A program made the position numbers and the translations under genes. A stretch of DNA of 64,000 nucleotides from Thermodesulfobacteriota bacterium. GTDB taxonomy: Bacteria > Desulfobacterota_D > UBA1144 > Nemesobacterales > UBA2774. Where the stretch lies: contig JBFMCV010000003.1 of the NCBI GenBank assembly GCA_040754335.1, forward strand, positions 47,356 through 111,355, in the 5' to 3' direction. Below the pieces are notes generated by a model. The model made no database searches. It was not told the DNA's origin and saw only the letters and a program-made list of their open reading frames with translations. Shown piece by piece: positions 1 to 64,000 of the stretch. Numbering within the stretch: position 1 is the stretch's first letter; every line of letters begins with the position of its first letter.

Positions 1-238
1 TTCCGAGCCACACGAGCGGCATCCCGTCGGGCACAACTATGTCAGCTGAGTTGAGAACCTTTTTATACTCGGGGTTGAGCCACGACTCGGTAACTACGTG
101 CGTATTCGTTACAGCTATGTAATGCCCGTGGTCTTTCTCTTCGATCCATCCGGTCATCATGCGCACCACATCGTCTATCTGAACCGCAGCGACCTCTACG
201 CCCAGTATTCCGTATCTATCAGGCTTCGTGCTATTCAT
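1..238 (-). CDS. Glycosyltransferase, WecB/TagA/CpsF (GT26) family, N-terminal part; C-terminus lies beyond the window start
   Basis: Manual reverse translation of 238..1 gives MNSTKPDRYGILGVEVAAVQIDDVVRMMTGWIEEKDHGHYIAVTNTHVVTESWLNPEYKKVLNSADIVVPDGMPLVWLG, which is typical of the WecB/TagA N-terminus (ILGV.V., V.T.N.H, ...DG.PLV). ATG at 236-238. Confidence 0.5.
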   Translation of the reverse strand, partial: MNSTKPDRYGILGVEVAAVQIDDVVRMMTGWIEEKDHGHYIAVTNTHVVTESWLNPEYKKVLNSADIVVPDGMPLVWLG

Positions 239-295
239 ACAAGGTTTTCCTTATGGCATTTATTTTTCGGACGCGAGATCTCTTACATTACAGGC

Positions 296-1492
296 TCAGT
301 GAGTTTTCGATCCCGATCCGTTCTTTTCTATCGCTCTCTCGTAGATGTCAACAAGAATCCGGTAGTTCCTGTCCGAAGTGTAATTGGCTTCGTATTCCAT
401 CCGGGCGGCTCTCCCCATCCGCGTCATCGCCTCGGGGTTATTCCATGCCCAGCGCACTTTGGCCGACAAATCCTCCGGACTGCCCGGAATAAAATGGAGT
501 CCCGTATATCCGTCCCTGATATTTTCAGACATGACACCCGCCCCCGACGCAATGACCGGCACGCCGCAAGCGAATGCCTCAACCGCCACCATGCCGAACG
601 TCTCGTAATATCCCTCGGACGGCCATACGAGGAACCGCGCATTTTTAATCAAATCGATCAATGTTTCCTTTTCCATTCGCTCCAGTATCTCGATCGAGCT
701 GAGATGGTTTGAAGAAATATAGTCGGCGACCTCGCCCGCAAGACGCCCTCCCCCCCTGATTTTAAGGGGGATATCGCTGTTGTGACGCCATGCCCGCAGC
801 AATGTATGGATTCCCTTCTCGTTATCGAGCCGGCCGATGAAGAGCGCATAATCGCCCATTCCATGCGCGCGGCAGCCGGGATCGGGATCGACGAAATGCG
901 GTTTGAGCGCAATCTTATGAGGCGGGAGTCCGCCCTTTATGAACATTCTTTTATAAAACTCGGTGAAGACGATATACGTATCAACGGCGCGATCCCAGGT
1001 CCCGAGCAGACGGTGAAGAGTAAGCATCGACGCCACTACAGCCGTCTGAGAGACCGACTCCCTATAGCAGCCATGCAAGACGCCGGGCCACGGCGGGGTC
1101 TTGCCGATGCAGTCCTCGCACACCTTCCCGTTCCTGTATAGATTGGCCGCCGGACACAGGAGCCTCGGATTGTGAAGGGACTGAACGACCGGCACATCCG
1201 CCTCTTTGCAAGCGTAGTAGGCAGACGGCGAGATGAGCACGAACGTATTGTGGAAGTGCGCGATATCGGGCTTGAATTTTTCTATCAGGCCGAGAATTTT
1301 TCTTTCGGAGCTCCGCGACCAGAGCGTATTGACGGCGAGCGCGAGGGGGGTCATGGAGCGTGCCATCTCATTGTTCTCGGTGTACTCCGCGACCTCATGA
1401 CCGTGTTTTCGCAGCAGCTCCGTCTCCGCCGCAAAGACCGTGTCTTCCCCCCCCGGCTGCTGATAGAAATTGTGCGCAACGAGTACTCTCAT
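296..1492 (-). CDS. Glycosyltransferase family 4 (GT-B, WcaL-like)
   Basis: ORF 296..1594. Start trimmed to the ATG at 1490-1492 (MRVLVAHNFYQQPGGED...), which overlaps the stop of the upstream methyltransferase gene (ATGA). GT4 N-terminal motif plus the C-terminal GT1 fold. Confidence 0.7.
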   Translation of the reverse strand: MRVLVAHNFYQQPGGEDTVFAAETELLRKHGHEVAEYTENNEMARSMTPLALAVNTLWSRSSERKILGLIEKFKPDIAHFHNTFVLISPSAYYACKEADVPVVQSLHNPRLLCPAANLYRNGKVCEDCIGKTPPWPGVLHGCYRESVSQTAVVASMLTLHRLLGTWDRAVDTYIVFTEFYKRMFIKGGLPPHKIALKPHFVDPDPGCRAHGMGDYALFIGRLDNEKGIHTLLRAWRHNSDIPLKIRGGGRLAGEVADYISSNHLSSIEILERMEKETLIDLIKNARFLVWPSEGYYETFGMVAVEAFACGVPVIASGAGVMSENIRDGYTGLHFIPGSPEDLSAKVRWAWNNPEAMTRMGRAARMEYEANYTSDRNYRILVDIYERAIEKNGSGSKTH

Positions 1493-2313
1493 GATTTCCT
1501 TATAAGGTAACGAAGCTCGCCGTCGATAAGGACCGATTGCAGTATATACCCGAGAACGTTCTGGACCATGCTCTTGTTGTACTGTATATACCACTTCAGT
1601 CTCTTCCGGTTCTTATAACCCGAGCGGTCGAGAATATTCTCAAGAGAATTTCCGGTGAAGAGCACGAAGTGCCCGGCCCTGAGCGCTTCCCGCCATCTCT
1701 CTCCCTGGATCCTGGCCCTGAGCGAGTCGGCGTTCGGCGTGGATATATAAACGAAACCGCCCTCATTCAGCAAGAGGTTGAATCTTCCGATCTCAAGCCA
1801 CGGAGACCCGAGGTGCTCTACGACATCCATGGTTACGATACCGTCGAATGTAAGCCCCGCAGGGATGTCATCGAGCGTTCTGAATGCCTTGAACCCCATA
1901 TTTAAAAGTCTCTGATAACCAAAAGGCTCGACCCCGTACACATCCGCGCCCAATTCCGAAAGCGCGATCAGAGCGTCTCCCCTTCCGGCCCCGAAATCGA
2001 GTATTTTAAGTCCGCGGAAATCGGTCACTCCGAGCGACTCGGCTATCTTCCTCGCGTATATGCGCGCGAGATTAATGGACGTCCCTCCCGTCTCGCTCCT
2101 GTTTTTATAGGGCGCTGTCCAGCTGTTGACGTACAGCTCGATGACGCTCTCCGTTTCCGGCAGCGGGTGCCGGAATATCAGCCTGCAGGAGGGACACCTC
2201 CAGAAGCTGAGGCTCCTCCAGTAAAGAATTGTCTTGCCGCTGCAATACCTGCACTCTATGTTTTCAACCGGCACATAAGTCTCGACTGCATTCGACATTC
2301 GGAATTTTTCCAT
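1489..2313 (-). CDS. Class I SAM-dependent methyltransferase with N-terminal Cys4 zinc ribbon
   Basis: CRYCSG...CPSCR zinc ribbon followed by the ILDFGAGRGD SAM-binding motif I and a VEP motif. Confidence 0.65.
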   Translation of the reverse strand: MEKFRMSNAVETYVPVENIECRYCSGKTILYWRSLSFWRCPSCRLIFRHPLPETESVIELYVNSWTAPYKNRSETGGTSINLARIYARKIAESLGVTDFRGLKILDFGAGRGDALIALSELGADVYGVEPFGYQRLLNMGFKAFRTLDDIPAGLTFDGIVTMDVVEHLGSPWLEIGRFNLLLNEGGFVYISTPNADSLRARIQGERWREALRAGHFVLFTGNSLENILDRSGYKNRKRLKWYIQYNKSMVQNVLGYILQSVLIDGELRYLIRKS

Positions 2314-2390
2314 CTTCTCAGTCCTCCTCGGAATCGTAATAGTTTGATTGTTTTATACGGAACACCATCGTTCCGGCCCTCCTTGCTTTC

Positions 2391-3881
2391 TCATACCGTC
2401 GGTAACGTCCTCGCCGCGAATACCGCTTCCCTGCGCCTTGAGCGCTTGTGAAGCCTGTATAAAAATTCCCCGTACCCCATTACGAGGAAAAAGGTTAAAG
2501 GCGGGTGCCAGAAGATTTCGGTCGTGAACATGGAACGCACCGATATGAGCGCGAGAACGCCTATGCTCTCAACAGCCAAACAGTGTGTAAGGGACGCGGT
2601 CGGACTCGAAAAAGCCGAAGATAACAGATTGACCCACGTCCTTATAAATGCCGCCGCTACGAAAACCAGCCCGAGGAGCCCGACTCCGATCATGATCTCG
2701 AGCCAGGTATTGAGGACCGATGACCACTCGCTCGCGCTAAAGTTCTTGCCCAGCTCGGTCAGCACCGCAAACCTGCCGCCCGCATACGCGCCGAACCCCA
2801 GGAGCGGGCTCCGCTTGAAGAGCTCCCATCCCAAAACCCATCCTTCCGTCCTCCCCGACAGGGAAGAAAACTGCACCTCGTTTTGCCCACGCAGAAAAAA
2901 TTCCCAGAAAATATCCGTAAAGCTCGTAAGTGTCGTCACGGAGAAAATCAGTATGGCAGTGAGGGCGATCGGACCGATTCTCCCTGCGGCAAATAACATG
3001 AGAGGGACAGCGATAAGAAAACCTGTAATCGGCGACCTGCTCTGAGCAAATACCAGTGTAATCATCGCAGCCATAAACAGAACGACGTAAAACGCCTTAT
3101 CCCTCATGAAGATCAAGCGGTTGAGCGCAACGATGCCAAGTATTGCGCCCAGCTCTCCCACATGGTTCGTTTCCATAGCCGGTATGGCTCCAGCGAGCTG
3201 GACGCCCAGCAACCCTACGTCACGACGGAGCCCGATGTCAGGCAATAATAAAGCCCCTACCCACGCGCTTGCAGTGAGCAAGGCCACTAAAACCCACGTC
3301 CAGTCGAAGAGTGACTTTATATCGCTCACCGACCGTACCGAAGCCAGGATAGCGGCGATGAGCGCTAAATCTATCAGATACTCAAGCGACTTGTAGAGAG
3401 TCCACGCGGGGTAGAGCGACCATAGAGACGAAACGATCGCGACTGCCGCGTACCCGGTCAGGAGACCTAACGAGCCCCCGAGGAGCGAGGAAAGCCAGTC
3501 CGTCTTCTTCATCGCGAGTCTGATGACCAGCACGGCCCCGATAACCGTCATAAGCCCCATCCTGTAGAGGGCCCAGGAGTCTATCGGGTTCTGCTGTATG
3601 GTCTCGGTGTCCCTTATACGGAAAACGAGTCCGCTCAGAAACATGAGCAGCCATAGCATATGCCACCAGCGGAGCTGAGAGATCAAGATCCGGAATCTGA
3701 AGCTCGAAATATATAACGCCCGCAGGACGAGCAGAGCCGCAGGCAGCCCCAGAGCGAACAAGATCAGAATATGCTCATCGCATCTCTCCGAAGTCACGAG
3801 AATTCCTATGCCGATGAGGGAGGCGACGACTATTACGACAATCAAAGGCGTTGCGTTCCCCTGCTTTGCTGCAGATCTCAT
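2391..3881 (-). CDS. Polytopic membrane protein, O-antigen ligase/Wzy-like polysaccharide polymerase family
   Basis: 496 aa with roughly 12 predicted TM helices and a central larger loop. Lies inside a Wzx/Wzy-type locus. Confidence 0.5.
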   Translation of the reverse strand: MRSAAKQGNATPLIVVIVVASLIGIGILVTSERCDEHILILFALGLPAALLVLRALYISSFRFRILISQLRWWHMLWLLMFLSGLVFRIRDTETIQQNPIDSWALYRMGLMTVIGAVLVIRLAMKKTDWLSSLLGGSLGLLTGYAAVAIVSSLWSLYPAWTLYKSLEYLIDLALIAAILASVRSVSDIKSLFDWTWVLVALLTASAWVGALLLPDIGLRRDVGLLGVQLAGAIPAMETNHVGELGAILGIVALNRLIFMRDKAFYVVLFMAAMITLVFAQSRSPITGFLIAVPLMLFAAGRIGPIALTAILIFSVTTLTSFTDIFWEFFLRGQNEVQFSSLSGRTEGWVLGWELFKRSPLLGFGAYAGGRFAVLTELGKNFSASEWSSVLNTWLEIMIGVGLLGLVFVAAAFIRTWVNLLSSAFSSPTASLTHCLAVESIGVLALISVRSMFTTEIFWHPPLTFFLVMGYGEFLYRLHKRSRRREAVFAARTLPTV

Positions 3882-5114
3882 CTATGCCACAATCTCCTGA
3901 TAGATCTCGTTTATCAATTCCCCTTTCTTGTCCCAATCGAATGATTCCGACACTCGCTTACGCGCCGCTTCGCCCATTTTCCGGCCGAGCTCCGAATCTT
4001 CCGCAAGCCGAATCATCGCGTCTCTTAAATCTTTAACGGTCTGCTTGGACGATTCTGCACGCAGCTTGAAGCCGGTCTCCTTCGTAACCTGCATTCCGGG
4101 ACCGCCGAGATCCAGACACAATACGGGTTTGCCCAGCGCCATAGCTTCGAGACATACCCATCCGCCCGAGTCATGGAGGCTCGGATGCACGAGCGTATCG
4201 GACTCGGCAAGCCTCTTTAGAGTCTCTCCCCGCGGGAGCTCCCCGAAGAACCTCACCTTATCCGCTATGGAGAGGCCCCGGGCGATAGTTTCGAGATTCC
4301 CCCTCTCCGGACCATCGCCGATGAACCAGTACTCACTCGAAGGATGTTCCCTCACGAACCCGGAAAAAGCCTTGAGTCCCATATGGAAACCCTTCCAGTG
4401 GAGGAGTCTTCCTATGCTTATCACTACGAACCGGTCCGATCTCCCTCTCCCTGACTCTTCGAGATCCTCGAGGTCTCTCACGCCTATCCCCGATTCAGGG
4501 AATACCCGAACCCTTTTGGCCCCGAGCGTGAACACCCGATTGCCGGTCTCCCCGACCTTGGCCAGAACGAGCACTGCCCTCCTGATACTCATGAGCACGA
4601 ACGGGTCATTCTCCCCCATCCGTCTCGCCGCATTCCTAATCCACTCGTGAACCTTGCCTCTCAGCGTGAAACACTTGTGATATGCGACGGGCGCGGACTC
4701 GGCGCCTCCCACGGGGCCGTGTATGAAGGGCATGGGCAGAAGTGACAGGAAGCTCGGCATCCAGTAAACGCCGAGAGTCAGGTGATGGGCGACGTCGAAC
4801 CTTATCTCATTATGCAGCCGCCTTGCCAGAAAATAGACCGCAATCTGCCAGAGATAATAATACAGATGAACACCCCTCTGCCCTCTCTTCCAGAACCTCA
4901 CCCAACCCGGATAATCGAAATATATCCAGTGTACGTTTGAAGGAGCACCTACGTTATCCCGCTCGATGGATTCCCGGTTGTTAGCCCTCGTTATCACCCA
5001 AACGTCGTGGAAACGCGCTATCTGTTTCACCCAGTTCCACCCCACACCGGGCTCGGAACCCTTGCCGGACTCGCACGCGTACGCTGACAGAAGCACTTTC
5101 AGTCTTTTCTGCAT
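3882..5114 (-). CDS. Glycosyltransferase family 4
   Basis: ORF 3882..5135. Preferred start is the ATG at 5112-5114 (MQKRLKVLLSAYACESG...), preceded by AAGGA. Gly-rich GT4 N-terminus and an E-x7-E-like C-terminal region. Confidence 0.65.
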   Translation of the reverse strand: MQKRLKVLLSAYACESGKGSEPGVGWNWVKQIARFHDVWVITRANNRESIERDNVGAPSNVHWIYFDYPGWVRFWKRGQRGVHLYYYLWQIAVYFLARRLHNEIRFDVAHHLTLGVYWMPSFLSLLPMPFIHGPVGGAESAPVAYHKCFTLRGKVHEWIRNAARRMGENDPFVLMSIRRAVLVLAKVGETGNRVFTLGAKRVRVFPESGIGVRDLEDLEESGRGRSDRFVVISIGRLLHWKGFHMGLKAFSGFVREHPSSEYWFIGDGPERGNLETIARGLSIADKVRFFGELPRGETLKRLAESDTLVHPSLHDSGGWVCLEAMALGKPVLCLDLGGPGMQVTKETGFKLRAESSKQTVKDLRDAMIRLAEDSELGRKMGEAARKRVSESFDWDKKGELINEIYQEIVA

Positions 5115-5124
5115 CTTAATTTCC

Positions 5125-7668
5125 TTATCGATCACCGCTTAAGAGGATAACCATCTTGGAGAGCTGACCCAGCTCTTTGAAACCTGCGCGTCCTTCAGAA
5201 GCCGCAAAAGAAAGCCTATCGATGACGTATAATAGAAAAAGAGCTTTCCGGACATTCTTGCCGACGCCGATTTTCTCCCAATATTCTTTAGTCAGATCGT
5301 TGTACGAATCCTTTAATACCGCGTCCGCCAGCTCGGCGGGATTTCTTTTATTCAGAAAAAAATTCGTTTGGAAGATAAAATGGAAGAGGTCCCACCCCGG
5401 GGGTCTGTCATCACGGGAATTCTCCCAATCATATAGAAAAAGTTTTCCGCCGGCCAAGTACGCATTCCAGGGGGCGAAATCTCCATGGGAAATATGGAAC
5501 GGGAGTAGGACACCGCCGAGCGCCTCTTCCGCACGCGGAATGCCGTTTCTCTCGAGCACAGCGCGGTAATAACCGTTCTCCACATCCTTTACCCTTTTTA
5601 AAATATCCCTCCAGTAGCCGCTCTCCCGAAGCCGCGCACAGGACACGTTCATGTCAGTTAACCCGCATACTGCCGCCACGTACTGCGGCGTCAATGTCCC
5701 GGGCGCAGGCTTTAGCTTGCCCTCCGGAGGGGACTCGATTACCAGATAGCGGCCATGCCACCACCCAGTGAATAACACAGTCGGCGTACGGAAAGAGCCG
5801 TCAGACACTGCCGACAGCTTTCTGATAGCACGTGCTTCGTTCATCACCAGAGAATTTGTAAGCTCGCTCCATCCGATCTTGACATAACCCAGAACATCAC
5901 CTTCACAGCTACTTATCTGGATGACCGGCTTCCTGCAGATCCCGGGCGTGCCGAATGAAAGAGAGAGATGAAGGTTATTCTGCTGAATTACTTCTTTCAG
6001 ATGGTCGGATAATAATATGTCGCTTCTGTCTTCTGTTTGGACGCCATTGTCCACAACAAGTTTTACCGTTTTCAATAATAATCTACTTGCGCCGGAAGTG
6101 AGGCCGTTTGCAAGGAGAGCTTTCACCGCTCTGGCTTTGCCGTTTTGAGCATTATAGAGATCGAGACCGTTTACGGCCGTCTCAGGCTGTGACGGTAATA
6201 AATATCCGCGGCCGTTCCCGACCGGAAGACATTTGAATTCATAGAGCGTTTCCCACTTAGATAAGCCGTCTCCATAGACCTCACCGTCCATTGAGAAACG
6301 CGCTTTTTCGGAGTCAGTAGAGAGAACTGAAGTAAGCCAGTCAAGAGTCCTCTGCATTTCACCGCCGCCGAACCAGACGTCCCTTCGTGACTTGTACCGG
6401 TCATGGAGGTAATCCATTATTATCTCTCCCGCTTCGACCGTGACTTCCTCGGGCGGCCTGTGAGCGTCAAGCATGTATGCGTTGGGCGTCCTTAGGGCCA
6501 TGTCTCTGTAACGCCCGCGCTGACGACGGAGTTCTTCCCCCTCGATCTCCTCCTTTCGTTTAAGGAGCTCGCCCTCCTTCGCATCAAGCACAAAAAGAAG
6601 GTCGGCGGGGGGGATGAAAGTGTGCGCAAGCGCCGCAAGCCGGGAGGGACCGCCGTATCTGTAGCGGAGAGGGTCGACCAGCAGGTCGTCGTAATACCTG
6701 TCGAATAGCACGAGGGTCGATCTTACGAACCTCGGATAGAGCTTATAGAAATACCCGAGGGTGTAATCTGCGGTGTAATATCCGAGCTTCAGAAATGACA
6801 TGAATAAATTCCGCGGCGGCTTTCCGTGGGGATCGGTCACCGGCTTGCCGCGAGACTTACCTCCTATCAGACCGGGACGGAGATGAAATTTTGCGGTGCG
6901 GCGGAATGCGCCGGAGAATCGCTTCTCGATATTGTCGATCAAGGTGCTCTTACCCGCCCCGTCAGGACCGAGCACAGCTACCGACATGCCTGTCGGGAAA
7001 CGCCACCTCACGAGAATCCGTTTTGCCTCGTCAAGCCAGTATTTGACGGGGTTGAGGGGATCCTTCTTCAAAACCTCCCAAACCAACGCCCTTCTGAGTC
7101 CGGGCGTGTCGTATTCAACCGCCTTCCAGTCATTCTTGGAGATCCGGGTAACCACATAGGGACCGGATTTCTTCCCGAAGAGACGCGTTGAGATGAGCAT
7201 CGCTTTGTCTTGCCCGATCTTATCGATCAGATGCATGAGTCTTTCCTGCTGGTGTACGGGCGTAGAGCCCTTGAGTGTTTTTTTTACGAGCAGATACGCC
7301 AGCTCCGTCTCGGGCGAGGCCACCCGGAAGCCGTTCCACCTCGCCCTGTCCTTGCTCAGCTCGTCTGCCCGGAAATAAATTATCCCGTTCCTCCTGTAAT
7401 CCGTCGCCGCATCAACCTGAAGGAAATCGATCCCCTTCCCGTCCCTCAACGCCATTATGAAATAAAAACACGAAGACTCATGCTGTATCATCTGCACGAG
7501 TCTCCCGCCACGATAATTAAGCAGGGACTCTTCGAGCGTCCCAAGATGGCGGGGGTTGAGAGCTATATCAAGATCGGACCGGAGACGATGTGGCAGTGAG
7601 TCCCATCCGTGGAGGACAGCATATTCCATGGCGTCTAAAATTTTCTCTACCTCGCTATAGATATTCAT
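5125..7668 (-). CDS. 847-aa multidomain protein with a possible Pol-beta-like nucleotidyltransferase N-terminus, a thymidylate-kinase-like P-loop domain (GPDGAGKST...DRYYDD) and a C-terminal APH/choline-kinase-like phosphotransferase (HGDFAPWN...D)
   Basis: Walker A GPDGAGKST with a downstream DRY motif. C-terminal HGD.....N and FLYDWE motifs typical of the APH/ChoK fold. N-terminal G-x11-SDLD is reminiscent of minimal NTases. Confidence 0.45.
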   Translation of the reverse strand: MNIYSEVEKILDAMEYAVLHGWDSLPHRLRSDLDIALNPRHLGTLEESLLNYRGGRLVQMIQHESSCFYFIMALRDGKGIDFLQVDAATDYRRNGIIYFRADELSKDRARWNGFRVASPETELAYLLVKKTLKGSTPVHQQERLMHLIDKIGQDKAMLISTRLFGKKSGPYVVTRISKNDWKAVEYDTPGLRRALVWEVLKKDPLNPVKYWLDEAKRILVRWRFPTGMSVAVLGPDGAGKSTLIDNIEKRFSGAFRRTAKFHLRPGLIGGKSRGKPVTDPHGKPPRNLFMSFLKLGYYTADYTLGYFYKLYPRFVRSTLVLFDRYYDDLLVDPLRYRYGGPSRLAALAHTFIPPADLLFVLDAKEGELLKRKEEIEGEELRRQRGRYRDMALRTPNAYMLDAHRPPEEVTVEAGEIIMDYLHDRYKSRRDVWFGGGEMQRTLDWLTSVLSTDSEKARFSMDGEVYGDGLSKWETLYEFKCLPVGNGRGYLLPSQPETAVNGLDLYNAQNGKARAVKALLANGLTSGASRLLLKTVKLVVDNGVQTEDRSDILLSDHLKEVIQQNNLHLSLSFGTPGICRKPVIQISSCEGDVLGYVKIGWSELTNSLVMNEARAIRKLSAVSDGSFRTPTVLFTGWWHGRYLVIESPPEGKLKPAPGTLTPQYVAAVCGLTDMNVSCARLRESGYWRDILKRVKDVENGYYRAVLERNGIPRAEEALGGVLLPFHISHGDFAPWNAYLAGGKLFLYDWENSRDDRPPGWDLFHFIFQTNFFLNKRNPAELADAVLKDSYNDLTKEYWEKIGVGKNVRKALFLLYVIDRLSFAASEGRAGFKELGQLSKMVILLSGDR

Positions 7669-7777
7669 CTTATTTAGGGATCAGAAAATATTCGTGAAGT
7701 AATATAAGCGCGGGAGACACGAAGCCACTCTTCCATAGCATGCTTCCCGCACGTCGTGGAAAAGCGAGGGAGGGGAC

Positions 7778-7975
7778 CTAATATATCGCCTTGAGCTCGA
7801 GGTTTCTTATCACAACCCCCAGCATCGCCTTCTCACACTGCATGCATATCCAGAGACCCGACATCGTCTTATTCCTGACGTCGTCAAGGTATTGGTCTCT
7901 CACCTCGAAGATCAAAAACCCTCCGCACCTCTCGCACTTGTCGTTTGTCCTGATAGTTACCGGATTCACTCTCAT
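7778..7975 (-). CDS. Small zinc-ribbon protein (65 aa), hypothetical
   Basis: CERCGG...CMQCEK: two CxxC pairs about 27 aa apart. Confidence 0.3.
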   Translation of the reverse strand: MRVNPVTIRTNDKCERCGGFLIFEVRDQYLDDVRNKTMSGLWICMQCEKAMLGVVIRNLELKAIY

Positions 7976-8077
7976 GTTCCAGCCTCACTTTTGTTTAATT
8001 CATGATAAACGTTCGAATTTGAAAGCACGGTCCCTAACCTCCTCGATACTTCCAACATGTGTATGATGAAACCGATC

Positions 8078-9424
8078 TCAGCCCGATTTCACGGTACTTT
8101 GCGGGGCACTCCCTGATACTTTATGGTGAAAGGGCGTCAGCCCCCAGTGCCGGAGGCAGGAAAAGGTAAGGGCCAGTATAAAGACCTGACTCATGACAAA
8201 GACAAACGCCATGCCGGCCTCTTTAAACCGGGGAACTATCAAAATTGCAAGCAAGAGGTGTATTGACGCGGTCAATATTCGGATGACGGCATATAACCTG
8301 TCCTTGCCGAACGGGAGCATGATCTGTATGCCCAGAACATCGGAAAGAGCCATCAGAATAGGCAGGACGGCCATAATCTGAAGCACCGCTATCGACGGAT
8401 CAAACCCTTTCCCCAGGACAATCTTCACTATGAGCGGCGCACCGAAGAAGAGCGCGAAAGACGTAATGATCCCGAGACCGCCGACTGCGTAGACAAGCCT
8501 CTTCCCCCAGAGAAGCACCGTCTCCCTTGACGAAGACGCGAGCTGACTGAACCTGGGATAGACCGCCTGAGCAAGGGGCCTGAACATACCCATCAGCGAA
8601 AGGGTTATCTTTTCGGCGGCGCTGTAATATCCCACCGCCGAGTAATTCGTCAGCAGCCCAAGAATGAAACTGTTGCCGCCTATATAGAGACTCTGCGCTA
8701 TGTTCGATACAAACAAAGTCAGACCTCCCGACAAAACGCTCAATACTTCGCCTGCGCCCGGCATCCGGATACGGATCCGAAGTCTTCTGACGGCGAACAA
8801 CACTCCGGCCAGTCCAGCGAATACCCACTGGAAGGATAGTAGTCCCGCATATACCAAATAATCATCCGGGTTCCTGACGAAAATAAACACACCCGCTGTC
8901 GCTACGGAACGCATAATCAGATTTATCGCGGATATTGCTTTCATCCTCTCGAGTCCCAGAAAAAGCCAGGACGGAAAAAGCATATTACCTACGACGAGAC
9001 CGTACAAAATCAGCAGCAGTGGCGCGATCTGATTCATCTTACGCACGGCTGCTATCATCGCCAGCAATACAAGAAATCCCGCGAGACTAAGGAGGAATTT
9101 TGCAAGCCACACGCTTGATGAAAGACGACTTACCGCTCGGTTGTCGTCGCGTTTGATCGAAATCTCTCTCGTTGCCGTGAGGTCGAACCCGTAATTGATG
9201 AAGAAAACAAAAAAATTAATAAGACTCTGCCCGAAAGATACGAGTCCGAACTTCTCAGCTCCCAATACACGAACCAGATAAGGGACCGTGATCAGGGGAA
9301 GTACGTAGAATGAAATTTGCAGCACGTATAGAGAAATAATATTCGCGCATATAGTACTTTTAAGCCCTCTCCGGATCGTATTTGATATAACTCTTCGCAC
9401 TGGTTTCAGGTCTTCCCGGAACAA
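8078..9424 (-). CDS. wzx: Polysaccharide biosynthesis flippase (Wzx-like, MOP superfamily)
   Basis: 448 aa with about 12-14 TM helices and a typical Wzx N-terminus (YVLPLITVPYLVRVLGAEKFGL). Confidence 0.65.
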   Translation of the reverse strand: MFREDLKPVRRVISNTIRRGLKSTICANIISLYVLQISFYVLPLITVPYLVRVLGAEKFGLVSFGQSLINFFVFFINYGFDLTATREISIKRDDNRAVSRLSSSVWLAKFLLSLAGFLVLLAMIAAVRKMNQIAPLLLILYGLVVGNMLFPSWLFLGLERMKAISAINLIMRSVATAGVFIFVRNPDDYLVYAGLLSFQWVFAGLAGVLFAVRRLRIRIRMPGAGEVLSVLSGGLTLFVSNIAQSLYIGGNSFILGLLTNYSAVGYYSAAEKITLSLMGMFRPLAQAVYPRFSQLASSSRETVLLWGKRLVYAVGGLGIITSFALFFGAPLIVKIVLGKGFDPSIAVLQIMAVLPILMALSDVLGIQIMLPFGKDRLYAVIRILTASIHLLLAILIVPRFKEAGMAFVFVMSQVFILALTFSCLRHWGLTPFHHKVSGSAPQSTVKSG

Positions 9425-9498
9425 TTTTAAATGCCGATTCTGCTCCGTTTTTGAAAGTGAGGAATTAGGGCCCGGACGTCATGGTCCGGACTCAGGCT

Positions 9499-11067
9499 CT
9501 AACTACCGGAGCCTTTCAGAACCACAGGAATGGTCTTCAGTATTATCTTCACATCGAGCCATATATTCCAGTTCTCGATATAGTACAGGTCAAGCTCCAT
9601 ATTACGATCGAAAGAAGGGTCGCTCCTCGCCTCCACCGCCCATAGACTCGTAATACCCGGCTTCACATCCAGCCTGCGGTAATCCTCGAGCTCGTACAAC
9701 TCGAAATCGTCCAAGGGGTGCGGTCTGGGGCCGACAAGACTCATATCTCCTTTCAAGAGGTTGAAAACCTGAGGCAGCTCATCGATACTGTATTTCCTTA
9801 AAAACCGGCCTACCCTCGTTATACGCGGGTCGTCCTTTATCTTGAAGAAAGGCCCGCTGCGTTCATTCAGCTCCCTGAGCTTGCCTTTAAGCTCGTCAGC
9901 ATTCGTCAGCATCGTGCGAAACTTCAGGCAGTCAAAGAATTTCCCTTTCTTGCCTACACGTCTGGAGCGGTATATGACAGGGCCGTCCGGGGAATCGAGC
10001 TTTATTGCAATAGCAGCCACCGTCAGTATCGGGAATGCAATGAGGAGCATCGCAATCCCGAATACGATATCTATTGTCCTTTTGATGAAGAGGCCGAGCT
10101 CCGGTATTGGCTTTCTGTAAACCTCCACCACAGGCAGATCGCCCAGGAATCCGAGTGAGAGAGGACGGTTCTGAGGAACGATCCCGTCCAGGAGATCGGG
10201 GATAACCTTTACGTCTGCTCTATAGTTGAGCGCCTCCGCTGTAACCTGCTTGACCAGCTCCCTCTCCGAAGGAATTGTGACTATCACCTCGTCTATAAAC
10301 TCACTCTGGAGAATCCGAGGGAGGTCCCCCGTCCTCCCCAGTACCCCTTTACCCTTTTTATAGTCGTCCACGAAACCGTTAACCTGGAAACCCCAGAGAT
10401 AATTGTCTTCCAGGGTCCGAGCGAGCTTCCGGCCCACCCTCCCGGCGCCGACGATGAGGACCCTCCTGAGCCCGTTTCCCTGCTTTATACGCTTTTCAAT
10501 GACTTTGTATTTCGTATACCTCCATCCTGCAACTGCGATTATGTTGAGACCCCAGCTCGATAACACAACAAAGCGGGATATCTGCTGCTTCGACAAATAC
10601 ATAACCACCATGATCATTAACGTCGCTATCGATACACCCTTAAAAACCAAGATCGCTTCGTCGAGCCATGTCCTCCCTAAACGAGTATGATAAAGCTCGT
10701 AGTTTTTAAAGAGGAGGACTATAAGCGCAATGTACAGAACTAGGAATCCCGTGTAATGGGGGAAATATTTATAACCGGTTATCGAAGTCAAGCCTCCTTT
10801 CAGGAGTCCCATGTCGTACAGTTCCGAGCCAAAACGTATGGTAAAAACGAGCGACGTGCTAATCAATATGCAAATTACATCGATGAAGAGACAGGCGGTC
10901 TCAGCCCACCTCCACTTTTCCTCAGCAGGACCGTAAAAGACCAACTTCGAATATTGCTCATTCGCTTTCAAGTTCAGCAAATTCATGATGCACCATGGGA
11001 CCGTTTCGACGTCCGGCATAACCGTCCACAATGAACTGCCGGAATGGAGAACAGAACGCGTGAACAC
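9499..11067 (-). CDS. Exopolysaccharide polyprenyl glycosylphosphotransferase (WbaP/EpsB-like priming sugar transferase)
   Basis: C-terminal Bac_transf domain (VGPRPHPLDDFELYE...KPGITSLWAVEARSD...). N-terminal TM helices plus a CoA-binding-like middle region. Confidence 0.8.
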   Translation of the reverse strand: MFTRSVLHSGSSLWTVMPDVETVPWCIMNLLNLKANEQYSKLVFYGPAEEKWRWAETACLFIDVICILISTSLVFTIRFGSELYDMGLLKGGLTSITGYKYFPHYTGFLVLYIALIVLLFKNYELYHTRLGRTWLDEAILVFKGVSIATLMIMVVMYLSKQQISRFVVLSSWGLNIIAVAGWRYTKYKVIEKRIKQGNGLRRVLIVGAGRVGRKLARTLEDNYLWGFQVNGFVDDYKKGKGVLGRTGDLPRILQSEFIDEVIVTIPSERELVKQVTAEALNYRADVKVIPDLLDGIVPQNRPLSLGFLGDLPVVEVYRKPIPELGLFIKRTIDIVFGIAMLLIAFPILTVAAIAIKLDSPDGPVIYRSRRVGKKGKFFDCLKFRTMLTNADELKGKLRELNERSGPFFKIKDDPRITRVGRFLRKYSIDELPQVFNLLKGDMSLVGPRPHPLDDFELYELEDYRRLDVKPGITSLWAVEARSDPSFDRNMELDLYYIENWNIWLDVKIILKTIPVVLKGSGS

Positions 11068-11188
11068 CGCCTTTTCGGGAATTCAGACCGCCTGTCCAGG
11101 GGTTCCGTTGACGCATTCGGCACAAACATTACTCACTGGCTTCCGACCACGATCGATATACTGATAAAATCGATTTTTAAGAGAGACA

Positions 11189-13555
11189 TCAGGACTGGGC
11201 GAATTTGAAACTTCCCTTTCCGCTGTCCTCCGATACATCATAATAGTCATAGACGCTCCCGCTCTTCTTCCCGAATTCGAGCCTGTTTACAACCACGCCT
11301 ATGATTCTGGCCCCGACTTTGATGAGGTCTTCCATGCTGTTTCTGAGCCCTTCCCTGTCCACTATCCCGACGCTTGCGACAAGGAGGACGCTGTCAACCT
11401 GCCGGGACAGGAGCCGTGCGTCTGCAAGCTCCATGACAGGAATACCGTCGAGGATGACATTGTCATACTTCTTCACAAGATGGTCTATCAACTCCTTCAT
11501 CCTCTTCGAATCAATCAGGTCCGCTGGGTTCGGCATGATCGGTCCCGCCGGGATGATATCGAGGCCGTTTATGCCCGCGTTATAAATAATACTATCCATT
11601 CCCGAGCTGCCGTTCAGATATGAGCTTAATCCCGGTCCGCCGTTTAAGTCCTTGAGGAAGACTTTATGAATGCTTGGTCTCCTCAAGTCCGCGTCTACGA
11701 GTATTACCTTGAGTCCCGACTGGACCATTGTAAGCGCCAGGTTGGAGGATATGGTCGTTTTGCCCTCAAGAGGTTGAGTGCTCGTCACCATCAATGCTTT
11801 TGGCGGCCTGTGGTCGCGGAGGGAGTAAAGCACGGACGTTTTGAGAACTCTGAAGGCCTCCGATATTTTGGACTGGGGACTCGTATAAACTATCATTTCG
11901 AGCTGATCGAGATCACTCCGCCTCGCTCTTGGTATTTTGCCCATGAACGGTATGGACAGTCTCTTTTTGAGATCTTCCTCATCACGAATTGTCCTGTCGA
12001 AGTGCTCGAACCCGAATGCTACAAGAACACCCCCTACGAATCCCAAAATAGCGGCGACCAGTATGTTCAACAAAATGTTTGGCTTATACGGCTTGAGAGG
12101 GGGGAAAGCATAATCGATCACATGGACGTTGGTCGCCCTTATGCCAGAGGTGACTTCGGTTTCCTTCTGCCTCTGGAGGAGGTTCTGATAGATGGTCTTG
12201 TTGGTTTCGACTTCCTTCTCAAGCGCCTGATACTTGGCCCCTATCTCGTTCAATTCAGCTGCGCGCGTTTTCTGGATATCGGCTCTCTGCCTCAGCAGGT
12301 CTTCCTTCTTCTTCGCAGAGTCGTAGCCCCTCTCTATACTCCGCACGATTCCGCTGAGGAGCGCTCCCATTTCGTGCCGGAGACTCGCGACCTGAGCGCC
12401 CGCCTGCTTCATTTCAGGGTAGTTCGCCCCATACCTCGCATCCAGATTGTCATACTGCGTCTTTACCCTCACATAATCCTCCTTCATCTGCTGATACGCC
12501 GGATCTTTAACCACTTCGGGCAGGTACTCGGAATTTCCCCTCTTGGTCTCTTCGTATAATGCTTCCTGCGCGAGACGGTCGGTTTCCGCCTTTGCAAGTG
12601 CATCGTTCAGCTCGGCAAGCTGTTTGTAAGTCAGGTTAAGGTCTTTATCCAGGGAAACTATATCGTGCTCTTTTGCAAACCGGTTGAGCTCATCCTGGGT
12701 CTTTTCGAGCTTTTCCTTGACCTTCGCAAGCTGCGTGTTGAGAGATTCTCCGGCCGATTTCGTCAGGCTGAGTTTCTTTTCAAGCACCCATTCGATATAT
12801 GCGTCCGCAAGGGTATTTACGGCTTTGGCGGAAAGCCCAGGATCGTTGCTGTTGAAACTCACCTCGACCAGTCTGGATTCCCTGTCGGGCGTGACGTTCA
12901 CACGAGACAAAAATGCGTCCACTAATTTCTCCTGACGGGTAATGGCATTGCCATCACTTTGAAAATCTTGAGAGCCTTTCTCAGAACCGTTCCCCATGTG
13001 AATGTAATTCCCAATGTGAATATACTTTTCCGCCAGAACCTCTAATCTCTCTTTTAATGCAGTCGTATACTGCGCCGCATAGCTGATCAAAAAACCCGGC
13101 TTATCATAGTCCTGAGAAAATTCCGGATATGACTCCAGGTTCAATTTTTTGATAACGTCCGCGGCAAGGGATCTGCTTTGCAACAATTTATATTGCGTCT
13201 CATAAAACTCATCCTGCTGCTGGACGCTAACCTCATTGAGCTCCTCGAATCCGGTAACCTTGGGGTCTTCCGGCGCTATTTCGACCGTAGCCTTTGCTCT
13301 ATACACTTTGTCCATCGCCAGGGACGTTATACCGACGATGAGCACCGCGATAATCAGACACGCCAGTACGATTTTTTTTCTCCTCCCGATGACGTTCAGA
13401 TATTCGTTAAGAGTCGACCCTTCCTCCACATAGACTTCGTAATCGGCGTATTCCCCCTGTAACACGGAAGGGGATTGACCCCTCTTGACGTCCTCCAATT
13501 CGGCGCCCTCGTGTCTCGTTATTTGCCTGCCCCTTTTATCATGTAGCTGTTCCAT
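11189..13555 (-). CDS. wzc: Polysaccharide copolymerase / BY-tyrosine kinase (Wzc/GumC family)
   Basis: N-terminal Wzz-like region with 2 TM helices and coiled coils. C-terminal P-loop (TSTQPLEGKTTISSNLA), a VILVDADLRRP Walker A' motif and a C-terminal YDYYD tyrosine cluster. Confidence 0.8.
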   Translation of the reverse strand: MEQLHDKRGRQITRHEGAELEDVKRGQSPSVLQGEYADYEVYVEEGSTLNEYLNVIGRRKKIVLACLIIAVLIVGITSLAMDKVYRAKATVEIAPEDPKVTGFEELNEVSVQQQDEFYETQYKLLQSRSLAADVIKKLNLESYPEFSQDYDKPGFLISYAAQYTTALKERLEVLAEKYIHIGNYIHMGNGSEKGSQDFQSDGNAITRQEKLVDAFLSRVNVTPDRESRLVEVSFNSNDPGLSAKAVNTLADAYIEWVLEKKLSLTKSAGESLNTQLAKVKEKLEKTQDELNRFAKEHDIVSLDKDLNLTYKQLAELNDALAKAETDRLAQEALYEETKRGNSEYLPEVVKDPAYQQMKEDYVRVKTQYDNLDARYGANYPEMKQAGAQVASLRHEMGALLSGIVRSIERGYDSAKKKEDLLRQRADIQKTRAAELNEIGAKYQALEKEVETNKTIYQNLLQRQKETEVTSGIRATNVHVIDYAFPPLKPYKPNILLNILVAAILGFVGGVLVAFGFEHFDRTIRDEEDLKKRLSIPFMGKIPRARRSDLDQLEMIVYTSPQSKISEAFRVLKTSVLYSLRDHRPPKALMVTSTQPLEGKTTISSNLALTMVQSGLKVILVDADLRRPSIHKVFLKDLNGGPGLSSYLNGSSGMDSIIYNAGINGLDIIPAGPIMPNPADLIDSKRMKELIDHLVKKYDNVILDGIPVMELADARLLSRQVDSVLLVASVGIVDREGLRNSMEDLIKVGARIIGVVVNRLEFGKKSGSVYDYYDVSEDSGKGSFKFAQS

Positions 13556-13578
13556 GTTAAACCTCCTCTCCGATATCT

Positions 13579-14586
13579 CTAATTTCTCGGAGGGTTATAT
13601 CCCACGCCCCCGAGTCCCCATATATTGAACTGAAGACCGTAAAAGAATTTCTTTATCCCGCTCGCCCCTACAATGACTGCGTCTTTTTCGTTAAGAAGCG
13701 GGTCCTCCGCTCCACCCTCGTGAATGCTGTTTAAATCGACTTCCACGATCTCTTTTCGACCGCTATCCGTATGATGAATCAGCTTAATGTCGCTCTTGTC
13801 GGCATAGCTTGCAACTCCGCCTGCCATAACGATCGCTTCGCTAAGCGTTGTTTTTCCCTGATTGATAGGGTACGCTCCGGGTTTCGTCACAGCGCCCTCC
13901 ACAAAGACATTAGCCGCTTCGGGAACATAAACTAAATCACCGGGCTGGATATCGAGATCCATGTCGGCCCCGTTTCCCGACACCACTTTGTCGAGGTCCA
14001 CGAGATAAGAGCTCTTCCCGCCGTTATTATCCGCTCTCGTTACGAGAACAGTCGTACCTGCCTTATCGCTCAATCCCTCAGCCGACGCAAGTACGTCCAA
14101 GAGACTCTGCTTACCTAACAACTCGTAATTTCCTGGCTTGTTTACATAACCCATGACAGCCACAACCTTACTCTTGTGCTCCTTCACGAACACGCTGACA
14201 TGAGGATTGTCGATGTAGTCACCCGACCTCAAAAGGTTCTCGATCTTTACCTCTGCATCCCTCGCTGTGAGTCCGTCGACGTTGACGTTATTGAGAAGAG
14301 GGACCGTTATATCACCCCTCGAGCTCACCCGCACGGTGGTAGTCAGCTCCTTTGACTCGAACACATTGATCTCGAGTAGGTCCGCAGGACCGATAAGATA
14401 GTCGTCCGGTGACGTCGCTGCGGCAGGAAGCCCCTTGGATAGAAGCTTTGAGTTTACGTTTCCGATTTCTTCAGGAGGTCCTGCTTCTTCTTCGGATATA
14501 CTCGTGCTTCTGACGCTGCTCCCGCCCCCGCAACCTGCAGCAAAACTCGTGAGAAGAAATAAAATAAAGAGATATCTTTTAACCAT
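13579..14586 (-). CDS. wza: Polysaccharide export outer-membrane lipoprotein (Wza-like, Poly_export + SLBB)
   Basis: Lipoprotein signal (LLTSFAAGC). Poly_export motif (YLIGPADLLEINVF...GDITVPLL..V.V.GLT), followed by SLBB-like repeats. Confidence 0.75.
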   Translation of the reverse strand: MVKRYLFILFLLTSFAAGCGGGSSVRSTSISEEEAGPPEEIGNVNSKLLSKGLPAAATSPDDYLIGPADLLEINVFESKELTTTVRVSSRGDITVPLLNNVNVDGLTARDAEVKIENLLRSGDYIDNPHVSVFVKEHKSKVVAVMGYVNKPGNYELLGKQSLLDVLASAEGLSDKAGTTVLVTRADNNGGKSSYLVDLDKVVSGNGADMDLDIQPGDLVYVPEAANVFVEGAVTKPGAYPINQGKTTLSEAIVMAGGVASYADKSDIKLIHHTDSGRKEIVEVDLNSIHEGGAEDPLLNEKDAVIVGASGIKKFFYGLQFNIWGLGGVGYNPPRN

Positions 14587-14759
14587 GTTACCCTCCCCAT
14601 GGGCACGAAAGAACGATAATTCACCTTGGGATTAACTGCTTTTACGGCTGTCCGGAACGCGCGAACACGGGATTTGACACAGCTTCGCCACCTGACTCAC
14701 ATCCCTAAACTCACTACGCCGTTATCCGGGAACCGGTTTATTACAAAGCCGGCAAACAA

Positions 14760-15350
14760 TCAAACTAATTCAATATCAGCCGTGTTTATATCAACAGCCA
14801 CGGACCGCTTAATGATATCGATCGAAATAACGAGTCTTTTGTTCCCTTTCCCGGAAAGTACCTTTCCCGTAATTCCCGCGAGCGGGCCGTTTATGACTCT
14901 TACTTCTTTCCCCTCCTCAAAATACGGGTACGGATCGCTCTCCATTTTCGCTTCCAAGAATTTTCTGACAGAATCTATCTGATCATTCGGGACAGGCTGG
15001 AGCCTGCCGTTTGCGCTCAGTATTCTGACCACCCCTCGAGTGTTCAGAACTTGAAAAATCGCGAGTGAATCAAGCGGGTGGATTCGCACAAAAAGGTAGC
15101 CGGGGAAAAGCGGGAGCTGAATCCGTTTCTTCCTGTCTATCCACTGACTGACGACATCCCTCAGAGGGAGAAAAGTCTCGATCCCCCTTTTCTCAATAGA
15201 GCGGTTGACCGCCTTTTCATGCCTGACGTTGGTGTAAACCGCATACCATTCTTTGTGCTCATTGTGCGCGCCGATGTCGAAGTTACCGGACGAGAGGGTT
15301 CTCTCCTTGTGCACAGATTGCGTGATGTCAGTTTCGACGATTTTATTCAT
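14760..15350 (-). CDS. NusG-family transcription antiterminator paralog (RfaH/UpxY-like)
   Basis: NGN domain (WYAVYTNVRHEK...GIETFLPL) and a KOW-like C-terminus. The ATG overlaps the stop of the upstream receiver gene by 8 nt. Sits immediately upstream of the EPS operon. Confidence 0.65.
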   Translation of the reverse strand: MNKIVETDITQSVHKERTLSSGNFDIGAHNEHKEWYAVYTNVRHEKAVNRSIEKRGIETFLPLRDVVSQWIDRKKRIQLPLFPGYLFVRIHPLDSLAIFQVLNTRGVVRILSANGRLQPVPNDQIDSVRKFLEAKMESDPYPYFEEGKEVRVINGPLAGITGKVLSGKGNKRLVISIDIIKRSVAVDINTADIELV

Positions 15351-15774
15351 AATATTTCCGTCCCGATGCCGGTCTCAGAGCCCCAGGCGGGCCCTCTTGC
15401 GCCGATGAACCATGCTTCTTTGCCAGCCTGTTTATAATTCTTGCAACCTCATCGAATTCCGTGGATTTATCCAGGAAATAATCCGCTCCCTCATCTAAAC
15501 ATTTTTTTCTATACTGAGGGTATGGAAAGTTCGTGAGCATTATTATTTTCTGATCGGAACGACTATTCTTAAACTTTTTAAGAAGTTGTATTCCATTCCA
15601 CTCATCCATGCGTATGTCGAGTATTATGACGTTCGGTTTGAGGTTATTGTTTGCCAGAATCGCGCTTCGTCCGTCTTCAGCCTGCTCCACGATATCCACT
15701 CCGTCAATCGAATCAAGTAAACTTACCAACCTGTCACGCACAATCTTGGAATCATCCACTACTAAAACCTTCAT
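15343..15774 (-). CDS. Single-domain response regulator (CheY-like receiver)
   Basis: MKVLVVDDS...ILDIRMDEWNG...MLT receiver motifs. Confidence 0.75.
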   Translation of the reverse strand: MKVLVVDDSKIVRDRLVSLLDSIDGVDIVEQAEDGRSAILANNNLKPNVIILDIRMDEWNGIQLLKKFKNSRSDQKIIMLTNFPYPQYRKKCLDEGADYFLDKSTEFDEVARIINRLAKKHGSSAQEGPPGALRPASGRKYYE

Positions 15775-16050
15775 GATATTGTTATCCGAACAGTTTTGTA
15801 CTGAGCATAACGTATAGGCGTTAAATTAGAAATCAGGAAACTTCCCTAATTTATATAGGACTCTGGATAATAGTTTTGTAGGGATTTTCCTACAATTGCA
15901 TCAAGCAGAAAGACTGCAAAGGTTGAGCAGAGGAATTCTGCTAATTGATCATTTACTCTGACAAGAAGCGTATTAATTGAATTACATGCCGCAAATGTTT
16001 CAGAATGTCGGAGTAAATGCCGGAAGGTTACATTGCAAAATACGCCTGAG

Positions 16051-16680
16051 CTAAACGAGGGCGTGCCTGATGGAATAATTTATGAGCTCGGCGTTCGTTT
16101 TCATGTTCATTTTCTGTAGTATGCGCGTGCGGTATGTGCTCACAGTCTTTTCGCTTAAAAATAGCTCATTCGATATCTCTTTTATCGTCTTACCCATCGC
16201 AATCATGCACAACACCTGGAACTCGCGGTTCGAGAGGGCCTCATCTGGCGTCGAAGAGGAATTATCATCCAAATCTTGAGCCAACTTTTCAGCGAGAGAC
16301 GGACTCACGTACTTGCCCCCGGCGACAACCTTCCTCACAGCTCTCACGAGCTCTTCGGGGGCGCTGTCTTTGGTCATATAACCTGCAGCACCGGCTTTAA
16401 GAACTCTTACGGCATACAAGCTTTCCGGGTAAATGCTTATTATAAGCACGTTCATTCCGGCATGTTCCCTCTTTAACTGCTCCAGAAGATCGAGCCCGTT
16501 CCTATCGGGAAGCGATATATCGAGCAGTATCACATCAAACTTCGTATTGCGGATTAACTCCAGGGCCTCTCTCGCTGTTCTCGCTTCGTCATAAACAGAG
16601 ATATCGGATTCGTTCTCAAGAATAAATTTCAGCCCCATCCTTACTACAGGGTGGTCATCAGCAATAAGCACCTTAATCAT
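16051..16680 (-). CDS. NarL/FixJ-family response regulator (receiver + LuxR HTH)
   Basis: IADDHPVVR...LLDISLPDRNG receiver, plus a LuxR-type HTH (LSNREFQVL...KTVSTYRTRILQKM). Confidence 0.85.
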   Translation of the reverse strand: MIKVLIADDHPVVRMGLKFILENESDISVYDEARTAREALELIRNTKFDVILLDISLPDRNGLDLLEQLKREHAGMNVLIISIYPESLYAVRVLKAGAAGYMTKDSAPEELVRAVRKVVAGGKYVSPSLAEKLAQDLDDNSSSTPDEALSNREFQVLCMIAMGKTIKEISNELFLSEKTVSTYRTRILQKMNMKTNAELINYSIRHALV

Positions 16681-17482
16681 TCGTTTTCCTCCTACTCGGA
16701 ATGAAGATTGACACCTTGGTCCCCTTCCCGCTCTTGCCTACTATATCTACGTCTCCTCCGAATAAAAGAGCCCTTTCCCTGATACCTAGAAGTCCCAAGG
16801 ACTGGGGAGCGGAAATATCCACCGTTGAAATACCCTTTCCGTTATCTATGACTTCAAGCTTGTACTTGTTACGGTATTGTTTTAACTTAACCTTGACCGT
16901 CGTCGCCCCAGAATGTCGCGCTACATTCGTCAGAGTTTCCTGAAAAATCCGGAATACGGCGGTAGCGTACTCCCTTTCGAGCTCCATGCATTCAAGCTCG
17001 GAGACGAAAATACACTTAATTCCCGTCAGCTTCTCGAAGTCCTGCGCCTGCCATTCGATGGCTCCGATTGTCCCGAGGTCATCGAGTATGCCGGGCCTCA
17101 GCTCCATCGCAATCCTGCGGACCGATTGAATGTTCGAGTCTATAAGCGCTGACATTTTCCTGATTATTTCGTTCAGCGGCTCCGTCAGGGTCTTGTCAAA
17201 TTTCTCATCGAGCCGAGCTTTCAACAAACCCAGGTCTATTTTAAGCGCCGTTAGCGACTGGCCGAGCTCATCATGAACCTCACGCGATATTTTTGTCCTC
17301 TCTTCTTCGCGTACGGACTCAAGGTGCTTAGTCAGAGCACGTAGCTGTTTATAAGAATTTTTGAGCTCTCTTTCTTTGAACCTTCTCTTGGTGATCTCTT
17401 TTCTCAGAGTTTCGTTAGTCTCTTCGAGCTCCGCATTCCTATTATCGACATGCGTGTCAGACTTTGAATTTATCCCTTTCAC
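16673..17482 (-). CDS. Cytoplasmic sensor histidine kinase (HisKA_3 + HATPase_c, NarX/DegS-like), no TM segment
   Basis: N-terminal coiled coil. H-box REVHDELGQSLTALK. C-terminal ATPase motifs (NVARHS..., DNGKGI, GLLGIRERA). Overlaps the RR gene start by 8 nt. Confidence 0.8.
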   Translation of the reverse strand: MKGINSKSDTHVDNRNAELEETNETLRKEITKRRFKERELKNSYKQLRALTKHLESVREEERTKISREVHDELGQSLTALKIDLGLLKARLDEKFDKTLTEPLNEIIRKMSALIDSNIQSVRRIAMELRPGILDDLGTIGAIEWQAQDFEKLTGIKCIFVSELECMELEREYATAVFRIFQETLTNVARHSGATTVKVKLKQYRNKYKLEVIDNGKGISTVDISAPQSLGLLGIRERALLFGGDVDIVGKSGKGTKVSIFIPSRRKTND

Positions 17483-17959
17483 CTTGCGGACTCCGCACTT
17501 CTATCGGATGGTATCCAATACCGTTCGTTTATTTAGACATATAAATATCCGTGCCACCCTGCAATAATCTCGGATATATATATCTAGAAGTTCTGCGGGT
17601 TAACAATCCCTGGCATCGTTCCGCATGTTTCCACATCTCGAAGTGTGGAAAACGAGATTTCAATCCAGGATCCATTTAGTAAAGCGACGGGAGCAAATAT
17701 CGAGTCTTCTTTCTCCGAAACATTCATTCTTGTAAGCCTAACTTATAAAAAATCACAATCAAGCAAAATTTAAATGAAGGTATAGAAGGTATGAACAATC
17801 TTTGCAGTTCATAGCCCTAGGTAAAATTCATGGCAGTGATTCCGGTATGATACGATTGAAATTACCGATCAAAAACTAATTAATTAGAACAGCCATGTCG
17901 TAAAAACAGGGACACCAAGAATGTGAAATACAACTCACTGTTGTTGGAAGATAATGAGG

Positions 17960-18014
17960 TGGCGGAGGGCGAGGGATTCGAACCCCCAAGTCCTTGCGGA
18001 CGCCGGTTTTCAAG
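17960..18014 (-). repeat. 55-bp exact copy of the 3' half of tRNA-Ser (anticodon loop to CCA). It is a tRNA-derived fragment and not a functional tRNA.
   Basis: Identical to 28453..28507. The upstream sequence cannot form acceptor, D or anticodon stems (TAGGA cannot pair with ACCGG). Confidence 0.7.
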
Positions 18015-18326
18015 TCCTATTCAGTGCGTATTCATAACTCTCCGGAGTCACCGAAATAATTGTAAACACACTTAAAAAAACGATTTCCATCTATTACATC
18101 TGGTTCAATTGGTTCTATATGGTGGCAAGAATTATGGATGGTTCTTAGAAAATGCCTAGAAAGAATTGAGCGCTATAGAATGACACCTATTACTATTGTT
18201 CGGAATTAAAAATCTTCGGAGAAATGCGCCATTAAATATTATCTAGTTCGCCACACGGCACATTGAATTGCCCGTGAGTACATTCTCTACTTCAAGTTTA
18301 AAACAGGCTTTTATAAAATTAGAACC

Positions 18327-19076
18327 TCAAATATCAATTTCCATCAAATCTTCAGCTAGAATAACATCCACATCCACATACTTCCTGACCTGGCTGATAA
18401 TATCTATTTCATCACAATCGGAATAAAGGTGTGTCAGAATAATTTTTTTGGCGCCTGAAGCTCTTCCTATCTTTCCGACTTCAGTAGGGGTAAGATGGGC
18501 ATGAAATTTAAGTTCGTCCGGAAAAGAACATTCGATAACTAACAAATCCGCTTCCCTAGCGAGCTCAATTAATTTTTCTGTATATCCAGTATCCCCGGAA
18601 TATACTAATGATTTCCCATTGGACTCTATTCTGTACGCAATGCTGTTCTCGGTATGAAATGTATCGCTCGCTACAAGAACAAAATCTTCGAGCGTTACCG
18701 GTTCCTCATTTATTTCTTTTACGGTTAGCAAGTCCGGAGCAATCCAGTCGTGGTAAGCTGACTTTAGAGATGTGTATAAATCAATGAAACCTCTTGGGCC
18801 CCATATTTCAAGTGGTTTTTCGCGGAATTTTTTTGGGTGAGGATATTTTGTAGCAAATAAAAATGGGATTAAATCCGCAGTATGATCGGGATGAAAGTGG
18901 GTTATGAATATATGGTCCACTTTCAGATAATCCACGCCGACCATGCCTAATTTCCATGTAGTGCCATTTCCGCAATCAAGTAAAACAGTTGATTTTGCAA
19001 GCTCCAGTGCGTAGCCTGATGAGCCTCTTCTAATGTTGGGGACACAAGTTCCGGAACCTAATATATGTAGTTTCAT
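18327..19076 (-). CDS. MBL-fold metallo-hydrolase (RNase Z/ElaC-like short form)
   Basis: HFHPDH metal-binding motif (HxHxDH) with a later D and H. The gene is conspicuously AT-rich compared with its neighbours. Confidence 0.6.
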   Translation of the reverse strand: MKLHILGSGTCVPNIRRGSSGYALELAKSTVLLDCGNGTTWKLGMVGVDYLKVDHIFITHFHPDHTADLIPFLFATKYPHPKKFREKPLEIWGPRGFIDLYTSLKSAYHDWIAPDLLTVKEINEEPVTLEDFVLVASDTFHTENSIAYRIESNGKSLVYSGDTGYTEKLIELAREADLLVIECSFPDELKFHAHLTPTEVGKIGRASGAKKIILTHLYSDCDEIDIISQVRKYVDVDVILAEDLMEIDI

Positions 19077-19674
19077 CTTACAAATTAAAGGGGTTATGAA
19101 CTAAATCCAGCTATCGGTATCTGAAGCTAAACACCGCCCAATCCTAGATTACTGCAATTTCTATACCTGTCTAAAAGTCGGGCCGAGGATAACATATATG
19201 AATAGAGTTCTATATCAAGGGCATTAGTCTCCAAGACAGCCTCTTTGCAATTAACCTTTGATAAGCCGACAATTACATGCTTCATAAGTATCTACAGATA
19301 CATCATATTAATCACTACTCCGTCCATGCATATTAAATATCCATACTCTCTACAATGCCATTCATACAGAAGAAATCACATATATAATAATTCTCTGGCT
19401 ATTATAATTAACAGAAATCGTTAAGCATAAATATTAAGCAATGCTGCTTAGTTCATGTGCATTTCCCGCTACGCATTATTTAGAAAAATCATTATCATCA
19501 GACGTGTATTTGACAAGAATCTGTGTCTATGCCTTACAGACTGAATAATTATTCAATCTTAGCAGACACTAAGCGAAATTTCGTAATATTGCTTGTCACT
19601 CCTTAAAAGATTACATCTCTAATCCTTTTCAGTGGCATTCATCTTGCCACGATATTTTATAGAAAGGGGGATGT

Positions 19675-21564
19675 ATGCCGACAGAACATACGGCGCAAAG
19701 AAAAAGCGCCGAGGATTGTCAACGAGTTAAATCTCCGATACAGGCATATCTAGAGCGGCTTCACGCAAAGTGCTCAAAGCTGCAAGATGGACAGATCGCT
19801 ACCTATATCCCCGAGCTATCCAAGGCGGACCCGAACTGGTTCGGCATCTGCATTGCAACCACAGACGGTCGGGTCTATGAAGTCGGCGATACGCGTCAGC
19901 CATTTACGATACAGTCGATCTCCAAACCGTTCGTATACGGCATAGCTCTTGAGGACAGAGGCATCAATACGGTGCTCGGAAAGATAGGTGTTGAGCCTAC
20001 AGGCGACGCTTTTAACTCGATCAGCCTGGCTCCCGAATCCGGCTGTCCGTTCAACCCTATGATCAATGCCGGCGCAATCGCCGCGACATCCCTTGTGGTT
20101 GGCGATTCCAGCGATGACAAGATGCAGCGCATTTTGAGAGTTTTCTCGACCTACGCTGGACGCGAGCTTTCCATTGATACAACTGTCTACAAATCGGAAA
20201 AAGAGACGGGCCATCGCAATCGAGCGATTGGTCATATGCTGCGCAACTTTAATATACTGAACGAGGATCCCGATATAGCCCTCGACCTCTACTTTCAGCA
20301 GTGCTCAATTTCAGTCGATGCTCGGGATCTTAGCCTTATGGCGGCCACTCTGGCGAACGGCGGGGTTAATCCGCTGACGAAGGATCGAGCAATAAGTGAT
20401 GAGTTCCTCGAAAACCTTATGACCATCATGACAACTTGCGGAATGTACGACTACGCCGGCGAGTGGATGTATTGGATCGGCATACCCGCCAAGAGCGGTG
20501 TCGCAGGGGGAATTATGGCGGTTATGCCAGGTCAGGCCGGGATCGGAGTATTTTCGCCGCCTCTAGATGCACGGGGGAATAGTGTCCGCGGGATCGAGGT
20601 TTGCAAGAACCTTTCGAGGGATTTTAACCTCCACTGCCTTCGCGTTCCGCGCTCCTCACGATCTGCCATCCGGGCTCAGTACGATATCTCCAAGATTAGA
20701 TCCAAACGGCTCCGCGGTGAGCGTGATTCGGAGATTCTCGATAAATCGGGCACCCGGGCAAAAGTTTATGAGCTGCAGGGGGACCTTGTTTTTTCGACCG
20801 TCGAAGTAACTGTCCGCAGGATTGTCGATGCAAGCGATACCCTGGATATCGCCGTCATCGATTTCAAGCGAGTCACAAATATAGAGGACTCGTCCGCCCA
20901 GATACTGCTCGAATTAATCAGGACTTTGGGAGTTAACGGAAAATTCCTTTTATTAGCGAGCTTACAGCAGAGACACTCGAAGTTCATAAGATTCCTGCAA
21001 GAACAGCTTACGAACGACGATCAAGAGAGAACCTGGCTACGCATATTTCCCGATATGGATATCGCAATAGAATGGTGCGAAAACCGTTTGATTGCAGGTC
21101 AACGCCTCGATGACGGCTCTCATGAGGTGAAGCTGGCGGAGCATGACCTCTGCCGCGGACTTACGACGGAAGCCGTAGCGTTCTTGGAAACTATACTTAA
21201 GAGAAGGCGTTATGAACCCGGAGAGCTCATAGTTCGAAAGGACGATCCGGCTGATGAAATCTACTTGCTCATGAGCGGTGAAGTGAGCGTCAGGATCGAC
21301 CTTCCCAACGGCCAAATCAAACGGCTTTCGACCCTTTCTCCCGGTATGGCGTTCGGCGAAATTGCCGTCATAAACCGCTCCGTGCGATCAGCAGACGTCC
21401 ACGCTGATAAACACGTAGAGTGCTATCTACTGTCAACGGCCGCATTCGAGGAGCTTGGCGAGACAAATCCCATGATCAAAATGACGCTTCTCCAAAATCT
21501 GTTACGCAATTTCTCTCGGATGCTTACTATGGTTGAGCGGGAAGTCACTACGCTCGCTTGGTGA
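19675..21564 (+). CDS. glsA: Glutaminase A fused to STAS and cyclic-nucleotide-binding (CAP-family) domains
   Basis: Glutaminase motifs (KPFVYGIALE, NPMINAGAI, SGVAGGI). STAS-like region (YELQGDLVFSTVE...). C-terminal cNMP domain with FGEIAV...RSADV (the PBC RSA motif). RBS AAAGGGGG upstream. Confidence 0.75.
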   Translation: MPTEHTAQRKSAEDCQRVKSPIQAYLERLHAKCSKLQDGQIATYIPELSKADPNWFGICIATTDGRVYEVGDTRQPFTIQSISKPFVYGIALEDRGINTVLGKIGVEPTGDAFNSISLAPESGCPFNPMINAGAIAATSLVVGDSSDDKMQRILRVFSTYAGRELSIDTTVYKSEKETGHRNRAIGHMLRNFNILNEDPDIALDLYFQQCSISVDARDLSLMAATLANGGVNPLTKDRAISDEFLENLMTIMTTCGMYDYAGEWMYWIGIPAKSGVAGGIMAVMPGQAGIGVFSPPLDARGNSVRGIEVCKNLSRDFNLHCLRVPRSSRSAIRAQYDISKIRSKRLRGERDSEILDKSGTRAKVYELQGDLVFSTVEVTVRRIVDASDTLDIAVIDFKRVTNIEDSSAQILLELIRTLGVNGKFLLLASLQQRHSKFIRFLQEQLTNDDQERTWLRIFPDMDIAIEWCENRLIAGQRLDDGSHEVKLAEHDLCRGLTTEAVAFLETILKRRRYEPGELIVRKDDPADEIYLLMSGEVSVRIDLPNGQIKRLSTLSPGMAFGEIAVINRSVRSADVHADKHVECYLLSTAAFEELGETNPMIKMTLLQNLLRNFSRMLTMVEREVTTLAW

Positions 21565-21645
21565 GTCACGAGTTTGTACCAGAACAATCATTAGGTTTTA
21601 TCCGTACAGGTCAGTCGCGGTAAAAATAAGAGAGAGGGGTGGAGA

Positions 21646-24600
21646 ATGAAGAGTAGGCGTTCCCATATCCTGTGTTTTGTTATGGGTACAAGTTTTTTGT
21701 ACGCATATTTGTATTCCCATGCCACTTTCGCGGAAACATGTGAAAAACCGGTTGCAAAAGTGGTCTCAGTTCAAGGAACCGTAGAGGCACAAAGGGCGGG
21801 CGAAACGCAGTGGCAAGAAGTAAAATTAAACGACACATACTGCCCGGGAGACAAGATCCGGGTGCAGGAGAAAAGCCGTGCCGACGTAACGCTCCTCGAG
21901 AAGTCGGTAATCCGTCTAAATCAAAATACCACGATAACGCTCGAAAATGTGAAGGAAGAACGGACGAGTGTTATAGACATGATCAAGGGAGCCGCTCATT
22001 TCTTCAGCAGTGGTCCAGACAGCCTTGAGGTACATACACCGTATACGACTGCAGGTGTCAGGGGAACGGAATTTCTCGTAAGCATTGAAGACGATAAGAC
22101 CTTGTTGTCGACATTCGAAGGTACAGTCGTGGCATCGAACGATGCCGGCAGCCTGACGCTTACCGGCGGCCAGTCAGCAATTGCCGAGGCGGGGAAGCCC
22201 CCGGTGCTCAGTATCGTGGCGCGTCCTCGAGATGCCGTACAATGGACACTCTACTATCCGCCCGTCCTTTATCTCAGTCCCGATGAATTTCAATCCGGGC
22301 CGGGCTGGGAAGGCATGGTTCGTAAATCCATCGAGCTTTACATAAGCGGGGATATTCAGGGAGCCTTCGACAGTATTAAGGATGTGCCTGAGGATGTCCG
22401 CGATCCGCGTTTTTTTACCTATCGGGCCTCACTGCTCTTGGCGGTGGGCCAGGTTAATGAAGCAGATGCCGATATCGAGCGCGCGCTGAGGCTCGACCCC
22501 AAATATAGCGACGCCTTCGCGCTTGAAACAATTATCTATATTGTAGAGAACGAAAAAGACAAAGCCCTTGATGCCGCAGAAAAAGCCGTGGAAACGAATC
22601 CCGACTCCGCCACGGCAGAGATCGCCCTTTCTTATGCACAGCAGGCAATGTTTGACCTGAAAGGCGCTCGAACAAGCCTTGAAAAGGCGGTGCAGCTTGA
22701 TCCTCAAAACGCGCTTGCGTGGGCACGGTTAGCAGAGATCTGGGCGTCATTCGGCGATCTAGGCAAAGCGCTCAATGCGGCACAGGAGGCCGTAGTCCTT
22801 GAGCCGAATCTCTCGAGGACGCAGACAGTTCTCGGCTTCGCATATCTGACCCAGGTCGATACAAAACAGGCAAAGGATGCATTTGAAAAAGCGATCGCCC
22901 TTGACCAGGCCGATTATCTCCCGAGGTTGGGCCTTGGTCTGGCGAAGATCCGGGATGGCGATCTGCACGGCGGCGGGAGGGAGATTGAGATTGCAGCAAG
23001 CCTGGATCCAAACAACTCAATTGTCCGCAGCTATCTGGGCAAGACCTACTTTGAAGAGAAACGCACCAAGCTGGATGTGCGCGAGTACGAAACCGCTAAA
23101 CAACTGGACCCCCTGGACCCGACACCATGGTTCTATGACGCGATAGCGAAACAAACGACGAATAGGCCGGTTGAGGCTCTCCAAAACATGCAAAAATCCA
23201 TTGAGTTAAACAACAACAGAGCTGTTTACAGATCGCGTCTGCTGCTCGACTCGGACCTGGCCGCACGCAGTGCCGGCCTGGCACGTATCTATACAGATCT
23301 CAGCTTCCAGCAGCTTGCCCTCGTTGAGGGATGGAAATCCGTTAACATTGACCCCTCGAGCTTTTCCGCACACCGGTTCCTGGCTGACTCATATGCTGTT
23401 TTACCCCGACACGAAATCGCCAGGGTGAGCGAGCTGCTGCAGTCACAGCTGCTTCAGCCCATCAACATCACGCCGATTCAGCCCCGGCTCGCGGAGAGTA
23501 ATCTATTTCTGATCTCCTCCCAAGGACCAGGCTCTGTCTCCTTCGATGAGTTCAACCCGCTTTTCAACCGCAACCAGGTAACCCTTCTGACGAGCGGCCT
23601 GGTTGCCGAAAATGAGACATGGGCCGGAGAAGGCGTTGTCTCGGCCATATATAATAAGGCCAGCTTCAGCGGGGGTTACTCATACTTCGGCACGGACGGG
23701 TTTAGAGAAAACGACGATCAGAAGGATCAGATCGCAACCGCCTATCTCCAATTGGAGCTCACTTACAAAACAAGCATTCAGGCTGAGTACCGCTATAGAA
23801 ACACAGAACTGGGAGACCTGGCACTCAGATTCTTTCCGGATGACTTCCTCCCAGGCTTGAGAAACAAGCAGGAAAGAAACTACTTCAGGGTCGGTGGACG
23901 GCACGCATTTTCCCCGGGTTCGGTCCTCATCGGCAACTTTACATATCAAAATGCAGATTTTAATTTGACGGACAAGCTTAGTTCCTTTGACGCGAAAAGA
24001 CCGGAAGACGCCTATAGCGCCGAGGCCCAACACCTGTTCCGTTCTCAATACATAAATCTCGTTAGCGGCGCGGGCTACTTCGATGTAAACGGAAGGATCG
24101 ATACGACTATAACGATTGATATTCCCCCGCCCGACGGGCCAATAATTGCTCAATCCACAACAAGTACGGACCTCCAGCACCTTAATATGTACATATACTC
24201 ATACTTGAACCCCATGAACAATGTGACGTTCACCCTTGGGGCAAGTGCCGACTTCCTGAGCGGCGACAGTCCCGATGTCGGGGATAAAGACAAGTTCAAT
24301 CCGAAATTCGGTATAACCTGGAATCCGATCCCGTCTACGACTTTACGCGCTGCGGCGTTCAGGGTGTTAAAGAGAACGCTGATTACGGACCAGACCCTGG
24401 AGCCGACCCAGGTCGCCGGCTTCAACCAATTTTTCGATGACGTCAACGGAACTGAATCATGGGTATTCGGCGGGGCTATCGATCAGAAATTCCCGAAGGA
24501 TTTCTTCGGTGGCGTACAATTTACAAAGAGGGATCTGGAAGTTCCGTTCCTGGATTTTACAGCCGATCCAGAAAATCCTCCGGTCCGGAATGAGGACGTC

Positions 24601-25035
24601 GACGAATATCTGGGTCTAGCCTACCTCTTCTGGGCTCCGCATCCATGGCTCGCGTTAAGAGCACAGTATTTATTCGAACGATTTGAGACTCAGGGTTTGA
24701 CCGACCAGCCGAAAGAGCTGACTACAAATCGTGTCCCCCTCGGGGTCAACTTCTTCCACCCTTCCGGATTGGGCTCTAATGTGACAGTGACTTACCTTAA
24801 TCAGGACGGGGATTTTCTGTCGCCGGACGGTGACGGATTTGTGTCAGGCGAAGATAACTTCTGGATCGTCGATGCAGCGGTCTATTACCGTCTGCCGAAA
24901 CGGTACGGTTTCATCACGGTAGGAGCGACGAATCTCTTTGACCAAGAGTTCAATTATTTTGAGGTAGACGTCGATAATCCGCGCATACAGCCTGGAAGGG
25001 TGTTCTATGCACGGGTTACACTGGCGCTTCCATAA
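21646..25035 (+). CDS. Large secreted protein with N-terminal FecR domain, TPR repeats and a C-terminal region resembling an outer-membrane beta-barrel
   Basis: Signal peptide. FecR-like segment (TVEAQRAGETQWQEV...AGVRGTEFLV). At least 6 TPR-like repeats (AFALETIIY..., ALSYAQQAM..., AWARLAEIW...). The C-terminal ~600 aa has alternating hydrophobic/polar beta-strand character with aromatic-rich ends. Confidence 0.55.
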   Translation: MKSRRSHILCFVMGTSFLYAYLYSHATFAETCEKPVAKVVSVQGTVEAQRAGETQWQEVKLNDTYCPGDKIRVQEKSRADVTLLEKSVIRLNQNTTITLENVKEERTSVIDMIKGAAHFFSSGPDSLEVHTPYTTAGVRGTEFLVSIEDDKTLLSTFEGTVVASNDAGSLTLTGGQSAIAEAGKPPVLSIVARPRDAVQWTLYYPPVLYLSPDEFQSGPGWEGMVRKSIELYISGDIQGAFDSIKDVPEDVRDPRFFTYRASLLLAVGQVNEADADIERALRLDPKYSDAFALETIIYIVENEKDKALDAAEKAVETNPDSATAEIALSYAQQAMFDLKGARTSLEKAVQLDPQNALAWARLAEIWASFGDLGKALNAAQEAVVLEPNLSRTQTVLGFAYLTQVDTKQAKDAFEKAIALDQADYLPRLGLGLAKIRDGDLHGGGREIEIAASLDPNNSIVRSYLGKTYFEEKRTKLDVREYETAKQLDPLDPTPWFYDAIAKQTTNRPVEALQNMQKSIELNNNRAVYRSRLLLDSDLAARSAGLARIYTDLSFQQLALVEGWKSVNIDPSSFSAHRFLADSYAVLPRHEIARVSELLQSQLLQPINITPIQPRLAESNLFLISSQGPGSVSFDEFNPLFNRNQVTLLTSGLVAENETWAGEGVVSAIYNKASFSGGYSYFGTDGFRENDDQKDQIATAYLQLELTYKTSIQAEYRYRNTELGDLALRFFPDDFLPGLRNKQERNYFRVGGRHAFSPGSVLIGNFTYQNADFNLTDKLSSFDAKRPEDAYSAEAQHLFRSQYINLVSGAGYFDVNGRIDTTITIDIPPPDGPIIAQSTTSTDLQHLNMYIYSYLNPMNNVTFTLGASADFLSGDSPDVGDKDKFNPKFGITWNPIPSTTLRAAAFRVLKRTLITDQTLEPTQVAGFNQFFDDVNGTESWVFGGAIDQKFPKDFFGGVQFTKRDLEVPFLDFTADPENPPVRNEDVDEYLGLAYLFWAPHPWLALRAQYLFERFETQGLTDQPKELTTNRVPLGVNFFHPSGLGSNVTVTYLNQDGDFLSPDGDGFVSGEDNFWIVDAAVYYRLPKRYGFITVGATNLFDQEFNYFEVDVDNPRIQPGRVFYARVTLALP

Positions 25036-25112
25036 TCGGAACAAATGAGCAAAGGCGGGGCGATTTTGTCAATGAGATGCAGAAAGGTAAAACACATAAG
25101 GAGGTTGTAATC

Positions 25113-25832
25113 ATGTTGGAGAGATTAACGCTGATTTGCCTGTTAGGTATGGTTCTCTTCCCGGTATTTGGGACTGTAGCCAGTGCGGCGACATGTCCTT
25201 CAGGTTATACGTATAAATGTCCGATCATTGGGGGGACAAAATGCTGCGCGTGCTGGAAGACGGGGAGCGAAATTTGTGACGCTGAAGTCACCGGATTGGG
25301 CAACATTAAAAACTGCGTCCCCGGTGTGAATTGCCCGGTCGTGACATGTTCTGTCTACGGTACAGTAGATTTAGGAGACGGATCGTGCGACCCCAATACA
25401 TTAGACCCTGACTGTGGCATCCAGGGCATCGCATATTGTGTAAACCCGGCAGGTAATTCTTCACAATCCCAGGGAAATCCATTTACTCTAGAGACGGTAC
25501 TTACTGGTGTAGCTGATATCGAGAAATGCGACAAGAATGGCAAATGTCAGAGGTCAGTCGAGGTCAATCCGGAGGATTGCCCGGACTGCTGCATAAATCC
25601 AAATTGGCAATTCAAAACTTTTACGGCCACACAATTCAACGGAGAGGTTTGCGTATGCCCCGGCGGGTACTCAACTGGAGGAGTTTGTTGCGCAGATATT
25701 GCACGACAACTTGACGGCAGTTGTGCGACAGCGGGCGATGAAGTCTGCCTCGCACAGCAATGTACTGCTGATTTGACAGGATACAAACCTGGGAGGAGCA
25801 TACCGTATAATTGCACCGACCTGCCGCAATAA
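25113..25832 (+). CDS. Secreted cysteine-rich protein (about 34 Cys in about 215 mature residues), hypothetical
   Basis: ATG at 25113 preceded by a perfect AAGGAGG. Signal peptide LICLLGMVLFPVFGTVASAA. Many CC, CxC and CxxC motifs. Confidence 0.6.
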   Translation: MLERLTLICLLGMVLFPVFGTVASAATCPSGYTYKCPIIGGTKCCACWKTGSEICDAEVTGLGNIKNCVPGVNCPVVTCSVYGTVDLGDGSCDPNTLDPDCGIQGIAYCVNPAGNSSQSQGNPFTLETVLTGVADIEKCDKNGKCQRSVEVNPEDCPDCCINPNWQFKTFTATQFNGEVCVCPGGYSTGGVCCADIARQLDGSCATAGDEVCLAQQCTADLTGYKPGRSIPYNCTDLPQ

Positions 25833-25948
25833 GTCGTGGCAGCGTGACACTGTGAGTCGATGCAGTTTGAGCATATACGGATTCCGTCGAGTATAGTCCG
25901 CGTAACAGATTCAGACCGCGGGTAACTTCTCTATCGACGGGTGTGCCT

Positions 25949-28219
25949 ATGAGATTATCTCTTAAACCCCTTTTCTCGATCAATCCTGTTTCTCTGACTC
26001 TAGGCACAATCCTGGTTGTTATAGTGCTCTTCCTGGCAAGAATAACGATCCTCGACCTTATCGAATTGAAAACTTACGACCTCCGATTTCTAACTCGCGG
26101 GCAGTTACCATCCTCCCCGGCGGTCGTTATAGCAGCCATAGACGAAAAAAGCCTAGATAGCGAAGGGCGCTGGCCCTGGCCCAGGTCCAAGATCGCCGCT
26201 CTCGTGGATATCCTTTCTCAAGACGGAGCCAAAGTGATCGGTTTTGACATCGGTTTCCTGGAGGCGGATGAGAACTCACAGCTTGCGTTGATCAATCAAT
26301 TTAGTCAGAAAGTAGATGCTCAATATGGTAAAAACTCACGGCTGGCCAGCTTCATACAAGAAAGCAAAAAGCGAGCCGACAACGACACGGCCCTGGCCGA
26401 AGCCATAAAAAAATCGTCCGCGGAAGTAGTTCTTGGATACTTCTTTCATATGAGTGAAGCCGACCTTGATTATAGTATCGAACAGAGCGAGATGGACAAA
26501 CAGCTTGAACGCATCAGTGATTCAAAATACCCTTTCGTACTTTACGAAGAACAGGGAACAGATTCCGTGCCCTTTATTAAAGCCTATGCGCCCGAGAGCA
26601 ATCTCGAAATTATCACCGAAGCGGCAGCCTCTTCGGGCTACTTCACCATGCGAAGTGATCAGGACGGTGTCCTCCGCTGGATGCCGCTCACTATACAGTA
26701 TGGCGAGGATTTGTTTCCTCCTCTGGCGGTCTTGTGTGCCTGGCAGTACCTGGGCAAACCTCAACTGATGGTTAAGGTCGGGCGATACGGAGTGGAAGAG
26801 ATACAGATGGGAGATCGTTTCATACCGACTGATGAAAGCGGTCAACTGCTCATTAATTACCTAGGCCCTCCAAAAACCTTTCCTCATCACTCTGCCAGCG
26901 ATATTCTGAGCGGCAAGTTCACTAAGGGAACTTTTAAAGATAAAATCGTGCTTGTTGGGGCCACAGCCACTGGCATCTATGATCTGAGGAACACACCCTT
27001 CAGCCCCTCATATCCCGGTGTGGAGGTTCATGCCAGTGTCATCGACAACATATTGACACAAAATTTCATCTCGAAGCCCAGATGGTCGAGGATTTACGAC
27101 CTGCTCGCCATAATTATTCTGGGAGTTCTCATCGGGATCGCCATACCGCGTATGAGTGCACTTAAAGGGTTTTTGTTTGTCGCCGGACTGATCATCTTAT
27201 ACATCTCCGTGGTACTGTGGCTCTTCGTCAGAGCCGGAGTGTGGCTCAATATCGTCTATCCCCTGCTGACGCTATCAATGAGTTATATGGTCCTTACCGT
27301 TTATTATTATGCTACGGAAGAGCGGGAACGTAAGAAAATAAAAAAGGCATTCACTCATTATGTAGCACCCGTGGTAATCGAAGCCATGCTGAAGGACCCG
27401 TCCCAGTTAAAACTGGGGGGAGATGAGAAGGTTCTGACAGTCTTGTTCAGCGACCTTCAGGGATTTACTTCCGCATCTGAGCGTTATGCCCCTCATGAGA
27501 TGATCGTGATTCTGAGCGAATACTATGCCCGGATGACAGAACAGGTATTCGCACATCAGGGGATGCTGAAAGAATACGTGGGTGACGAGATGATGGCTAT
27601 TTTTGGCGCCCCTATTGATCAGAACGACCATGCGGAAAGAGCGTGCGCCGCAGCCCTGGCCATGCGGGATAATCGAAATACGCTGAACGAAGAGTGGGCC
27701 GAGATTGGACGCCCGCCCCTGATCGCCAGGACAGGGATCAACTCGGGCCGCATGCTTGTAGGGAATCTGGGATCCAAATATCGTTTTGCTTACGGCGTTC
27801 TAGGGGACCATGTGAACCTGGGCTCCCGTCTTGAGGGTCTAAACAAGGGTTACGGTACTGAAATCCTCATCGGTGAGAACACAGCACAGCTTGTCGGCGA
27901 TAAGTTTCTCCTGCGGGAAGTCGACATGGTGCAGGTGGTCGGCAGGGTACAGCCCGTGCGTATATATGAGCTCCTGGCCGCACACGGCACGCCACTGCAT
28001 CATGAGCAGGAGAAAGCATTCGGTTTCTATGCTGCAGGGCTGGAAGCGTATCGAGAACGGCAATGGAACGAAGCTCTTGGTATATTCAACAAATGCCTGG
28101 GGCTATGTCCCGATGACGGTCCATCACGAACAATGGCGGAGCGTTGTCAAATCTACCGGAAGACACCGCCCCCTGAAGAGTGGGACGGTGTTTTTGAAGC
28201 GATCCACAAATTCAAGTGA
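25949..28219 (+). CDS. CHASE2-sensor class III adenylate/guanylate cyclase with C-terminal TPR-like region
   Basis: N-terminal TM helix, a periplasmic CHASE2-like domain (about 330 aa), 3 TM helices, then a CYCc domain (VLFSDLQGFTSASE...VGDEMMAIFGAP...GINSGRMLVGNLGS...YGVLGDHVNLGSRLE). Confidence 0.8.
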   Translation: MRLSLKPLFSINPVSLTLGTILVVIVLFLARITILDLIELKTYDLRFLTRGQLPSSPAVVIAAIDEKSLDSEGRWPWPRSKIAALVDILSQDGAKVIGFDIGFLEADENSQLALINQFSQKVDAQYGKNSRLASFIQESKKRADNDTALAEAIKKSSAEVVLGYFFHMSEADLDYSIEQSEMDKQLERISDSKYPFVLYEEQGTDSVPFIKAYAPESNLEIITEAAASSGYFTMRSDQDGVLRWMPLTIQYGEDLFPPLAVLCAWQYLGKPQLMVKVGRYGVEEIQMGDRFIPTDESGQLLINYLGPPKTFPHHSASDILSGKFTKGTFKDKIVLVGATATGIYDLRNTPFSPSYPGVEVHASVIDNILTQNFISKPRWSRIYDLLAIIILGVLIGIAIPRMSALKGFLFVAGLIILYISVVLWLFVRAGVWLNIVYPLLTLSMSYMVLTVYYYATEERERKKIKKAFTHYVAPVVIEAMLKDPSQLKLGGDEKVLTVLFSDLQGFTSASERYAPHEMIVILSEYYARMTEQVFAHQGMLKEYVGDEMMAIFGAPIDQNDHAERACAAALAMRDNRNTLNEEWAEIGRPPLIARTGINSGRMLVGNLGSKYRFAYGVLGDHVNLGSRLEGLNKGYGTEILIGENTAQLVGDKFLLREVDMVQVVGRVQPVRIYELLAAHGTPLHHEQEKAFGFYAAGLEAYRERQWNEALGIFNKCLGLCPDDGPSRTMAERCQIYRKTPPPEEWDGVFEAIHKFK

Positions 28220-28452
28220 TATCGTTCCCGTTAGGACACCGGACTATTATCCGGGAATTCTAAAAGTTTTTATATTTGCGAGAATTCCGAAACTTATAAC
28301 TTAGAGCATCCTCTATATATTATTATCTTCTTAAGCGCCAGATCTCCCGAAGCTCTAATTCGAACTTAGAAAATACTTAGAAAGGCAAATTTGACGTGAC
28401 ATTTATCCTGTTTGTAAAGCAATTGCTATCGGCTATGATCATTCAACAAATC

Positions 28453-28538
28453 TGGCGGAGGGCGAGGGATTCGAACCCCCAAGTCCTTGCGGACGCCGGT
28501 TTTCAAGACCGGTGCATTAGCCGTTCTGCCAGCCCTCC
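28453..28538 (-). tRNA. tRNA-Ser (anticodon UGA), type II with long variable arm, CCA encoded
   Basis: Reverse complement: GGAGGGCTGGCAGAACGGCTAATGCACCGGTCTTGAAAACCGGCGTCCGCAAGGACTTGGGGGTTCGAATCCCTCGCCCTCCGCCA. 7-bp acceptor stem, G73 discriminator, anticodon stem CCGGT/ACCGG with loop CTTGAAA, T-loop GGTTCGAATCC. Confidence 0.85.
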
Positions 28539-28646
28539 GGGGGAATGAACGCTACTGGATATTAATATATGGTCTGGACGCCAGAAATACTACCGCGACG
28601 AAGCCGCTCAGGCAAGGAATGCGGACCATAGCATGAGACAATCGCG

Positions 28647-28856
28647 TTAAAACCCGGGGCTATCGAGGTCCTCAAACTTTCCGGGGCGGTAGAGATCAAG
28701 GGCTTTGGGATTGTAAGGACCGCCGTATCCATCACTCCTGCAATCACACGTGTTCTTGTCACACGGACTGCAGCCGCTCCCGGCCGGGCCGCTGACGGCA
28801 GCCCCGCATGCAGTTATGAACAGGAGAAGCAAACAAGGTATGACTAACCTTAACAT
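28647..28856 (-). CDS. Small Cys-containing lipoprotein, hypothetical
   Basis: ATG at 28854-28856 with AGAAGG 5 nt upstream. Lipobox LLFITAC. CSPCDKNTCDC motif. Confidence 0.4.
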   Translation of the reverse strand: MLRLVIPCLLLLFITACGAAVSGPAGSGCSPCDKNTCDCRSDGYGGPYNPKALDLYRPGKFEDLDSPGF

Positions 28857-28961
28857 GGTCACCTTCTGTTATTGTAAAGGTGCCTGAGATCGATCCGGTT
28901 GTCGACGGGATATGGACGAATTCGGGGCAAACAGTCCAGGGATATGACCGAACTGACAGGT

Positions 28962-29321
28962 TTAAGCCTTCTTTGCATATTCCGACATGCCGCTGATGTC
29001 GATCACCACCACAGGCTCGCTGCCGACAACCCATGCGTCGTGCCCCGGCGGGAGGTATGATACGTCACCAGGCCCGAATACCGCCTCCGAGCCGTCGTCC
29101 ATTTTAACAGCCAGGCGCCCGGAGACATGGTACTGCGTATGCGGAGCCTCGCAGCTTTTCGTATTGGCCAAAGGCTTCACGCTGTCGGACCACTTCCACC
29201 CCGGCTCTAGGGTCGCACGGCCGAACGTTATGCCCGCGAGAGTAACGAGCTCGAGCTTACCCTTGGGGAAGGAGCGTAATTCGTCGGGAGCGTCCAGGTT
29301 CTTCTTTTCCATCTTCGCCAT
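28962..29321 (-). CDS. Cupin-domain protein (cupin_2-like)
   Basis: 119 aa; the pattern GxxHxH...G...PPGHDAW is partially present (HTQYH, PPGHDAWVV). Confidence 0.5.
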   Translation of the reverse strand: MAKMEKKNLDAPDELRSFPKGKLELVTLAGITFGRATLEPGWKWSDSVKPLANTKSCEAPHTQYHVSGRLAVKMDDGSEAVFGPGDVSYLPPGHDAWVVGSEPVVVIDISGMSEYAKKA

Positions 29322-29903
29322 TTTCGGTCATCTCCTTTAATAAAGAGCGCGATTTAATGACTCTTTGTCAGATTCTCTCATATACGATAAAAATTTGCAA
29401 GGGATGCGCTTGCTTGAGGTTTGATGTCTTTCGACAGGCTTCCGGCATCGCGTTGCTACGCCGTGACAAGCAGGACGAAAGGGAATAAAACCCTGCCCCT
29501 CCCCTTCATGAAGCTGGAAGGAATTGGAAACGAATCGCGGCTGGAAGCCGCTCCTACCGGTGGTTGAGGGCGTAGCTCGATCCTTCAACTCCGCTCAGAA
29601 TAGGCTTAAACTCAGGGTGGATGTGTTTATGACAATGCACCCCCTCACCCTCTCCCACGCTGGGGAGAGGGAATCAATGAAATCGCAGCTGGCCTGTCCT
29701 GAATACTGAATCAAGTTCAGCACAAGCTTGTTTCAGGAAAGCCGCTCCTAAGGACATGATTCAAGATATACGATGAAGGATTCACGAAACAGGAGAAAAT
29801 GAGATTCCGAATAGATTCCGGTTTAGGGGCCAGAACGGGTTTTCTCCCCCCTTTATATGAGGAAGGAATTAATGGTTCAAAAAAATTCCATACGATATAT
29901 TAA

Positions 29904-29932
29904 GCCGCGCCAGGATATTATCCGGGCGCGGC
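29904..29932 (-). terminator. Putative intrinsic terminator hairpin downstream of the Tyr/Asp-rich gene pair
   Basis: GCCGCGCCCGG-ATAATAT-CCTGGCGCGGC on the minus strand (one mismatch), followed by an A/T-rich tract (TTAATATATCG...TTTTTTT). Confidence 0.4.
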
Positions 29933-29967
29933 TGTGAGATCAAGCGGCTTTACTTCCAAACGTAAAT

Positions 29968-30246
29968 TTAAAAGAGATCGAACTCGAACTCTATTAAATC
30001 ATCGTCGTAATCGTCATCATAGTAGTAGTATCTGACGTCATCGTCGGGATCGACATAATAGTAGTATTTGTCTTCATCATAATCGGCGCGATCAACAAAA
30101 TTAACGCTGGTATCCGGCTGCTCGTAAACATAACGGTGCTCCACTACGCGTCCGGACTGTATAATATAATAATCGTCAGCAAAACTATTAACAGCGGCGC
30201 CAAAAATTAACGAACCCAATAATGTCAATGTCACAATGAGTTTTTT
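29968..30246 (-). CDS. Small secreted Tyr/Asp-rich protein (paralog 1)
   Basis: Start at MKKLIV with AGGAGGTG upstream, then a signal peptide. C-terminal DKYYYYVDPDDDVRYYYYDDDYDDD. Confidence 0.6.
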   Translation of the reverse strand, partial: KKLIVTLTLLGSLIFGAAVNSFADDYYIIQSGRVVEHRYVYEQPDTSVNFVDRADYDEDKYYYYVDPDDDVRYYYYDDDYDDDLIEFEFDLF

Positions 30247-30320
30247 CATTTCATTCACCTCCTGGTAAAAATCGACAACAGCCTCATTCATTCGAGTTCA
30301 ATCAAACGGGCGTCGCCGGT

Positions 30321-30611
30321 TTAATCGTCATAATAGTAAAAGTATCTGACATCGCCATCAGGCTCGACGATGTAGCGGTATTCGATGTCGTCGTCAGGGG
30401 CAACGTAACGGTAGTATTTGACCTCATAATCATCGGGATCTATATAATAAACGTTCCGCTCCCGTTCTATATATACGGGCGGGTCATTTACGTAACGATG
30501 CTGCACGTATCCCGGCGGCACGATGTAATAATAGTCGTCGGCCAAGCTAATGGACGCAGCGCCTATAATAAAAACGCTTAACATCATTAAAGTTACTATG
30601 AATTTTCTCAT
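30321..30611 (-). CDS. Small secreted Tyr/Asp-rich protein (paralog 2)
   Basis: Start at MRKFIV with the identical upstream context GGAGGTGAATGAAATGA. Signal peptide; DDYYYIVPPGY...RYFYYYDD. Confidence 0.6.
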   Translation of the reverse strand: MRKFIVTLMMLSVFIIGAASISLADDYYYIVPPGYVQHRYVNDPPVYIERERNVYYIDPDDYEVKYYRYVAPDDDIEYRYIVEPDGDVRYFYYYDD

Positions 30612-30919
30612 TTCATTCACCTCCTGTGAAAATTCAACGATTTAATGTCAAACAACACATATAGGGGGGCAAAGACCATGCCATGCAGCTAAAAATATTC
30701 ACAATATGCAGTGATTCCGGGGAATTTGTAATCCTATCGGCTTTACATCAGGATTACGAATGCAGGTTCATTGTCCGATCTCATACACAATTTATTGTAG
30801 GCGAAGGTACTGAATGATTTATTTATTTCTCCAACAAAGAGATGAGAAAATTTGCCATTTCCCATCCGCCTTACACCCTATAATGGAAGGCGTAATAATC
30901 CTCACGAGACCGAAGCGCA

Positions 30920-32290
30920 CTACTTTAATAACTCCCCGACTTCGAGGAGTATGAATTCGTTGTCGTCGTTTTTCCCTAATGTACGCCCGGACGAGAAGCC
31001 GTAGTTGTTATCGTTCAATACCACTATGTGCGTCTCATCGTATACGTCGACGCCTTCGGCCGTTTCAAAAGGGAATGTGAACACGGGCCCCTGAGTTACG
31101 AGGCGCGAGACGCCGTTAGGGTCTTTTATGTCGAGCAAATCGACGTAGGCGACCTTCTCGACGAATCCGTATTCATCCACATCATCCATGTCGATCTTGT
31201 AGACCCGCTTGAATATTGCAGGGTCGTCGAAGCAGTCCCCCGCCGCGGCTTTAGCCTTGTCTCCGTTACACGCGAGCGCAGCATCGCCCTCTCCGGGGTC
31301 ACGCTCAATGACGAGCCCCGTCGACACGTTTATGAGATTGAAATCGGTTACGGAATGATTCTTGTCTTCGAGCGCGTATTTGAACGACCGCCCCGTAAAA
31401 GCGCCTTTCCCCATATCGAACTCATAGATGCGTACGAAATACTTCCCGCCCAGGTTCTCGAAGGATTTCGTCTCCTCGATCCACAAGGGCGCTTCCACTA
31501 TCGGGTAGAGATATTTCCCGTCGGGCGAAACCGCCATGCTCTCGAAGCCGCGCGACTTCTTCACGTCGAACGTCACCGGTCCCGGCACGGGAAGTGACTG
31601 GAACGTGTAGTGGTCGGGGGACCTGAGCACCCGGCCGTTGACGTCGAGCTCTCGGAAACCGGTCAACTTTCCGTCCATATCCGTGCGTATAACGTAAGGC
31701 CCGAACTCGTCTCCGATATATACGGAGCCGCCTGCGACCTGTATCGACTCGGGGTCGATGTCGGCCCCAGTCACATAACGCTTATCGGTCGCTTCGTTCG
31801 TAATGCGGAAAGGCAGGATACGGTCAGGGTCGTGGAGATATATCGTTTTTATAAGCTTTACCTCGCCCTTGTCCCAGTCGAACTCGACAATGTGGAACAT
31901 GAGGACCGCGTCGGGGGAGTTTTTGGCGGTGCCGAAACCGTTGTCGGTGATTATGACCGCAGTCCCGTCTTTCAACATCTTGATGCCGGAGAAACCCTGA
32001 AAGGGCTGCCCTTTGACAGGGAGAAGAACGTCTTTCACGCGGGGTTTATTCCGATCCCTCCCCGATATTGACCCGAGATCGTCCCTCCTTTTCGAATCTG
32101 GGTGAGTGTATTTCCCACTCGTTTGCAAATGTGCCGGAACGTCATCAGGCGTGGTCAGGATAGAATTTAAGGGAACGATCGCGTGGCCGGAAAGGACAGC
32201 TTCGACTTTTTCCTGTCCCGATGCGAAAGGAGCAAGATAGAGAGCGACGATAAATAGAATAAACGAGCAGGCGGATGACCGGTCTTTCAT
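30920..32290 (-). CDS. Secreted beta-propeller protein, phytase-like (esterase-like activity of phytase) family
   Basis: Signal peptide. Motifs FESMAVSPDGKYLY and a C-terminal NDNNYGF, recalled as characteristic of the phytase-like family. Unverified. Confidence 0.4.
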   Translation of the reverse strand: MKDRSSACSFILFIVALYLAPFASGQEKVEAVLSGHAIVPLNSILTTPDDVPAHLQTSGKYTHPDSKRRDDLGSISGRDRNKPRVKDVLLPVKGQPFQGFSGIKMLKDGTAVIITDNGFGTAKNSPDAVLMFHIVEFDWDKGEVKLIKTIYLHDPDRILPFRITNEATDKRYVTGADIDPESIQVAGGSVYIGDEFGPYVIRTDMDGKLTGFRELDVNGRVLRSPDHYTFQSLPVPGPVTFDVKKSRGFESMAVSPDGKYLYPIVEAPLWIEETKSFENLGGKYFVRIYEFDMGKGAFTGRSFKYALEDKNHSVTDFNLINVSTGLVIERDPGEGDAALACNGDKAKAAAGDCFDDPAIFKRVYKIDMDDVDEYGFVEKVAYVDLLDIKDPNGVSRLVTQGPVFTFPFETAEGVDVYDETHIVVLNDNNYGFSSGRTLGKNDDNEFILLEVGELLK

Positions 32291-32392
32291 TCCCGGTAAA
32301 AATACTTCAATTGGAGTTATTTTTCCAGAATTTCCTGAATCTCGGATTTCGCTTCTAGTAAATTATCAGAAGGCCTTGCAGCTTTGAGGGTC

Positions 32393-32992
32393 TCAAAGAA
32401 GTTTTTTCAAATCCTCGTCCGAAAGCTCGATCGGCTCGACGGCTTCATTGATGTTCTTTTTGAAATTGGAGAGGCTCTCCCCGAGGAGATAGCACGTCAG
32501 CAGCGACCGAATGTGCTTGTGCATTATCACGAGCACCTTCTCGCCCGGGTATTTAAGCGCGATCTCGCGTATCGTCCTCTTGATGCGCGCCTGAACCTGC
32601 TCAAGAGTCTCCGGCCCGCCTGGTATCGGTATGCTCGTATCCCCGCCTATGAACCACCGGCTGAACTCCCCGTCAGGGTCTCGCAACAAGTCTTCGTATT
32701 TCTGTCCGTTCCAGTCCCCGTGGTCGAGCTCTCGCAGGTCCTGGTTGACCTCGAGCGGTATCCCCAGATTGTCCGCATAGTACTTCGAGGTCTCAAGCGC
32801 GCGCTTGAGGGGGCTGGATACTATCCTGTCGAATCCGTACCTCTCCACGACCGGAAGCGTGTCCTTCGCCTCCTTCCAGCCGACCTCGCACAGAGGCAGG
32901 TCGGTCGTGCCTATGAGTCTCCCCTCGAGATTCCACGCGGTCTTGCAGTGGCGTCCGAGGTATATCTTCGCTGTTTTCACGTCTCCGCTCAT
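32393..32992 (-). CDS. Histidine phosphatase family protein (phosphoglycerate mutase-like)
   Basis: LGRHCKTAWN (RHG motif), LKRALET, HG later. About 200 aa. Confidence 0.7.
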   Translation of the reverse strand: MSGDVKTAKIYLGRHCKTAWNLEGRLIGTTDLPLCEVGWKEAKDTLPVVERYGFDRIVSSPLKRALETSKYYADNLGIPLEVNQDLRELDHGDWNGQKYEDLLRDPDGEFSRWFIGGDTSIPIPGGPETLEQVQARIKRTIREIALKYPGEKVLVIMHKHIRSLLTCYLLGESLSNFKKNINEAVEPIELSDEDLKKLL

Positions 32993-33092
32993 GATGAATT
33001 TACCGGGTTGCTTTTAAAACGCAGCCTATGGCAAAGGCTCCTTTAAGCAAGGCAACAATATACCAAAGAGAGAGAAATTGGCAATATCGGAA

Positions 33093-34856
33093 TTAATGGG
33101 CTGAGCCCGCAGCTTTATCCAGGTCGTGTTCTCTCGCATCCGCTCTCAGGTCGCTTTTCCTGAGATAGGGCAGGTACTTGCCCCCGAGCGATATGTGCCC
33201 CTGCCCCACGCCTTCGCTGAGCCTCTTAACGAGATAGTCCCTGTCGAGACCGAGTATATTGACGCCGTGGTCGGATTCCACGAGGCAGAGCATCTTGATG
33301 CCTTCCCCGTTCTGGTTAGCGACTTCGTAGATAGCGGAGTAATTAAGGAGAGCCGCTTCGACAGTGCCGCATGGGAGCGACGGGTTCCTCGCGCCCGCGA
33401 AGTATTCGCTCTCCGCGAACCACGTCGGATCAGGATAGCCGTGGAAGTGAAGGATCGGAAGCCCGTTCTTTATAAGCTCGGGCATATATAGCGCGGCCGC
33501 TATGGCCTGAGCGAGTATCACGTACGTGTCGAAAGACGGCCTTATGTCCCGCCTGTGGAGGTCGACTCCCCTCGGCGTCTCGAGGTTGAGCTTGCCCTTG
33601 ATGAGGCCTATCCTCACGACGTCGGTGTTGGGATCGAGGTCGGTCTTGTTGCTGCCCGAGCGGGAGGTCACTATCCATATATCGGGCACCTGCTGGTATA
33701 TCTCCTTCCCCCTTATTACAGTTTTAACGTACCATCTGCCTGCGCTGTTCTCCCTTACCTTGTCGTCGTTAATGCTTTCGACGTTTGTGAACGAGTCCCA
33801 CTCCTCTTTCGTTACCGTGACCGGGCCTTCGTATCTGGGCGCTTCTGCGATGGCGATAAAGCCGTAGGAAACGCCCGTCCTGCCTTCGAGTATCTTTTCG
33901 ACGACGTCCCTGTGCGAGAGCCTCGTGATCTTTTCGCTGAACTTCGAGCCCTGCGGGAAGAGCGACGTCGGCTCGACGAGCCTGCCCAGGTCAGCGAGCT
34001 GCTTCGCGAATACGGAATGCGAAGGGTCGTACTCCCCCTTTTTAAACCTGTTAAGCACGGGGGGCTTGATGGGGGCGTATATCTTCGGTATGAGCGAATT
34101 GAGGACGAACTCGTCGAGCTCCTCGTTCCTGTATATGGAATCCGAAAGGTTCATGTTGACGAGCGAGAACCTGTCGGGCGCTATGCCCATGACTATCTCC
34201 GACATAGTGGTTATCAGGTTCTTGAGCCCTAGCGCAATCTTCCTGTCGTACGTCGTGCTGCCGTCCGCGAACTCGGGCTCGAGCGGCATGAGAGTGATTA
34301 TCTGTGTATTGAACGGGTCCTGCACGTACCTCGCCGTAAAGTCGTCGGCCCAGCCGCTTATCTTGAGAATTTCCATTACCGATCGCTCGGGTTTCCTGGT
34401 GCGGATATAAATTTTCTCGGCGAGCGCGCTCAGCAGGTTACGGGTCAGCGAATACTCCCTCTTAACGTCAACCACGGCGTGGATACTGCTCTTGACCTTC
34501 CTCGTCCGCAATATCTTTGATACGATCCCCGGCGGAACTTCCGCGGCTTCGTCCCAGGGTATAAGCTGCACGCCGTTCTCTCTCAACTTCTGCTCGAGCT
34601 TCTCCCTGAAGCGTATGATGATCTGGTTCCCGAAATCCTTCGGCAGGGGTCTGAACGTCACCCTCACTCTCTTCGCCATCTCTGAGGGCATCCTGGGGTT
34701 GACGAGCTCCTTCTGAGGGGGCATTCCCGCAAGACTGATTATAGTGCTGAGCTCAAGGTCAGCTAATTTATGGATATCCATTTTTTCTCCTGCTTCCGAT
34801 ACTCCACTACCCGCGGCATCCCTTTCCATGCGCCTGTCCCCATCTACATCCATCAT
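33093..34856 (-). CDS. Hypothetical protein (587 aa), no recognised domain
   Basis: Long ORF with coding-like composition on the same strand as its neighbours. Start codon uncertain. Confidence 0.45.
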   Translation of the reverse strand: MMDVDGDRRMERDAAGSGVSEAGEKMDIHKLADLELSTIISLAGMPPQKELVNPRMPSEMAKRVRVTFRPLPKDFGNQIIIRFREKLEQKLRENGVQLIPWDEAAEVPPGIVSKILRTRKVKSSIHAVVDVKREYSLTRNLLSALAEKIYIRTRKPERSVMEILKISGWADDFTARYVQDPFNTQIITLMPLEPEFADGSTTYDRKIALGLKNLITTMSEIVMGIAPDRFSLVNMNLSDSIYRNEELDEFVLNSLIPKIYAPIKPPVLNRFKKGEYDPSHSVFAKQLADLGRLVEPTSLFPQGSKFSEKITRLSHRDVVEKILEGRTGVSYGFIAIAEAPRYEGPVTVTKEEWDSFTNVESINDDKVRENSAGRWYVKTVIRGKEIYQQVPDIWIVTSRSGSNKTDLDPNTDVVRIGLIKGKLNLETPRGVDLHRRDIRPSFDTYVILAQAIAAALYMPELIKNGLPILHFHGYPDPTWFAESEYFAGARNPSLPCGTVEAALLNYSAIYEVANQNGEGIKMLCLVESDHGVNILGLDRDYLVKRLSEGVGQGHISLGGKYLPYLRKSDLRADAREHDLDKAAGSAH

Positions 34857-35042
34857 AAAGTCGCAGATTCAAACCGAGTATTGTATCTTTCTTTTTTATT
34901 ATTTTAATGAACCCCGCCAGACAGCCCATCAATTATAGACTATCGTCCGTCGTTCCTCAATAAAGGGTACTGACAAGCTTAATTATAGACGAGAATACGC
35001 ATATGACAATCTTTCGAGGCCGTGAGAAAGCCGGAACAATTT

Positions 35043-35759
35043 TCACGCATGCTTCTCCTCGCTCTCGAGAACTTCCTCCATTTGCGATCTCACGATGCGC
35101 ATAAGCTCCTCCCTTCCCTCGCTTCCTGGAGGGAGATTCGCGACGTCTACGGGAGGGAGGATCCTTATCTTCATAGTGCCAGGCCTCAGCACCTTCGAGT
35201 CCTTGGGCATGATATCGAGACCGCCCGTGATAACCATCGGCACTACCGGGACTCCCGCGAGCATCGCGATGAAGAACCCCCCCTTCTGGAACGGGAGCAG
35301 CTTCCCCTCCTTGCCCCTCGTTCCTTCGGGGGCGATCAGGACAGAAGGCCCTTCTTTTATTCTGCCTGCGATCTTCTTGACTTCTCTCATATCCCTCACG
35401 GAGCCGTCCCTGGCCACGATATAATGACCGGCTATCTTGGAAACCCACCCGATGAAGGGCATATCACCCACTTCCTTTTTCATTACGGCTTTCCAGTCTA
35501 TGGGAAGGGCGGCCATGTAAGCGAATATATCGAATACGCTCTGGTGGTTGAACATTATTATGGAAGGCTCCTCCGGGATGTTCTCGAGACCCCGGACGTC
35601 GAGCTTCACTCCGGCGGTAAAGAGTATCATGCGCGCCCAGGGCCTTACGGCGTATTTGACCACGGCAGGGGGCGAGATCACGGCCAGAACGACACCGTAT
35701 AGCCCGAAGAACACAGTGTAAATTATAAAAGTAATCCAGCAGACAATTGTTCTTAACAT
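35043..35759 (-). CDS. plsC: 1-acyl-sn-glycerol-3-phosphate acyltransferase (PlsC/LPLAT family)
   Basis: N-terminal TM helix. NHQSVFD (HX4D) and PEGTR motifs. Confidence 0.8.
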   Translation of the reverse strand: MLRTIVCWITFIIYTVFFGLYGVVLAVISPPAVVKYAVRPWARMILFTAGVKLDVRGLENIPEEPSIIMFNHQSVFDIFAYMAALPIDWKAVMKKEVGDMPFIGWVSKIAGHYIVARDGSVRDMREVKKIAGRIKEGPSVLIAPEGTRGKEGKLLPFQKGGFFIAMLAGVPVVPMVITGGLDIMPKDSKVLRPGTMKIRILPPVDVANLPPGSEGREELMRIVRSQMEEVLESEEKHA

Positions 35760-35881
35760 AAATGCTCAAGCATTAATGCGGCACGAAGCGTCCCTCTCGA
35801 ATTATATTTATTCCCGTGCCGGTATCTGTCAAGGACCGGTGGCCGCATGAAGCCGGAATGAGATTTTTCAGAGAAGTCCGC

Positions 35882-36820
35882 TTACGGTCCCTGAGCCGAC
35901 ATTATCCTTAACGCCCCGGGAACGACTTCTATCCTGTGAGCGCCGGCTTCGAGATAAAAAGGCTCTCCGTCCATGTGGGCCGGCTGCGGGCGTTCGATCG
36001 CGATCTCCATAGCAGTCCCTGTCCTCAGCATAACCTCGGCCAGACTCGAGTGCGTCCCTTCCAAGACTTTAGGAATCTTGACGAGCCTCTCAAGCGAGCT
36101 CATATCCCTTATGATATGAAAGTCGAGGAGCCCGTCGTCCATCTTCGCGAGAGGCGCGAGCCTGAACTTCCCTCCCTGGTACATCCCGTTCGAGGCACCG
36201 GTCAGGAGAAGCTTGCCCGAGTACTTCCAGTCCCCTATCGCGATCTCCGTATGGAAGCCCTCGAATGAAAAAGCCTCCTGGACCGCCCCCAGCACATAGC
36301 CGAGCTGTCCGCGGAAGCGCTTTAACTTCTTGAACCGGTGAGAGACGGCCCCGTCGAGGCCTATGCCGAGGCCGTTGATGAAATATACGTCTCCGAGCTT
36401 GCCCAGATCGACCGTCCGCTCGCGTCCTGAAAACACCGTTTCTAGTGCGCGGGCGGTCTCGAGCGGGATGCCGGCTGACTTTGGGAAATCGTTGCCGCTG
36501 CCGGACGGTATCATGCCGAAAATCACCCGAGACCCGAGGATCCCGTTCACGACCTCGTGGGACGTCCCGTCCCCGCCAACGGCGACGATATGAGAAAAGC
36601 CCCCCGTGAGGGCGTCCCTCGCGAACGATTCCGCCTCCCCGGGACCTGAAGTGAGCCTGCATTCAAACGGCGTATTTCTTCTGTCTAGGAGAGGTTTTAT
36701 GGAATCGAACAGACCGGCTGTCCTGCCCTGTCCTGCAGCCGGGTTGATAATGAACAAGTATCGCGCGTCTTCCAAATTCAGGCCTTTCGAGTAAAATCTA
36801 AGAAGTATAAAACATAGCAC
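35882..36820 (-). CDS. Diacylglycerol-kinase catalytic-domain lipid kinase (YegS/BmrU-like)
   Basis: FIINPAAGQG...IVAVGGDGTSHEV motif of DAGK_cat. Confidence 0.8.
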   Translation of the reverse strand: MLCFILLRFYSKGLNLEDARYLFIINPAAGQGRTAGLFDSIKPLLDRRNTPFECRLTSGPGEAESFARDALTGGFSHIVAVGGDGTSHEVVNGILGSRVIFGMIPSGSGNDFPKSAGIPLETARALETVFSGRERTVDLGKLGDVYFINGLGIGLDGAVSHRFKKLKRFRGQLGYVLGAVQEAFSFEGFHTEIAIGDWKYSGKLLLTGASNGMYQGGKFRLAPLAKMDDGLLDFHIIRDMSSLERLVKIPKVLEGTHSSLAEVMLRTGTAMEIAIERPQPAHMDGEPFYLEAGAHRIEVVPGALRIMSAQGP

Positions 36821-36847
36821 TTTTCGATATCGTTTACAAAGCCGCCG

Positions 36848-36876
36848 TCATGTATACTTGAAATCGGCTACATTAT
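36848..36876 (+). promoter_or_regulatory. Candidate sigma-70-like promoter for the rpsB-tsf-pyrH-frr operon
   Basis: TTGAAA, 17-nt spacer, TAATAA, in an AT-rich tract about 60 nt upstream of the rpsB ATG. Confidence 0.3.
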
Positions 36877-36934
36877 ATGTTAATAAAATTCGTTTTATCC
36901 AAACAAAAATAGGTATAAATCAGGAGGCATTTTA

Positions 36935-37921
36935 ATGGCAGAGGAAATTCAGCCTACCGAACAGGTGAATGAGGTAATCAGCATGAAGCAGCTTCTCGAA
37001 GCGGGGGTCCATTTCGGCCATCAGATAAGCCACTGGAACCCGAAAATGAAGGAGTACATCTTCGGGAGCAGGAACGGCATACACATCATCGATCTCCAGC
37101 AGACAGTGGGTCTTTTCAGAAGGGCCTACAACTTCGTGAGAGACGTAGCCGCTGAAGGGGGGGAGGTTCTGTTCGTTGGGACGAAGAAGCAGGCCCAGGG
37201 CATAATCGCGGAGGAAACTTCGCGCTCGGGGATGCCTTACGTCAACACCAGATGGCTAGGGGGGACGCTTACGAACTTCAACACCATCAGGTCCCGCGTC
37301 GATTACCTGCTCGAATTGAAAAAGCTCGAAGAAGAAGGTCAGATGGAGATGCTCCCCAAGAAGGAAGCCAAGGGATTAAAGAGGGAGATCCAGAAACTGG
37401 AGCTGCTGCTGGGCGGCGTCGTGAATATGAAAAGAATCCCCCAGGCGCTCTACATAGTCGACACGAGGAAAGAGCACATCGCGGTGCATGAAGCGAGGAG
37501 GCTCGGCATACCGATCGTAGCGGTGGTGGACACGAATTCGGACCCGGCGGACGCCGATTTCGTAATCCCGAGCAACGACGACGCAATAAGGGCGATCAAG
37601 CTCTTCACGTCCAGGATCGCGGACGCCTGCGTCGAAGGAAGGCACGCGTACGAGCAGAAGCTCCAGGCGGGAGAAGTCGTGAGGAAGCCCGTGGAGGAGC
37701 AGGTCGTCGTCGAAAGAAAGGTATTCGTGTTCAAGGAATTCGGGGAAGAAGCGGAGAAAGCGGAAACAACTTCCGTTGCGGTATCCGAGAGCGCCCAGCC
37801 GGGCGAGCCTCAGCATACCGAATCGAGAGACAAGCAGCCCTCAAGACCCAAGGGGCCTTCCAAAAGCTCGGACGACGAGGAAGACACATACTCCTACAGT
37901 CATACCGAAAAATCCGAATAA
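36935..37921 (+). CDS. rpsB: 30S ribosomal protein S2 with a long acidic, low-complexity C-terminal tail
   Basis: [14 protein letters not shown]...; RBS CAGGAGG. 328 aa; the last ~70 aa are E/K/S/P-rich. Confidence 0.9.
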
Positions 37922-37982
37922 ATCAGGGCTCTATCCCAGAGACAGCGTTCAGGGAAGAAATCAAGGAGGTATCTAACAGGAA

Positions 37983-39911
<1,929 letters not shown>

Positions 39912-40054
39912 AGATTCCGCAGAAGCCGTTTTACCTCCTCTCTCAGCTTTATGACCCCGTCCGGGGGTTTCCGACCCGGCCGCGATTGTAGGTTTCCGGG
40001 AATTACTCTATAATTAAAGCAAAGAAAAAAGGATACGGAGAAGCGGGGAAGGCA

Positions 40055-40300
40055 ATGAGAGATTCACTATCCAGTGTTTTTTCTTATCTGTTCATGGCGT
40101 CTGTTTTCGTTTCCGTTATCTCACTATTCGCAGTTTTGATCATCTTTATGCGGTCATTCATGAAAGATATAGGCGGCATGGAGAAACAGGCCGGATATGC
40201 GTTCTTATACGTCTTTATCATATGCGCTGTCGCCGCTCCGGTCTTTCATTACTTGTCGAACAGGCTGGAAAAGCATTCGAGGGGTATGGATGAAATTTGA
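40055..40300 (+). CDS. Small membrane protein, hypothetical (81 aa)
   Basis: Two hydrophobic helices. GGAGAAG upstream. Confidence 0.3.
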   Translation: MRDSLSSVFSYLFMASVFVSVISLFAVLIIFMRSFMKDIGGMEKQAGYAFLYVFIICAVAAPVFHYLSNRLEKHSRGMDEI

Positions 40301-40539
40301 GGACGACGAGGTCCGTCAAGGCAGGTGTGATTATCAGTAACAGGTATAATTAGCTGCCCCGGATTCAGCATGCGAGCGGCGATAACGGATAGCGCGCATC
40401 AGGGGCCGGTTTAAGGCATCAACCTCAAAAGTCTTGGATGATGGGTTCATGATAAATTGCGGGGGATACATACGAGCTGCCGTATCCGGATTCATTTCCG
40501 TCCGGGGGCGGGGGTCTGCACTGTCCGTGAGGTCATGCG

Positions 40540-42459
40540 ATGGATAAAAAACACACGCAGAGCATAATCGCGGGGTTGAGCGAGAAATCGTTTTCCGATC
40601 TCGAGCGTATCCTGAGCAGCCGTGAAATTCAGGCGGAGAGGGCCCGGAACGCGGAGGATTTCCTCGGGCACCTGAGAGAGAAGACATACGATGCGGCCGT
40701 CCTCGACACAACGTATATCGAATGCTCGATCCCCGAAATAATAACGCGCGTAAAATCGATTTCTCAGAATACTGAAATAATAATGATCACCGAGCCGGGA
40801 CTCGACGGCGGGCCGGCTTCGTCGAACCCGCTCGACAGCCTCGTGTACGGATATCTGGAAACACCCGCGAACATCAAATACGTCGCGACACTCGCCTTGA
40901 AAGCCCTCGAAAAACAGAAGCTCGTGAGATCATCGGCGGCGCAGAAAAAATCCGGGCAGAAAAGCGTCATAGAGACCGCGAAAAGCGGCGACGAGTCCGC
41001 ACAGAACCTCCTCCTTTCCACTTCGGTCAACAGTCTTAACTCCGCCGTTACGATCACCGACATGAACCGCAGCGTCATCTACATCAACAACGCCCACACG
41101 AGGACGTTTGGGTACAAGCCCGGGGAGCTAATAGGGAAGAAGAGCGATATCCTGTACCCGCTCGACGACCCCTCCGGCGTGAGCAGCAAGATTTACGAGG
41201 CCCTGGTCATGGTCGGCTGGGAGGGTGAAAGGCTCGCGCTCAGAAAGAACGGGGACGCGTTCCCCGTTTACGAAAAGACTTCCGCAATAAAGGACAAGGA
41301 CGGTCACCAGATAGGCATCGTGTCGGTGACAGACGACATTACGGCGAGAAAAAGGCTCCAGCAGGCGCTCAAAGAATCGGAGGAGCGCTACAGGAGCTTC
41401 GTGGAGACAGCCAAGAGCGCAATTATCGCGGTCGACGGAGAGGGAAAGATAATCCTCTTCAATCCAGCCGCGGAGAAAATATTCGGATATCCCAAAGAGG
41501 AGATTGTTAACAAGGACTTCAGGCGTCTCTTCCCGGAGCGGTACAAGGATGTAATACGGGCCGATCTCGGCAAGGGCGGAAGCGGCGGGTTCACGAACCT
41601 CAAACAATCCACGTCCGAGATTACGGGCCTAAATAAAAGCGGCGATGAGTTTCCGGCCGAGATCTCTCTGTCGGCGTGCAGGGTCGAAGGGAGACCGATC
41701 CTGACTGCGATCATATTCGATATTACGGAGAGGAAAAATTTACAGGAGCAGTTACTCCAGTCAGCGAAGCTCGCTGCGCTCGGCGAGCTGATATCGGGCG
41801 TGACCCACGAGGTGAACAACCCGCTTGCGGTCGTGATCGGATACTCCGAAATGCTCCTCTCGGAGCCCGACCTCGGCAGCGAATCGAGGGAAGCCATCAA
41901 AGCCGTACACGCCGAGGCGGAAAGGGCCAAGAAAGTGATACAGAATATGCTTTCCTTCGCCCGGAAGCACAATCCCGAAAAAGAGGTCATACAGGTAAAC
42001 GACGTTCTGGAGAAGACGCTCGGCCTTACGGACTATGAACTTAGAAAACACGCCGTGACGGTGGTAAAGGACCTCGACCCGGACCTCCCCGAAACGGTCG
42101 GCGACCCGAACCAGCTTCAGCAGGTGTTCCTCAACCTTATAATTAATTCACAGCAGGCCATGTCGGAGGTAAACGATGCGAGACAGCTCACGATAAGGAG
42201 CAGGCTCAAGGAAAACGAGGGCGCCGGGAACGGCACGAGGAACGTCATAGAGATCGCATTCGAGGACAACGGCCCCGGAATATCGGCCGCGAGCATCAAT
42301 AAGATCTTCGACCCTTTCTATACGACAAAACCGAAGGGCAAAGGCACGGGCCTCGGGCTCTCGGTGTCTTTCGGCATAATTAAAGAGCACGGCGGGGAAA
42401 TCTTCGTCAGGCCGAACGAGGGGAAAGGGGTCACGTTCTTCGTCGAGCTGCCGGCCTGA
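40540..42459 (+). CDS. PAS-PAS sensor histidine kinase with degenerate N-terminal receiver-like region
   Basis: Two PAS-like segments. H-box (ISGVTHEVNNPLAV), then N, G1 and G2 boxes (NLIINSQQAM, DNGPGI, GTGLGLS). Confidence 0.8.
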   Translation: MDKKHTQSIIAGLSEKSFSDLERILSSREIQAERARNAEDFLGHLREKTYDAAVLDTTYIECSIPEIITRVKSISQNTEIIMITEPGLDGGPASSNPLDSLVYGYLETPANIKYVATLALKALEKQKLVRSSAAQKKSGQKSVIETAKSGDESAQNLLLSTSVNSLNSAVTITDMNRSVIYINNAHTRTFGYKPGELIGKKSDILYPLDDPSGVSSKIYEALVMVGWEGERLALRKNGDAFPVYEKTSAIKDKDGHQIGIVSVTDDITARKRLQQALKESEERYRSFVETAKSAIIAVDGEGKIILFNPAAEKIFGYPKEEIVNKDFRRLFPERYKDVIRADLGKGGSGGFTNLKQSTSEITGLNKSGDEFPAEISLSACRVEGRPILTAIIFDITERKNLQEQLLQSAKLAALGELISGVTHEVNNPLAVVIGYSEMLLSEPDLGSESREAIKAVHAEAERAKKVIQNMLSFARKHNPEKEVIQVNDVLEKTLGLTDYELRKHAVTVVKDLDPDLPETVGDPNQLQQVFLNLIINSQQAMSEVNDARQLTIRSRLKENEGAGNGTRNVIEIAFEDNGPGISAASINKIFDPFYTTKPKGKGTGLGLSVSFGIIKEHGGEIFVRPNEGKGVTFFVELPA

Positions 42460-42508
42460 CCGTTATTCCCGGATCTCTTACAAAATATCTATTTTATAAA
42501 CCAGACTT

Positions 42509-43795
42509 TTAGGGAGTAATTCTCTCGACGCCGCCCATGTATGGTATGAGCTCTCTCGGTATCGTCACGGAGCCGTCCTCATCCTGGAAATTCTCGAGTA
42601 TGGCGATGACCGTCCTTCCGACCGCAAGGCCTGAGCCGTTTAAGGTATGTACGAGTCTCGGTTTGCCCCCTCCCGCCTGACGGTACCTGATGGACGCCCT
42701 CCTCGCCTGAAAGTCCTCGAAGTTGCTGCATGAGGAAATCTCCCTGTACGTGTTCTCGCTCGGCACCCATACCTCGATGTCGTAAGTCTTCGCAGAAGAG
42801 AACCCCGTGTCCCCCGTGCAGAGCACGACCACGCGGTAAGGCAGCCCGAGGAGCTCGAGTATGCGGCACGCGTTCGCTGTGAGAGACTCGAGCTCGTCGT
42901 ATGAGCTCCCGGGTTCAGCGAACTTCACGAGCTCGACCTTGTTGAACTGGTGCTGCCTGATTATGCCCCTTACGTCCTTTCCGTATGAGCCCGCCTCGCT
43001 CCTGAAGCACGGAGTATAGGCGACGTATTTTACAGGCAGCAGGTCCCCGTCCAGTATCTCGTCCCTGTGTATGTTGGTCACGGGGACTTCGGCGGTAGGC
43101 ACGAGGTAATAATCCGTACCTTCGACCTTGAAGAGGTCGGCTGCGAACTTGGGGAGGTTCCCGGTGCCGATGAAGCTGTCGCTGTTCGCCATGAAAGGCG
43201 GGAGCACTTCTTTATATCCGTGCTCCTTCGTATGTATATCGAGCATGAAATTTATTAGAGCCCTTTCGAGCCTCGCCCCCAGGCCCTTATAAAGCGCGAA
43301 CCGGGCGCCCGTGATCTTTGCCGCCCTGTCGAGGTCGATTATATCGAGAACCTTGCCGATCTCCACATGGTCCCTGGGCTCAAAGCCGAATACCCTGGGT
43401 TCCCCCCACCTTCTCACTTCCCTGTTATCGGACGAGTCCCTGCCTACAGGCACCGATTCGTGGGGCAAGTTAGGTACGCCTAGGAGGAAGTCCCTGAGAC
43501 CGTTATCCGCCTTCGTCCTCTCGGCTCCGAGCTCCTTTATCCTGTCCGAGAGCGCTTTGAGCTCCGCCTGGAGCTTGTTCGCCGCACCCTGATCCCCCTC
43601 ACGCTTCAGCTCCGCCACCCTCTTCGAGCCCACGTTCCTTTGATGCTCGAGCTCCTCTACTTTTTTTATTACATTCCGCCGTTCCTGATCGAGAGCCCCG
43701 AATCTCGCGGAATCGAAATCGAAGCCGCGGTCTTTCAGCCTGGCCGCTACTTTTTCGAGATTTTCTTCTACGTATTTGGAATCGATCATTATCAC
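42509..43795 (-). CDS. serS: Seryl-tRNA synthetase
   Basis: N-terminal coiled-coil arm plus class II core motifs (…[25 protein letters not shown]…). Confidence 0.9.
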
Positions 43796-43969
43796 TATGT
43801 CCTTCAGCTTTGTATTTATTATTAAACCCGCCCTTCCGATAAAACCTCAGTCACACCGGGCAAGGCAACTTATTCTCACCGCACTCTTATGCGGGAAGCC
43901 CCTCTTATCTCCATCTCTTCGTTATCAAGGCCGGAACATAACTACTTGCGATTCCGCGGGAATTTCATG

Positions 43970-44389
43970 CTAAATATCGAATATTATTTCGGCCATAAAT
44001 CTATCATTCACTCTTTGTATTTTCAAATTGTGATAGGTGGCCGCTTTGATGTCGAGCTGGAGCTCGTGCCTTCCGGGGTCGATCTTCTCTCCCTTGAGCT
44101 TCGCTTTCAGCCTGTAACCGTCCGCAAGCTTAATATCCGCTTCGCAGAAAACCATCTTCCGGACCTTGTGGAGATAAAGTATCTCGCTCAGCATTTTTAT
44201 AAGAAGCTCCTCCCCGGTCTCCGCCTCCGCCTCAAACACCGCCTCCTCGGCGGGTCTTACCGACTCCGGCACAGTAATGAGAGACATGAGGGCGAGAGCG
44301 GCATTCTTTAATAGTTCCGCCATATCCCCTCCGGAGACCCGGACCCCGATATCGGCCGTATGCTCGAAAACTTCAAAGCTCATTCTCAA
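43970..44389 (-). CDS. Archease
   Basis: N-terminal FEVFEHTADIGVRV, characteristic of the archease family. About 139 aa. Confidence 0.65.
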   Translation of the reverse strand: MRMSFEVFEHTADIGVRVSGGDMAELLKNAALALMSLITVPESVRPAEEAVFEAEAETGEELLIKMLSEILYLHKVRKMVFCEADIKLADGYRLKAKLKGEKIDPGRHELQLDIKAATYHNLKIQRVNDRFMAEIIFDI

Positions 44390-44493
44390 CTATTCTATCA
44401 CGGTTTAACGACCCTGATTAACCCTGTTTGCCATCGGAACCCGGTTGCGGTTACTATTATCTGGAGACATCATAAGGAGGTCGGAGGAAAAAC

Positions 44494-45213
44494 ATGGCAA
44501 AGCTCAACAAAGGCTTCGAACTTACGTACATGGGTCACTCGACATTCACGCTTAAGACCCCTGGGGGGAAGTCGATACTCATGGACCCGTGGGTGGCGAA
44601 CAACCCCGCCTGCCCGGAGGGGCTCAAGAAAGTGACTAAACTCGACATCATGGCCGTAACGCATGCCCATTTCGATCATATAGGCGACGGGGCCGCAATA
44701 GGAAGGGAGCTTCAGCCGAAGGTAGTGGGAATATACGAGACCTGCGCGTGGCTCAATTCCAAGGGCGTGGAAAGAATAATGCCCATGAACAAAGGCGGCA
44801 CCCAGGAAGTCGACGGTATCAAATTCACGATGGTTCACGCAGACCACAGCTGCGGCATTCAGGACGAGGACGGCTCCATAATCTACGGCGGCGAAGCTGT
44901 CGGATACATAATAGAGCTCGAAAACGGGTTCAGGATATATAACGCGGGTGACACGGCCGTGTTCGGCGACATGAAGCTGATCGCGGAGATATACAAGCCG
45001 GACCTGGCGATGCTCCCCATAGGGGATCTTTTCACGATGTCTCCGGTCGAAGCCTCCTATGCGTGCAGGTTCTTATCCGCCAAATACGTCGTGCCGATGC
45101 ACCACGGGACGTTCCCGGCGCTTACAGGCACGCCCGCCATGCTTAAAGAGCTCACTAAAGACATAAAGGGTATGGAGATCATCGCCCCGAAGCCGGGAGA
45201 GACGGTAAGTTAG
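44494..45213 (+). CDS. MBL-fold metal-dependent hydrolase (UPF0173-like)
   Basis: HSTF...DPW...THAHFDHIGD motif. 239 aa. Confidence 0.65.
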   Translation: MAKLNKGFELTYMGHSTFTLKTPGGKSILMDPWVANNPACPEGLKKVTKLDIMAVTHAHFDHIGDGAAIGRELQPKVVGIYETCAWLNSKGVERIMPMNKGGTQEVDGIKFTMVHADHSCGIQDEDGSIIYGGEAVGYIIELENGFRIYNAGDTAVFGDMKLIAEIYKPDLAMLPIGDLFTMSPVEASYACRFLSAKYVVPMHHGTFPALTGTPAMLKELTKDIKGMEIIAPKPGETVS

Positions 45214-45269
45214 GTTATTTTCGGGTTATTGCTTCTTAAACTTGTCGGATGGATTGATGGGGAGGGGTT

Positions 45270-46505
45270 ATGCGCAGATTACATCGAATTATTCTCCTGG
45301 GTTTTTTCATTCCGGTGCTCATCGCATCGTGCGATTCGGCGGGCACGGGAGACGATGACGGGGGAGGAGGAGGCGGTGGCGGCGGCAGGGACGCGACGTT
45401 CGTTCTCGCAGATGCGTTCCCGGGCGTGACGTTCGAGAGCCCCGTCGATCTCCAGAACGCGGGCGACGGGACAGGACGGCTGTTCGTCGTCGAGCAGAGG
45501 GGGGTCATAATGGCTGTTACTCCGCTGTCAGCAGCATCTGCTGCCGAATTTCCCGAGGAGAACGGCACGAGGCAGGAAGAGGTCAATGTCTTCCTCGACA
45601 TACGGAACAGGGTCTTGTTCGACGAAGGGGAAAGGGGTCTCCTGGGTCTGGCCTTCCACCCCGACTTTGAAAGCAACGGATTCTTCTACGTAAACTACAA
45701 CGCAGACAGCCCGAACAGGACCGTAATATCCCGATTCAGCGTGAGGGAGGACGATCCCGGAAGCGCCGATCCCGACAGCGAGCTGATAATACTCGAATTC
45801 AATCAGCCTTCCGCAAACCATAAGGGGGGGCAGCTCGCTTTCGGGCCTGAGGACGGGTTTCTCTACATAGCTGTCGGGGACGGCGGCGCCGGGGGGGAGC
45901 CGGCGCAGGACCTGACCAGCCTTCTGGGCTCCATTCTCCGTATAGACGTCGACAACCCCAGTGACGGAAAGAATTACGGCATACCGCCCGGAAACCCGTT
46001 CGCGGGAAACGGCTCCGGGTTTAGGGAAGAGATTTTCGCCTATGGTTTCCGCAATCCCTGGAGGTTCGGTTTCGACGAATCGAACGGCAGGCTCTTTGTA
46101 GGGGACGTGGGACAGGACAGCCGCGAGGAAATCGACGTGGTCGAGAACGGAAAGAATTACGGTTGGGATATTATGGAAGGGAGTCTCTGTTTCAACCCCC
46201 CGTTGGGCTGCGATACGTCCGGGCTCGAGCTTCCGATCCACGAATACGGAAGGGACGAGGGCGGCACGATAATAGGGGGGCCGGTTTACAGGGGCGGCAT
46301 ACCCGAGCTCTTCGGGAAGCTGATATACGGCGACTTCCTCTCGGGCACAATCTGGGCCCTCGTATATAACGGCACGAGCGTAACCGAGAACAGGGAGATA
46401 GTCGATACCGATGATTTCACGCTATCCGCATTCGGGCGCGACGAGGAGGGGGAGATATACGCCTGCTCACTCGACGGGATAATTTACAGGCTCGTCAAGG
46501 AATGA
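45270..46505 (+). CDS. Lipoprotein, PQQ-dependent sugar (glucose/sorbosone) dehydrogenase-like beta-propeller
   Basis: Lipobox LIASC and a Gly-rich linker. HKGGQLAFGPEDGFLYIAVGDGG and GDVGQD motifs of the soluble quinoprotein sugar dehydrogenase family. Confidence 0.7.
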   Translation: MRRLHRIILLGFFIPVLIASCDSAGTGDDDGGGGGGGGGRDATFVLADAFPGVTFESPVDLQNAGDGTGRLFVVEQRGVIMAVTPLSAASAAEFPEENGTRQEEVNVFLDIRNRVLFDEGERGLLGLAFHPDFESNGFFYVNYNADSPNRTVISRFSVREDDPGSADPDSELIILEFNQPSANHKGGQLAFGPEDGFLYIAVGDGGAGGEPAQDLTSLLGSILRIDVDNPSDGKNYGIPPGNPFAGNGSGFREEIFAYGFRNPWRFGFDESNGRLFVGDVGQDSREEIDVVENGKNYGWDIMEGSLCFNPPLGCDTSGLELPIHEYGRDEGGTIIGGPVYRGGIPELFGKLIYGDFLSGTIWALVYNGTSVTENREIVDTDDFTLSAFGRDEEGEIYACSLDGIIYRLVKE

Positions 46506-46753
46506 GTCCGGGCCCGAAGGGCGGTCACCGAATTAATTAATAATTATCCTTCAGACCTGATTTACAGCCTGCGCCTTTCCGCTCCATGCGCCGTAGCCCG
46601 TTGTCAAATTGTCCGATACACCAAATATTCAAGTAACTAGGTAAGTTACGAAGACGATAAATTGACAAGGACTCCTAAATATGCTATTAATAATGGCTTC
46701 CCCTTTTTAACAGCGGAATTGCGTCTTCCGAAAGGTCAAGTTTGTGAAAGGTC

Positions 46754-48088
46754 ATGTTTGAAGGAATATCTGAAAAATTAAATTCCACTCTTAAGCGGGT
46801 AAGGGGCTACGGGAAGCTGAGCGAGAGTAATGTTCAGGACGCTCTCCGGGAGGTGCGTCTCAGCCTCCTCGAAGCCGATGTGAATTTCAAGGTGGTAAGG
46901 GAATTCGTCGAGTCCGTCAAGAGCCGCTCCTTGGGCCAGGAAGTGATGGGGAGCCTTTCGCCGGGCCAGCAGTTCGTAAAGATCGTGCACGAGGAGCTTA
47001 TAAAAGTTCTCGGCGATGAGAGCTCGGAGCTCGATCTCAAGTCATCGCCCCCCGTCGCGATAATGCTCGTGGGGCTTCAGGGGTCGGGAAAAACCACCTC
47101 CGCTTCGAAGCTCGCCAAGTACCTCAAGGAAACGCTGAAAAGGAACCCCTATCTCGTACCCGCAGACGTTTACAGGCCTGCGGCCATAGACCAGCTGAAG
47201 GTGCTCGCAAAGCAGGTAGGAGCGGGCATATACGATACGAAACCGGGCGAGGAGCCTTTGGAAATTTGCAAAAACGCACTGGGGGAAGCCAAGCTCGGAG
47301 GCTACGATACATTAATAATCGACACGGCGGGCAGGCTCCACATCGACGAAGAGCTCATGGATGAGCTCAAGACAATAAAACAAGAGCTTAACCCGCACCA
47401 GGTGCTCCTCGTCGCCGACGCGATGACGGGGCAGGATGCGGTGAACGTTTCATCGAGCTTCAACGAGGCGCTCGACATCGACGGCGTCGTGCTCACGAAG
47501 ATGGACGGTGACGCCAGGGGCGGCGCCGCGCTCTCGATAAAGTCGGTAACCGGAAAGCCCATCAAGTTCTTCGGCACGGGCGAGAAGCTGGAAGCGCTCG
47601 AGGTATTCCATCCGGACAGGATAGCGTCGCGCATACTGGGGATGGGTGACGTCCTTACTCTTATAGAAAAAGCCCAGGCTGCATTCGAAGACAAGCAAGC
47701 CGAAGAAATGGCGAGAAAGCTGCTGAAAAAACAGTTTTCCCTGGCCGATTTCAGGGACGCCATGCTCGCGATGCGAAAGCTCGGCTCTCTCGACAGCATG
47801 ACTCAGATGATCCCGGGCATGAAACAGATCGCGAATAACCCACGCGCACTGGACATGGCCGAAAAAGAGATAAAAAAAACGATCGCGATAGTAAACTCGA
47901 TGACCGAATCGGAAAGGTCCGATCATACCCTTTTAAACAGCAGCAGGCGGAAGAGGATCGCGCTCGGGAGCGGAACCAAGGTCGAAGATATTAACCGGAT
48001 GATAAAGAATTATATGCAGATGAAAAATATGATGAAGAATATGGGGAAAATGGGCAAAATTGCAAAAAGAATGATGAAATTTACGTAG
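46754..48088 (+). CDS. ffh: Signal recognition particle protein Ffh
   Basis: MFEGISEKLNSTLKR...; GLQGSGKTT; a C-terminal Met-rich M domain. Confidence 0.9.
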   Translation: MFEGISEKLNSTLKRVRGYGKLSESNVQDALREVRLSLLEADVNFKVVREFVESVKSRSLGQEVMGSLSPGQQFVKIVHEELIKVLGDESSELDLKSSPPVAIMLVGLQGSGKTTSASKLAKYLKETLKRNPYLVPADVYRPAAIDQLKVLAKQVGAGIYDTKPGEEPLEICKNALGEAKLGGYDTLIIDTAGRLHIDEELMDELKTIKQELNPHQVLLVADAMTGQDAVNVSSSFNEALDIDGVVLTKMDGDARGGAALSIKSVTGKPIKFFGTGEKLEALEVFHPDRIASRILGMGDVLTLIEKAQAAFEDKQAEEMARKLLKKQFSLADFRDAMLAMRKLGSLDSMTQMIPGMKQIANNPRALDMAEKEIKKTIAIVNSMTESERSDHTLLNSSRRKRIALGSGTKVEDINRMIKNYMQMKNMMKNMGKMGKIAKRMMKFT

Positions 48089-48147
48089 CTACTTAATATT
48101 TTGAGTGAATTTTATTACAATAGAGTATATAAGGAGGTAACAGTATT

Positions 48148-48381
48148 TTGGTTAAGATCAGGCTTATGAGGATCGGGTCGAAGAAAAACCCTTTCTACAG
48201 GATCGTGGCGACGGATTCGCGCTCACCTCGTGATGGTAAATTCCTTGAGATACTGGGTCATTACGATCCGCGAAAGAAACCCCATCATGTAGAGATAAAC
48301 ACGGACAGGGTCAGAGACTGGATAAGTAAAGGGGCGAAGCCGACCGTGAGGGTAGAAAAACTAATATCTGAGCTGAACTAG
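48148..48381 (+). CDS. rpsP: 30S ribosomal protein S16 (TTG start)
   Basis: VKIRLMRIGSKKNPFYRIVATDSR...; AAGGAGG upstream. Confidence 0.85.
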   Translation: MVKIRLMRIGSKKNPFYRIVATDSRSPRDGKFLEILGHYDPRKKPHHVEINTDRVRDWISKGAKPTVRVEKLISELN

Positions 48382-48447
48382 ATTGGAGACGGGAATGATA
48401 TCGGGATAGAAATCGCTTAACGGGTATCGTCATACAACGCAGGGGAG

Positions 48448-48696
48448 GTGCATGTTATGGAGAAGCTTAATGAGCTTGTGGCTTTCATTGCGAAATCTCT
48501 GGTTGATAGTCCTGAAAGGGTTGAGGTTCGTGAAGTAGCCGGGGAACAGACAGCTGTTCTCGAATTGAAGGTGGCGCCTGAAGATCTCGGGAAAATTATA
48601 GGGAAACAGGGCAAGACAGCTAAAGCTATAAGGACGATCCTCGGCGCCGCCGCTGCCAAAATGAAAAAAAGGGCGGTACTGGAAATCCTGGAATAA
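48448..48696 (+). CDS. KH-domain RNA-binding protein (YlqC-like)
   Basis: [21 protein letters not shown] motif. Conserved position between rpsP and rimM. Confidence 0.8.
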
Positions 48697-48715
48697 TTTT
48701 CACCCGTCAGTAGAT

Positions 48716-49231
48716 ATGGGGCTTATCTTATATGGCAAGATTACCAAAGCTCACGGTTTATCAGGGCGATTAAAGCTCTTGCCGTTCAGCCGTCAGATCG
48801 AAAGTCTCAATTCGATTGAGAGAATCTTCATAGAGACCGCCGGGGGTGAGGAGCCGGCCGGGTTCGGGCTCAAGGACTGGAGGTTCGACAAAGGCTCCGC
48901 GATCATCAGGCTCGAGGGTATAGACACGATCGATGATGCGGAGAAGCTTGCGGGGCGGAGCGTATACATCGACAGGTCGGAGCTGCCGGGGCTCGAGGAA
49001 GGCGAGTTCTACTGGTTCGAGCTCATAGGGCTCGAAACCTATACCGAAGACGGACGATATGTGGGAAGGGTCGAGAATTTGATAGACAGGGCCCTCCAGA
49101 GCGTCCTCGTCGTCAAAGACGGCCGGAAAGAAGCGCTCATACCGCTTTCTGAACCCATAATCAAGGAAATAAACCTGAAGGAATCGAAAATAATAATCTC
49201 CCCTGTAGAAGGATTACTCGCGGGGGAGTGA
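48716..49231 (+). CDS. rimM: Ribosome maturation factor RimM
   Basis: GKITKAHGLSGRLKL...PRC barrel. Conserved gene order. Confidence 0.85.
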   Translation: MGLILYGKITKAHGLSGRLKLLPFSRQIESLNSIERIFIETAGGEEPAGFGLKDWRFDKGSAIIRLEGIDTIDDAEKLAGRSVYIDRSELPGLEEGEFYWFELIGLETYTEDGRYVGRVENLIDRALQSVLVVKDGRKEALIPLSEPIIKEINLKESKIIISPVEGLLAGE

Positions 49232-49261
49232 CCGGAACACATCACCCGAGAGTCATAAATC

Positions 49262-50560
49262 ATGAAATTCGACATTCTTACAATATTCCCGGAATTCTTC
49301 GAATCCCCTTTTTCCCTGGGACTTTTTCAAAAGGCGAGGGAGAGGAATATAGTCGAGCTCAATGCGCACGACATCAGGGATTATACGGAGGACAAGCACA
49401 GGACCGTCGACGACGCGCCATACGGAGGCGGAGGCGGAATGCTCATGAAACCCGGACCTATAGGCCGTGCGATAGAGCGCATAAAGAACGCGGACTCGAA
49501 TTCTCTCGTTATAATGACGACGCCAGGCGGCGAGATATTCTCCGACGAGACCGCGCGCGAGCTCTCGGGCTACGATCAGCTCGTCATCGTTTGCGGGAGA
49601 TACGAGGGTATCGATGAAAGGGTAAGGGAGCTGTACGTCGACAGGGAGATTTCGATAGGAGATTACGTCCTTTCAGGCGGGGAGCATGCGGCGGCCGTGA
49701 TCGTGGACAGCGTTTCGAGATTCATTCCCGGGTTCCTCGGGAACGTACAGTCGCCGGAAAGCGACTCGTTTAAGGAATGGCTCCTTGAATACCCCCAGTA
49801 CACGAGGCCCGAGGATTATATGGGCCGCAAGGTTCCTGACGTGCTCCTCTCGGGCAACCACCAGGAAATCGGGGAGTGGAGGAGAAAGGAAAGCATAAAG
49901 AGGACTTACCTCGGGAGACCCGAGCTCCTCGACAGGGCGAGGCTGACACTCCACGATATAAGTACCATCAACGATTTGAAAAAGACCGAACGCCCCAATT
50001 TTAAAGCGTATATTGCATTAGTGCATTATCCCGTATACAATAATCGGCTCGCGATCATAACCACGGCGTTCACGAACCTGGACGTCCACGACATTTCCAG
50101 GGCAGGTAAAACTTACGGGATCGAGAAATTTTATCTCGTTCAGCCCAACAGCGAGCAGCAGAAGCTGGTCGAGCGGGTGATCAGGCACTGGACAGAGGGC
50201 GAGGGGCCCGGGCTCAACAGGTCGAGGACGGAAGCGCTCGAATTCGTGGCAGTGATGGACACGCTCGCGGACGCGGTAAAGGACATAGAGAAAGTCGAGG
50301 GCAGGATGCCTAAACTGGTCGTCACGGACGCACGCCCCCGGGACAATATGATTGGTTACGGCGAGCTCAGGGAAATTATGACTGAAAGCAACGATCCGTT
50401 TTTGCTTATATTCGGGACCGGCTGGGGACTCTCGGAGGAGATAATGGAAGCAGCCGATTACACGCTCAAGCCCGTCAGCGGATATACCGGGTATAACCAC
50501 CTTTCCGTGAGATCGGCCGCGGCAATCATCCTCGACAGGCTATTTTCATGTACAATATGA
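49262..50560 (+). CDS. trmD: tRNA (guanine37-N1)-methyltransferase TrmD fused to a ~190-aa C-terminal domain with SpoU/TrmH-like SPOUT motifs
   Basis: First ~240 aa are canonical TrmD (MKFDILTIFPEFF..., GGGGM, VIVCGRYEGIDER). The C-terminal extension has LIFGTGWGLSEE and LSVRSAAAIILDRL, which resemble SPOUT motifs II and III. Confidence 0.75.
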   Translation: MKFDILTIFPEFFESPFSLGLFQKARERNIVELNAHDIRDYTEDKHRTVDDAPYGGGGGMLMKPGPIGRAIERIKNADSNSLVIMTTPGGEIFSDETARELSGYDQLVIVCGRYEGIDERVRELYVDREISIGDYVLSGGEHAAAVIVDSVSRFIPGFLGNVQSPESDSFKEWLLEYPQYTRPEDYMGRKVPDVLLSGNHQEIGEWRRKESIKRTYLGRPELLDRARLTLHDISTINDLKKTERPNFKAYIALVHYPVYNNRLAIITTAFTNLDVHDISRAGKTYGIEKFYLVQPNSEQQKLVERVIRHWTEGEGPGLNRSRTEALEFVAVMDTLADAVKDIEKVEGRMPKLVVTDARPRDNMIGYGELREIMTESNDPFLLIFGTGWGLSEEIMEAADYTLKPVSGYTGYNHLSVRSAAAIILDRLFSCTI

Positions 50561-50575
50561 GACAGGAGAAGTAAG

Positions 50576-51025
50576 ATGAACGTAATAATTGAACTCGAAA
50601 AATCCATGATGAGGTCGAACCTCCCGGACTTCCGCTCAGGCGACACAATCGCTGTACACTATAAAATCAAAGAGGGCGACAGAGAAAGGATACAGATATT
50701 CGAAGGCGTCGTCATAGCCAAAAAGGGCGGAGGCGTCCGCGAGACCTTCATAGTGAGAAAGGTTTCATACGGGGTCGGAGTAGAGAGGATATTCCCGCTT
50801 CATTCGCCGCTCATCGACAAGATAGAGGTCAAGAAGAAGGGCAAGGTAAGGAAGGCCAAGCTCTACTACCTGAGGGGGCGCTCCAAGAAAGCGAGCAGGA
50901 TCAAGGAAAGATCGAGATACGAGCAGATGATTCAGGGGAACGGCGAGGCGCAGCCGCCTGCCGAAACCGGAGTCATGACCGAGTCCGAAACGGCCGCCGC
51001 TGAAAACAATACCCCAGCCGAGTAA
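50576..51025 (+). CDS. rplS: 50S ribosomal protein L19 with ~35-aa C-terminal extension
   Basis: [33 protein letters not shown]... Confidence 0.9.
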
Positions 51026-51118
51026 TTACAAGGCCGAGCGAATACAAAAAAGGGCAGGTCCCGAAAAAGGAAGCGAGTCCGGCCGAGGCTCGAGCCCGGC
51101 CGGTCATTCAAAGCTTGT

Positions 51119-52225
51119 TCACTCAAGGTCTCTGAACTTAACCACTATACCGTCCTTAAAATCGAGCGTGAAGCACGTGTGCCAGTAACCGTCCTCGTCG
51201 AAGCAGTCGTAAGACCACCTCTCGACGCCCTTGACGTTTTCTTCCTTGTCCGGCTCGCCCATTGCCTGGAGCGCCTCGTCTTTGGTCATCCCGTAGGCGG
51301 GGTAATTATTCTTTATTCCCCACCTTATCCTCTTTAAAGCTTTCTCGTCCCTCACGACCTCGACGGTCTTCTCTTCGGTCACTTCGACTTCGTCCTTGAC
51401 GGAAGCCGTACCGCCGCTGTCGTCTATCGCGATCTTCTCCGTGACGTTCTCGGACTCGCAGCTCCATACCAACACGCCGTTGGCGATGGTCTCGGGGTTA
51501 TCGGGCATCACGGGCGTTATGTCTTTCACCGTTTCCTTTATATACACCCCCGCCCTTTCGTCCTTCGCGCTGATATATTGGAGCTTCCTGTCCTCGCATT
51601 GAGCGGGCGTCCAGTGCTGGAGCACGGTCGCCACGCCGGGGGTTTTTTCGCTGACGCGCTCAGCAAGCAGCTTTCCCGTCTCCTCACCTCCCGTATCCTT
51701 AACCGCCCTGACGTTGCCGACGAGAAGTACAACGGGCGTATCGCCGATCATGCCCGCGACCTGCTTTTCCATCCACGCGTCCCTCGTGACAGGCACCGAA
51801 GCCGGCGCATCGATAGCACGGACCGACAGACACTTTCCCGCCCTTATCTGTCCGCTCAGGTCGGCAAGCATCTGCCTGTAGGCAGCGCTGTCCACTATGT
51901 CGTTGATTTGAATTTGGGAAACTGGCGCCTGCCCCTTCATAATGCCGTCGAGCATCTCCTGCTGATCGGAAGTTATTTCGAGCCCCACTTTGAGGCACCC
52001 TCCCCCGTTCAAATATTCGGTTACGGTCCCGGCAAAAAACCGGGCGGATTCGGCCCGCCCGTAGGATTCCCCGATTATAAGCACCTGCTTGCTCCCCATG
52101 AGCAAAGGCAGCGAAATGTTATCCTGCTGCGCCTGAGAAGAGATAAGTGACCCGAAGTAAAGCAGCACAGCCGGAATCAAACCGTAAGTTACACGCATAA
52201 CGTCACCCGTATAAATATATTTCAC
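51119..52225 (-). CDS. Secreted hypothetical protein with C-terminal BamE/SmpA-OmlA-like domain
   Basis: Signal peptide. C-terminal YGMTKDEALQAMGEPD resembles the BamE-like fold motif. Confidence 0.4.
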   Translation of the reverse strand: MKYIYTGDVMRVTYGLIPAVLLYFGSLISSQAQQDNISLPLLMGSKQVLIIGESYGRAESARFFAGTVTEYLNGGGCLKVGLEITSDQQEMLDGIMKGQAPVSQIQINDIVDSAAYRQMLADLSGQIRAGKCLSVRAIDAPASVPVTRDAWMEKQVAGMIGDTPVVLLVGNVRAVKDTGGEETGKLLAERVSEKTPGVATVLQHWTPAQCEDRKLQYISAKDERAGVYIKETVKDITPVMPDNPETIANGVLVWSCESENVTEKIAIDDSGGTASVKDEVEVTEEKTVEVVRDEKALKRIRWGIKNNYPAYGMTKDEALQAMGEPDKEENVKGVERWSYDCFDEDGYWHTCFTLDFKDGIVVKFRDLE

Positions 52226-52425
52226 CGGCTGAGCGCATTAATACCGCCGATGAGGCAGTTTCACTACAATTATATAATCAAAAGAGACTCGAATATAAAA
52301 GGATACGACGCCACCGACGCCTTTACCGATCTCAACGACTTTCTTTTCACGAACGCCTTCGCAGCCGGCCCCCCCGAGCTGATAGATTGTACAGGCGGAA
52401 TGTTAAGGAAATATTAAGAAGGCCC

Positions 52426-53223
52426 TCAGACGCCCTTCCAGCTGGGCTCCCGCTTCTCCAAAAACGCGTCTATCCCCTCTTCCGCGTCTCTCGCCATCAT
52501 ATTCTCGACCATCACGCGGCTGCAGTATTCATAAGCGGAGCGGAGGTCCTTATCCGCCTGCTCGTAAAAAGCCCTCTTCCCTATCTTGAGCGTGAGGGGC
52601 GACTTCGATGAAATCTTCTCCGCGAACGCCATGGCAGCACGGTCAAGGTCTTCAGCCCGCACGACCCGGTTGACGAGCCCGATCTCATAGGCCCTTTGGG
52701 CAGATATGAAGTCCCCGGTAAGCAGCATCTCCATAGCGTGCTTTCTCGATACGTTCCGCGATAGGGCGACCATAGGGGTCGAGCAGAAAAGCCCTATATT
52801 CACGCCCGGGGTGGCGAACCTCGCGTCCTCGTCGGCGACTGCGAGGTCGCACGTGGCGACGAGCTGGCACCCTGCCGCAGTGGCAACGCCGTGCACCTTG
52901 GCGATCACAGGTTTTGTACAATTAACTATCGAGAGCATCATCTTCGCACAGGCATCGAAGGTCTTCTCGTAAAACTCCCTTCCGGGGTTACGTCTAATTT
53001 CCTTCAAGTCGTGCCCGGCGCAAAACCCCTTGCCGGCACCCGACAGGATAACGACGCTGACGTCGTTGTCCCGCGATAGGGACTCGAATTCCGAGGTCAG
53101 TGCCTCCATGCAATCGATAGAGAGGGAGTTATACGAGGCGGGCCTGTTAATGACAAGCTCGGATACGGCTCCCCTGTCGTTCCTCAAGACGTAGGCTTCG
53201 GAACTTTTCTCCGCAATTTCCAT
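52426..53223 (-). CDS. Enoyl-CoA hydratase/isomerase (crotonase) family protein
   Basis: ILSGAGKGFCAGHDLKE oxyanion-hole region. 265 aa. Confidence 0.8.
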   Translation of the reverse strand: MEIAEKSSEAYVLRNDRGAVSELVINRPASYNSLSIDCMEALTSEFESLSRDNDVSVVILSGAGKGFCAGHDLKEIRRNPGREFYEKTFDACAKMMLSIVNCTKPVIAKVHGVATAAGCQLVATCDLAVADEDARFATPGVNIGLFCSTPMVALSRNVSRKHAMEMLLTGDFISAQRAYEIGLVNRVVRAEDLDRAAMAFAEKISSKSPLTLKIGKRAFYEQADKDLRSAYEYCSRVMVENMMARDAEEGIDAFLEKREPSWKGV

Positions 53224-53342
53224 AGAGCGGTTTCTCCTAATGAGAGGGTATTAATATCTGTTTTTAGTATATATGGAAAAAAGACGGGAGTTCAAACAGG
53301 GGGGGTGATTACGTATTGCTATTTCGCGGGCAGCCGAGCCTC

Positions 53343-53600
53343 TCAGTCCATCCTGACGCGGTCTGTAAGAACGGTTACTTTATCGTCCCTTACCTCGGCG
53401 ATCCCGCCCTCGACTATCATCTTCCTCTCGTGAGAACCCTTCTTGTATCGGAGCTCCCCTTCGGTGAGTATGGTGATGAAGGGCACGTGGCCCGGAAGGA
53501 CGCCGAATTCACCGACCTCGCCGGGGGCGACGACCTCGTCGACCCTCTCGTCGACCACGAGATTCATGGGTGTGATAACTTGAAGAAGAATGTCCGCCAA
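53343..53600 (-). CDS. atpC: F-type ATP synthase epsilon subunit, short form (85 aa, beta-sandwich domain only)
   Basis: LQVITPMNLVVDERVDEVVAPGEVGEFGVLPGHVP... Position is directly downstream of atpD. Confidence 0.75.
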   Translation of the reverse strand: MADILLQVITPMNLVVDERVDEVVAPGEVGEFGVLPGHVPFITILTEGELRYKKGSHERKMIVEGGIAEVRDDKVTVLTDRVRMD

Positions 53601-53700
53601 TTTTGTATCTCCTCGGAGTCCCGGACGCTTTCATTATTTACAGGAACCCTAATTATACGGAGGCAGGCCCGGACCTGCCCCGTCCGTCGTATTCACAAGA

Positions 53701-56011
<2,311 letters not shown>

Positions 56012-56045
56012 TTATTTTCGTCTCTGTATTGAGGATTGTAATAGT

Positions 56046-57584
<1,539 letters not shown>

Positions 57585-57594
57585 TTAGGGGGTT

Positions 57595-58137
57595 TCAGGA
57601 CCGCGTGAGGACGTTTCTCATTCTCTCAAGCTGGGTCTTTATACTACCATCGAACACCTTATCTTCAACCTTCGTGATTATTCCGCCTATAATCGACGGG
57701 TCGACCTTGGACGTAACCTCTACGTCCTGTCCGACCGCCTTTATCAATGCGCTCTTTATCCGCGCGAGATCGAACTCGGAGGGCTCGGCCGCCATGATTA
57801 CCTCGGCCCTGAGCCTGCCCGAGGCTTTCCTCAGCTTCTCCACGACAATCTGCTCGGATTTTACGAGCGATTTAAACTTGTCGAGCTCTATCACGACCGT
57901 AAGGAAGTTGACCGTCAATCTGTCGTAGCCTTTCTTCTGTCCTATATCCTCGATTATCCCCTTCCTTTCCTGAAAATCGAAAGTGGAGCTCCAGAGTATG
58001 TTCCTCACATCTTCAGCACCCGAGAGCAGCTTGAAAAAGTCCTCGATGTCGGAAGTCACGCGGTCGAGCTTGCTCTCCTCTCTCGCGCTCTCGATAAGCG
58101 CTTCGGTGAGGTCTCTCAGTGTTGCGATTGATGCCAT
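57595..58137 (-). CDS. atpH: F-type ATP synthase delta subunit (OSCP)
   Basis: 180-aa OSCP-like protein, positioned between the b and alpha genes. Confidence 0.8.
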   Translation of the reverse strand: MASIATLRDLTEALIESAREESKLDRVTSDIEDFFKLLSGAEDVRNILWSSTFDFQERKGIIEDIGQKKGYDRLTVNFLTVVIELDKFKSLVKSEQIVVEKLRKASGRLRAEVIMAAEPSEFDLARIKSALIKAVGQDVEVTSKVDPSIIGGIITKVEDKVFDGSIKTQLERMRNVLTRS

Positions 58138-58670
58138 TTTTCATCCTCGATATTTTTGGTAAATTCCTGTATGAACCTTTCCTTGTCCGCGTCCCGCAGG
58201 CCCTCTTTTATGAGCGCCTCCGCGTTCCCGAGGGCAAGATTTACGACCTCTGTCTGTATCTCGCGCCTCGCACGCTCTGTCTGGAGCGCTATGGTCTCCC
58301 TTGCTTCCTTCCTTATAGTTTCCGAAGCAGACTCGGCCTGCCTGAGCAACTCCGCCCTCTCCGTCTCTCCCTGCTTGCGGAGGGTTTCCTTGAGCGCATT
58401 GATTTCGGATTCTATCGCCTGGAGCTTCTTTGCGTATTCCTCATATTTCGATTTGGCTTCCCCGATGGTCTTCTGCGCAGTGTCGATCTCGTGGCTTATA
58501 GACCCGCGCCTTTCCACGAGGAAATTCTTTACAGGGGTCTTGAGGAAGTAGACGAGCACGCCGAGCAGTATTACGAGGTTGACGGCATGCTCCAGAACGA
58601 ACTGCCAGTTAAAGCCGCCGTTTTCCGAAGCCCCGGCGAGGATCATGTTTATTATTCCGTATCCGGTCAT
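58116..58670 (-). CDS. atpF: F-type ATP synthase F0 subunit b
   Basis: N-terminal TM helix plus a long charged coiled coil. Confidence 0.75.
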   Translation of the reverse strand: MTGYGIINMILAGASENGGFNWQFVLEHAVNLVILLGVLVYFLKTPVKNFLVERRGSISHEIDTAQKTIGEAKSKYEEYAKKLQAIESEINALKETLRKQGETERAELLRQAESASETIRKEARETIALQTERARREIQTEVVNLALGNAEALIKEGLRDADKERFIQEFTKNIEDEKWHQSQH

Positions 58671-59188
58671 ACGCCCGCCTCCCTGCCCAATACCTTGGAG
58701 GCGATTTCCCTGGACAGCACCTGAACGTCTCCCTTGAGCTTGTCTTTTATCGCCTCTGTATCCGATTCGAGCTTCTTTTTCGCCTCGTCGAGTAGCGAAG
58801 CCGTTTCCTCCCTCGTCTTCGCGATAACCCCGTTCGCCGCCGCCTCCCCTTCGCGTACTATCTTGTTCCGCTCCTCCTGGGCCTGGGCCCTCGCTTCATT
58901 GAGCTTGGCTTCGTATTCGAGGATTATCTCCTTCACCTTCTCTTCGAGCTCCCTCGCTTCCTTTATAGCGCCTTTCGTAAGCCTGTCGCGCCTGTCGATT
59001 AGCTCGAGAAACGGCTTGAAGACGAGTGCGTTGAGGATTAATATCGCCGCTATGAAAATCACTATCTGTATGAATACGGTTTTGTTAACGCTGAGCAGGT
59101 CTTCCGCGGCTGACGCCTGAGAAGCGGCTGTGACGATTAATAGGAAGGAAACCGCTTGAACCAACTTTAATTGTTTCATTGTATCCAT
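58667..59188 (-). CDS. F-type ATP synthase F0 subunit b' (second b-type subunit)
   Basis: Signal/TM helix plus a charged coiled coil. 4-nt overlap with the atpF start. Confidence 0.7.
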   Translation of the reverse strand: MDTMKQLKLVQAVSFLLIVTAASQASAAEDLLSVNKTVFIQIVIFIAAILILNALVFKPFLELIDRRDRLTKGAIKEARELEEKVKEIILEYEAKLNEARAQAQEERNKIVREGEAAANGVIAKTREETASLLDEAKKKLESDTEAIKDKLKGDVQVLSREIASKVLGREAGV

Positions 59189-59751
59189 ATCTCCTGTACA
59201 GAATACGGAACCGGCTATGCCCGTACCGCCCTAAGCAGCCGTTTGAGCGGCGGAGACGCGAAAAAGAGCTTATCGAAGGGGCTGTAAAACGCTTCTTCCA
59301 GACTCATTTGCGGGCTTAATTCCCTAAGGGCAGAACATTGAAAAAACGAAAGTATTTAACATGAAATGAGGGGAGTGTCAAACAAATTCACCGTATATAC
59401 ACAATAGAAGGGCGAATTCCCGCCCCTCTGATCGTCGAGTGCGTGTGCCATGCAATTCGGGGACAAAAGATGATGCAGAGGACGGGACTAAAAGCTGCGA
59501 CAGCCACGGATCGTTGCCTGAGCTTTCTTAAGGACTTGAAATGCATAAAGAAAGCTAAAAAACCTCCCGACAGTGCAGAAATGGCTTAAAATCCCTAGTT
59601 AACGCTAAAATCTATCAATTCCTCACGCATGCCTAAGGGAATAATACCCGTTCAACCCTTCGATCCTTCGACTTCGCTAAGGACAGGCGTGCAGATTAGG
59701 GCTTGCTCCAACATTTGGCCGTAGTTGAAATGCGACATAAGGATCATATAC

Positions 59752-59954
59752 GAGCGCAGGTTCCACGCCTCAGGACGAACGGGTTGGGTTGGATATATGA
59801 GTGAAAGGTGACACCCCCACCCAAACCCTCCCCCCTCAAGGGGGAGGGGAATAATATATAAGGCGAACGGGGTGAGTCTCGTGTGTTGGTTTGGGCGGAA
59901 GAGGTACAGATGTATCTGCTATGAGCGCAGATTCTGCGCCTCAGGACGAACGGG
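59752..59954. repeat. Two 32-nt direct repeats (59752-59783 and 59923-59954, 29/32 identical) flanking a 9-bp GC hairpin (59826-59848), in a 0.9-kb non-coding region upstream of the atp operon
   Basis: Repeat unit GAGCGCAG[G/A]TTC[CA/TG]CGCCTCAGGACGAACGGG. Hairpin CCCTCCCCC-CTCAA-GGGGGAGGG. Confidence 0.5.
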
Positions 59955-60092
59955 CGGGGGCACTTGCGAGTCGGACGGAGGAATTTGGAAAGAATCGCGC
60001 ATGAGGGCACGTTGTGTGCCGCTGGCCGCAGCCGGGAAATGAAAAATAGACGCTGAAGTTTCGGGAGCGGGACGCCGAATAGAACCTCCCGT

Positions 60093-61052
60093 TCAAGCTA
60101 TCCCTTTTTCCTTATTGAATTTATCAAGCTCTATGTCGTATTCGGTATAGATACCCAGCGCATGGAGGCATTCGTTCGCCTCCTCGAGACTCCCTGCCTT
60201 CGATACGGCTCGGGACATTGCCGATAATTTCTCGTAAAGCACGCCGGGGGTGAAGTAATAAGTGACAGTCGAAGACATGGAAAGGCTTAACTGCCGCCTC
60301 CCGCTCCTTATGGCCGTATCCGGATTCTCCCCTTTCGCATATAACGCGGGGGCGCGGCTCGCTTCGGTCGGGACTACGGCGATCAGTTTCTCGAGGAGCG
60401 CGAGCGCCTCCCGCGTAATCCCCCAGCTTCCGAGGAGCCCCCCTTCCCTCGCAAGTATGGACATAGACCTCTCGAGCTCGTCCTGGGTGAGCTCCCCGTC
60501 GCTGCCGTACCCGAAGAGACCCATCACGGTCGGAATTCTCTTTTCAAGGGTCGCGAAAGCGGCGGTCATTATGGAATCCGCGAGAGGGCTCATTAGTCCG
60601 GGCTCGTTCCCGAAGGCGAGGAGGTCCCCTCCTACGTCTATGCCGATTATCAGATCAGCCCCAAGCCCGTCCGCCGCGTTGAGTATGCCCTCGGCGACGG
60701 CCCTCGGCCCAGGATGAATGTCTATCAAAAGGGTCTCTTTCCCGAGGACCTCCGCAACGCCCGATTCCGCGAACCTCACCCCGGTGCTCGTGACTGTGTC
60801 TTTATTCGCGAACCATACGACGTCATTTAATTTTCGCGCGTTTCTGACTTCTTCGAATTTCCGGGGTCCCGGAACAGGGTCGATGACAGACCTTTCCCAG
60901 GAAAGACCTCCAAGCTCGCACTCTATCCCGAACATGCTCAGGAGGTCGGCTGTCGGGATAGTGCCTACGATGTCCCCCCCGCCGCCTATGCCTATGAGTA
61001 TGGCCTTCCTGGTATTCGCGATAACTTCTCTCAGTGATCTCCTTTCCTGCAA
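60093..61052 (-). CDS. DUF1152-like protein (GGGGD motif), function unknown
   Basis: ILIGIGGGGDIVGTIP...GIDVGGDLLA motifs, recalled as typical of DUF1152. Confidence 0.5.
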   Translation of the reverse strand: MQERRSLREVIANTRKAILIGIGGGGDIVGTIPTADLLSMFGIECELGGLSWERSVIDPVPGPRKFEEVRNARKLNDVVWFANKDTVTSTGVRFAESGVAEVLGKETLLIDIHPGPRAVAEGILNAADGLGADLIIGIDVGGDLLAFGNEPGLMSPLADSIMTAAFATLEKRIPTVMGLFGYGSDGELTQDELERSMSILAREGGLLGSWGITREALALLEKLIAVVPTEASRAPALYAKGENPDTAIRSGRRQLSLSMSSTVTYYFTPGVLYEKLSAMSRAVSKAGSLEEANECLHALGIYTEYDIELDKFNKEKGIA

Positions 61053-61167
61053 GCGCGGTCTCCCTCAAGGGCGAAATAGTGCAATATGCCCTGAATACTC
61101 TACTTTAAGGGACGCAACTTTCAATCAGATTGTTATGTAGGGAGCCGTATAGTCAGTAGTGAAAAAT

Positions 61168-62589
61168 TCAGGACCTGGGTTCTTCAAGAAGGACGAAGAG
61201 GACGTTGTCGCTGAAGGCGGGGGATTTGGTAAGCCCCAGGTGGTCGGTGAATAGGAACGTGACGCTCGACCATTCAATCGGCGATACGAGAGCCGGAGTC
61301 CAGTAGCCACCCACTCTCTCGTCCATGAGAGCGCTCGCGCGCGTTACCGTCCCGTCGCCGGGGGCGTACGCGGACACCTCTATTTTGCCCGTCGCCCTGT
61401 CGACCTTGAGGGCCGAGCCCGTGAGCACCGCGTCCCCGGCTATGAGGTAGAGCTTGAGACTCTGAGGGGGTTCTGCGGGGGTATCTATCGCTTCCTGAAA
61501 CGCGGCGCCCCGCTTAAGGGATTTTCTCAAATGATCTATGGCTATTTCACGTCTTTTTGCTGGGTCGGAAACGTCGGGGAGCAGCCATCCGAGCACCTCC
61601 TCCTGCCCGGGGTCGGTGAGGCCCCAGCCGAGCTCTATCCAGACCTCGGGATCCATGAGGTCGAGCCATTCGCCATTCTCGTCCGCGACGGCCCCGTGCC
61701 TGGTCCTCGGGAGCTGCTGATATAGTGAAGGAAAGGTCCCGATGATCGCGGGCTCGTATTTAGGCAGAAATGGCCCTATGTCCCGCCCCATGACGAGAGT
61801 CTCGACGGCCCCGATAGCACCCGCGTTGGGTGTACCGACGATTATCACCTTTTCGACGTACTCGGCGCCGGCCCATGTGACTTCAGGCTTGGTGCCGTCC
61901 CCGGGCAGGTCTTTGCCGCCGTACATCAGAAAATAACGCGTCAGCAGGCCGCCCATCGAATGGGCGACTATGTCGAACTTGACGTCGTCCTTCTTTATTC
62001 CGCGCTTCCTGTACTCACCGAGAATGTATTCCTTTTTCTCTTCGATGAATTTTTTGAGCCTCTTCGCGTTCTCGACGTTATCGAGCCTCCAGTCGTAGTC
62101 GAACTGAAAGCAGGTGAAGTGGTCGTCCCCGTAGTCGATCTCGTTTAATTTATTTGAGGCGAGGGACTGGTCGAGGTAGCCGCCCGCGCCGAGCGTGCTC
62201 AGTATGTTTATATAAGCGTTCAGCTGTATAGGCAGCCCGAAGAGCTTCACCTTTACCCTGTCGAGAGCGCCGTCCGAACGTACGCTGTCCGTGAGCTCGT
62301 CTATGGGGACGCCTTCTTTCATGGGTAAAGCGATGAGTCGCGCCCCCTCAGGGGTTTCGGGATCGGCTTCGCCCCCGTCGAATGCCCCCCACACGAGCTG
62401 CCCGGTCTCGCCGTCCCTCAGCTTCGAGCCGAGAATGCCGGGAATGACGATGACAGGATTGCCCTCTTCGTGCGAGCGCATCGCCGCCTGCGTGTATATG
62501 CCCCCGAGGTCGGGCGGGTCGTACTCTGCCCTGGCACAGGCAAACATCAGAGCAATCGGCAATAATATAACAAAAAGAATATATCTCAT
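61168..62589 (-). CDS. Secreted alpha/beta-hydrolase lipase/acyltransferase (LCAT/PGAP1-like)
   Basis: Start at MRYILFV (ATG 62587-62589). Lipobox-like LMFACARA. AHSMGG nucleophile elbow. Confidence 0.65.
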   Translation of the reverse strand: MRYILFVILLPIALMFACARAEYDPPDLGGIYTQAAMRSHEEGNPVIVIPGILGSKLRDGETGQLVWGAFDGGEADPETPEGARLIALPMKEGVPIDELTDSVRSDGALDRVKVKLFGLPIQLNAYINILSTLGAGGYLDQSLASNKLNEIDYGDDHFTCFQFDYDWRLDNVENAKRLKKFIEEKKEYILGEYRKRGIKKDDVKFDIVAHSMGGLLTRYFLMYGGKDLPGDGTKPEVTWAGAEYVEKVIIVGTPNAGAIGAVETLVMGRDIGPFLPKYEPAIIGTFPSLYQQLPRTRHGAVADENGEWLDLMDPEVWIELGWGLTDPGQEEVLGWLLPDVSDPAKRREIAIDHLRKSLKRGAAFQEAIDTPAEPPQSLKLYLIAGDAVLTGSALKVDRATGKIEVSAYAPGDGTVTRASALMDERVGGYWTPALVSPIEWSSVTFLFTDHLGLTKSPAFSDNVLFVLLEEPRS

Positions 62590-62801
62590 AGCCCCCCAAG
62601 CAATAAATACGCGCACTTATCTCTTAGGTCCTGTAAACCTTTGACGACAGACACACCTGATGAGATCCATTTCGGCGTGAAAAACAGGAAGCACTTTACA
62701 GATGTGCTTGCTTACATGCGCGGGGATGCCCGAGCTAGCTCATAATGAGACCCTGGACCTGCGATTTAATTTGACTCTATTTTTAAAGGGGCGGAGCCGG
62801 A

Positions 62802-63068
62802 TCACTCGGCGAACTGTATGCCGAGCCTCACCTGCACTATCGCCTGGTTGACGAGCTCGAGCGCCCTGACCCTGTGCCCGCCTTTATCCGGCGACGAGAC
62901 TTCGAGACTGATCCGGGCCTCGTGGAGACTGCCTAGGGCCTGCTCCATGTTCGGCTGATAACCGGGCTGAGCCTGGGCTTCCCTGAAGATATTGAACGTC
63001 CCCATCAGAACCGCTGTGAAAAGAACTCCCGCTAAAAACGGCAGTGAAAATTTTAAGATCCTCGACAT
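62802..63068 (-). CDS. Small secreted hypothetical protein (88 aa)
   Basis: Signal peptide LPFLAGVLFTAVLMGTFNIF...AQA. Confidence 0.35.
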   Translation of the reverse strand: MSRILKFSLPFLAGVLFTAVLMGTFNIFREAQAQPGYQPNMEQALGSLHEARISLEVSSPDKGGHRVRALELVNQAIVQVRLGIQFAE

Positions 63069-63163
63069 AACGAGCCTCCTTAGGGATTAGGAATTTAGAA
63101 CACTATAAAACACCTGATACGCCGCAGCAAACCGAATTCGAAATCCCGCACATCATGCAGCAG

Positions 63164-64000
63164 TCAGCGCTTCACCTTGTATCCCGATTTTTCCCTGTCC
63201 CAGGTGTCCTTCGTTATGCCCGCTTCCCTGAGCTTGTTCTTCTGCACCCTCTCCGTGCCCGTCTTCGGCAGAGAGGTCTCGAACCTCACGAACCTCGGGA
63301 GCATGAAGTGGGGCATCCTGGGCTCGAGGTATTCCATAAGACTGTGCGGGTCGATTTTCTTCCCTTTCTTGGAAACGACCACGATCATGACCTCGTCCTC
63401 GGCGTACCTTCCGCCTTCCGATTTAATGCCGATCACGCCGCACTCCTCGACTTCGGGATGCGAATTAACGATTTTCTCGACCTCGAACGAGCTTATGTTC
63501 TCACCCCTCCTCCTTATATAGTCTTTGACCCTGTCGACGAAATAGATGTATCCGTCCTTGTCCATCATCCCCGCGTCCCCGGTGTGGAACCAGAAGTTCC
63601 TGAAATCCTGCACGGTCTTCTCGGGCATCTTGTTGTAGTAGTGGAGCATGATGTTAGGGGTCCTCGGGCGCACGATTATTTCGCCCACGCGGCCCCTCGG
63701 CACTTCCTCGTCCGTCTCCGGGTCTCCGATCTTTATCTCGTAGCCGGGAGCTTCCTTTCCGCACGAGCCGACCCTGAAAGGCTCTCCCGGCCTCATCCAC
63801 GTGCACTGCCCTATCTCGGTGAGCCCGTAGCCCTCCATGAACTTTATATTGAACCTGTCCATGAACTCCTCGATTATGTCGTGGGGCGCGGGGGATCCGA
63901 GGACGAGCTTCACCTTGTGCTGCTTTTCCTCGGGCACGGGCGGCGTGTTCCACATGAAGTAGGCCATCGTGCCGACTATGTTGAACTTGGTCACGCCATG
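63164..64000 (-). CDS. AMP-dependent synthetase/ligase (acyl-CoA synthetase) C-terminal part; N-terminus lies beyond the window end
   Basis: YGLTE, TGDAG...DGYIYFVDRVKDYIRRRGENIS and MLPRFVRFETSLPKTGTERVQK motifs of the adenylate-forming enzyme C-terminal domain. Confidence 0.8.
   Translation of the reverse strand, partial: HGVTKFNIVGTMAYFMWNTPPVPEEKQHKVKLVLGSPAPHDIIEEFMDRFNIKFMEGYGLTEIGQCTWMRPGEPFRVGSCGKEAPGYEIKIGDPETDEEVPRGRVGEIIVRPRTPNIMLHYYNKMPEKTVQDFRNFWFHTGDAGMMDKDGYIYFVDRVKDYIRRRGENISSFEVEKIVNSHPEVEECGVIGIKSEGGRYAEDEVMIVVVSKKGKKIDPHSLMEYLEPRMPHFMLPRFVRFETSLPKTGTERVQKNKLREAGITKDTWDREKSGYKVKR

Follow-up and report, generated by a model that had tools for sequence, protein, structure and literature searches.

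The 64,000-nucleotide window analysed here, meaning the whole stretch of DNA, encodes upstream of a CHASE2 adenylate cyclase a 1129-aa protein in which a FecR domain, a TPR scaffold and a C-terminal beta-barrel are joined, and this raises the question of what such a protein does for the cyclase. The best explanation is that it is probably an NsrA-family outer-membrane receptor which relays an external cue to the CHASE2 adenylate cyclase. Behind this explanation, what was established in this study is the protein's domain anatomy, its barrel fold, its homology to NsrA and the conservation of the gene pairing, while the requirement of such an outer-membrane protein for external-signal perception by a CHASE2 cyclase comes from the NsrA literature (PMC7529298, PMC13001267). 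NsrA is the only genetically studied outer-membrane partner of CHASE2 sensors, and the gene investigated here, judged from its sequence, is a divergent member of this known but poorly understood family.

Gene call and domain architecture

The features of the locus are collected in Table 1. The ORF begins with ATG, and a Shine-Dalgarno-like GGGGTGGAG ends 5 nt upstream of it. A chance origin was dismissed because more than 6000 homologues were obtained, the best of which share 62-93% identity and cover 92-100% of the query. By sequence reading, the N-terminus (MKSRRSH-ILCFVMGTSFLYAYLY-SHATFA, then ET after the predicted cleavage) is a Sec signal peptide, within which the AlphaFold2 model places a helix at residues 5-22. 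NCBI annotates the identical protein (P0001) with 1057 aa, 72 residues fewer, which fits a start near residue 73, and the signal peptide would be missing from it.

Table 1. Coordinates in the window of the NsrA-like gene, its parts and its neighbours
Feature	Position	Strand	Evidence
MBL-fold hydrolase, 249 aa, divergent from the operon	18327..19076	-	Lactamase_B_2 E 2e-19
Glutaminase-STAS-cNMP-binding protein, 629 aa	19675..21564	+	Glutaminase E 1e-119, STAS E 4e-5, cNMP_binding E 3e-19
NsrA-like gene, 1129 aa (signal peptide, FecR, TPR, neck, beta-barrel)	21646..25035	+	ORF, translation, >6000 homologues, hhalign against NsrA
Signal peptide, residues 1-29, predicted cleavage after ATFA	21646..21732	+	Positive n-region, hydrophobic core, A-x-A-like site
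FecR domain, residues 69-161	21850..22128	+	Pfam PF04773, E 5e-18, 65.8 bits (cutoff 24)
TPR superhelix of paired helices (about 8 TPR pairs), residues 221-521	22306..23208	+	TPR_1/2/8/11/14/16/17/19 matches, model helices
Conserved neck between TPR and barrel, residues 522-644	23209..23577	+	About 120 aa, the family's most conserved part
C-terminal ~22-strand beta-barrel, residues 645-1129, TonB-dependent-transporter-like fold	23578..25032	+	DSSP, pLDDT, Foldseek
Conserved 28-aa inter-strand segment KRTLITDQTLEPTQVAGFNQFFDDVNGT, residues 909-936, predicted outer loop 7	24370..24453	+	Conservation
Cys-rich secreted protein, 239 aa, 26 Cys	25113..25832	+	46 homologues, all unnamed, without Pfam
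Inner-membrane CHASE2 class III adenylate cyclase, 758 aa	25943..28219	+	CHASE2 E 3e-66, Guanylate_cyc E 1e-21

The conserved region around the FecR match covers about residues 30-205. Though a FecR domain could point to an anti-sigma regulator of an ECF sigma factor, this was rejected and is exceedingly improbable, since the topology is wrong: a predicted cleavable signal peptide replaces the cytoplasmic anti-sigma domain and the single transmembrane helix, a 900-aa TPR-barrel comes after the FecR domain, and an ECF sigma factor gene was absent among the neighbouring ORFs scanned (11-36 kb). The Pfam TPR families named in Table 1 match residues about 240-540, and the modelled TPR helices display pLDDT values of 73-90 in most 10-residue blocks, falling to about 52-62 past residue 450. 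A search of PDB chains with the family profile returned TPR proteins as its sole sequence matches, and thus no solved relative of the barrel or the neck. The neck is conspicuous for its conservation, with a majority-residue frequency across 75 species of 0.82-0.85 over residues 486-644 and 0.96 at 586-605. No family from Pfam or NCBIfam was assigned to it, and residues 486-660 lack any Pfam match even at E<=10, hence also a Plug domain.

In the AlphaFold2 model, 23 DSSP strand segments were observed at residues 645-1128, which we read as 22 strands and one bulge, and the 10-residue blocks of the barrel record pLDDT values of about 72-92, loop 909-936 excepted. The best PDB match by Foldseek was FptA (E 3.2e-15), followed by FpvA, PqqU, FhuE, FoxA, FecA and BtuB; the matches to TonB-dependent transporters (TBDTs) had E values of 3e-15 to 1e-12, about 550-575 aligned columns and target-normalised TM scores of 0.5-0.6. 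A weak match of OMP_b-brl_3 to the barrel (E 3e-4) was also noticed. The original prediction of a FecR, TPR and C-terminal barrel architecture is therefore borne out by the Pfam FecR and TPR matches, the modelled strands and the Foldseek results, and the C-terminal fold, for which it had proposed an AlphaFold check, came out as a barrel. Its estimate of a barrel region of about 600 aa was too large, as the barrel comprises about 485 aa after the neck.

The Foldseek result, with TBDTs as best matches, might suggest a genuine TonB-dependent transporter that imports a nutrient with TonB energy. In addition, PF00593 is precomputed on many homologues, weakly wherever its strength is stated, and three of them are named 'TonB-dependent receptor' or 'TonB-dependent receptor domain-containing protein'. 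However, the 1129-aa protein itself has no PF00593 match, and no match to the Plug domain PF07715 was found at E<=0.01 in the whole protein or at E<=10 in residues 486-660. Where a TBDT would have its N-terminal plug and TonB box, this protein has the FecR and TPR parts, no TonB, ExbB or ExbD was found among the neighbouring ORFs scanned (11-36 kb), and the conserved linkage is with cyclases, not uptake genes. With the plug absent, we rejected this reading as very unlikely; the database names 'TonB-dependent receptor', 'TPR repeat protein' and 'Flp pilus assembly protein TadD' are misleading.

Also highly improbable is a role in exopolysaccharide export, as a TPR-barrel porin like BcsC, PgaA or PelB that works with the polysaccharide export genes upstream. 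The periplasmic TPR and C-terminal barrel would suit such a porin, as would the weak NCBIfam matches to BcsC and EpsL and the presence of Wzz/GNVR tyrosine-kinase and Poly_export/SLBB genes at 11189-14586, but these genes are 7 kb off on the opposite strand and the NCBIfam scores are 18-19 bits against cutoffs of 275-858. Moreover, the FecR domain and the cyclase pairing are without counterpart in the BcsC/PgaA/PelB systems, and the porin was rejected because the barrel is of the wrong class, resembling 22-strand TBDTs and not 16-18-strand porins. Slam, BcsC, PgaA and PelB do share the fusion of a periplasmic TPR scaffold to a C-terminal outer-membrane barrel; their barrels are smaller (14-18 strands), they harbor no FecR domain, and their substrates come from biosynthesis or lipoprotein genes rather than cyclases.

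With the N-terminus inside, the barrel has periplasmic turns of 2-6 aa and outer loops of 3-28 aa. The predicted surface loops contain 29 acidic and 8 basic among 120 residues, and they are mostly short (3-15 aa, predicted), the short ones being poorly conserved, which is thin for a dedicated ligand-binding surface. Comparatively, loop 909-936 reaches a conservation of 0.83, against 0.20-0.37 for loops 4, 5, 6, 8, 9 and 10. The protein ends in a conserved ...TLALP, whereas outer-membrane barrels usually end in an aromatic residue. The whole model is moderately confident (mean pLDDT 68.5, pTM 0.51), and values below 50 fall in the two most conserved segments, across most of 522-626 in the neck and at 915-932 in the loop, as well as in half of the FecR domain (103-206), so that occlusion of the barrel and transmission of a signal are not visible in the model.

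Homology to NsrA and pairing with CHASE2 cyclases

We identified NsrA of Sinorhizobium meliloti as the 1190-aa FecR-domain protein directly upstream of the annotated cyaK on pSymB, which we take to be SMb20775. In the hhalign comparison, residues 43-1123 of the query were aligned with NsrA 25-1173 over 979 columns (probability 99.4%, E 2e-21) at an overall identity of about 25%. BLASTP gave 24% identity over residues 1-489 (E 1e-19), and the loop region was the sole barrel segment that it aligned (877-935 with NsrA 947-1006). The Pfam layout is common to the two proteins, with FecR at 66-160 and TPRs at 378-587 in NsrA. Similarity at the level of the barrel is weak: the NsrA C-terminus scored 22.1 bits with the barrel-only profile, and none of 500 shuffles exceeded 5.0 bits. 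On these alignments, the 1129-aa protein is an end-to-end distant homologue of NsrA. NsrA is described as an outer-membrane beta-barrel protein, with the barrel at about aa 600-1200 (PMC7529298), and the NsrA authors pointed to the acidic surface loops of this barrel. According to PMC7529298, PMC13001267 and PMC10463352 (all citing Garnerone et al. 2018), NsrA is needed for the CHASE2 cyclases CyaK and CyaD1/D2 to perceive the plant signal/uL2.

The two systems have in common a signal peptide, FecR domain, TPR and C-terminal barrel within about 1130-1190 aa, and a receptor gene that adjoins, and is co-directional with, a gene for a CHASE2 plus class III cyclase; the predicted surface loops are acidic in both (PMC7529298). 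They differ in that nsrA overlaps cyaK whereas a Cys-rich secreted-protein gene stands in between here, in the last residue (F in NsrA, ...LALP in the present family), and in the output, which is the CRP-like regulator Clr in S. meliloti, while the linked cNMP-binding protein here is a glutaminase. The host also differs, being a Thermodesulfobacteriota/Dadabacteria-like MAG and not a plant symbiont, and the ligand is therefore probably different from the plant/ribosomal uL2 of NsrA.

During the analysis of gene pairing, a CHASE2/cyclase match was detected in the fetched flank of 62 out of 80 species loci. Of the 43 loci whose two flanks each extended to 3 kb or more, 38 had a CHASE2 cyclase nearby, 36 of these within 3 kb, and 3 further loci carried a HAMP-PAS-GGDEF-EAL enzyme in the cyclase's position. 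The pairing was likewise present in all three homologues looked up by exact sequence, and the cyclase of locus L052 was confirmed by Pfam (CHASE2 and Guanylate_cyc). Two arrangements were observed, with the cyclase downstream or immediately upstream of the NsrA-like gene; in the latter, the gap is 26-470 bp in 31 of 33 same-strand cases. This gene linkage shows a functional association of the NsrA-like protein with the cyclase, and neither the direction of the signal nor a direct contact follows from it. The NsrA architecture belongs to a large, widespread family and is no rhizobial oddity, as relatives occur in at least 583 species genomes, the barrel forms 2711 clusters at 50% identity, and the labels include Thermodesulfobacteriota, Nitrospirota, Rokubacteria, Binatia, Vicinamibacteria, Candidatus Brocadia, and Beta- and Gammaproteobacteria.

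The earlier suggestion that FecR partners recur beside CHASE2 sensors thus holds across phyla, and the co-occurrence that it had put forward for checking is conserved. It had also placed the gene directly upstream of the cyclase, which is correct as regards upstream but not as regards direct adjacency, owing to the 239-aa Cys-rich gene in between. The proposal of an envelope-side receiver feeding the cyclase gains support from the whole-length NsrA homology and from the published NsrA genetics (PMC7529298, PMC13001267, PMC10463352); the direction and physical route would be as set out in the next section.

Gene neighbourhood and the proposed signalling route

The NsrA-like gene is the second of four co-directional genes, for the glutaminase-STAS-cNMP protein, the NsrA-like protein, the Cys-rich protein and the cyclase, with gaps of 81, 41 (77 from the start at 25113, which was chosen from the 239-aa homologues) and 110 bp. 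No terminator-like site was found in these gaps, and the promoter and terminator scans did no better than on shuffled sequence. The catalytic motifs of the cyclase, FSD, K-x-x-x-GD and GD-x-VN-x-x-SR, can be aligned with CyaK of S. meliloti, with which the enzyme shares adenylate-type catalytic residues. The glutaminase-STAS-cNMP protein, which has an FGE...RSA phosphate-binding cassette, is a candidate cAMP effector and, as a cNMP-binding glutaminase, a candidate non-transcriptional output. In L005, L007, L008, L039, L047, L049, L050 and L073, a glutaminase match is found no more than 10 kb from the NsrA-like gene, and literature searches on cNMP-binding glutaminases returned nothing. The MBL-fold hydrolase is a candidate cyclic-nucleotide phosphodiesterase, as it matches NF041851, 'cyclic nucleotide-degrading phosphodiesterase', over its full length (E 2e-33, 115.6 bits against a cutoff of 400), with RNase Z models scoring it similarly; it is syntenic in L005, L007 and L008, and distant copies occur in L024, L030, L035 and L068. 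Taken together, with input, cAMP synthesis, effector and removal, the locus looks like a complete cAMP signalling gene cluster.

The Cys-rich protein belongs to no family in Pfam or NCBIfam and was not found named in any source searched. Its family HMM matches only ORFs beside the NsrA-like gene, the first of them directly downstream, in 23 loci, and the gene is carried by about 28% of loci. The AlphaFold2 model is all-beta (pLDDT 84.9, pTM 0.79), with no specific PDB match. It is a possible third component of the module, and its exclusive position directly downstream also bears on a reading in which the barrel is mainly a channel or translocon, either admitting a ligand for periplasmic CHASE2 sensing or, like Slam and two-partner secretion barrels, exporting or displaying the Cys-rich protein, which would then be the actual sensor or else a secreted factor. 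A TBDT-like barrel of 22 strands in which no plug domain was detected would accord with this, the barrel and Cys-rich pair persists where the partner enzyme is a GGDEF-EAL protein and not a cyclase, and TPR plus barrel is the layout typical of the export machines Slam, BcsC and PgaA. Nevertheless, we regard this reading as unlikely, since the Cys-rich gene is restricted to that minority of loci while nearly all loci show the link to a cyclase, in S. meliloti nsrA and cyaK overlap with no Cys-rich gene between them, and NsrA genetics indicates signal perception (PMC7529298). Neck 555-644 and loop 909-936, which are the most conserved parts, could also themselves occlude the pore.

In the favoured reading of an outer-membrane receptor, the contact between FecR/TPR and CHASE2 is an inference, as are the ligand, the signalling direction and the parts played by the Cys-rich protein, glutaminase and hydrolase. 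After Sec export, the C-terminal ~485 residues would form the ~22-strand TBDT-like barrel in the outer membrane, with the FecR domain, TPR superhelix and conserved neck extending into the periplasm. An extracellular cue would be met by the acidic surface loops of the barrel, or with the aid of the Cys-rich secreted protein, and passed through neck, TPR and FecR to the CHASE2 domain that the cyclase, the product of the second gene downstream, exposes in the periplasm. The cAMP produced would then act on effectors that bind cNMP, the likeliest one here being the glutaminase-STAS-cNMP protein of the preceding gene, and the divergently encoded MBL-fold hydrolase may break down the nucleotide. Handles on trans-envelope signalling to nucleotide cyclases are offered by neck 555-644, loop 909-936, the Cys-rich candidate and the cNMP-binding glutaminase.

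A bolder extension, which is conceivable but doubtful, is that the NsrA-like barrel and the strictly co-located Cys-rich beta-sandwich protein constitute a portable outer-membrane input module of two proteins, plugged in the course of evolution into different inner-membrane second-messenger enzymes, namely two CHASE2 adenylate cyclase lineages and the HAMP-PAS-GGDEF-EAL enzyme, with the extracellular cue here reaching nitrogen metabolism directly through a cAMP-gated glutaminase. If true, this would mean a trans-envelope signalling route that bypasses transcription and has a third component.

Comparison with other envelope signalling systems

Similar to FecA-FecR-FecI, in which an outer-membrane barrel of the TBDT type, with 22 strands, and a FecR domain in the periplasm carry a surface signal inward, the present system has both parts, but they are fused in one polypeptide, with no plug, N-terminal signalling domain, anti-sigma segment or ECF sigma factor detected, and the proposed output is cAMP synthesis instead of sigma-factor release. 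[quoted passage not shown] Again, in the Burkholderia 'BiofilmReg' operon, a LysM-FecR periplasmic protein accompanies a CHASE2 histidine kinase (PMC5192318), so that there too the genes of a CHASE2 sensor and of an envelope protein with a FecR domain go together, which by analogy suggests that the FecR-CHASE2 partnership may be general. That operon has no barrel or TPR, and its output goes through a two-component kinase instead of a cyclase (PMC5192318).

Gene neighbourhood and domain anatomy

Five genes at 18327..28219 together look like a complete cyclic-nucleotide module, whose components are listed in the table. The NsrA-like gene among them is a genuine open reading frame with an ATG start and a product of 1129 aa, as obtained by ORF calling and translation, and a Shine-Dalgarno-like GGGGTGGAG upstream of it ends 5 nt before the ATG. 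As called, the four plus-strand ORFs lie 81, 41 and 110 bp apart (the middle gap becomes 77 bp when measured to the preferred start, 25113), and a terminator scan detected no terminator-like site in these three gaps. The Asp, Lys, Asp, Asn and Arg catalytic positions of the cyclase line up with those of CyaK, a CHASE2 adenylate cyclase of Sinorhizobium meliloti. The periplasmic CHASE2 domain of the window's cyclase covers about residues 40-385. The original prediction had put the target directly upstream of the CHASE2 cyclase; the two genes are close and on the same strand, but they are not direct neighbours, as the gene of a 239-aa Cys-rich protein lies between them.

Features of the module in the window, and the enzyme found in place of the cyclase at three other species loci
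Feature	Location	Strand	Evidence or label
MBL-fold hydrolase, 249 aa	18327..19076	-	NCBIfam match, sub-threshold
Glutaminase-STAS-cNMP-binding protein	19675..21564	+	Pfam; intact FGE...RSA phosphate-binding cassette
Target, NsrA-like FecR-TPR-barrel protein	21646..25035	+	ORF, Pfam, model
Secreted protein, 239 aa, 26 Cys	25113..25832	+	No family match (Pfam, NCBIfam)
CHASE2 class III cyclase	25943..28219	+	Catalytic positions align with CyaK
TM-HAMP-PAS-GGDEF-EAL enzyme	L014 12346-14946		Gammaproteobacteria or Methylococcaceae label
TM-HAMP-PAS-GGDEF-EAL enzyme	L027 10279-12873		Gammaproteobacteria or Methylococcaceae label
TM-HAMP-PAS-GGDEF-EAL enzyme	L031 14287-16914		Gammaproteobacteria or Methylococcaceae label

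The N-terminus of the target reads as a Sec signal peptide (MKSRRSH leading into a hydrophobic core, with ATFA/ET after it), followed by a FecR domain at residues 69-161 (Pfam, E 5e-18) and by TPRs matched by many Pfam families at about 240-540, while the sole Pfam match in the last 500 residues was a sub-threshold OMP_b-brl_3. NCBI holds the identical protein from a Thermodesulfobacteriota MAG under the name 'FecR domain-containing protein' (P0001), with 1057 aa, 72 residues fewer, which fits a start near residue 73 (window 21646-21864). Beginning there, the protein would lack its signal peptide and the initial stretch of the conserved FecR region. Since many positions at residues 37-72 are near-invariant in a 60-sequence alignment, the long 1129-aa form is the better call. 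Homologues carry various names, such as 'TonB-dependent receptor', 'TPR repeat protein' and 'Flp pilus assembly protein TadD'.

The AlphaFold2 model, built with 60 homologues as input (mean pLDDT 68.5, pTM 0.51), comprises a TPR superhelix at 221-521 (pLDDT 73-90 in most blocks), a helical neck at 522-644 that is modelled poorly, and 23 DSSP strand segments at 645-1128, most with pLDDT of about 72-92. We read the barrel as having 22 strands because two of the segments are parted only by a 2-residue bulge. In a Foldseek search against the PDB, TonB-dependent transporters ranked first (FptA, E 3.2e-15, then FpvA, PqqU, FhuE, FoxA, FecA and BtuB); the alignments span about 550-575 columns, at a target-normalised TM of 0.5-0.6. 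The combination of FecR, TPR and C-terminal barrel originally proposed is thus confirmed by Pfam, by the modelled strands and by the transporter matches, and the structure prediction that had been suggested as a check of the C-terminal fold does give a barrel. With the N-terminus placed in the periplasm, every second barrel connection is short (2-6 aa; 34 residues in total, 1 acidic and 5 basic), and the alternate connections, predicted to be outer, are longer, at 3-28 aa, and show a strong acidic excess (29 acidic and 8 basic in 120 residues); this modelled alternation of length and charge is the pattern expected of an outer-membrane barrel. Outer-membrane barrels typically have an aromatic last residue; the family C-terminus (window 25018-25032) is a near-invariant ...TLALP, and that of S. 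meliloti NsrA is ...VKVRF.

Three other identities were rejected: a TonB-dependent transporter, as Pfam detected no plug domain in the target; a FecR anti-sigma factor, as the topology is wrong and no sigma gene was found among the neighbouring ORFs scanned between 11 and 36 kb; and a polysaccharide porin, as the barrel is of another class and no conserved linkage was seen. Across 75 species, conservation peaks at the TPR end and neck (486-644, 0.82-0.85; 586-605, 0.96) and again in the predicted outer loop 909-936 (0.83), and variability is greatest in loops 4, 5, 6, 8, 9 and 10 (0.20-0.37). The two conserved segments coincide exactly with the lowest model confidence, and we suspect that they tuck inside or beneath the barrel, or else interact with a partner.

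Homology to NsrA

Searching plasmid records by tblastn, we found on pSymB of S. meliloti the gene of a 'FecR domain-containing protein' of 1190 aa; its stop codon and the beginning of annotated cyaK overlap, and because of this position and the architecture we identify the protein as NsrA. It has the same Pfam layout as the target, with 24% identity over residues 1-489 (BLASTP, E 1e-19) and a short barrel match at 877-935. The family profile aligns with it at a probability of 99.4% (hhalign, E 2e-21, 979 columns, 43-1123 versus 25-1173), and a barrel-only profile scored 22.1 bits on its C-terminus versus at most 5.0 for 500 shuffles. By these sequence comparisons, the target is a distant yet end-to-end member of the NsrA family.

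According to later papers (PMC7529298, PMC13001267 and PMC10463352), each of which cites Garnerone et al. 2018 (J Bacteriol 200:e00019-18), NsrA is a predicted outer-membrane beta-barrel protein (barrel at about aa 600-1200), which CyaK and CyaD1/D2 need in order to perceive a plant signal, ribosomal protein uL2. The system is therefore already known in kind, and the target, likewise a FecR-TPR-barrel protein encoded near a CHASE2 cyclase, is a member from a distant lineage; S. meliloti nsrA-cyaK differs in having no Cys-rich gene. [quoted passage not shown]

Family spread and linkage to CHASE2 cyclases

More than 6000 homologues matched the target, the best 120 at 62-93% identity and 92-100% query coverage, and at least 583 species-representative genomes hold a relative. 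Their record labels include Thermodesulfobacteriota, Rokubacteria, Binatia, Nitrospirota, Vicinamibacteria, Candidatus Brocadia, Poribacteria, and Beta- and Gammaproteobacteria. The barrel alone retrieved 2711 clusters at 50% identity, and full-length barrel-bearing members are mostly of 1060-1150 aa with the barrel C-terminal.

Among three homologues found by exact sequence (two labelled Entotheonellia and Binatia), a CHASE2 + Guanylate_cyc gene lies downstream in all, and a gene for a cNMP-binding protein precedes the NsrA-like gene in two. In a survey of 80 species loci fetched with flanks (handles with L), tblastn with the window's cyclase detected a CHASE2/cyclase gene in 62, and in 38 of the 43 flanked on each side by 3 kb or more, no more than 3 kb away in 36 of these 38. 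Chance adjacency at such frequency is not credible, as a genome holds few such genes; the recurring FecR-CHASE2 neighbourhood of the original prediction is hence borne out, by co-occurrence as well as by the published cases. Two arrangements were observed. The cyclase is downstream in 15 loci on the same strand and in 10 convergently, where near-full-length matches share with the window's cyclase 40-87% identity over CHASE2 and 43-88% over the catalytic region; it is immediately upstream on the same strand in 33, with a gap of 26-470 bp in 31 of them and only about 30% identity, and in L052 CHASE2 and Guanylate_cyc were verified by Pfam. Of the five exceptions, three (L014, L027 and L031) have the order NsrA-like gene, Cys-rich protein, TM-HAMP-PAS-GGDEF-EAL enzyme, the last where the cyclase otherwise sits, so the outer-membrane module seems to be reused for c-di-GMP signalling through a non-CHASE2 periplasmic domain.

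Homology and linkage together support an envelope-side receiver feeding the cyclase, as originally suggested. The barrel would be inserted in the outer membrane and the FecR, TPR and neck regions would face the periplasm; most likely, the target relays a cue from outside the cell to the adenylate cyclase in the inner membrane by way of the latter's CHASE2 domain, presumably through FecR/TPR-CHASE2 contact. The cAMP would then act on cNMP-binding proteins, the linked one here being the glutaminase. Anatomy, fold, homology and linkage are demonstrated by the analysis, and the contact, the ligand and the output are inferred from them. The gene itself will not surprise a specialist; this study adds the family's breadth, the two arrangements, the occasional GGDEF-EAL partner and the conserved neck and loop, and the family offers a tractable way into how CHASE2 sensors get signals across the envelope.

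Cys-rich companion, glutaminase and candidate phosphodiesterase

Further additions are the Cys-rich companion gene, the linked cNMP-binding glutaminase and a candidate phosphodiesterase. The Cys-rich protein was confidently modelled as all-beta (pLDDT 84.9, pTM 0.79), and no specific structural relative was found. By a family HMM, its first copy lies directly downstream of the NsrA-like gene in 23 loci, with a second just past it in L007, L019 and L081, and none occurs elsewhere in the fetched flanks. Given this exclusive company, a serious alternative is that the barrel acts as a channel or translocon, moving either a ligand or the Cys-rich protein itself, but only about 28% of loci carry the gene and nsrA-cyaK lacks it, so the protein is at most an accessory of one subfamily, and signal relay to CHASE2 is preferred. 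In six cyclase-upstream loci (L034, L043, L048, L064, L058 and L067), putative small ORFs of 66-109 aa without signal peptide, forming small similarity groups (e.g. MSLTLKRRVIMAIKTLGITIDLETGQVKD...), replace the Cys-rich gene just downstream.

Loci L005, L007, L008, L039, L047, L049, L050 and L073 have a glutaminase match no more than 10 kb from the NsrA-like gene; in other genomes, a CRP-type regulator or a free-standing cNMP-binding protein is the linked partner. The glutaminase-cNMP architecture occurs widely, being present in all of the best 120 matches, which are named only 'glutaminase' or 'glutaminase A', and in two of three further genomes sampled the gene lies amid other cyclases, cNMP-binding proteins and metallophosphoesterases. 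No mention of a cNMP-binding glutaminase was found in the literature searched; the protein may place glutamine breakdown under direct cAMP control. The MBL-fold protein matches the NCBIfam 'cyclic nucleotide-degrading phosphodiesterase' over its full length (E 2e-33), at a sub-threshold 115.6 bits versus a cutoff of 400, and RNase Z models score similarly. Its gene is syntenic in the closest relatives, with distant copies near the module in four other species, and the protein is a possible off-switch of the cAMP signal.

The remaining window is ordinary chromosome (rpsB-tsf-pyrH-frr, serS, ffh and trmD). A tRNA gene (28456-28538, minus strand) lies shortly past the cyclase gene, a 587-aa ORF (33093-34856, minus strand) has no Pfam or NCBIfam match, and a polysaccharide export pair (Wzz/GNVR tyrosine-kinase-type and Poly_export/SLBB) sits beside a NusG-domain protein, all at 11189-15350 on the minus strand. 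One 432-aa ORF (49262-50560, plus strand) joins TrmD, the tRNA m1G methyltransferase, with another SAM-dependent RNA methyltransferase domain (Methyltrn_RNA_4).

Follow-up and report, generated by a model that had tools for sequence, protein, structure and literature searches.

We describe here a previously undescribed cysteine-rich protein, encoded within a 64,000-nucleotide stretch of bacterial DNA (the window, by which we mean the whole stretch analysed), which defines an unannotated family and which, as judged from sequence comparisons, is a conserved extra component of a receptor/CHASE2 signalling module. We consider that it may be a dedicated accessory subunit (a lid, plug or co-receptor) of the NsrA-type receptor barrel, and give this reading a probability of about 0.45. 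The first-pass annotation had offered a ligand, a redox sensor, a metal sensor or a co-receptor as possible roles; we favour the last of these or an accessory subunit, and consider that the data count against sensing of metal or redox state.

The open reading frame encodes a real protein, and the gene and the elements that mark its start are as follows.

25113..25832, plus strand: cysteine-rich secreted protein gene, ATG start, 239 codons plus stop (open reading frame and translation, homologues, dN/dS)
25098..25104, plus strand: Shine-Dalgarno sequence AAGGAGG, 8 nt before the ATG (read off the sequence)
25113..25187, plus strand: signal peptide, residues 1-25 (n/h/c regions in the sequence, AxA conservation, AF2)

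The frame is under purifying selection, with dN/dS values of 0.08-0.28 against relatives, and the Shine-Dalgarno sequence, which the first-pass annotation called perfect, is strong. The upstream ATG at 25077 listed by the ORF finder is ruled out as the start, since homologues begin at the MLER/MFKR position. The claim of an unmistakable signal peptide is borne out by a charged MLER start and a hydrophobic core, LTLICLLGMVLFPVFGTV, followed by ASA-A. Cleavage by signal peptidase I is predicted after A23-S24-A25 (read from the sequence); alanine is kept at -3 in 80% and at -1 in 97% of 148 family members, and residues 1-23 have pLDDT values below 50 in the AF2 model. A lipoprotein is ruled out, as position -3 of the lipobox is polar family-wide and the AxA rule fits instead. 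The mature protein, computed from the sequence, is about 22 kDa with a pI of 4.2 and a net charge of about -12. Promoter-like and terminator-like sites between 19 and 29 kb are no commoner than in shuffled sequence, and are thus uninformative on operon structure; an Rfam scan for RNA genes matched a tRNA alone.

The protein has two lobes joined by a variable loop.

25194..25448, plus strand: N-terminal lobe, residues 28-112 (alignments, cysteine co-occurrence, beta strands with pLDDT 87-96)
25440..25478, plus strand: variable exposed inter-lobe loop, residues ~110-122 (pLDDT dip to 77, family insertions)
25470..25829, plus strand: C-terminal lobe, residues 120-239 (alignments, AF2 model, cysteine co-occurrence)

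The AlphaFold model is confident (pLDDT 85) and depicts an all-beta, two-lobed beta-sandwich. The N-terminal lobe carries the family signature C45-x2-W48-x-T-G-S-E-I-C55 with inferred disulfides 55-79, 68-74 and 92-101, and the C-terminal lobe carries the motifs C160-I-N-P-N-W, F170-T-A-x2-F175 and Y232-x-C234 with inferred disulfides 139-145, 156-159, 180-212 and 217-234 and two more among 182/192/193/204; an inferred 109-160 bond staples the lobes together. The inter-lobe loop is the insertion hot spot of the family, with inserts of 40-112 residues in 22 of the 148 homologues and one that reaches about 220 residues in P0124. The statement that no family could be recognised proved correct for the databases searched, with no significant match in Pfam, NCBIfam, PDB sequence or PDB structure, and no specific fold relative was found, novelty being judged against the PDB only. 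A search of the literature on CHASE2 and cysteine-rich proteins or related clusters likewise returned nothing on the family. Homologues are nonetheless plentiful: one search returned 46 (best E = 5.6e-138), and an HMM search extends the family to at least 137 clusters at 50% identity, from metagenome-assembled genomes labelled Dadabacteria/Thermodesulfobacteriota, Acidobacteriota, Binatia and Entotheonellia. The gene calls omit the gene in one genome at least, L047. Acidity is uniform across the family (median pI 4.4), and the ten long members that were checked contain no Pfam domain, so that they give no fusion clue to function.

The cysteine content is extreme, with 26 residues, 25 of them in the mature protein, rather than the 34 or so first reported, although the CC, CxC and CxxC motifs claimed are all found (three, two and two copies, respectively). 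Cysteine accounts for 10.9% of residues, compared with a mean of 0.62% and a maximum of 1.75% in 21 other long open reading frames of the window. Random sequence of the same base composition gives 7.6 cysteine codons per 239, and 26 or more are expected with a probability of 6e-8, or of 5e-24 at the cysteine rate of the neighbouring genes. The number of cysteines in family members ranges from 10 to 34, and co-occurrence analysis across the 148 homologues reveals reciprocal, pairwise gain and loss, with phi values of 0.77-0.89 for the pairs 55-79, 92-101, 109-160, 139-145, 156-159 and 180-212. At 14 or more loci the next gene downstream of the homologue encodes a SurA_N-DsbA/thioredoxin oxidoreductase, and in L023 the pair of cysteine-rich and DsbA genes is duplicated; there is no SurA_N-DsbA gene within the 64-kb window itself. 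The paired gain and loss and the SurA_N-DsbA neighbour argue that the disulfides are structural, and speak against metal binding or a redox switch; these sequence patterns point to about 12 such bonds holding the protein. The prediction of a heavily disulfide-bonded extracytoplasmic protein is therefore supported by the cysteine pairing and the DsbA gene.

We also considered a periplasmic redox or metal sensor, in which the CHASE2 cyclase would respond to whether the cysteines are oxidised or carry metal. The CC, CxC and CxxC motifs and the odd number of cysteines in the mature protein are consistent with this, as are the dedicated DsbA-like gene at many loci and the histidine-rich loops flanked by cysteines in some homologues. 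However, the paired gain and loss over a range of 10 to 34 indicates structural disulfides and not a conserved switch or metal cluster, and the cysteines of the CC and CxxC motifs and of one CxC are among the least conserved (C44 15%, C47 26%, C156 36% and C159 32%), with CPDC at 156-159 retained in just one third or so of the family. The conserved, pairing-independent cysteine clusters of a metallothionein-like or metal-cluster protein are lacking, most of the motif cysteines being poorly conserved and the cysteines being gained and lost in pairs, and so are the thioredoxin fold and conserved CxxC of a thiol-disulfide oxidoreductase; no thioredoxin or metallothionein match was found in Pfam, and the model is an all-beta sandwich. 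Sensing of this kind is thus very unlikely.

The neighbouring genes of the window are those of a signalling system.

18327..19076, minus strand: metallo-beta-lactamase-fold protein, divergently transcribed (Pfam Lactamase_B_2 2e-19; conserved in close relatives)
19675..21564, plus strand: glutaminase-STAS-cNMP-binding fusion (Pfam), first gene of the same-strand block, its position conserved in close relatives
21646..25035, plus strand: NsrA-type outer-membrane receptor, 1129 aa (Pfam, BLASTP to NsrA, AF2)
21754-22215, plus strand: receptor FecR domain, ~residues 37-190 (Pfam FecR 5e-18)
22234-23454, plus strand: receptor TPR solenoid, residues 197-603 (Pfam TPR families)
23578-25032, plus strand: receptor C-terminal barrel, residues 645-1129 (~22 strands, AF2)
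25943..28219, plus strand: CHASE2 sensor with class III adenylate/guanylate cyclase, 758 aa (Pfam CHASE2 3e-66, Guanylate_cyc 1e-21)

The cysteine-rich gene begins 77 nt after the receptor gene and ends 110 nt before the cyclase gene, with all three on the plus strand, and its reported position between FecR and CHASE2 genes is accurate. The true start of the cyclase gene may be the ATG at 25949. The periplasmic CHASE2 region of the cyclase is placed between a first transmembrane helix at about residues 21-40 and a membrane-spanning block that starts at about residue 395. What had been called simply a FecR protein does have a FecR domain, but its fuller identity is that of an NsrA-type receptor in which this domain is joined to a TPR solenoid and a barrel; it aligns with NsrA of S. 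meliloti at 24% identity over 527 aa (BLASTP E = 1e-18; barrel E = 2e-7). Receptors of the NsrA type are numerous, with at least 5958 homologues. The modelled barrel resembles that of a TonB-dependent transporter, and a PDB sequence search with it returned no match, as did one with the CHASE2 region. There is no Pfam match to Plug or STN in the receptor at E <= 0.1, and the barrel is preceded by the TPR and then a low-confidence linker. The barrel as modelled appears to have room for a partner, although its own loops (908-937 and 1096-1118) or the linker (604-644) may fill the lumen. The glutaminase-STAS-cNMP-binding fusion is the probable cAMP effector, and the metallo-beta-lactamase-fold protein, which has a weak, sub-threshold Apyc1-like match, is a candidate cyclic-nucleotide phosphodiesterase by inference only.

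The association of the cysteine-rich gene with these neighbours is conserved among related loci, which were gathered with a closer homologue set and with a distant-clade set. On nearly every informative contig the family gene has genes for a FecR-TPR-barrel protein and a CHASE2 sensor as neighbours, and on every contig with enough flank one or both lie beside it. Far from never being linked to signalling genes, the homologues show the opposite, which upholds the proposed tie to the sensor/cyclase pair. In about two dozen non-redundant loci the homologue is the next gene after that of the FecR-TPR-barrel protein and lies on the same strand. The order differs in L036-L045, in which the barrel gene leads into the CHASE2 cyclase gene and the cysteine-rich and DsbA genes converge on them, and the genes are still neighbours. 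In L004 and L018 the CHASE2 output is a Ser/Thr kinase and not a cyclase; since either output occurs, the conserved core is the receptor, the cysteine-rich protein and CHASE2. A search from the receptor side yielded three extra loci, two with a diverged family member (Binatia L048, E = 1.2e-19; Entotheonellia L047, E = 1.6e-14) and a third in which a non-homologous secreted protein with 10 cysteines fills the same slot.

Could the protein be a bystander of the envelope that rides along with the operon and has no part in signalling? NsrA and CyaK of S. meliloti, which do without a cysteine-rich protein, lend some colour to this, but the neighbourhood is held across several phylum-level lineages despite varying order, strand and sensor output, which is hard to explain without a shared function, and we regard a bystander as highly improbable.

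Sequence distances among the loci, computed with HSPs joined, suggest which neighbour is the closest partner. Those of the cysteine-rich protein follow those of the barrel (partial Mantel r = 0.42, p ~0.004, 14 loci, TPR region controlled), although such tests have few loci and non-independent pairs here and tend, as is known, to overstate significance among sequences of common ancestry. There is no tracking of the FecR domain (r = -0.11) or of the CHASE2 domain (r = 0.07, n = 7). FecR and CHASE2 distances follow one another closely (r = 0.92, p ~0.001, n = 7), a covariation to which the two kinase-type loci contribute most. The cysteine-rich gene also evolves rapidly, with a dN that is 2-4 times that of neighbouring genes and a dN/dS of 0.28 compared with 0.07-0.10, and it has tandem paralogues in L007, L012 and L023. 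Fast divergence, an insertion hot spot, paralogues and acidity are typical of an exposed binding protein.

These patterns bear on a second arrangement, in which the protein is a soluble periplasmic adaptor that binds CHASE2, or bridges the FecR/TPR arm to it, and modulates the cyclase as accessory proteins modulate sensor kinases. A signal peptide of the Sec type only and a CHASE2 gene in every locus with enough flank would both fit, and in six homologues a Pro/Thr-rich spacer of 56-112 aa separates the lobes and Cys109 is lost, as might be expected if the lobes dock on two separated partners. However, the cysteine-rich protein has no excess covariation with either CHASE2 or FecR, the strong FecR-CHASE2 covariation suggests that these touch directly with no adaptor between them, and the closest gene adjacency is to the barrel gene. 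We therefore think an adaptor distinctly unlikely.

The nearest described relative of the module is in S. meliloti, in which, according to two reports, genetic evidence places NsrA upstream of the CHASE2 cyclases CyaK and CyaD1/D2, as a component without which a protein signal is not sensed (PMC7529298, PMC13001267). NsrA has the same FecR-TPR-barrel architecture as the window receptor, the CHASE2 cyclase has an architecture identical to that of CyaK, with both domains in each, nsrA adjoins cyaK as the window receptor gene sits near the CHASE2 cyclase gene, and cAMP, the output in S. meliloti, is also the predicted output of the window module. A rise in cAMP that depends on the receptor and follows an outside signal is known for S. 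meliloti only (PMC7529298). The effector differs, being the transcription factor Clr in S. meliloti and apparently the cNMP-binding glutaminase in the window. A further difference is that nsrA and cyaK (on pSymB) overlap, whereas the window and dozens of loci from uncultured lineages insert the cysteine-rich gene, often with SurA_N-DsbA. The module is thus not a two-gene receptor/cyclase unit of the S. meliloti type, the cysteine-rich gene being an extra conserved member; equally, since no gene intervenes between nsrA and cyaK, NsrA-type signalling in general needs no cysteine-rich protein.

The S. meliloti system raises the further possibility that the protein is a self-made signal, either an exported autocrine or kin-recognition cue for the NsrA-like receptor or a tethered decoy ligand that fixes the receptor state. 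The signal that NsrA perceives is itself a protein, ribosomal protein uL2 (PMC7529298), and fast divergence, duplication into paralogues and covariation with the barrel are all expected of a co-evolving ligand-receptor pair, with heavy disulfide cross-linking suited to extracellular life. On the other hand, the conserved block encodes no exporter for a folded 22-kDa protein, and the proposed S. meliloti signal is basic and said to bind acidic receptor loops (PMC7529298), whereas the cysteine-rich protein is strongly acidic. Constitutive co-transcription of a ligand with its receptor would moreover be uninformative unless export or release were regulated, and we find a self-made signal quite an unlikely explanation.

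Signalling through an outer-membrane barrel has other precedents. In FecA-FecR-FecI and HasR-HasA-HasS-HasI, as is proposed for the window, a periplasmic FecR-type domain receives its signal from a barrel of about 22 strands in the outer membrane, and the has operon also encodes a small secreted protein, the hemophore HasA, whose gene directly follows that of the receptor and which sets off signalling when it binds the barrel. The window block differs from both in that it has no plug, STN domain or anti-sigma/ECF sigma pair (no protein with sigma-70 r2/r4 is encoded in its conserved block), and in that the FecR domain is fused N-terminally to the barrel protein itself. The cysteine-rich protein differs from HasA in having a Sec signal peptide and no similarity of fold. 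Among TonB-dependent transporters with a partner (SusCD, BtuBG, HasR-HasA), the 22-strand barrel is a feature that the window receptor, as modelled, appears to share. In SusC-SusD, RagA-RagB, BtuB-BtuG and XusA-XusB the partners are lipoproteins of unrelated folds, and the barrels are plugged and import nutrients; the window system has instead a signal-peptidase-I signal on the partner, a plug-less barrel and a second-messenger output. The cysteine-rich protein is neither a surface lipoprotein nor a protein with a SusD-, BtuG- or HasA-like hemophore fold.

We propose that the accessory subunit would operate as follows. Exported by Sec, the acidic, two-lobed beta-sandwich protein would fold oxidatively in the periplasm, where a dedicated SurA_N-DsbA enzyme probably oxidises it in many of the relatives. 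It would then join the plug-less barrel as a lid, a lumen plug or a ligand-capturing co-receptor, and so set what is sensed. Occupancy would pass by way of the receptor TPR arm to the periplasmic FecR domain, which would touch the cyclase of the inner membrane at its CHASE2 domain, and a rise in cAMP would act on the cNMP-binding glutaminase, with the metallo-beta-lactamase-fold protein possibly hydrolysing cAMP. Physical attachment to the barrel, the course of the signal and the final location of the protein (periplasm, barrel lumen or surface) are parts of the model that we infer, and we note that an export signal consisting of a Sec signal peptide only counts against placement at the outer membrane. 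A more specific version, in which the protein serves the barrel as a plug or lid from a gene of its own and its ligand-driven movement would be the primary event that the FecR arm relays to CHASE2, is rather unlikely.

The two-gene NsrA-CHASE2 system is already known, and the new part is the cysteine-rich third component. CHASE2 is among the commonest of bacterial extracytoplasmic sensor domains, and its signals are mostly described as unknown (PMC5192318). The S. meliloti pathway from NsrA to CyaK/CyaD is the sole dissected CHASE2 pathway that we found in the literature, and the relay from the outer membrane to the cyclase is not understood. The cysteine-rich protein offers a small, stable, soluble and testable handle on the switching of CHASE2 sensors; as a separately encoded component, it lends itself to co-expression with the barrel, the FecR-TPR arm and the CHASE2 periplasmic domain in binding and structural studies, and can be included in or omitted from a cAMP-reporter reconstitution. 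If the plug or lid version were true, a CHASE2 sensor would for the first time have a defined mechanism of activation, and the outer-membrane receptor would be of a new design, a barrel with a detachable, fast-evolving specificity subunit. Were the protein merely a lineage-specific stabiliser, the result would be a useful annotation and little beyond.

Two other gene clusters resemble parts of the module. A biofilm-regulating operon of Burkholderia encodes a response regulator, a LysM-FecR protein, a CHASE2 histidine kinase and a DUF4136 protein (PMC5192318), and like the window combines a periplasmic FecR protein, a CHASE2 sensor and a small exported protein, although its FecR protein carries LysM and not TPR or a barrel, its output is a histidine kinase, and DUF4136 is unmatched by the cysteine-rich protein. 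[quoted passage not shown] This is the same functional set as that of the window, although no cysteine-rich component is described for it, and FecR and TPR are encoded there by separate genes.

The cysteine-rich (Cys-rich) protein is a third component of modules that join an NsrA-type receptor to a CHASE2 sensor in several uncultured lineages, often with a DsbA-type protein as a fourth. The features of the module and its flanks in the window are:

18327..19076 (-), metallo-beta-lactamase-fold protein, weak Apyc1-like match
19675..21564 (+), glutaminase-STAS-cNMP-binding fusion (Pfam)
21646..25035 (+), 1129-aa receptor with FecR (5e-18), many TPR and weak C-terminal beta-barrel matches (Pfam)
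25113..25832 (+), Cys-rich ORF, ATG start, 239 residues
25943..28219 (+), CHASE2 (3e-66) and class III cyclase (1e-21) (Pfam)
28453-28538 (-), tRNA-Ser, anticodon TGA, immediately after the CHASE2 cyclase gene

The Cys-rich gene is present once in the window, wedged, as the first-pass annotation had it, between the FecR-domain and CHASE2 cyclase genes on the same strand, with gaps of 77 nt and 110 nt respectively. Its ATG lies 8 nt downstream of AAGGAGG (25098-25104), and the product has a short charged start, a hydrophobic core of 18 residues and then A23-S24-A25, bearing out the Shine-Dalgarno sequence and signal peptide first described. Among 148 homologues A23 is conserved in 80% and A25 in 97%, a pattern consistent with processing by signal peptidase I rather than with a lipobox. 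The protein contains 26 cysteines, 25 of them beyond the signal peptide, and not the "about 34" first reported; the CC, CxC and CxxC motifs are present as described (three, two and two, respectively). Cysteine makes up 10.9% of the residues versus a mean of 0.62% in the 21 other long window ORFs, and the probability of at least 26 cysteines among 239 residues of random sequence with the same base composition is 6e-8; so high a content lies far outside chance expectation. The mature protein is ~22 kDa, with a pI of 4.2 and a net charge of ~-12.

Neither Pfam nor NCBIfam has a match to the protein at E <= 0.1, and the initial impression that it belongs to no recognised family stands for these collections. 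Homologues do exist, all of them unannotated. A total of 46 were found among 5.8 billion proteins (best E 5.6e-138; 84% to 28% identity), all unnamed or "hypothetical" and none with a Pfam domain. Searched with the family profile, 1.84 billion cluster representatives yield 137 clusters at E <= 0.001, of which 84 reach E <= 1e-10 and 36 reach E <= 1e-30; nearly all of the 137 are stand-alone proteins of 200-300 aa with a similar type of signal peptide. This conserved, secreted, disulfide-knotted family is acidic throughout (median pI 4.4) and shares a core (G41, C45, G51-S52, G83, C109, C139, C145, C160, F170, F175, C217, Y232, C234) and the motifs CxCW-x-TGSEIC, CPVVTCSVFGT, LDPDCGI-x-GIAFC, CINPNW and FTA-xx-F. 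In pairwise comparisons with relatives for which dS is estimable, dN/dS spans 0.08-0.28, so the reading frame is translated and constrained. Amino-acid change is 2-4 times quicker than in the neighbours; against the L001 locus of a 2.8-Mb relative, dN is 0.18 versus 0.056-0.095, and dN/dS 0.28 versus 0.07-0.10.

An AlphaFold2 model from a 47-sequence alignment is confident and all-beta (mean pLDDT 85.2, pTM 0.79), with two strand-rich halves and a junction near residues 110-120. In a fold comparison covering PDB structures, Foldseek returns nothing at E <= 0.001 (TM-scores below 0.3), and the family profile matches no PDB sequence. Across 148 family members cysteines are gained and lost reciprocally in pairs, and their total in the family ranges from about 10 to 34, a pattern that is the signature of structural disulfides and that upholds the earlier prediction of a heavily disulfide-bonded extracytoplasmic protein. 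The inferred pairs are 55-79 (phi 0.85), 92-101 (0.88), 109-160 (0.77), 139-145 (0.86), 156-159 (0.85), 180-212 (0.89), 68-74 (0.61) and 217-234 (0.59, both cysteines being nearly invariant); cysteines 182, 192, 193 and 204 make up a group of four, and one of the N-terminal group 28, 36, 44, 45 and 47 is left unpaired. A redox or metal sensor, one of the roles the first-pass annotation suggested, is quite improbable, given both the paired gain and loss and the finding that the cysteines of the CC, CxxC and CAC (45-47) motifs (C44, C47, C156, C159) rank with the most poorly conserved in the family.

The loop between the two lobes is an insertion hot spot, with inserts of 40-112 residues in 22 of the 148 members. 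Six of these, with Pro/Thr-rich spacers, have without exception lost Cys109, the inter-lobe cysteine. Other inserts are His/Gly/Asp-rich and flanked by an additional cysteine pair (P0090, P0096, P0101, P0103, P0106, P0113, P0116 and P0151; for example, CRHHFNGVGTGHxxHEDDC), and could form a metal-binding loop restricted to this sub-clade. In member P0124 the insert is Gly/Ser/Thr-rich and ~220 aa long, and no known domains occur in the ten long members checked.

At least 14 loci have a gene for a SurA_N and DsbA/thioredoxin fusion directly 3' of the Cys-rich gene (L006 8288-9367; L008 4957-6060; L023 5661-6803 and 8051-9076; L045 7553-8686; and about ten more), and at L023 the gene pair is duplicated. 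This neighbor supports oxidative folding of the Cys-rich protein in the periplasm, and the fusion may be a dedicated oxidase or chaperone for it. Neither the window nor its closest relatives have the fusion gene.

Linkage to the signalling genes is persistent. In every contig carrying one of seven different homologues (64% to 36% identity) the Cys-rich gene directly follows the FecR-TPR-barrel gene, as it does in genome-collection loci (labeled Dadabacteria, Vicinamibacteria and others), and the arrangement recurs wherever the flank suffices among 27 metagenome loci found with a query from the distant "CASWITGSE" clade; about eight short contigs are uninformative. The CHASE2 gene is downstream in loci of the window type, and upstream in L006, L023 and L029; in L004 and L018 it lies on the opposite strand and its output domain is a Ser/Thr kinase. 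L036-L045 have the receptor gene next to the cyclase gene, with the Cys-rich gene pointing toward them from the other strand. Paralogues in tandem are present in L007, L012 and L023. No locus with a Cys-rich gene and adequate flank lacks the FecR-TPR-barrel/CHASE2 module, so the suspected tie to signalling holds, and a mere bystander is very unlikely, since the synteny outlasts rearrangement of gene order. Receptor-side sampling added three loci: a Binatia locus has a diverged family member (191 aa, E = 1.2e-19); in an Entotheonellia MAG (L047) the slot beside the NsrA-like gene holds another (9359-10021, hmmsearch E = 1.6e-14), absent from the collection's gene calls, which list 64-aa and 51-aa genes instead; and in GCA_900174565.1 (L049) the slot between NsrA-like and CHASE2 cyclase genes encodes a protein of 266 aa (9545-10345) that has a signal peptide, 10 cysteines and no detectable relation to the family (hhalign probability 0.4). 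These loci indicate that the slot is usually filled, and that sequence searches probably reveal only part of the family.

A tblastn search against plasmids leads from the window FecR protein to the annotated nsrA of Sinorhizobium meliloti pSymB, whose 1200-aa product has the same FecR and TPR Pfam pattern (one alignment of 527 aa at 24% identity, E = 1e-18; a second over the barrel, E = 2e-7). The original label was correct as to the FecR domain, but the whole protein, judged by these alignments, is an NsrA-type receptor with TPR and barrel, of a very large family (at least 5958 proteins at E <= 1e-30). Its AF2 model (mean pLDDT 74, barrel mostly 80-94) comprises a FecR beta domain (residues 37-190), a TPR solenoid (197-603), a low-confidence linker (604-644) and a barrel of about 22 strands (645-1129), predicted to be TBDT-like (resembling TonB-dependent transporters) and plug-less. 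According to PMC7529298 and PMC13001267, NsrA is an outer-membrane protein whose barrel spans residues 600-1200; it acts upstream of the CHASE2 cyclases CyaK and CyaD1/D2 in the sensing of a protein signal, ribosomal protein uL2. That the Cys-rich protein is itself a self-made protein signal, or a decoy, we consider unlikely.

Partial Mantel tests, with the TPR region of the same polypeptide as control and with few loci and non-independent pairs, give r 0.42 (p about 0.004, 14 loci) for the Cys-rich protein versus the barrel, r -0.11 (p 0.71, 14 loci) versus the FecR domain, and r 0.07 (p 0.35, 7 loci) versus the CHASE2 periplasmic domain, a pointer that the Cys-rich protein may go with the barrel. 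A periplasmic adaptor acting on CHASE2, to which the last of these comparisons is pertinent, is unlikely. For FecR versus CHASE2 periplasmic domains r is 0.92 (p about 0.001, 7 loci), resting largely on two kinase-type loci; as a pointer, this suggests direct FecR-CHASE2 contact. In this comparison, which includes L004 and L018, FecR-domain divergence (window 21754-22215) tracks that of the CHASE2 periplasmic domain (25943-27352) far more closely than the TPR and barrel parts do.

We favor, at somewhat under even odds (about 0.45), a model in which the Cys-rich protein would dock on the plug-less barrel as a lid, plug or ligand-capturing co-receptor, with its state relayed through the TPR to FecR, and from FecR to CHASE2 and cAMP. 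Of the first-pass roles of ligand, redox or metal sensor, and co-receptor, the last is the one favored. The main counterweight is S. meliloti NsrA-CyaK, the known frame to which the window module adds the Cys-rich gene: there nsrA and cyaK overlap with no intervening gene, so the Cys-rich protein is a lineage-specific addition to NsrA-type signalling and not a universal requirement. The nearest functional analogies are partner proteins of TonB-dependent barrels (HasA/HasR, SusD/SusC, BtuG/BtuB), although membership of any of these families fails on plug, lipoprotein status and fold. FecR-domain proteins beside CHASE2 sensors are described in Campylobacterota (PMC9239204) and Burkholderia (PMC5192318); none of the literature found describes the Cys-rich component or its family, the SurA_N-DsbA gene paired with it, or a receptor barrel that is TBDT-like yet plug-less. 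If a separately encoded plug or lid is correct, it would offer a first mechanistic entry point into CHASE2 activation.

Several neighboring features deserve mention. The glutaminase fusion opens the same-strand block, keeps its position in close relatives, and looks like a direct metabolic effector of cAMP from the CHASE2 cyclase. The metallo-beta-lactamase-fold gene is divergent from the module and also conserved in close relatives; its weakly Apyc1-like (cyclic-nucleotide-degrading) product could be a phosphodiesterase resetting the signal. Synteny with relatives stops at the tRNA-Ser, and promoter and terminator scans around the module were uninformative. Beyond it, tandem small proteins (29968-30291 and 30321-30620, both -) have signal-peptide-like N-termini, C-terminal halves extremely rich in Tyr and Asp (YYY and DDD runs) and no Pfam match. 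The stretch 11189-17482 (-) carries exopolysaccharide export genes, whose products are a Wzz/GNVR protein of the tyrosine-kinase type and a Poly_export/SLBB protein, as well as a NusG-like gene and genes for a HisKA_3 kinase and its accompanying LuxR-type response regulator. At L001, Peptidase_S8 (subtilisin-like) and PatG-domain genes (1-1724), located some kb upstream of the module, hint at a cyanobactin-like peptide-maturation cluster.

Follow-up and report, generated by a model that had tools for sequence, protein, structure and literature searches.

Transcription of zraP is sigma-54- and ZraR-dependent, and its product is a periplasmic zinc-binding chaperone (PMC4987338). The two genes described here, denoted A and B, lie in a 64-kb stretch of DNA (the window) from the genome of an uncultured soil member of the Thermodesulfobacteriota. 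Their predicted products resemble ZraP of E. coli and Salmonella (CpxP/Spy group) as small Sec-exported envelope proteins whose promoter would be of the sigma-54 type and served by an enhancer-binding protein; the termini of ZraP are rich in metal ligands, and some homologues of A and B are His-rich. The differences lie in sequence, fold and gene organization. A and B have no match to the LTXXQ, Spy or Metal_resist models (Pfam/NCBIfam, E≤10); ZraP is helical and oligomeric, whereas strand and hairpin repeats are predicted for A and B (at pLDDT values of only 42 and 50); zraP adjoins zraSR, whereas A-B has no regulator nearby; and ZraP is encoded by a single gene rather than by a pair of paralogues.

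A tandem pair of paralogous, Sec-exported proteins with imperfect strand-turn-strand repeats, one of them a possible nucleator, is also found in the functional amyloids CsgA/CsgB (curli) and FapB/FapC. The curli repeats, however, comprise 19–23 residues with Gln/Asn ladders, while those of A/B comprise 12–15 residues and are rich in Tyr and Asp; in addition, A/B have no Curlin_rpt match, no csgEFG-type neighbours and a strongly negative net charge. LytA and the CW_binding_1 repeats share with A/B the arrays of short, aromatic-rich β-hairpins with a YY-hydrophobic-acidic-x-x-G core, and are the top PDB profile match, at a non-significant E of 0.15. The A/B unit is nevertheless shorter, lacks the GW half, is extremely acidic and matches no Pfam model, and it comes from a diderm, not from a Gram-positive cell wall.

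Repeated acidic loops that start with D/E-P-D-x-D are reminiscent of the Dx[DN]xDG Ca2+ loops of the EF-hand, lanmodulin-type (DPDxDG) and Excalibur proteins (PMC3123361). In A/B, loop position 6 is Val or Ile instead of Gly (the strict motif is present in 0 of 47 sequences), and the loops are flanked by β strands instead of helices, with no match to an EF-hand Pfam model. The proline at position 2 of the A/B turns recalls the EF loops of lanmodulin. HdeA and HdeB, finally, are likewise acidic exported proteins of ~90–110 aa encoded by tandem paralogous genes; they are helical and contain a disulfide, in contrast to the Cys-free, strand-rich A and B, which have no HdeA match, and hdeAB is not sigma-54-dependent.

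Two tandem genes for proteins predicted to be exported

The initial annotation described two tandem paralogous genes of about 93 and 96 aa, which agrees with the 40% identity (E 2e-7) between the products of A and B, both encoded on the minus strand (Table 1). Conservation in relatives, the lack of which was named there as refuting, is evident: orthologues are present in more than 20 loci, those of gene A being 80–87% identical, and dN/dS against orthologues is 0.05–0.13 for gene A and 0.09–0.35 for gene B (0.05–0.35 overall), which rules out spurious reading frames. A feature on the opposite strand is also ruled out, there being no plus-strand ORF of at least 40 aa inside 29968–30611. Gene B is positioned 3' of A with a gap of 36–91 nt in 9/9 loci in which both starts were mapped; a B-type ORF also comes after A in the metagenome loci added later, and the order is kept in every locus that reaches beyond A. 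The NCBI record for gene B (MEW6144688.1) holds only a 58-aa truncation from which the signal peptide is lost. A and B are real, conserved, paralogous genes for proteins predicted to be exported.

The start contexts of the two genes had been reported as identical. There are exactly two copies of the 17-mer GGAGGTGAATGAAATGA in the window, at 30608–30624 and 30246–30262, and the shared stretch in fact extends to 19 nt (CAGGAGGTGAATGAAATGA); GGAGGTGA is invariant across 16 aligned A and B upstream regions. A hairpin at the Shine-Dalgarno sequence (UUCAC-AGGAG-GUGAA) was considered as a regulatory element and rejected: it is conserved, but shows no covariation and has a folding energy of only -2.6 kcal/mol.

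Table 1. Positions of genes, predicted signal peptides and candidate regulatory elements in the window.
Feature	Position	Strand	Remarks
Gene A	30321-30611	(-)	96 aa, MRKFIVTL...; NCBI hypothetical protein MEW6144689.1
Gene A signal peptide (predicted)	30540-30611	(-)	Residues 1-24; mature part 72 aa
Gene B	29968-30249	(-)	93 aa, MKKLIVTL...
Gene B signal peptide (predicted)	30178-30249	(-)	Residues 1-24; mature part 69 aa
Shine-Dalgarno sequence, gene A	30618..30624	(-)	GGAGGTG, 6 nt before ATG
Shine-Dalgarno sequence, gene B	30256..30262	(-)	GGAGGTG, 6 nt before ATG
GC-rich hairpin	29904..29932	(-)	GCCGCGCC-CGGAUAAUAUCCUG-GGCGCGGC, 29 nt; 3' of gene B
Sigma-54-type -24/-12 element	30669-30683	(-)	TGGCATGGTCTTTGC, GG-N10-GC; ends 57 nt before gene A ATG
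Enhancer dyad 1 (putative)	30796..30811	(-)	AGT-N10-ACA; starts 128 nt upstream of -24 element
Enhancer dyad 2 (putative)	30772..30787	(-)	TGT-N10-ACA; starts 104 nt upstream of -24 element
Inverted repeat	30728..30757	(-)	GTAATCCT-N14-AGGATTAC; between enhancer and promoter; conserved in close relatives (A3)

Signal peptides had been noted on both proteins, and the sequences have the features of Sec/signal peptidase I substrates: MRK or MKK as a charged n-region, an h-region of 17 residues with a mean Kyte-Doolittle hydropathy of 2.34, a predicted cleavage context S-L-A↓DD or S-F-A↓DD with small residues at -3 and -1, and no lipobox Cys. This n/h/c-region layout is common to all full-length homologues. 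Because both products carry such predicted Sec-type signal peptides, and the lineage is diderm, A and B would be expected to reach the periplasm or the cell envelope after cleavage.

Predicted promoter, enhancer and transcript end

The most informative feature of the locus, and one absent from the initial annotation, is a conserved, predicted sigma-54 promoter with an upstream enhancer. The -24 GG and -12 GC are 10 nt apart in a sequence similar to YTGGCACG-N4-TTGCW, and two dyads would provide an upstream activating sequence within the range usual for this promoter class (roughly 80–150 bp or more upstream). TGGCAY-N5-TTGC has only 2 occurrences in the 64-kb window and one per related locus, always 41–57 nt upstream of the A-type gene. 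The element is found in 21/21 related loci having upstream sequence, with perfect versions (CTGGCACG-N4-TTGCA) in L005 and L009. This points to a sigma-54 promoter in front of gene A, as judged from its sequence.

Upstream of the genes, ~230 nt of non-coding sequence are conserved, and dyad 1 lies within the conserved non-coding block of alignment A3. It reads TGT-N10-ACA in most orthologues, and its offset is constant (-128/-129) in three clades, those of the window, P0016 and L009; the offset of dyad 2 is constant (-104/-105) in 16/17 loci examined. The pair, with the consensus (T/A)GT-N10-AC(A/G), recurs in all three paired clades, and the composite motif TACARTN6TGTAYRRGATYRNAC has a single occurrence in the window (30773–30799), with 0 expected by chance. 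Enhancers at least 100 bp upstream with TGT/ACA half-sites are typical of Desulfovibrio enhancer-binding proteins (PMC4641369). The dyads are presumably bound by a protein of this kind; a search of the window and of every fetched locus showed none with a GAFTGA motif. The inverted repeat between enhancer and promoter is clade-specific, its place being taken in the P0016 clade by CACTGTA(G/A)AATAGTG, and is perhaps the site of a bending protein or of a second regulator. Rfam models matched only a tRNA-Ser in the 26–35 kb region, so that the conserved leader contains neither a riboswitch nor an sRNA of a known type.

An intrinsic terminator had been proposed to follow gene B. The GC-rich hairpin is indeed present: the surrounding 101 nt fold with -31.9 kcal/mol (z -3.45), and in L003, L006, L012 and L013 the stem sequences differ and yet pair, through compensatory changes. 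The canonical U-tract is not, being broken in the window clade (UUAAUAUAU), which is why the consensus terminator scan did not flag the hairpin; the L005 and L009 orthologues have the hairpin together with a canonical T-run. The hairpin is likely to be the terminator of the A-B transcript. With the sigma-54 promoter in all 21 loci and the dyads in three paired clades, A-B is predicted to be a self-contained, enhancer-controlled two-gene operon.

Composition, repeats and relatives of the proteins

The mature proteins had been described as Tyr/Asp-rich. Mature A contains 25% Tyr and 18% Asp (43% together) and mature B 20% Tyr and 26% Asp (46% together); among the 40 longest ORFs in the window, no 70-aa segment exceeds 24% Tyr+Asp. 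This composition is far above chance expectation, and the strings DDYYY, RYYYYDDDYDDD and RYFYYYDD that had been singled out are all present. The net charge is -11 for mature A and -18 for mature B, with a range of -4 to -22 in the family, and Cys is absent from both mature parts as from the whole family. His accounts for 8–15.5% of P0013, P0024, P0026, the B protein of L009 and the P0011 group; the window's own A and B proteins have 1.4% His and no His-rich tracts. The extreme and conserved Tyr content is the one feature that would suit a role as precursors, with the tyrosines processed to yield a modified peptide or a Tyr-derived cofactor. That role is scarcely credible, as the N-termini are predicted Sec signal peptides and not leader peptides, purifying selection acts on the mature region over its full 70 aa, and genes of the radical-SAM, P450, ATP-grasp, cyclodehydratase or peptidase-transporter type are not constant neighbours.

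A second feature that is new relative to the initial annotation is an internal repeat of 12–15 residues in A (Y-R-Y-V-E-P-D-G-D-V-E-Y). In the window, mature A consists of units of ~12 residues (VYYIDPDDYEVKY / YRYVAPDDDIEY / RYIVEPDGDVRY / FYYYDD); the periodicity is seen at lag 12 (z 2.6) in the window protein and at lag 14 (z 6.2) in P0016, and homologues carry between 3 and 5 copies of the repeat. The repeat core is YY[VI][DE]P-x-G-x-[VI], and the turn motif [DEN]-P-[DN]-x-[DEN]-[VI] recurs at a 12–15-aa periodicity. Among A-type proteins Tyr, Pro and one PDGD turn are invariant, while the remaining acidic positions vary between D, E, N and even Y, so that Tyr and Pro are conserved more strictly than the acidic residues. 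A regular-expression search for the Ca2+ motif Dx[DN]xDG found it in 0/47 family members, the turns reading [DE]-P-D-x-[DE]-[VI]. Protein B ends in an amphipathic strand (LIEFEFDLF), and all B-type proteins end with an alternating hydrophobic strand and a C-terminal Phe or Leu.

None of the AlphaFold2 predictions amounted to a confident fold. Mature A (16-sequence alignment) was modelled with a mean pLDDT of 42 as short strands and hairpins without helix, and mature B (12 sequences) with a mean pLDDT of 50 as strands with one 3-residue helical turn.

These features bear on the possibility that A and B form a self-assembling β-sheet material, amyloid-like or adhesive, in the envelope or matrix. 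A would be the repeat-bearing major subunit and B a nucleator or cap docking by its C-terminal amphipathic strand, as in curli CsgA/CsgB; cations or low pH might trigger assembly by neutralising the carboxylates. The paralogues are always kept together in tandem, A has strand-turn-strand repeats of 12–15 aa in 3 to 5 copies with invariant Tyr positions, the very high Tyr, Val and Ile content implies a strong β propensity, every B-type protein has the alternating hydrophobic C-terminal strand, and the modelled secondary structure is one of strands and hairpins (A) or strands and a 3-residue helical turn (B). Net charges of -11 and -18 on ~70 residues, on the other hand, oppose assembly; CsgG/E/F- or Fap-like secretion and assembly genes are absent from all loci, no Curlin_rpt or other amyloid family is matched, there are no Gln/Asn ladders and the proteins are very short. 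We regard this reading as plausible but, on balance, unlikely.

Low model confidence is also seen with conditionally disordered chaperones, and A and B could act, independently of metal, as a periplasmic chaperone induced by stress or as a partner giving feedback to a sensor kinase, comparable to the acid-stress pair HdeA/HdeB or to CpxP/Spy, in which protonation or the binding of unfolded clients exposes Tyr-rich surfaces. Both are small, predicted to be exported and encoded by tandem paralogues; the predicted enhancer-dependent promoter implies expression only under a specific signal, and the densely clustered carboxylates would be titrated once the pH became mildly acidic. A chaperone of this type is still unlikely: HdeA, LTXXQ/CpxP/Spy and Metal_resist models are not matched, the models contain strands and essentially no helix, in contrast to the helical HdeA and CpxP/Spy families, neither a sensor kinase nor a regulator lies next to the genes, and nothing points specifically to chaperone activity.

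The family is small. It comprises ~30 clusters among 5.8 billion proteins and is limited to metagenome-assembled genomes of Thermodesulfobacteriota; a full HMMER search of 1.84 billion representatives matched only 6 proteins, so that no distant tie to a known family emerged. Pfam, NCBIfam and PADLOC models gave 0 matches to A and B at E≤10, PDB profile searches (A2, A7) gave nothing better than a non-significant E of 0.15, and full-text literature searches found no description of such proteins. The statement that no described family fits is upheld by these searches, and on the same grounds A/B appear as a previously undescribed protein family.

The PDB profile matches, all non-significant, were the LytA choline-binding repeats (E 0.15–0.99) and a β-trefoil Gal/GalNAc lectin (E 0.67). 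As these are the only PDB sequences touched by the family profile, a hairpin-repeat protein was considered that binds glycans, cell wall or small cations through a Tyr-lined surface, like the choline- or glucan-binding repeats of LytA and of related cell-wall-binding domains. The cell-wall-binding repeat core is WYYF-D-x-x-G-x-M, which the repeat core of A resembles, and the invariant Tyr residues would suit such a surface. With insignificant E-values, no match to Pfam CW_binding_1, a unit of 12–15 rather than ~20 residues, the GW half missing and a negative charge that is unusually extreme for such modules, we consider it very unlikely.

Genomic neighbourhood and candidate function

The neighbours of A-B across loci include phytase-like or ATP-grasp proteins, a histidine phosphatase, a cupin and a small lipoprotein. 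A phytase-like gene (PF13449, E 3e-53) lies just upstream of A-B in the window, and one comes before A in L001, L003, L006, L012, L015 and L017 as well; it is also found before A in L009 and L010, where the context farther upstream is different. In L013 the A-B pair is kept and the phytase-like gene is absent, throughout the P0016 clade the corresponding position is taken by an unrelated ATP-grasp-like ORF, and the distant singleton P0026 lies elsewhere in its genome. In L001, L006 and L013–L016, a cupin gene separates A from the phytase-like gene.

Beta-propeller phytases are Ca2+-dependent, and the recurrence of the phytase-like gene before A in the window and several loci, L009/L010 among them, would allow A and B to be accessory subunits (inhibitor, Ca2+ donor or substrate presenter) of a secreted phytase-like β-propeller protein, within a cluster for scavenging organic phosphate that includes the histidine phosphatase. 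Its loss in L013, its replacement in the P0016 clade and the location of P0026 argue against this, as do the predicted promoter and terminator of A-B itself and the intervening cupin gene; the phytase-like protein was rejected as an obligatory partner, and an accessory role appears very unlikely indeed.

Two further links were followed and dismissed. The RND pump beside the His-rich singleton P0026, a candidate heavy-metal pump, is of the multidrug HAE1 type, and the lipid kinase upstream, considered for a magnetosome connection, scores 48.8 bits against MamU, for which the cutoff is 400. No metal transporter, metal sensor or enhancer-binding protein was found nearby in any locus, and no outer-membrane secretion genes were present among the neighbours in the loci examined.

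Both roles suggested in the initial annotation, binding of metals or minerals and an adhesive or amyloid-like matrix, are plausible. Our best guess, a tentative one, is that A and B are an inducible pair of cation-binding proteins of the envelope. The predicted sigma-54 promoter and its upstream enhancer would drive A-B, and the hairpin would end the transcript after B. The mature proteins would consist of short β-hairpin units, with strands of Tyr, Val and Ile and intervening [DE]-P-D-x-[DE] turns, the Tyr side chains forming the stack of hairpins and the rows of carboxylates, replaced or joined in some homologues by His tracts, binding multivalent cations (Ca2+, Fe, or of the Zn/Ni type). 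Together, A and B may act as an inducible cation buffer of the envelope or as a cation-dependent stress protein, following a logic like that of the sigma-54-controlled zraP with an unrelated sequence and fold.

The acidic net charge and the His tracts of some homologues lean towards cation binding, the absence of Cys and the periodic recurrence of the turn motif are in line with it, and the low AlphaFold2 confidence, with short strands and hairpins only, is compatible with folding that depends on a ligand. Against it, the invariance of Tyr, Pro and one PDGD turn in A-type proteins, with drift at the other acidic positions, would suit a structural role or an aromatic surface no less than metal ligation; moreover, the Ca2+ motif is absent from 47/47 members, no genes for metal transporters or metal sensors lie nearby and the window proteins contain 1.4% His.

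A more far-reaching proposal, which we hold to be decidedly unlikely, is that A and B represent a new class unrelated to curli, RTX and EF-hand proteins: either a minimal Tyr-ladder β-hairpin material switched by cations or pH, or a protein that sequesters metal, perhaps Fe(III) or lanthanide, at high capacity. Tyr/Asp hairpins of 12–15 residues would be its building blocks and a dedicated sigma-54 enhancer would call up its production, with B docking by its C-terminal strand to nucleate or cap stacks of A.

For now, A-B is best regarded as a well-defined candidate rather than as the discovery of a function, and the family is tiny and lineage-restricted. Such families are under-counted because annotation pipelines handle their genes badly, as in the case of B, which was cut to 58 aa. 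If the proposed picture holds, the family would be a compact and previously unrecorded one of almost designer-like build, in which acidic Pro-Asp turns connect strands of Tyr and a sigma-54 enhancer of its own controls expression, in uncultured Thermodesulfobacteriota of soils and sediments. It could then offer a scaffold of very small size on which to bind metals or to trigger folding by cations. The sigma-54 regulons of the phylum, which are poorly charted, would gain a function in the envelope, be it the buffering of cations, the control of minerals or the formation of a matrix.

The gene pair and its close relatives

Genes A and B lie in tandem on the minus strand, separated by 71 nt. The initial annotation had flagged their products as paralogous, secreted and dominated by Tyr and Asp, with an identical start context, and each of these points was borne out. 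The two proteins are 40% identical (E 2e-7), both N-termini have the layout of a predicted Sec/SPase I signal peptide, and Tyr and Asp together make up 43% of mature A and 46% of mature B. The highest Tyr plus Asp content in any 70-residue stretch of the window's 40 longest ORFs is 24%, and the mean Tyr content of those ORFs is 3.4%. Cys and Met are absent from both mature chains. The 17-mer reported upstream of both genes has exactly two copies in the window, and the identity in fact extends over 19 nt; GGAGGTGA is the invariant ribosome-binding sequence of both cistrons. A 5-bp hairpin, UUCAC-AGGAG-GUGAA, is conserved before each gene, with AGGAG in or beside its loop. Its folding energy is only -2.6 kcal/mol, it shows neither covariation nor compensatory changes, and it is not counted as a regulatory element.

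Features of the window and of two related loci (L007, L022)
Feature	Coordinates	Strand	Remarks
Gene A	30321-30611	minus	96 aa; MRKFIVTLMMLSVFIIGAASISLA before and DDYYYIVPPGYVQHRYVNDPPVYIERERNVYYIDPDDYEVKYYRYVAPDDDIEYRYIVEPDGDVRYFYYYDD after the predicted signal-peptide cleavage site
Gene B	29968-30249	minus	93 aa; MKKLIVTLTLLGSLIFGAAVNSFA before and DDYYIIQSGRVVEHRYVYEQPDTSVNFVDRADYDEDKYYYYVDPDDDVRYYYYDDDYDDDLIEFEFDLF after the predicted signal-peptide cleavage site
Hairpin before A	30612-30645	minus	
Hairpin before B	30250-30283	minus	
Hairpin 3' of B	29904-29932	minus	surrounding region folds at -31.9 kcal/mol, z -3.45
Sigma-54-type -24/-12 element	30669-30683	minus	TGGCATGGTCTTTGC; GG-N10-GC spacing; ends 57 nt before ATG of A
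Phytase-like secreted protein gene (PF13449)	30920-32290	minus	upstream of A
587-aa ORF	33093-34856	minus	conserved (phmmer E = 0)
71-aa ORF	28647-28862	minus	lipoprotein-like N-terminus (…LFITAC…); adjoins tRNA-Ser(TGA)
tRNA-Ser(TGA)	28453-28538	minus	
Second TGGCAY-N5-TTGC element	19633-19647	plus	TGGCATTCATCTTGC; 28 nt before ATG of the glutaminase fusion gene
Glutaminase-STAS-cNMP-binding fusion gene	19675-21564		629 aa
Three genes 3' of the glutaminase gene	21646-28219	plus	1129-aa FecR-domain/TPR protein, 251-aa ORF, 758-aa CHASE2-adenylate/guanylate cyclase
P0026 gene (single-gene homologue)	L007 8226-8495		adjoins multidrug-type RND pump and DUF2779 gene
A-type gene of L022	L022 2160-2513		signal-peptide region out of frame (MNENEKV..CCSS..)

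Both are real genes, with conserved orthologues and dN/dS below 1. A word-indexed search of 5.8 billion proteins recovered orthologues of A at 80-87% identity and full-length orthologues of B at 73-81%. Pairwise dN/dS against five orthologous loci was 0.05-0.13 for A and 0.09-0.35 for B (dS 0.2-2.9), and between the same genomes B evolves faster than A. A profile search brought the family total up to 26 clusters, and of 1.84 billion representatives searched exhaustively with HMMER, only 6 proteins matched; the family is real and very small. All of its named records, like the source genome of the window, are metagenome-assembled genomes of Thermodesulfobacteriota.

Gene A is recorded at NCBI as MEW6144689.1 (locus tag AB1598_06675). 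The public record of B, MEW6144688.1 (AB1598_06670), is only a 58-aa truncation from an internal GTG start that has lost the signal peptide, and the full 93-aa sequence has no copy in a collection of 15 billion proteins. Since the Shine-Dalgarno sequence, the ATG and the signal peptide are conserved in all orthologues, the true reading of B is that of 93 aa. In L022, a contig labelled human oral metagenome, the signal-peptide region of the A-type gene is out of frame, as it is in P0014, a related protein at NCBI; either a frameshift or an assembly error accounts for this, or the gene is a pseudogene. Upstream of the L022 gene, the sigma-54 element is intact.

Upstream region and 3' hairpin

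The main new finding is a predicted sigma-54-type promoter with a putative enhancer region upstream of A. The spacer there, about 300 nt, is highly conserved non-coding DNA across close relatives. The 64 kb window has only two copies of TGGCAY-N5-TTGC. Each of the first 12 related loci that include upstream DNA has exactly one, always 5' of the A-type gene, and the nine further metagenome loci with upstream sequence all show the same. The element is kept in the diverged clades of P0016 and L009 and in the singleton P0026, whose genomic context is different; the textbook CTGGCACG-N4-TTGCA stands in several of them.

All three paired clades have two (T/A)GT-N10-AC(A/G) dyads, which start 128/129 and 104/105 nt 5' of the element; some have a third at -70. 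The composite dyad motif is unique in the window, where none is expected by chance. In Desulfovibrio, enhancer-binding proteins have been described as using sites at least 100 bp upstream, with TGT/ACA half-sites (PMC4641369). TGT-N10-ACA dyads were not found at P0026, where the sigma-54 element is present, and neither the window nor any of the loci retrieved encodes a sigma-54 activator with a GAFTGA motif.

The intrinsic terminator proposed after B is largely upheld: the hairpin is strong, and its stems differ in sequence between orthologues and still pair (GCCGCGCC, GCCACGCC, ACCTTGCC, GCCTGACC), but the U-tract is imperfect in the window and a consensus terminator scan made no call on it. 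Because B lacks its own promoter-like element and the terminator follows only B, the pair would most simply be a single transcript.

The second copy of the motif in the window is plausibly a nitrogen-regulated sigma-54 promoter, by prediction, for the glutaminase gene. This gene and the three that follow it, among them a 251-aa ORF without a family match, may be a cyclic-nucleotide signalling neighbourhood.

Genomic neighbourhood

The block containing the pair adjoins rpsB-tsf. On the minus strand, a YegS-type lipid kinase, a PlsC-type acyltransferase, the 587-aa protein, a histidine phosphatase and the phytase-like protein are encoded 5' of A, and a small cupin, the 71-aa ORF and tRNA-Ser follow B. 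The phytase-like gene looked like a fixed partner, being retained in L009 and L010 despite a different context farther upstream; this was ruled out by L013, which has the pair and no phytase-like gene, and by the P0016 clade (including L005), where an unrelated ATP-grasp-like 398-aa ORF fills the slot. A role of the pair as a phytase accessory is given less weight than the two readings discussed below. The 119-aa cupin gene also shifts. In the window and L003 it is 3' of B; L001, L006 and L015 have it between A and the phytase-like gene, and in L013, L014 and L016 it precedes A. These differences argue that the neighbours reflect inherited synteny rather than a fixed functional module, and that the pair behaves as an autonomous unit. 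The 71-aa ORF is kept downstream in L003, L006, L012, L013, L015 and L017. In every clade examined, the 587-aa ORF lies beside the histidine phosphatase gene. It matches nothing in Pfam or NCBIfam and is in itself a conserved, uncharacterised protein.

Protein architecture and possible roles

An A-type gene is followed by a B-type gene, with a gap of 36-91 nt, in every locus that extends far enough. The mature chains of all members start with a [DA][DEQ]YYY-like sequence and have a net charge of -4 to -22. A-type proteins (96-119 aa) have a Pro-containing segment, 3-5 copies of a 12-15-residue unit (cleanest form YRYVEPDGDVEY; in P0016, HRVYYVDPYNNVEY/REYRYVEPDNEVEY/REYHYVEPDNDVEY/RYYVDPDGDVQY) and a YYYY[DSK][DN] C-terminus. 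In identity autocorrelation, the window's A protein peaks at lag 12 (z 2.6), P0016 at lag 14 (z 6.2) and P0012 at both 12 and 15 (z 4.7 and 4.3). Apart from the last PDGDV turn, which is invariant across A-type clades, the invariant residues are mostly Tyr and Pro; elsewhere in the turns the acidic positions drift between D, E, N and at times Y. B-types have in common an ERH/EHRY segment, an NF[VI] strand, a Tyr/Asp block and, without exception, a final amphipathic strand whose last residue is Phe or Leu (LIEFEFDLF, FIKFELF, VEFKLDIL, LDFKLNIF, VDFRLDIF). A third, apparently single-gene group (P0013, P0024, P0026) joins an A-like N-terminus (VPPGHQKH) to a B-like C-terminal strand (IEIEFD or IEIELD) and contains 9-15.5% His (e.g. 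HQKHHWKHNHH); His tracts also occur in several B-type proteins.

The sequence family is undescribed, as the initial annotation had supposed. A and B have no match in Pfam, NCBIfam or PADLOC, and their best PDB matches, LytA choline-binding repeats (E 0.15) and a beta-trefoil lectin (E 0.67), are not significant; a glycan- or cell-wall-binding role carries less weight than the two readings that follow, as do those of precursor peptide and of chaperone or sensor partner. AlphaFold2 gave only short strands and hairpins in the repeat region, at a mean pLDDT (42 for A, 50 for B) too low for fold comparison. The mature chains would be stacks of short beta-hairpins, with Tyr/Val/Ile strands and acidic turns.

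Our preferred, still tentative reading is that the pair binds multivalent cations in the envelope, inducibly. It draws on the charge, on the regular recurrence of carboxylate turns, on the His tracts of homologues and on the sigma-54-dependent precedent of zraP (PMC4987338); the canonical calcium motif Dx[DN]xDG (PMC3123361) is present in none of 47 family sequences. The case for a self-assembling beta-material instead, which we consider rather unlikely, draws on Tyr being more strictly conserved than Asp, on the obligatory pairing of A with B and on the terminal strand of B.

By sequence and comparison, the pair is conserved and under selection and encodes predicted exported proteins, with a putative sigma-54-type promoter, a positionally conserved candidate enhancer, apparently strong ribosome-binding sites and a terminal hairpin. 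In kind it would be a pair of small, inducible, exported envelope proteins, next to known examples but belonging to none of them. Although lineage-restricted and known as sequence from uncultured organisms, it is cleanly defined, unusual in architecture and informative in its regulation.

Follow-up and report, generated by a model that had tools for sequence, protein, structure and literature searches.

A long trmD gene with TrmD-Tm1570 domain architecture in a Dadabacteria-like Thermodesulfobacteriota genome

Results

In this work, we analyse a long trmD gene found in a 64-kb stretch of DNA (the window) from a Dadabacteria-like Thermodesulfobacteriota MAG. We conclude, with a probability of about 90%, that it is a genuine single gene, coding for a SPOUT enzyme with two domains and two knots, arranged as in TrmD-Tm1570 proteins (PF01746-PF09936). 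The gene coincides with an uninterrupted ORF of 432 aa (49262..50560, + strand; 432 codons plus stop), opened by an ATG and closed by a TGA. An earlier sequence-only reading had noticed about 190 extra amino acids at the C-terminus of TrmD: these are indeed present, being composed of a linker, aa 226-248, and a 180-aa domain, all within the same ORF.

The gene is part of a cluster with the order ffh-rpsP-khpA-rimM-trmD-rplS. Upstream members are ffh (46754-48088), rpsP (48148-48381), a gene for a KhpA-type KH protein, khpA (48448-48696), and, directly before trmD as in the conserved cluster, rimM (48716..49231, + strand), identified by Pfam matches to RimM and PRC_RimM. On the other side, rplS (50576..51025, + strand; PF01245, 9e-50), encoding L19, starts 15 nt past the stop codon of the fusion. 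GC content is uniform across the trmD fusion gene, ranging from 0.51 to 0.56, and shows no break at the domain junction.

A few other features of the neighborhood were recorded. GC content is 0.41-0.44 at 47750-48500, a segment that takes in the last part of ffh, rpsP and the spacer between the two, against 0.52-0.58 on both flanks. The L19 protein of the window is 149 aa long, while the Pfam L19 model stops at aa 112; the final 37 residues or so form an acidic, low-complexity tail, rich in Ala, Glu and Thr, and the protein has a similar length in two relatives (149 aa in L001 and 147 aa in L002). Further downstream, a 368-aa ORF on the opposite strand (51119-52225) features a hydrophobic, signal-like N-terminus and matches no Pfam family at E<=0.01; its counterparts, 359 aa long in L001 and 368 aa in L002, also lie directly downstream of rplS, with no recorded Pfam match. 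Searches of the 64-kb window with Rfam, at gathering thresholds, and ARAGORN revealed a single RNA gene, a tRNA-Ser(TGA) at 28453-28538 on the minus strand, and nothing bearing on the trmD fusion.

The TrmD half

The first domain (aa 1-225; 49262..49936, + strand) is recognized as tRNA (guanine37-N1)-methyltransferase by three models: Pfam PF01746 (tRNA_m1G_MT) matches aa 23-220 (1.7e-63), and two NCBIfam TrmD equivalog models, NF000648 (305.2 bits against a cut-off of 220, aa 1-223) and TIGR00088 (296.4 bits against a cut-off of 195), together span aa 1-225. Across 38 fused homologues, little or no variation is seen at residues T86-P88-G90, G112-R-Y-E115-G116, S131-G133-D134...G139-G140-E141, R153, D168 and S197-G-N-H200. 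These include the equivalents of the catalytic residues of E. coli TrmD, E116, R154 and D169 (PMC1829167): of the three, E115 and R153 are invariant, while D168 is an Asp in 34 out of 38 homologues and a Glu in the other 4. The three TrmD SAM loops, TTPGGE, GRYEGID and SIGDYVLSGGE, are also kept. On sequence grounds, residues 1-225 can be taken as a complete TrmD; conservation of the catalytic and SAM residues suggests that this intact half methylates N1 of G37 in tRNA, an activity demonstrated, on tRNA with G36-G37, for the 45%-identical orthologue of Calditerrivibrio nitroreducens (PMC11187310).

The TM1570 half

The C-terminal domain (aa 249-428; 50006..50545, + strand) matches PF09936 (Methyltrn_RNA_4, "SAM-dependent RNA methyltransferase"; COG4752) over model positions 2-181 of 182, with an E value of 1e-74 and a score of 250.8 bits, the gathering score being 22.6. 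Among PDB sequences, the C-terminal 188 aa match 3dcm_X, the T. maritima TM1570 protein, with an E value of 1.8e-52, and also match 8ri0. Two stretches quoted in the sequence-only reading as resembling SpoU/TrmH motifs II and III do occupy the positions of the knot-forming motifs 2 and 3: LIFGTGWGLSEE (aa 382-393; 50405..50440, + strand), with an invariant G-T-x-W-G, corresponds to the knot/SAM loop, and LSVRSAAAIILDRL (aa 414-427; 50501..50542, + strand), covered by the invariant NHLSVRSA...DR, to the C-terminal knot helix; they align with GTGWGL and NHLSVR(S/A)AAAII of the SAM-bound structures 3DCM and 8B1N. Motif 1, NLDVHDISR (aa 272-280; 50075..50101, + strand), features invariant N, D, H, D and R residues, the last one being the putative catalytic Arg280.

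To which SPOUT family the domain belongs is indicated by the scores of neighboring models. The SpoU_methylase model PF00588 reaches 19.0 bits, below its 29.7 cut-off, and the TrmJ/YjtD model TIGR00050, with a cut-off of 167, only 23.5 bits. Among outside families, TrmJ comes nearest by profile (4cnf, E=1.7e-4), and in the profile alignment Arg280 falls on the Arg in motif 1 of TrmJ from S. acidocaldarius. The TM1570-type domain is thus best placed, as judged from these scores, in a related satellite family, outside the canonical SpoU/TrmH/TrmJ group. Compared with TrmJ (COG0565; tRNA Cm32/Um32 2'-O-methyltransferase; 4CNF, 4CND, 4XBO), it falls below the curated TrmJ and SpoU thresholds, lacks the C-terminal extension and features a family-specific helical insertion, HWxxGxGxxYNxxR, in addition to motif 1 NLDxHDxxR.

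Invariance was evaluated in an alignment of 22 diverse family members, the window domain and 21 stand-alone proteins with 46-54% identity. All 35 invariant columns are present in the window protein, R280 and S415/S418 included, and the invariant blocks are H-Y-P-V, N-L-D-x-H-D-x-x-R, H-W-x-x-G-x-G-x-x-Y-N-x-x-R-x-x-A, T-x-A, G-T-x-W-G and N-H-L-S-V-R-S-A...D-R. Invariance across phyla, stand-alone proteins included, extends to many polar residues: H255, N272, D274, H276, D277, R280, N319, R322, N412, H413, S415, R417 and S418. The conserved motif-1 Arg and motif-3 Ser have been proposed as the putative active site of the TM1570 family, the Ser being placed two residues C-terminal of the position of the TrmH catalytic Ser (Tkaczuk et al., PMC1829167).

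The sequence-only reading had proposed, for the extra domain, either a fused second RNA methyltransferase or a duplicated, degenerate SPOUT domain. The former is supported, as the domain is a distinct SPOUT domain of the TM1570 family. The latter, an internal duplication of TrmD leaving a degenerate copy, was rejected: the two halves of the protein show no significant similarity to each other (E=0.6), and the second is a member of another family, which also includes stand-alone proteins, and is conserved like TrmD. Mean pairwise identity among the 38 fused homologues is 69% for Tm1570 and 72% for TrmD, as opposed to 41% for the linker. Similarly, comparison with an 83%-identical relative gives Tm1570 a dN/dS of 0.07 and TrmD one of 0.04, rough figures with dS at 1.3-2.4, near saturation; no other relative was usable for this estimate, as at 71% identity synonymous sites are saturated and dS is undefined. 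These data point to purifying selection on both domains, Tm1570 being about as conserved as TrmD and hence not degenerate. Since the halves are not significantly similar, the gene is best read as joining members of two distinct SPOUT families rather than as a tandem duplication.

Comparison with known structures

The full protein, residues 2-427, aligns with residues 6-427 of 8b1n_A, the TrmD-Tm1570 protein of C. nitroreducens, with an E value of 2.6e-130 and 45% identity. An AlphaFold2 (AF2) monomer model, built from 38 fused homologues and having a mean pLDDT of 77, retrieved the same protein, crystallised with SAM, as top Foldseek match in the PDB (8B1N, E=1.2e-44, 45% identity). The C-terminal domain of the model superimposes on 3DCM with a TM score of 0.87 and an rmsd of 3.3 A over 182 columns, with 46% identity: a C-terminal extension devoid of a SPOUT fold, which the earlier reading had envisaged, is not compatible with this result nor with the PF09936 profile match. 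In contrast, the global TM score of the monomer to 8B1N is only 0.40, due to the free orientation of domains in the monomer model, where they barely touch within one chain. In 8B1N the chain is likewise "open", each domain contacting its counterpart in the other subunit; SAM is bound in both domains, and a Gly of the GTGWG motif is among the reported SAM contacts (bioRxiv 10.1101/2023.03.13.532328). When contacts on the Tm1570 side of 8B1N are mapped through sequence alignment, using an inferred 3-residue tag offset, they fall on TxA, GTGWG(L/F), LKP(V/I), NHL and the last helix; the window protein conserves each of these.

Gene arrangement in relatives

One genome per GTDB species was scanned with two family-specific peptide patterns, and at least 597 species were found to encode a relative. 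The best 80 of these loci were classified by tblastn and stop-codon tracing; being the most similar to the window, they yield a fused fraction unrepresentative of the whole family. The earlier reading had suggested looking in relatives for a separate gene between trmD and rplS, and this is what most loci contain: in 54 out of 80, trmD and Tm1570 are separate, in the order rimM-trmD-Tm1570-rplS, and in most of these pairs the ORFs overlap or sit a few bases apart. The two are fused in 22 loci; in one, from Leptotrichia, trmD lies downstream of Tm1570, in another trmD is absent within 3 kb, and the last two are cut by a contig end. Overall, 76 of the 78 uncut loci have trmD either fused to Tm1570 or at most about 0.5 kb ahead of it; in two of them the gap measures 300-500 nt. 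rimM precedes trmD in nearly all 80 loci, and the order trmD-(Tm1570)-rplS is conserved. The survey agrees with, and adds to, the scheme of Perlinska et al. (PMC11187310), who distinguished four arrangements of the two genes: distant, adjacent, overlapping and fused.

Some loci depart from the prevailing arrangement. Among Fusobacteriota, trmD is found about 1 kb downstream of Tm1570 in a Leptotrichia MAG (L035), and about 0.5 kb upstream in a Sebaldella MAG (L063). In L040 the two genes are separated by a 305-nt gap, and in L071, from an uncultured bacterium, there is no trmD within 3 kb of Tm1570.

In a neighbor-joining (NJ) tree of Tm1570 domains, fused genes turn up at no fewer than five distinct positions. 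One is the Dadabacteria clade, which contains the window and consists of fused genes throughout; further ones are a Bacillota group (L020, L023 and L062), Candidatus Formimonas (L070), Deferribacterales (L078, in the group including Calditerrivibrio) and Binatia (L046 and L080). We infer, reasonably but short of a demonstration because the tree carries no support values, that genes otherwise adjacent, and often overlapping, have probably fused independently. Within the Dadabacteria-like lineage, the fusion is ancestral.

The long ORF as a single gene

As separate trmD and Tm1570 genes are found in most other lineages, often overlapping by few bases, a one-base assembly or sequencing error could artificially merge them into a long ORF, and the earlier reading had itself listed such a frameshift among the possible outcomes. 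The closest GTDB relative seems, at first sight, to favor this explanation, its gene having been called as two. However, the distribution of the fusion makes it a negligible alternative. A full-length protein search retrieved more than 120 fused homologues, 429-449 aa long (about 433 aa), 61-89% identical and containing both Pfam domains, from independent NCBI, JGI, ENA and Logan assemblies; those bearing a name are MAGs of Candidatus Dadabacteria, a class of Thermodesulfobacteriota in the NCBI taxonomy, or of Thermodesulfobacteriota. A search with the domain alone had listed almost only stand-alone or truncated proteins, and was misleading about fusion in close relatives, which the full-length search corrected. 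One NCBI MAG protein, P0121, encoded on a 562-kb contig and annotated as [quoted passage not shown], is identical to the window protein at 432 out of 432 positions.

The junction itself points in the same direction. The linker (aa 226-248; 49937..50005, + strand), although the least conserved segment of the protein, is translated sequence of conserved length, in frame and with no stop in 22 out of 22 fused GTDB loci. All 13 species loci of the Dadabacteria clade (L004-L016) are fused with an in-frame linker, and so are those of the sister branch (L026 and L031). An assembly frameshift was accordingly rejected, on the basis of the in-frame junction in 22 species loci, the more than 120 fused homologues and the identical NCBI entry.

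The closest GTDB relative, L001 (3337-4639; the same as L003; CAVPJU010000003.1), deserves a separate description. It contains an orthologue with 83% aa identity and the same synteny, called as two genes of 171 and 212 aa. The split is produced by one extra base within the TrmD domain, near aa 163, and not at the junction; downstream of it, the TrmD C-terminus, the linker and Tm1570 share one frame. Since a single extra base is involved, one frame is kept downstream and both halves show purifying selection relative to the window, L001/L003 is probably a fused gene affected by a long-read indel error, neither a real split nor a pseudogene.

Discussion

The TrmD-Tm1570 architecture is already known, and the exact protein described here had already been deposited, annotated only as "TrmD". 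Pfam has included the PF01746-PF09936 combination ever since the family was set up, and lists 66 proteins under this architecture. Fusion of COG0336 and COG4752 was first reported in 2007 for DVU0836, LI0220 and MldDRAFT_4740 (Tkaczuk et al., PMC1829167); these three proteins, from "deltaproteobacterial" lineages, share the same two-SPOUT architecture, as judged from their published description. Crystallisation of the C. nitroreducens protein, in 2022, provided the first example of a doubly knotted (3_1#3_1) protein (Perlinska et al. 2024, PMC11187310; da Silva et al. 2023, bioRxiv 10.1101/2023.03.13.532328). It is a homodimer, able to methylate tRNA-Leu(CAG) in a G37-dependent manner (PMC11187310).

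The window protein closely resembles the C. nitroreducens one: domain order is the same, length is 432 versus 433 aa, the alignment runs end to end, and the two proteins agree in the catalytic motifs of TrmD as well as in the SAM-knot motifs of Tm1570. Differences concern the linker sequence and the lineage, Deferribacterota in one case and Dadabacteria-like Thermodesulfobacteriota in the other; the Deferribacterales fusion L078 lies far from the Dadabacteria clade in the NJ tree, which, with no support values attached, suggests independent fusions. With respect to stand-alone TM1570 proteins (3DCM, Aq_054-type), the window C-terminal domain is a full-length family member. It also shares with them the gene position directly downstream of trmD (PMC11187310), being in this case covalently joined to TrmD instead. 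The additions made here are modest: the fusion has become fixed in the whole Dadabacteria-like clade, and fusions appear to be polyphyletic, in a gene pair that lies side by side in 76 of the 78 uncut loci.

By analogy with 8B1N, the window protein would be a homodimer, in which TrmD domains pair in antiparallel and Tm1570 domains in perpendicular orientation. Next to the TrmD half, predicted to act on G37, the TM1570/COG4752 domain is expected to bind its own SAM in the trefoil knot, given its homology to the SAM-bound 3DCM and 8B1N. Which reaction it catalyzes is a matter of prediction. No assigned function or activity for TM1570/COG4752/PF09936 was found in the literature searched, and a February 2026 preprint still calls the function of TM1570 unclear. 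The sequence-only reading had suggested, as an example, a 2'-O-methyltransferase acting on the anticodon-loop region; this coincides with the 2'-O-ribose methylation already predicted in the literature (PMC1829167; PMC11187310). Of the roles considered, a TrmJ-like 2'-O-ribose methylation of RNA, probably of a tRNA handled together with TrmD, is the most likely one. We regard a TrmJ-like tRNA 2'-O-methyltransferase as a tentative prediction only, with chances a little short of even; the probability left over by this role and by the two alternatives discussed below goes to another chemistry. The family-specific invariant motifs NLDxHDxxR, HWxxGxGxxYNxxR and NHLSVRS are missing from TrmH and TrmJ, so that a different chemistry or a different target is possible.

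A catalytically inactive domain, acting as a structural, dimer-stabilising or tRNA-binding helper of TrmD, is suggested by the assays on the C. nitroreducens protein, where a TrmD domain on its own is 86 +/- 4% as active as the fusion, while the isolated Tm1570 domain gives 18 +/- 9% of the fusion signal on the tRNA-Leu transcript, near background and comparable to the control with no SAM (PMC11187310). Only one tRNA transcript, unmodified, was used in that assay, however, and in 3DCM as well as in 8B1N the Tm1570 knot holds SAM. Moreover, the SAM-loop motifs and many polar residues are invariant even in stand-alone proteins from different phyla, dN/dS is as low as 0.07, and stand-alone copies exist, in at least one locus (L071) with no TrmD within 3 kb. 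We therefore consider loss of catalysis quite improbable.

The domain might instead be an active methyltransferase with a substrate other than tRNA, such as rRNA during ribosome assembly, linked to TrmD merely by a shared ribosome-biogenesis operon. Tm1570 is located in the rpsP-khpA-rimM-trmD-rplS cluster, formed by ribosomal and 16S-maturation genes, the isolated domain gave a near-background signal on tRNA (PMC11187310), and many minimal SPOUT enzymes, RlmH and RsmE among them, target rRNA (PMC1829167). Notwithstanding these observations, we hold such a substrate to be unlikely, and retain tRNA methylation as the tentative prediction.

A more specific proposal, doubtful at present but worth stating, is that Tm1570 might represent the second step of a hard-wired anticodon-loop circuit or that, failing this, its invariant residues mark a chemistry other than ribose methylation. 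In such a circuit, Tm1570 would methylate a neighboring nucleotide of the tRNAs used by TrmD, m1G37 or the TrmD-bound tRNA being the prerequisite. A requirement for a modified position 37 is a property of TrmL. The circuit would explain the adjacency or overlap of the two genes in almost all genomes, their at least five independent fusions, and the near-inactivity of the isolated domain on an unmodified transcript.

Loci such as L035, L063, L071 and L040 could serve as natural "uncoupled" cases, for the action of Tm1570 without TrmD. For the family as a whole, the repeated fusion of an almost universally adjacent gene pair is a comparative argument that TrmD and the orphan TM1570 methyltransferase are functionally coupled.
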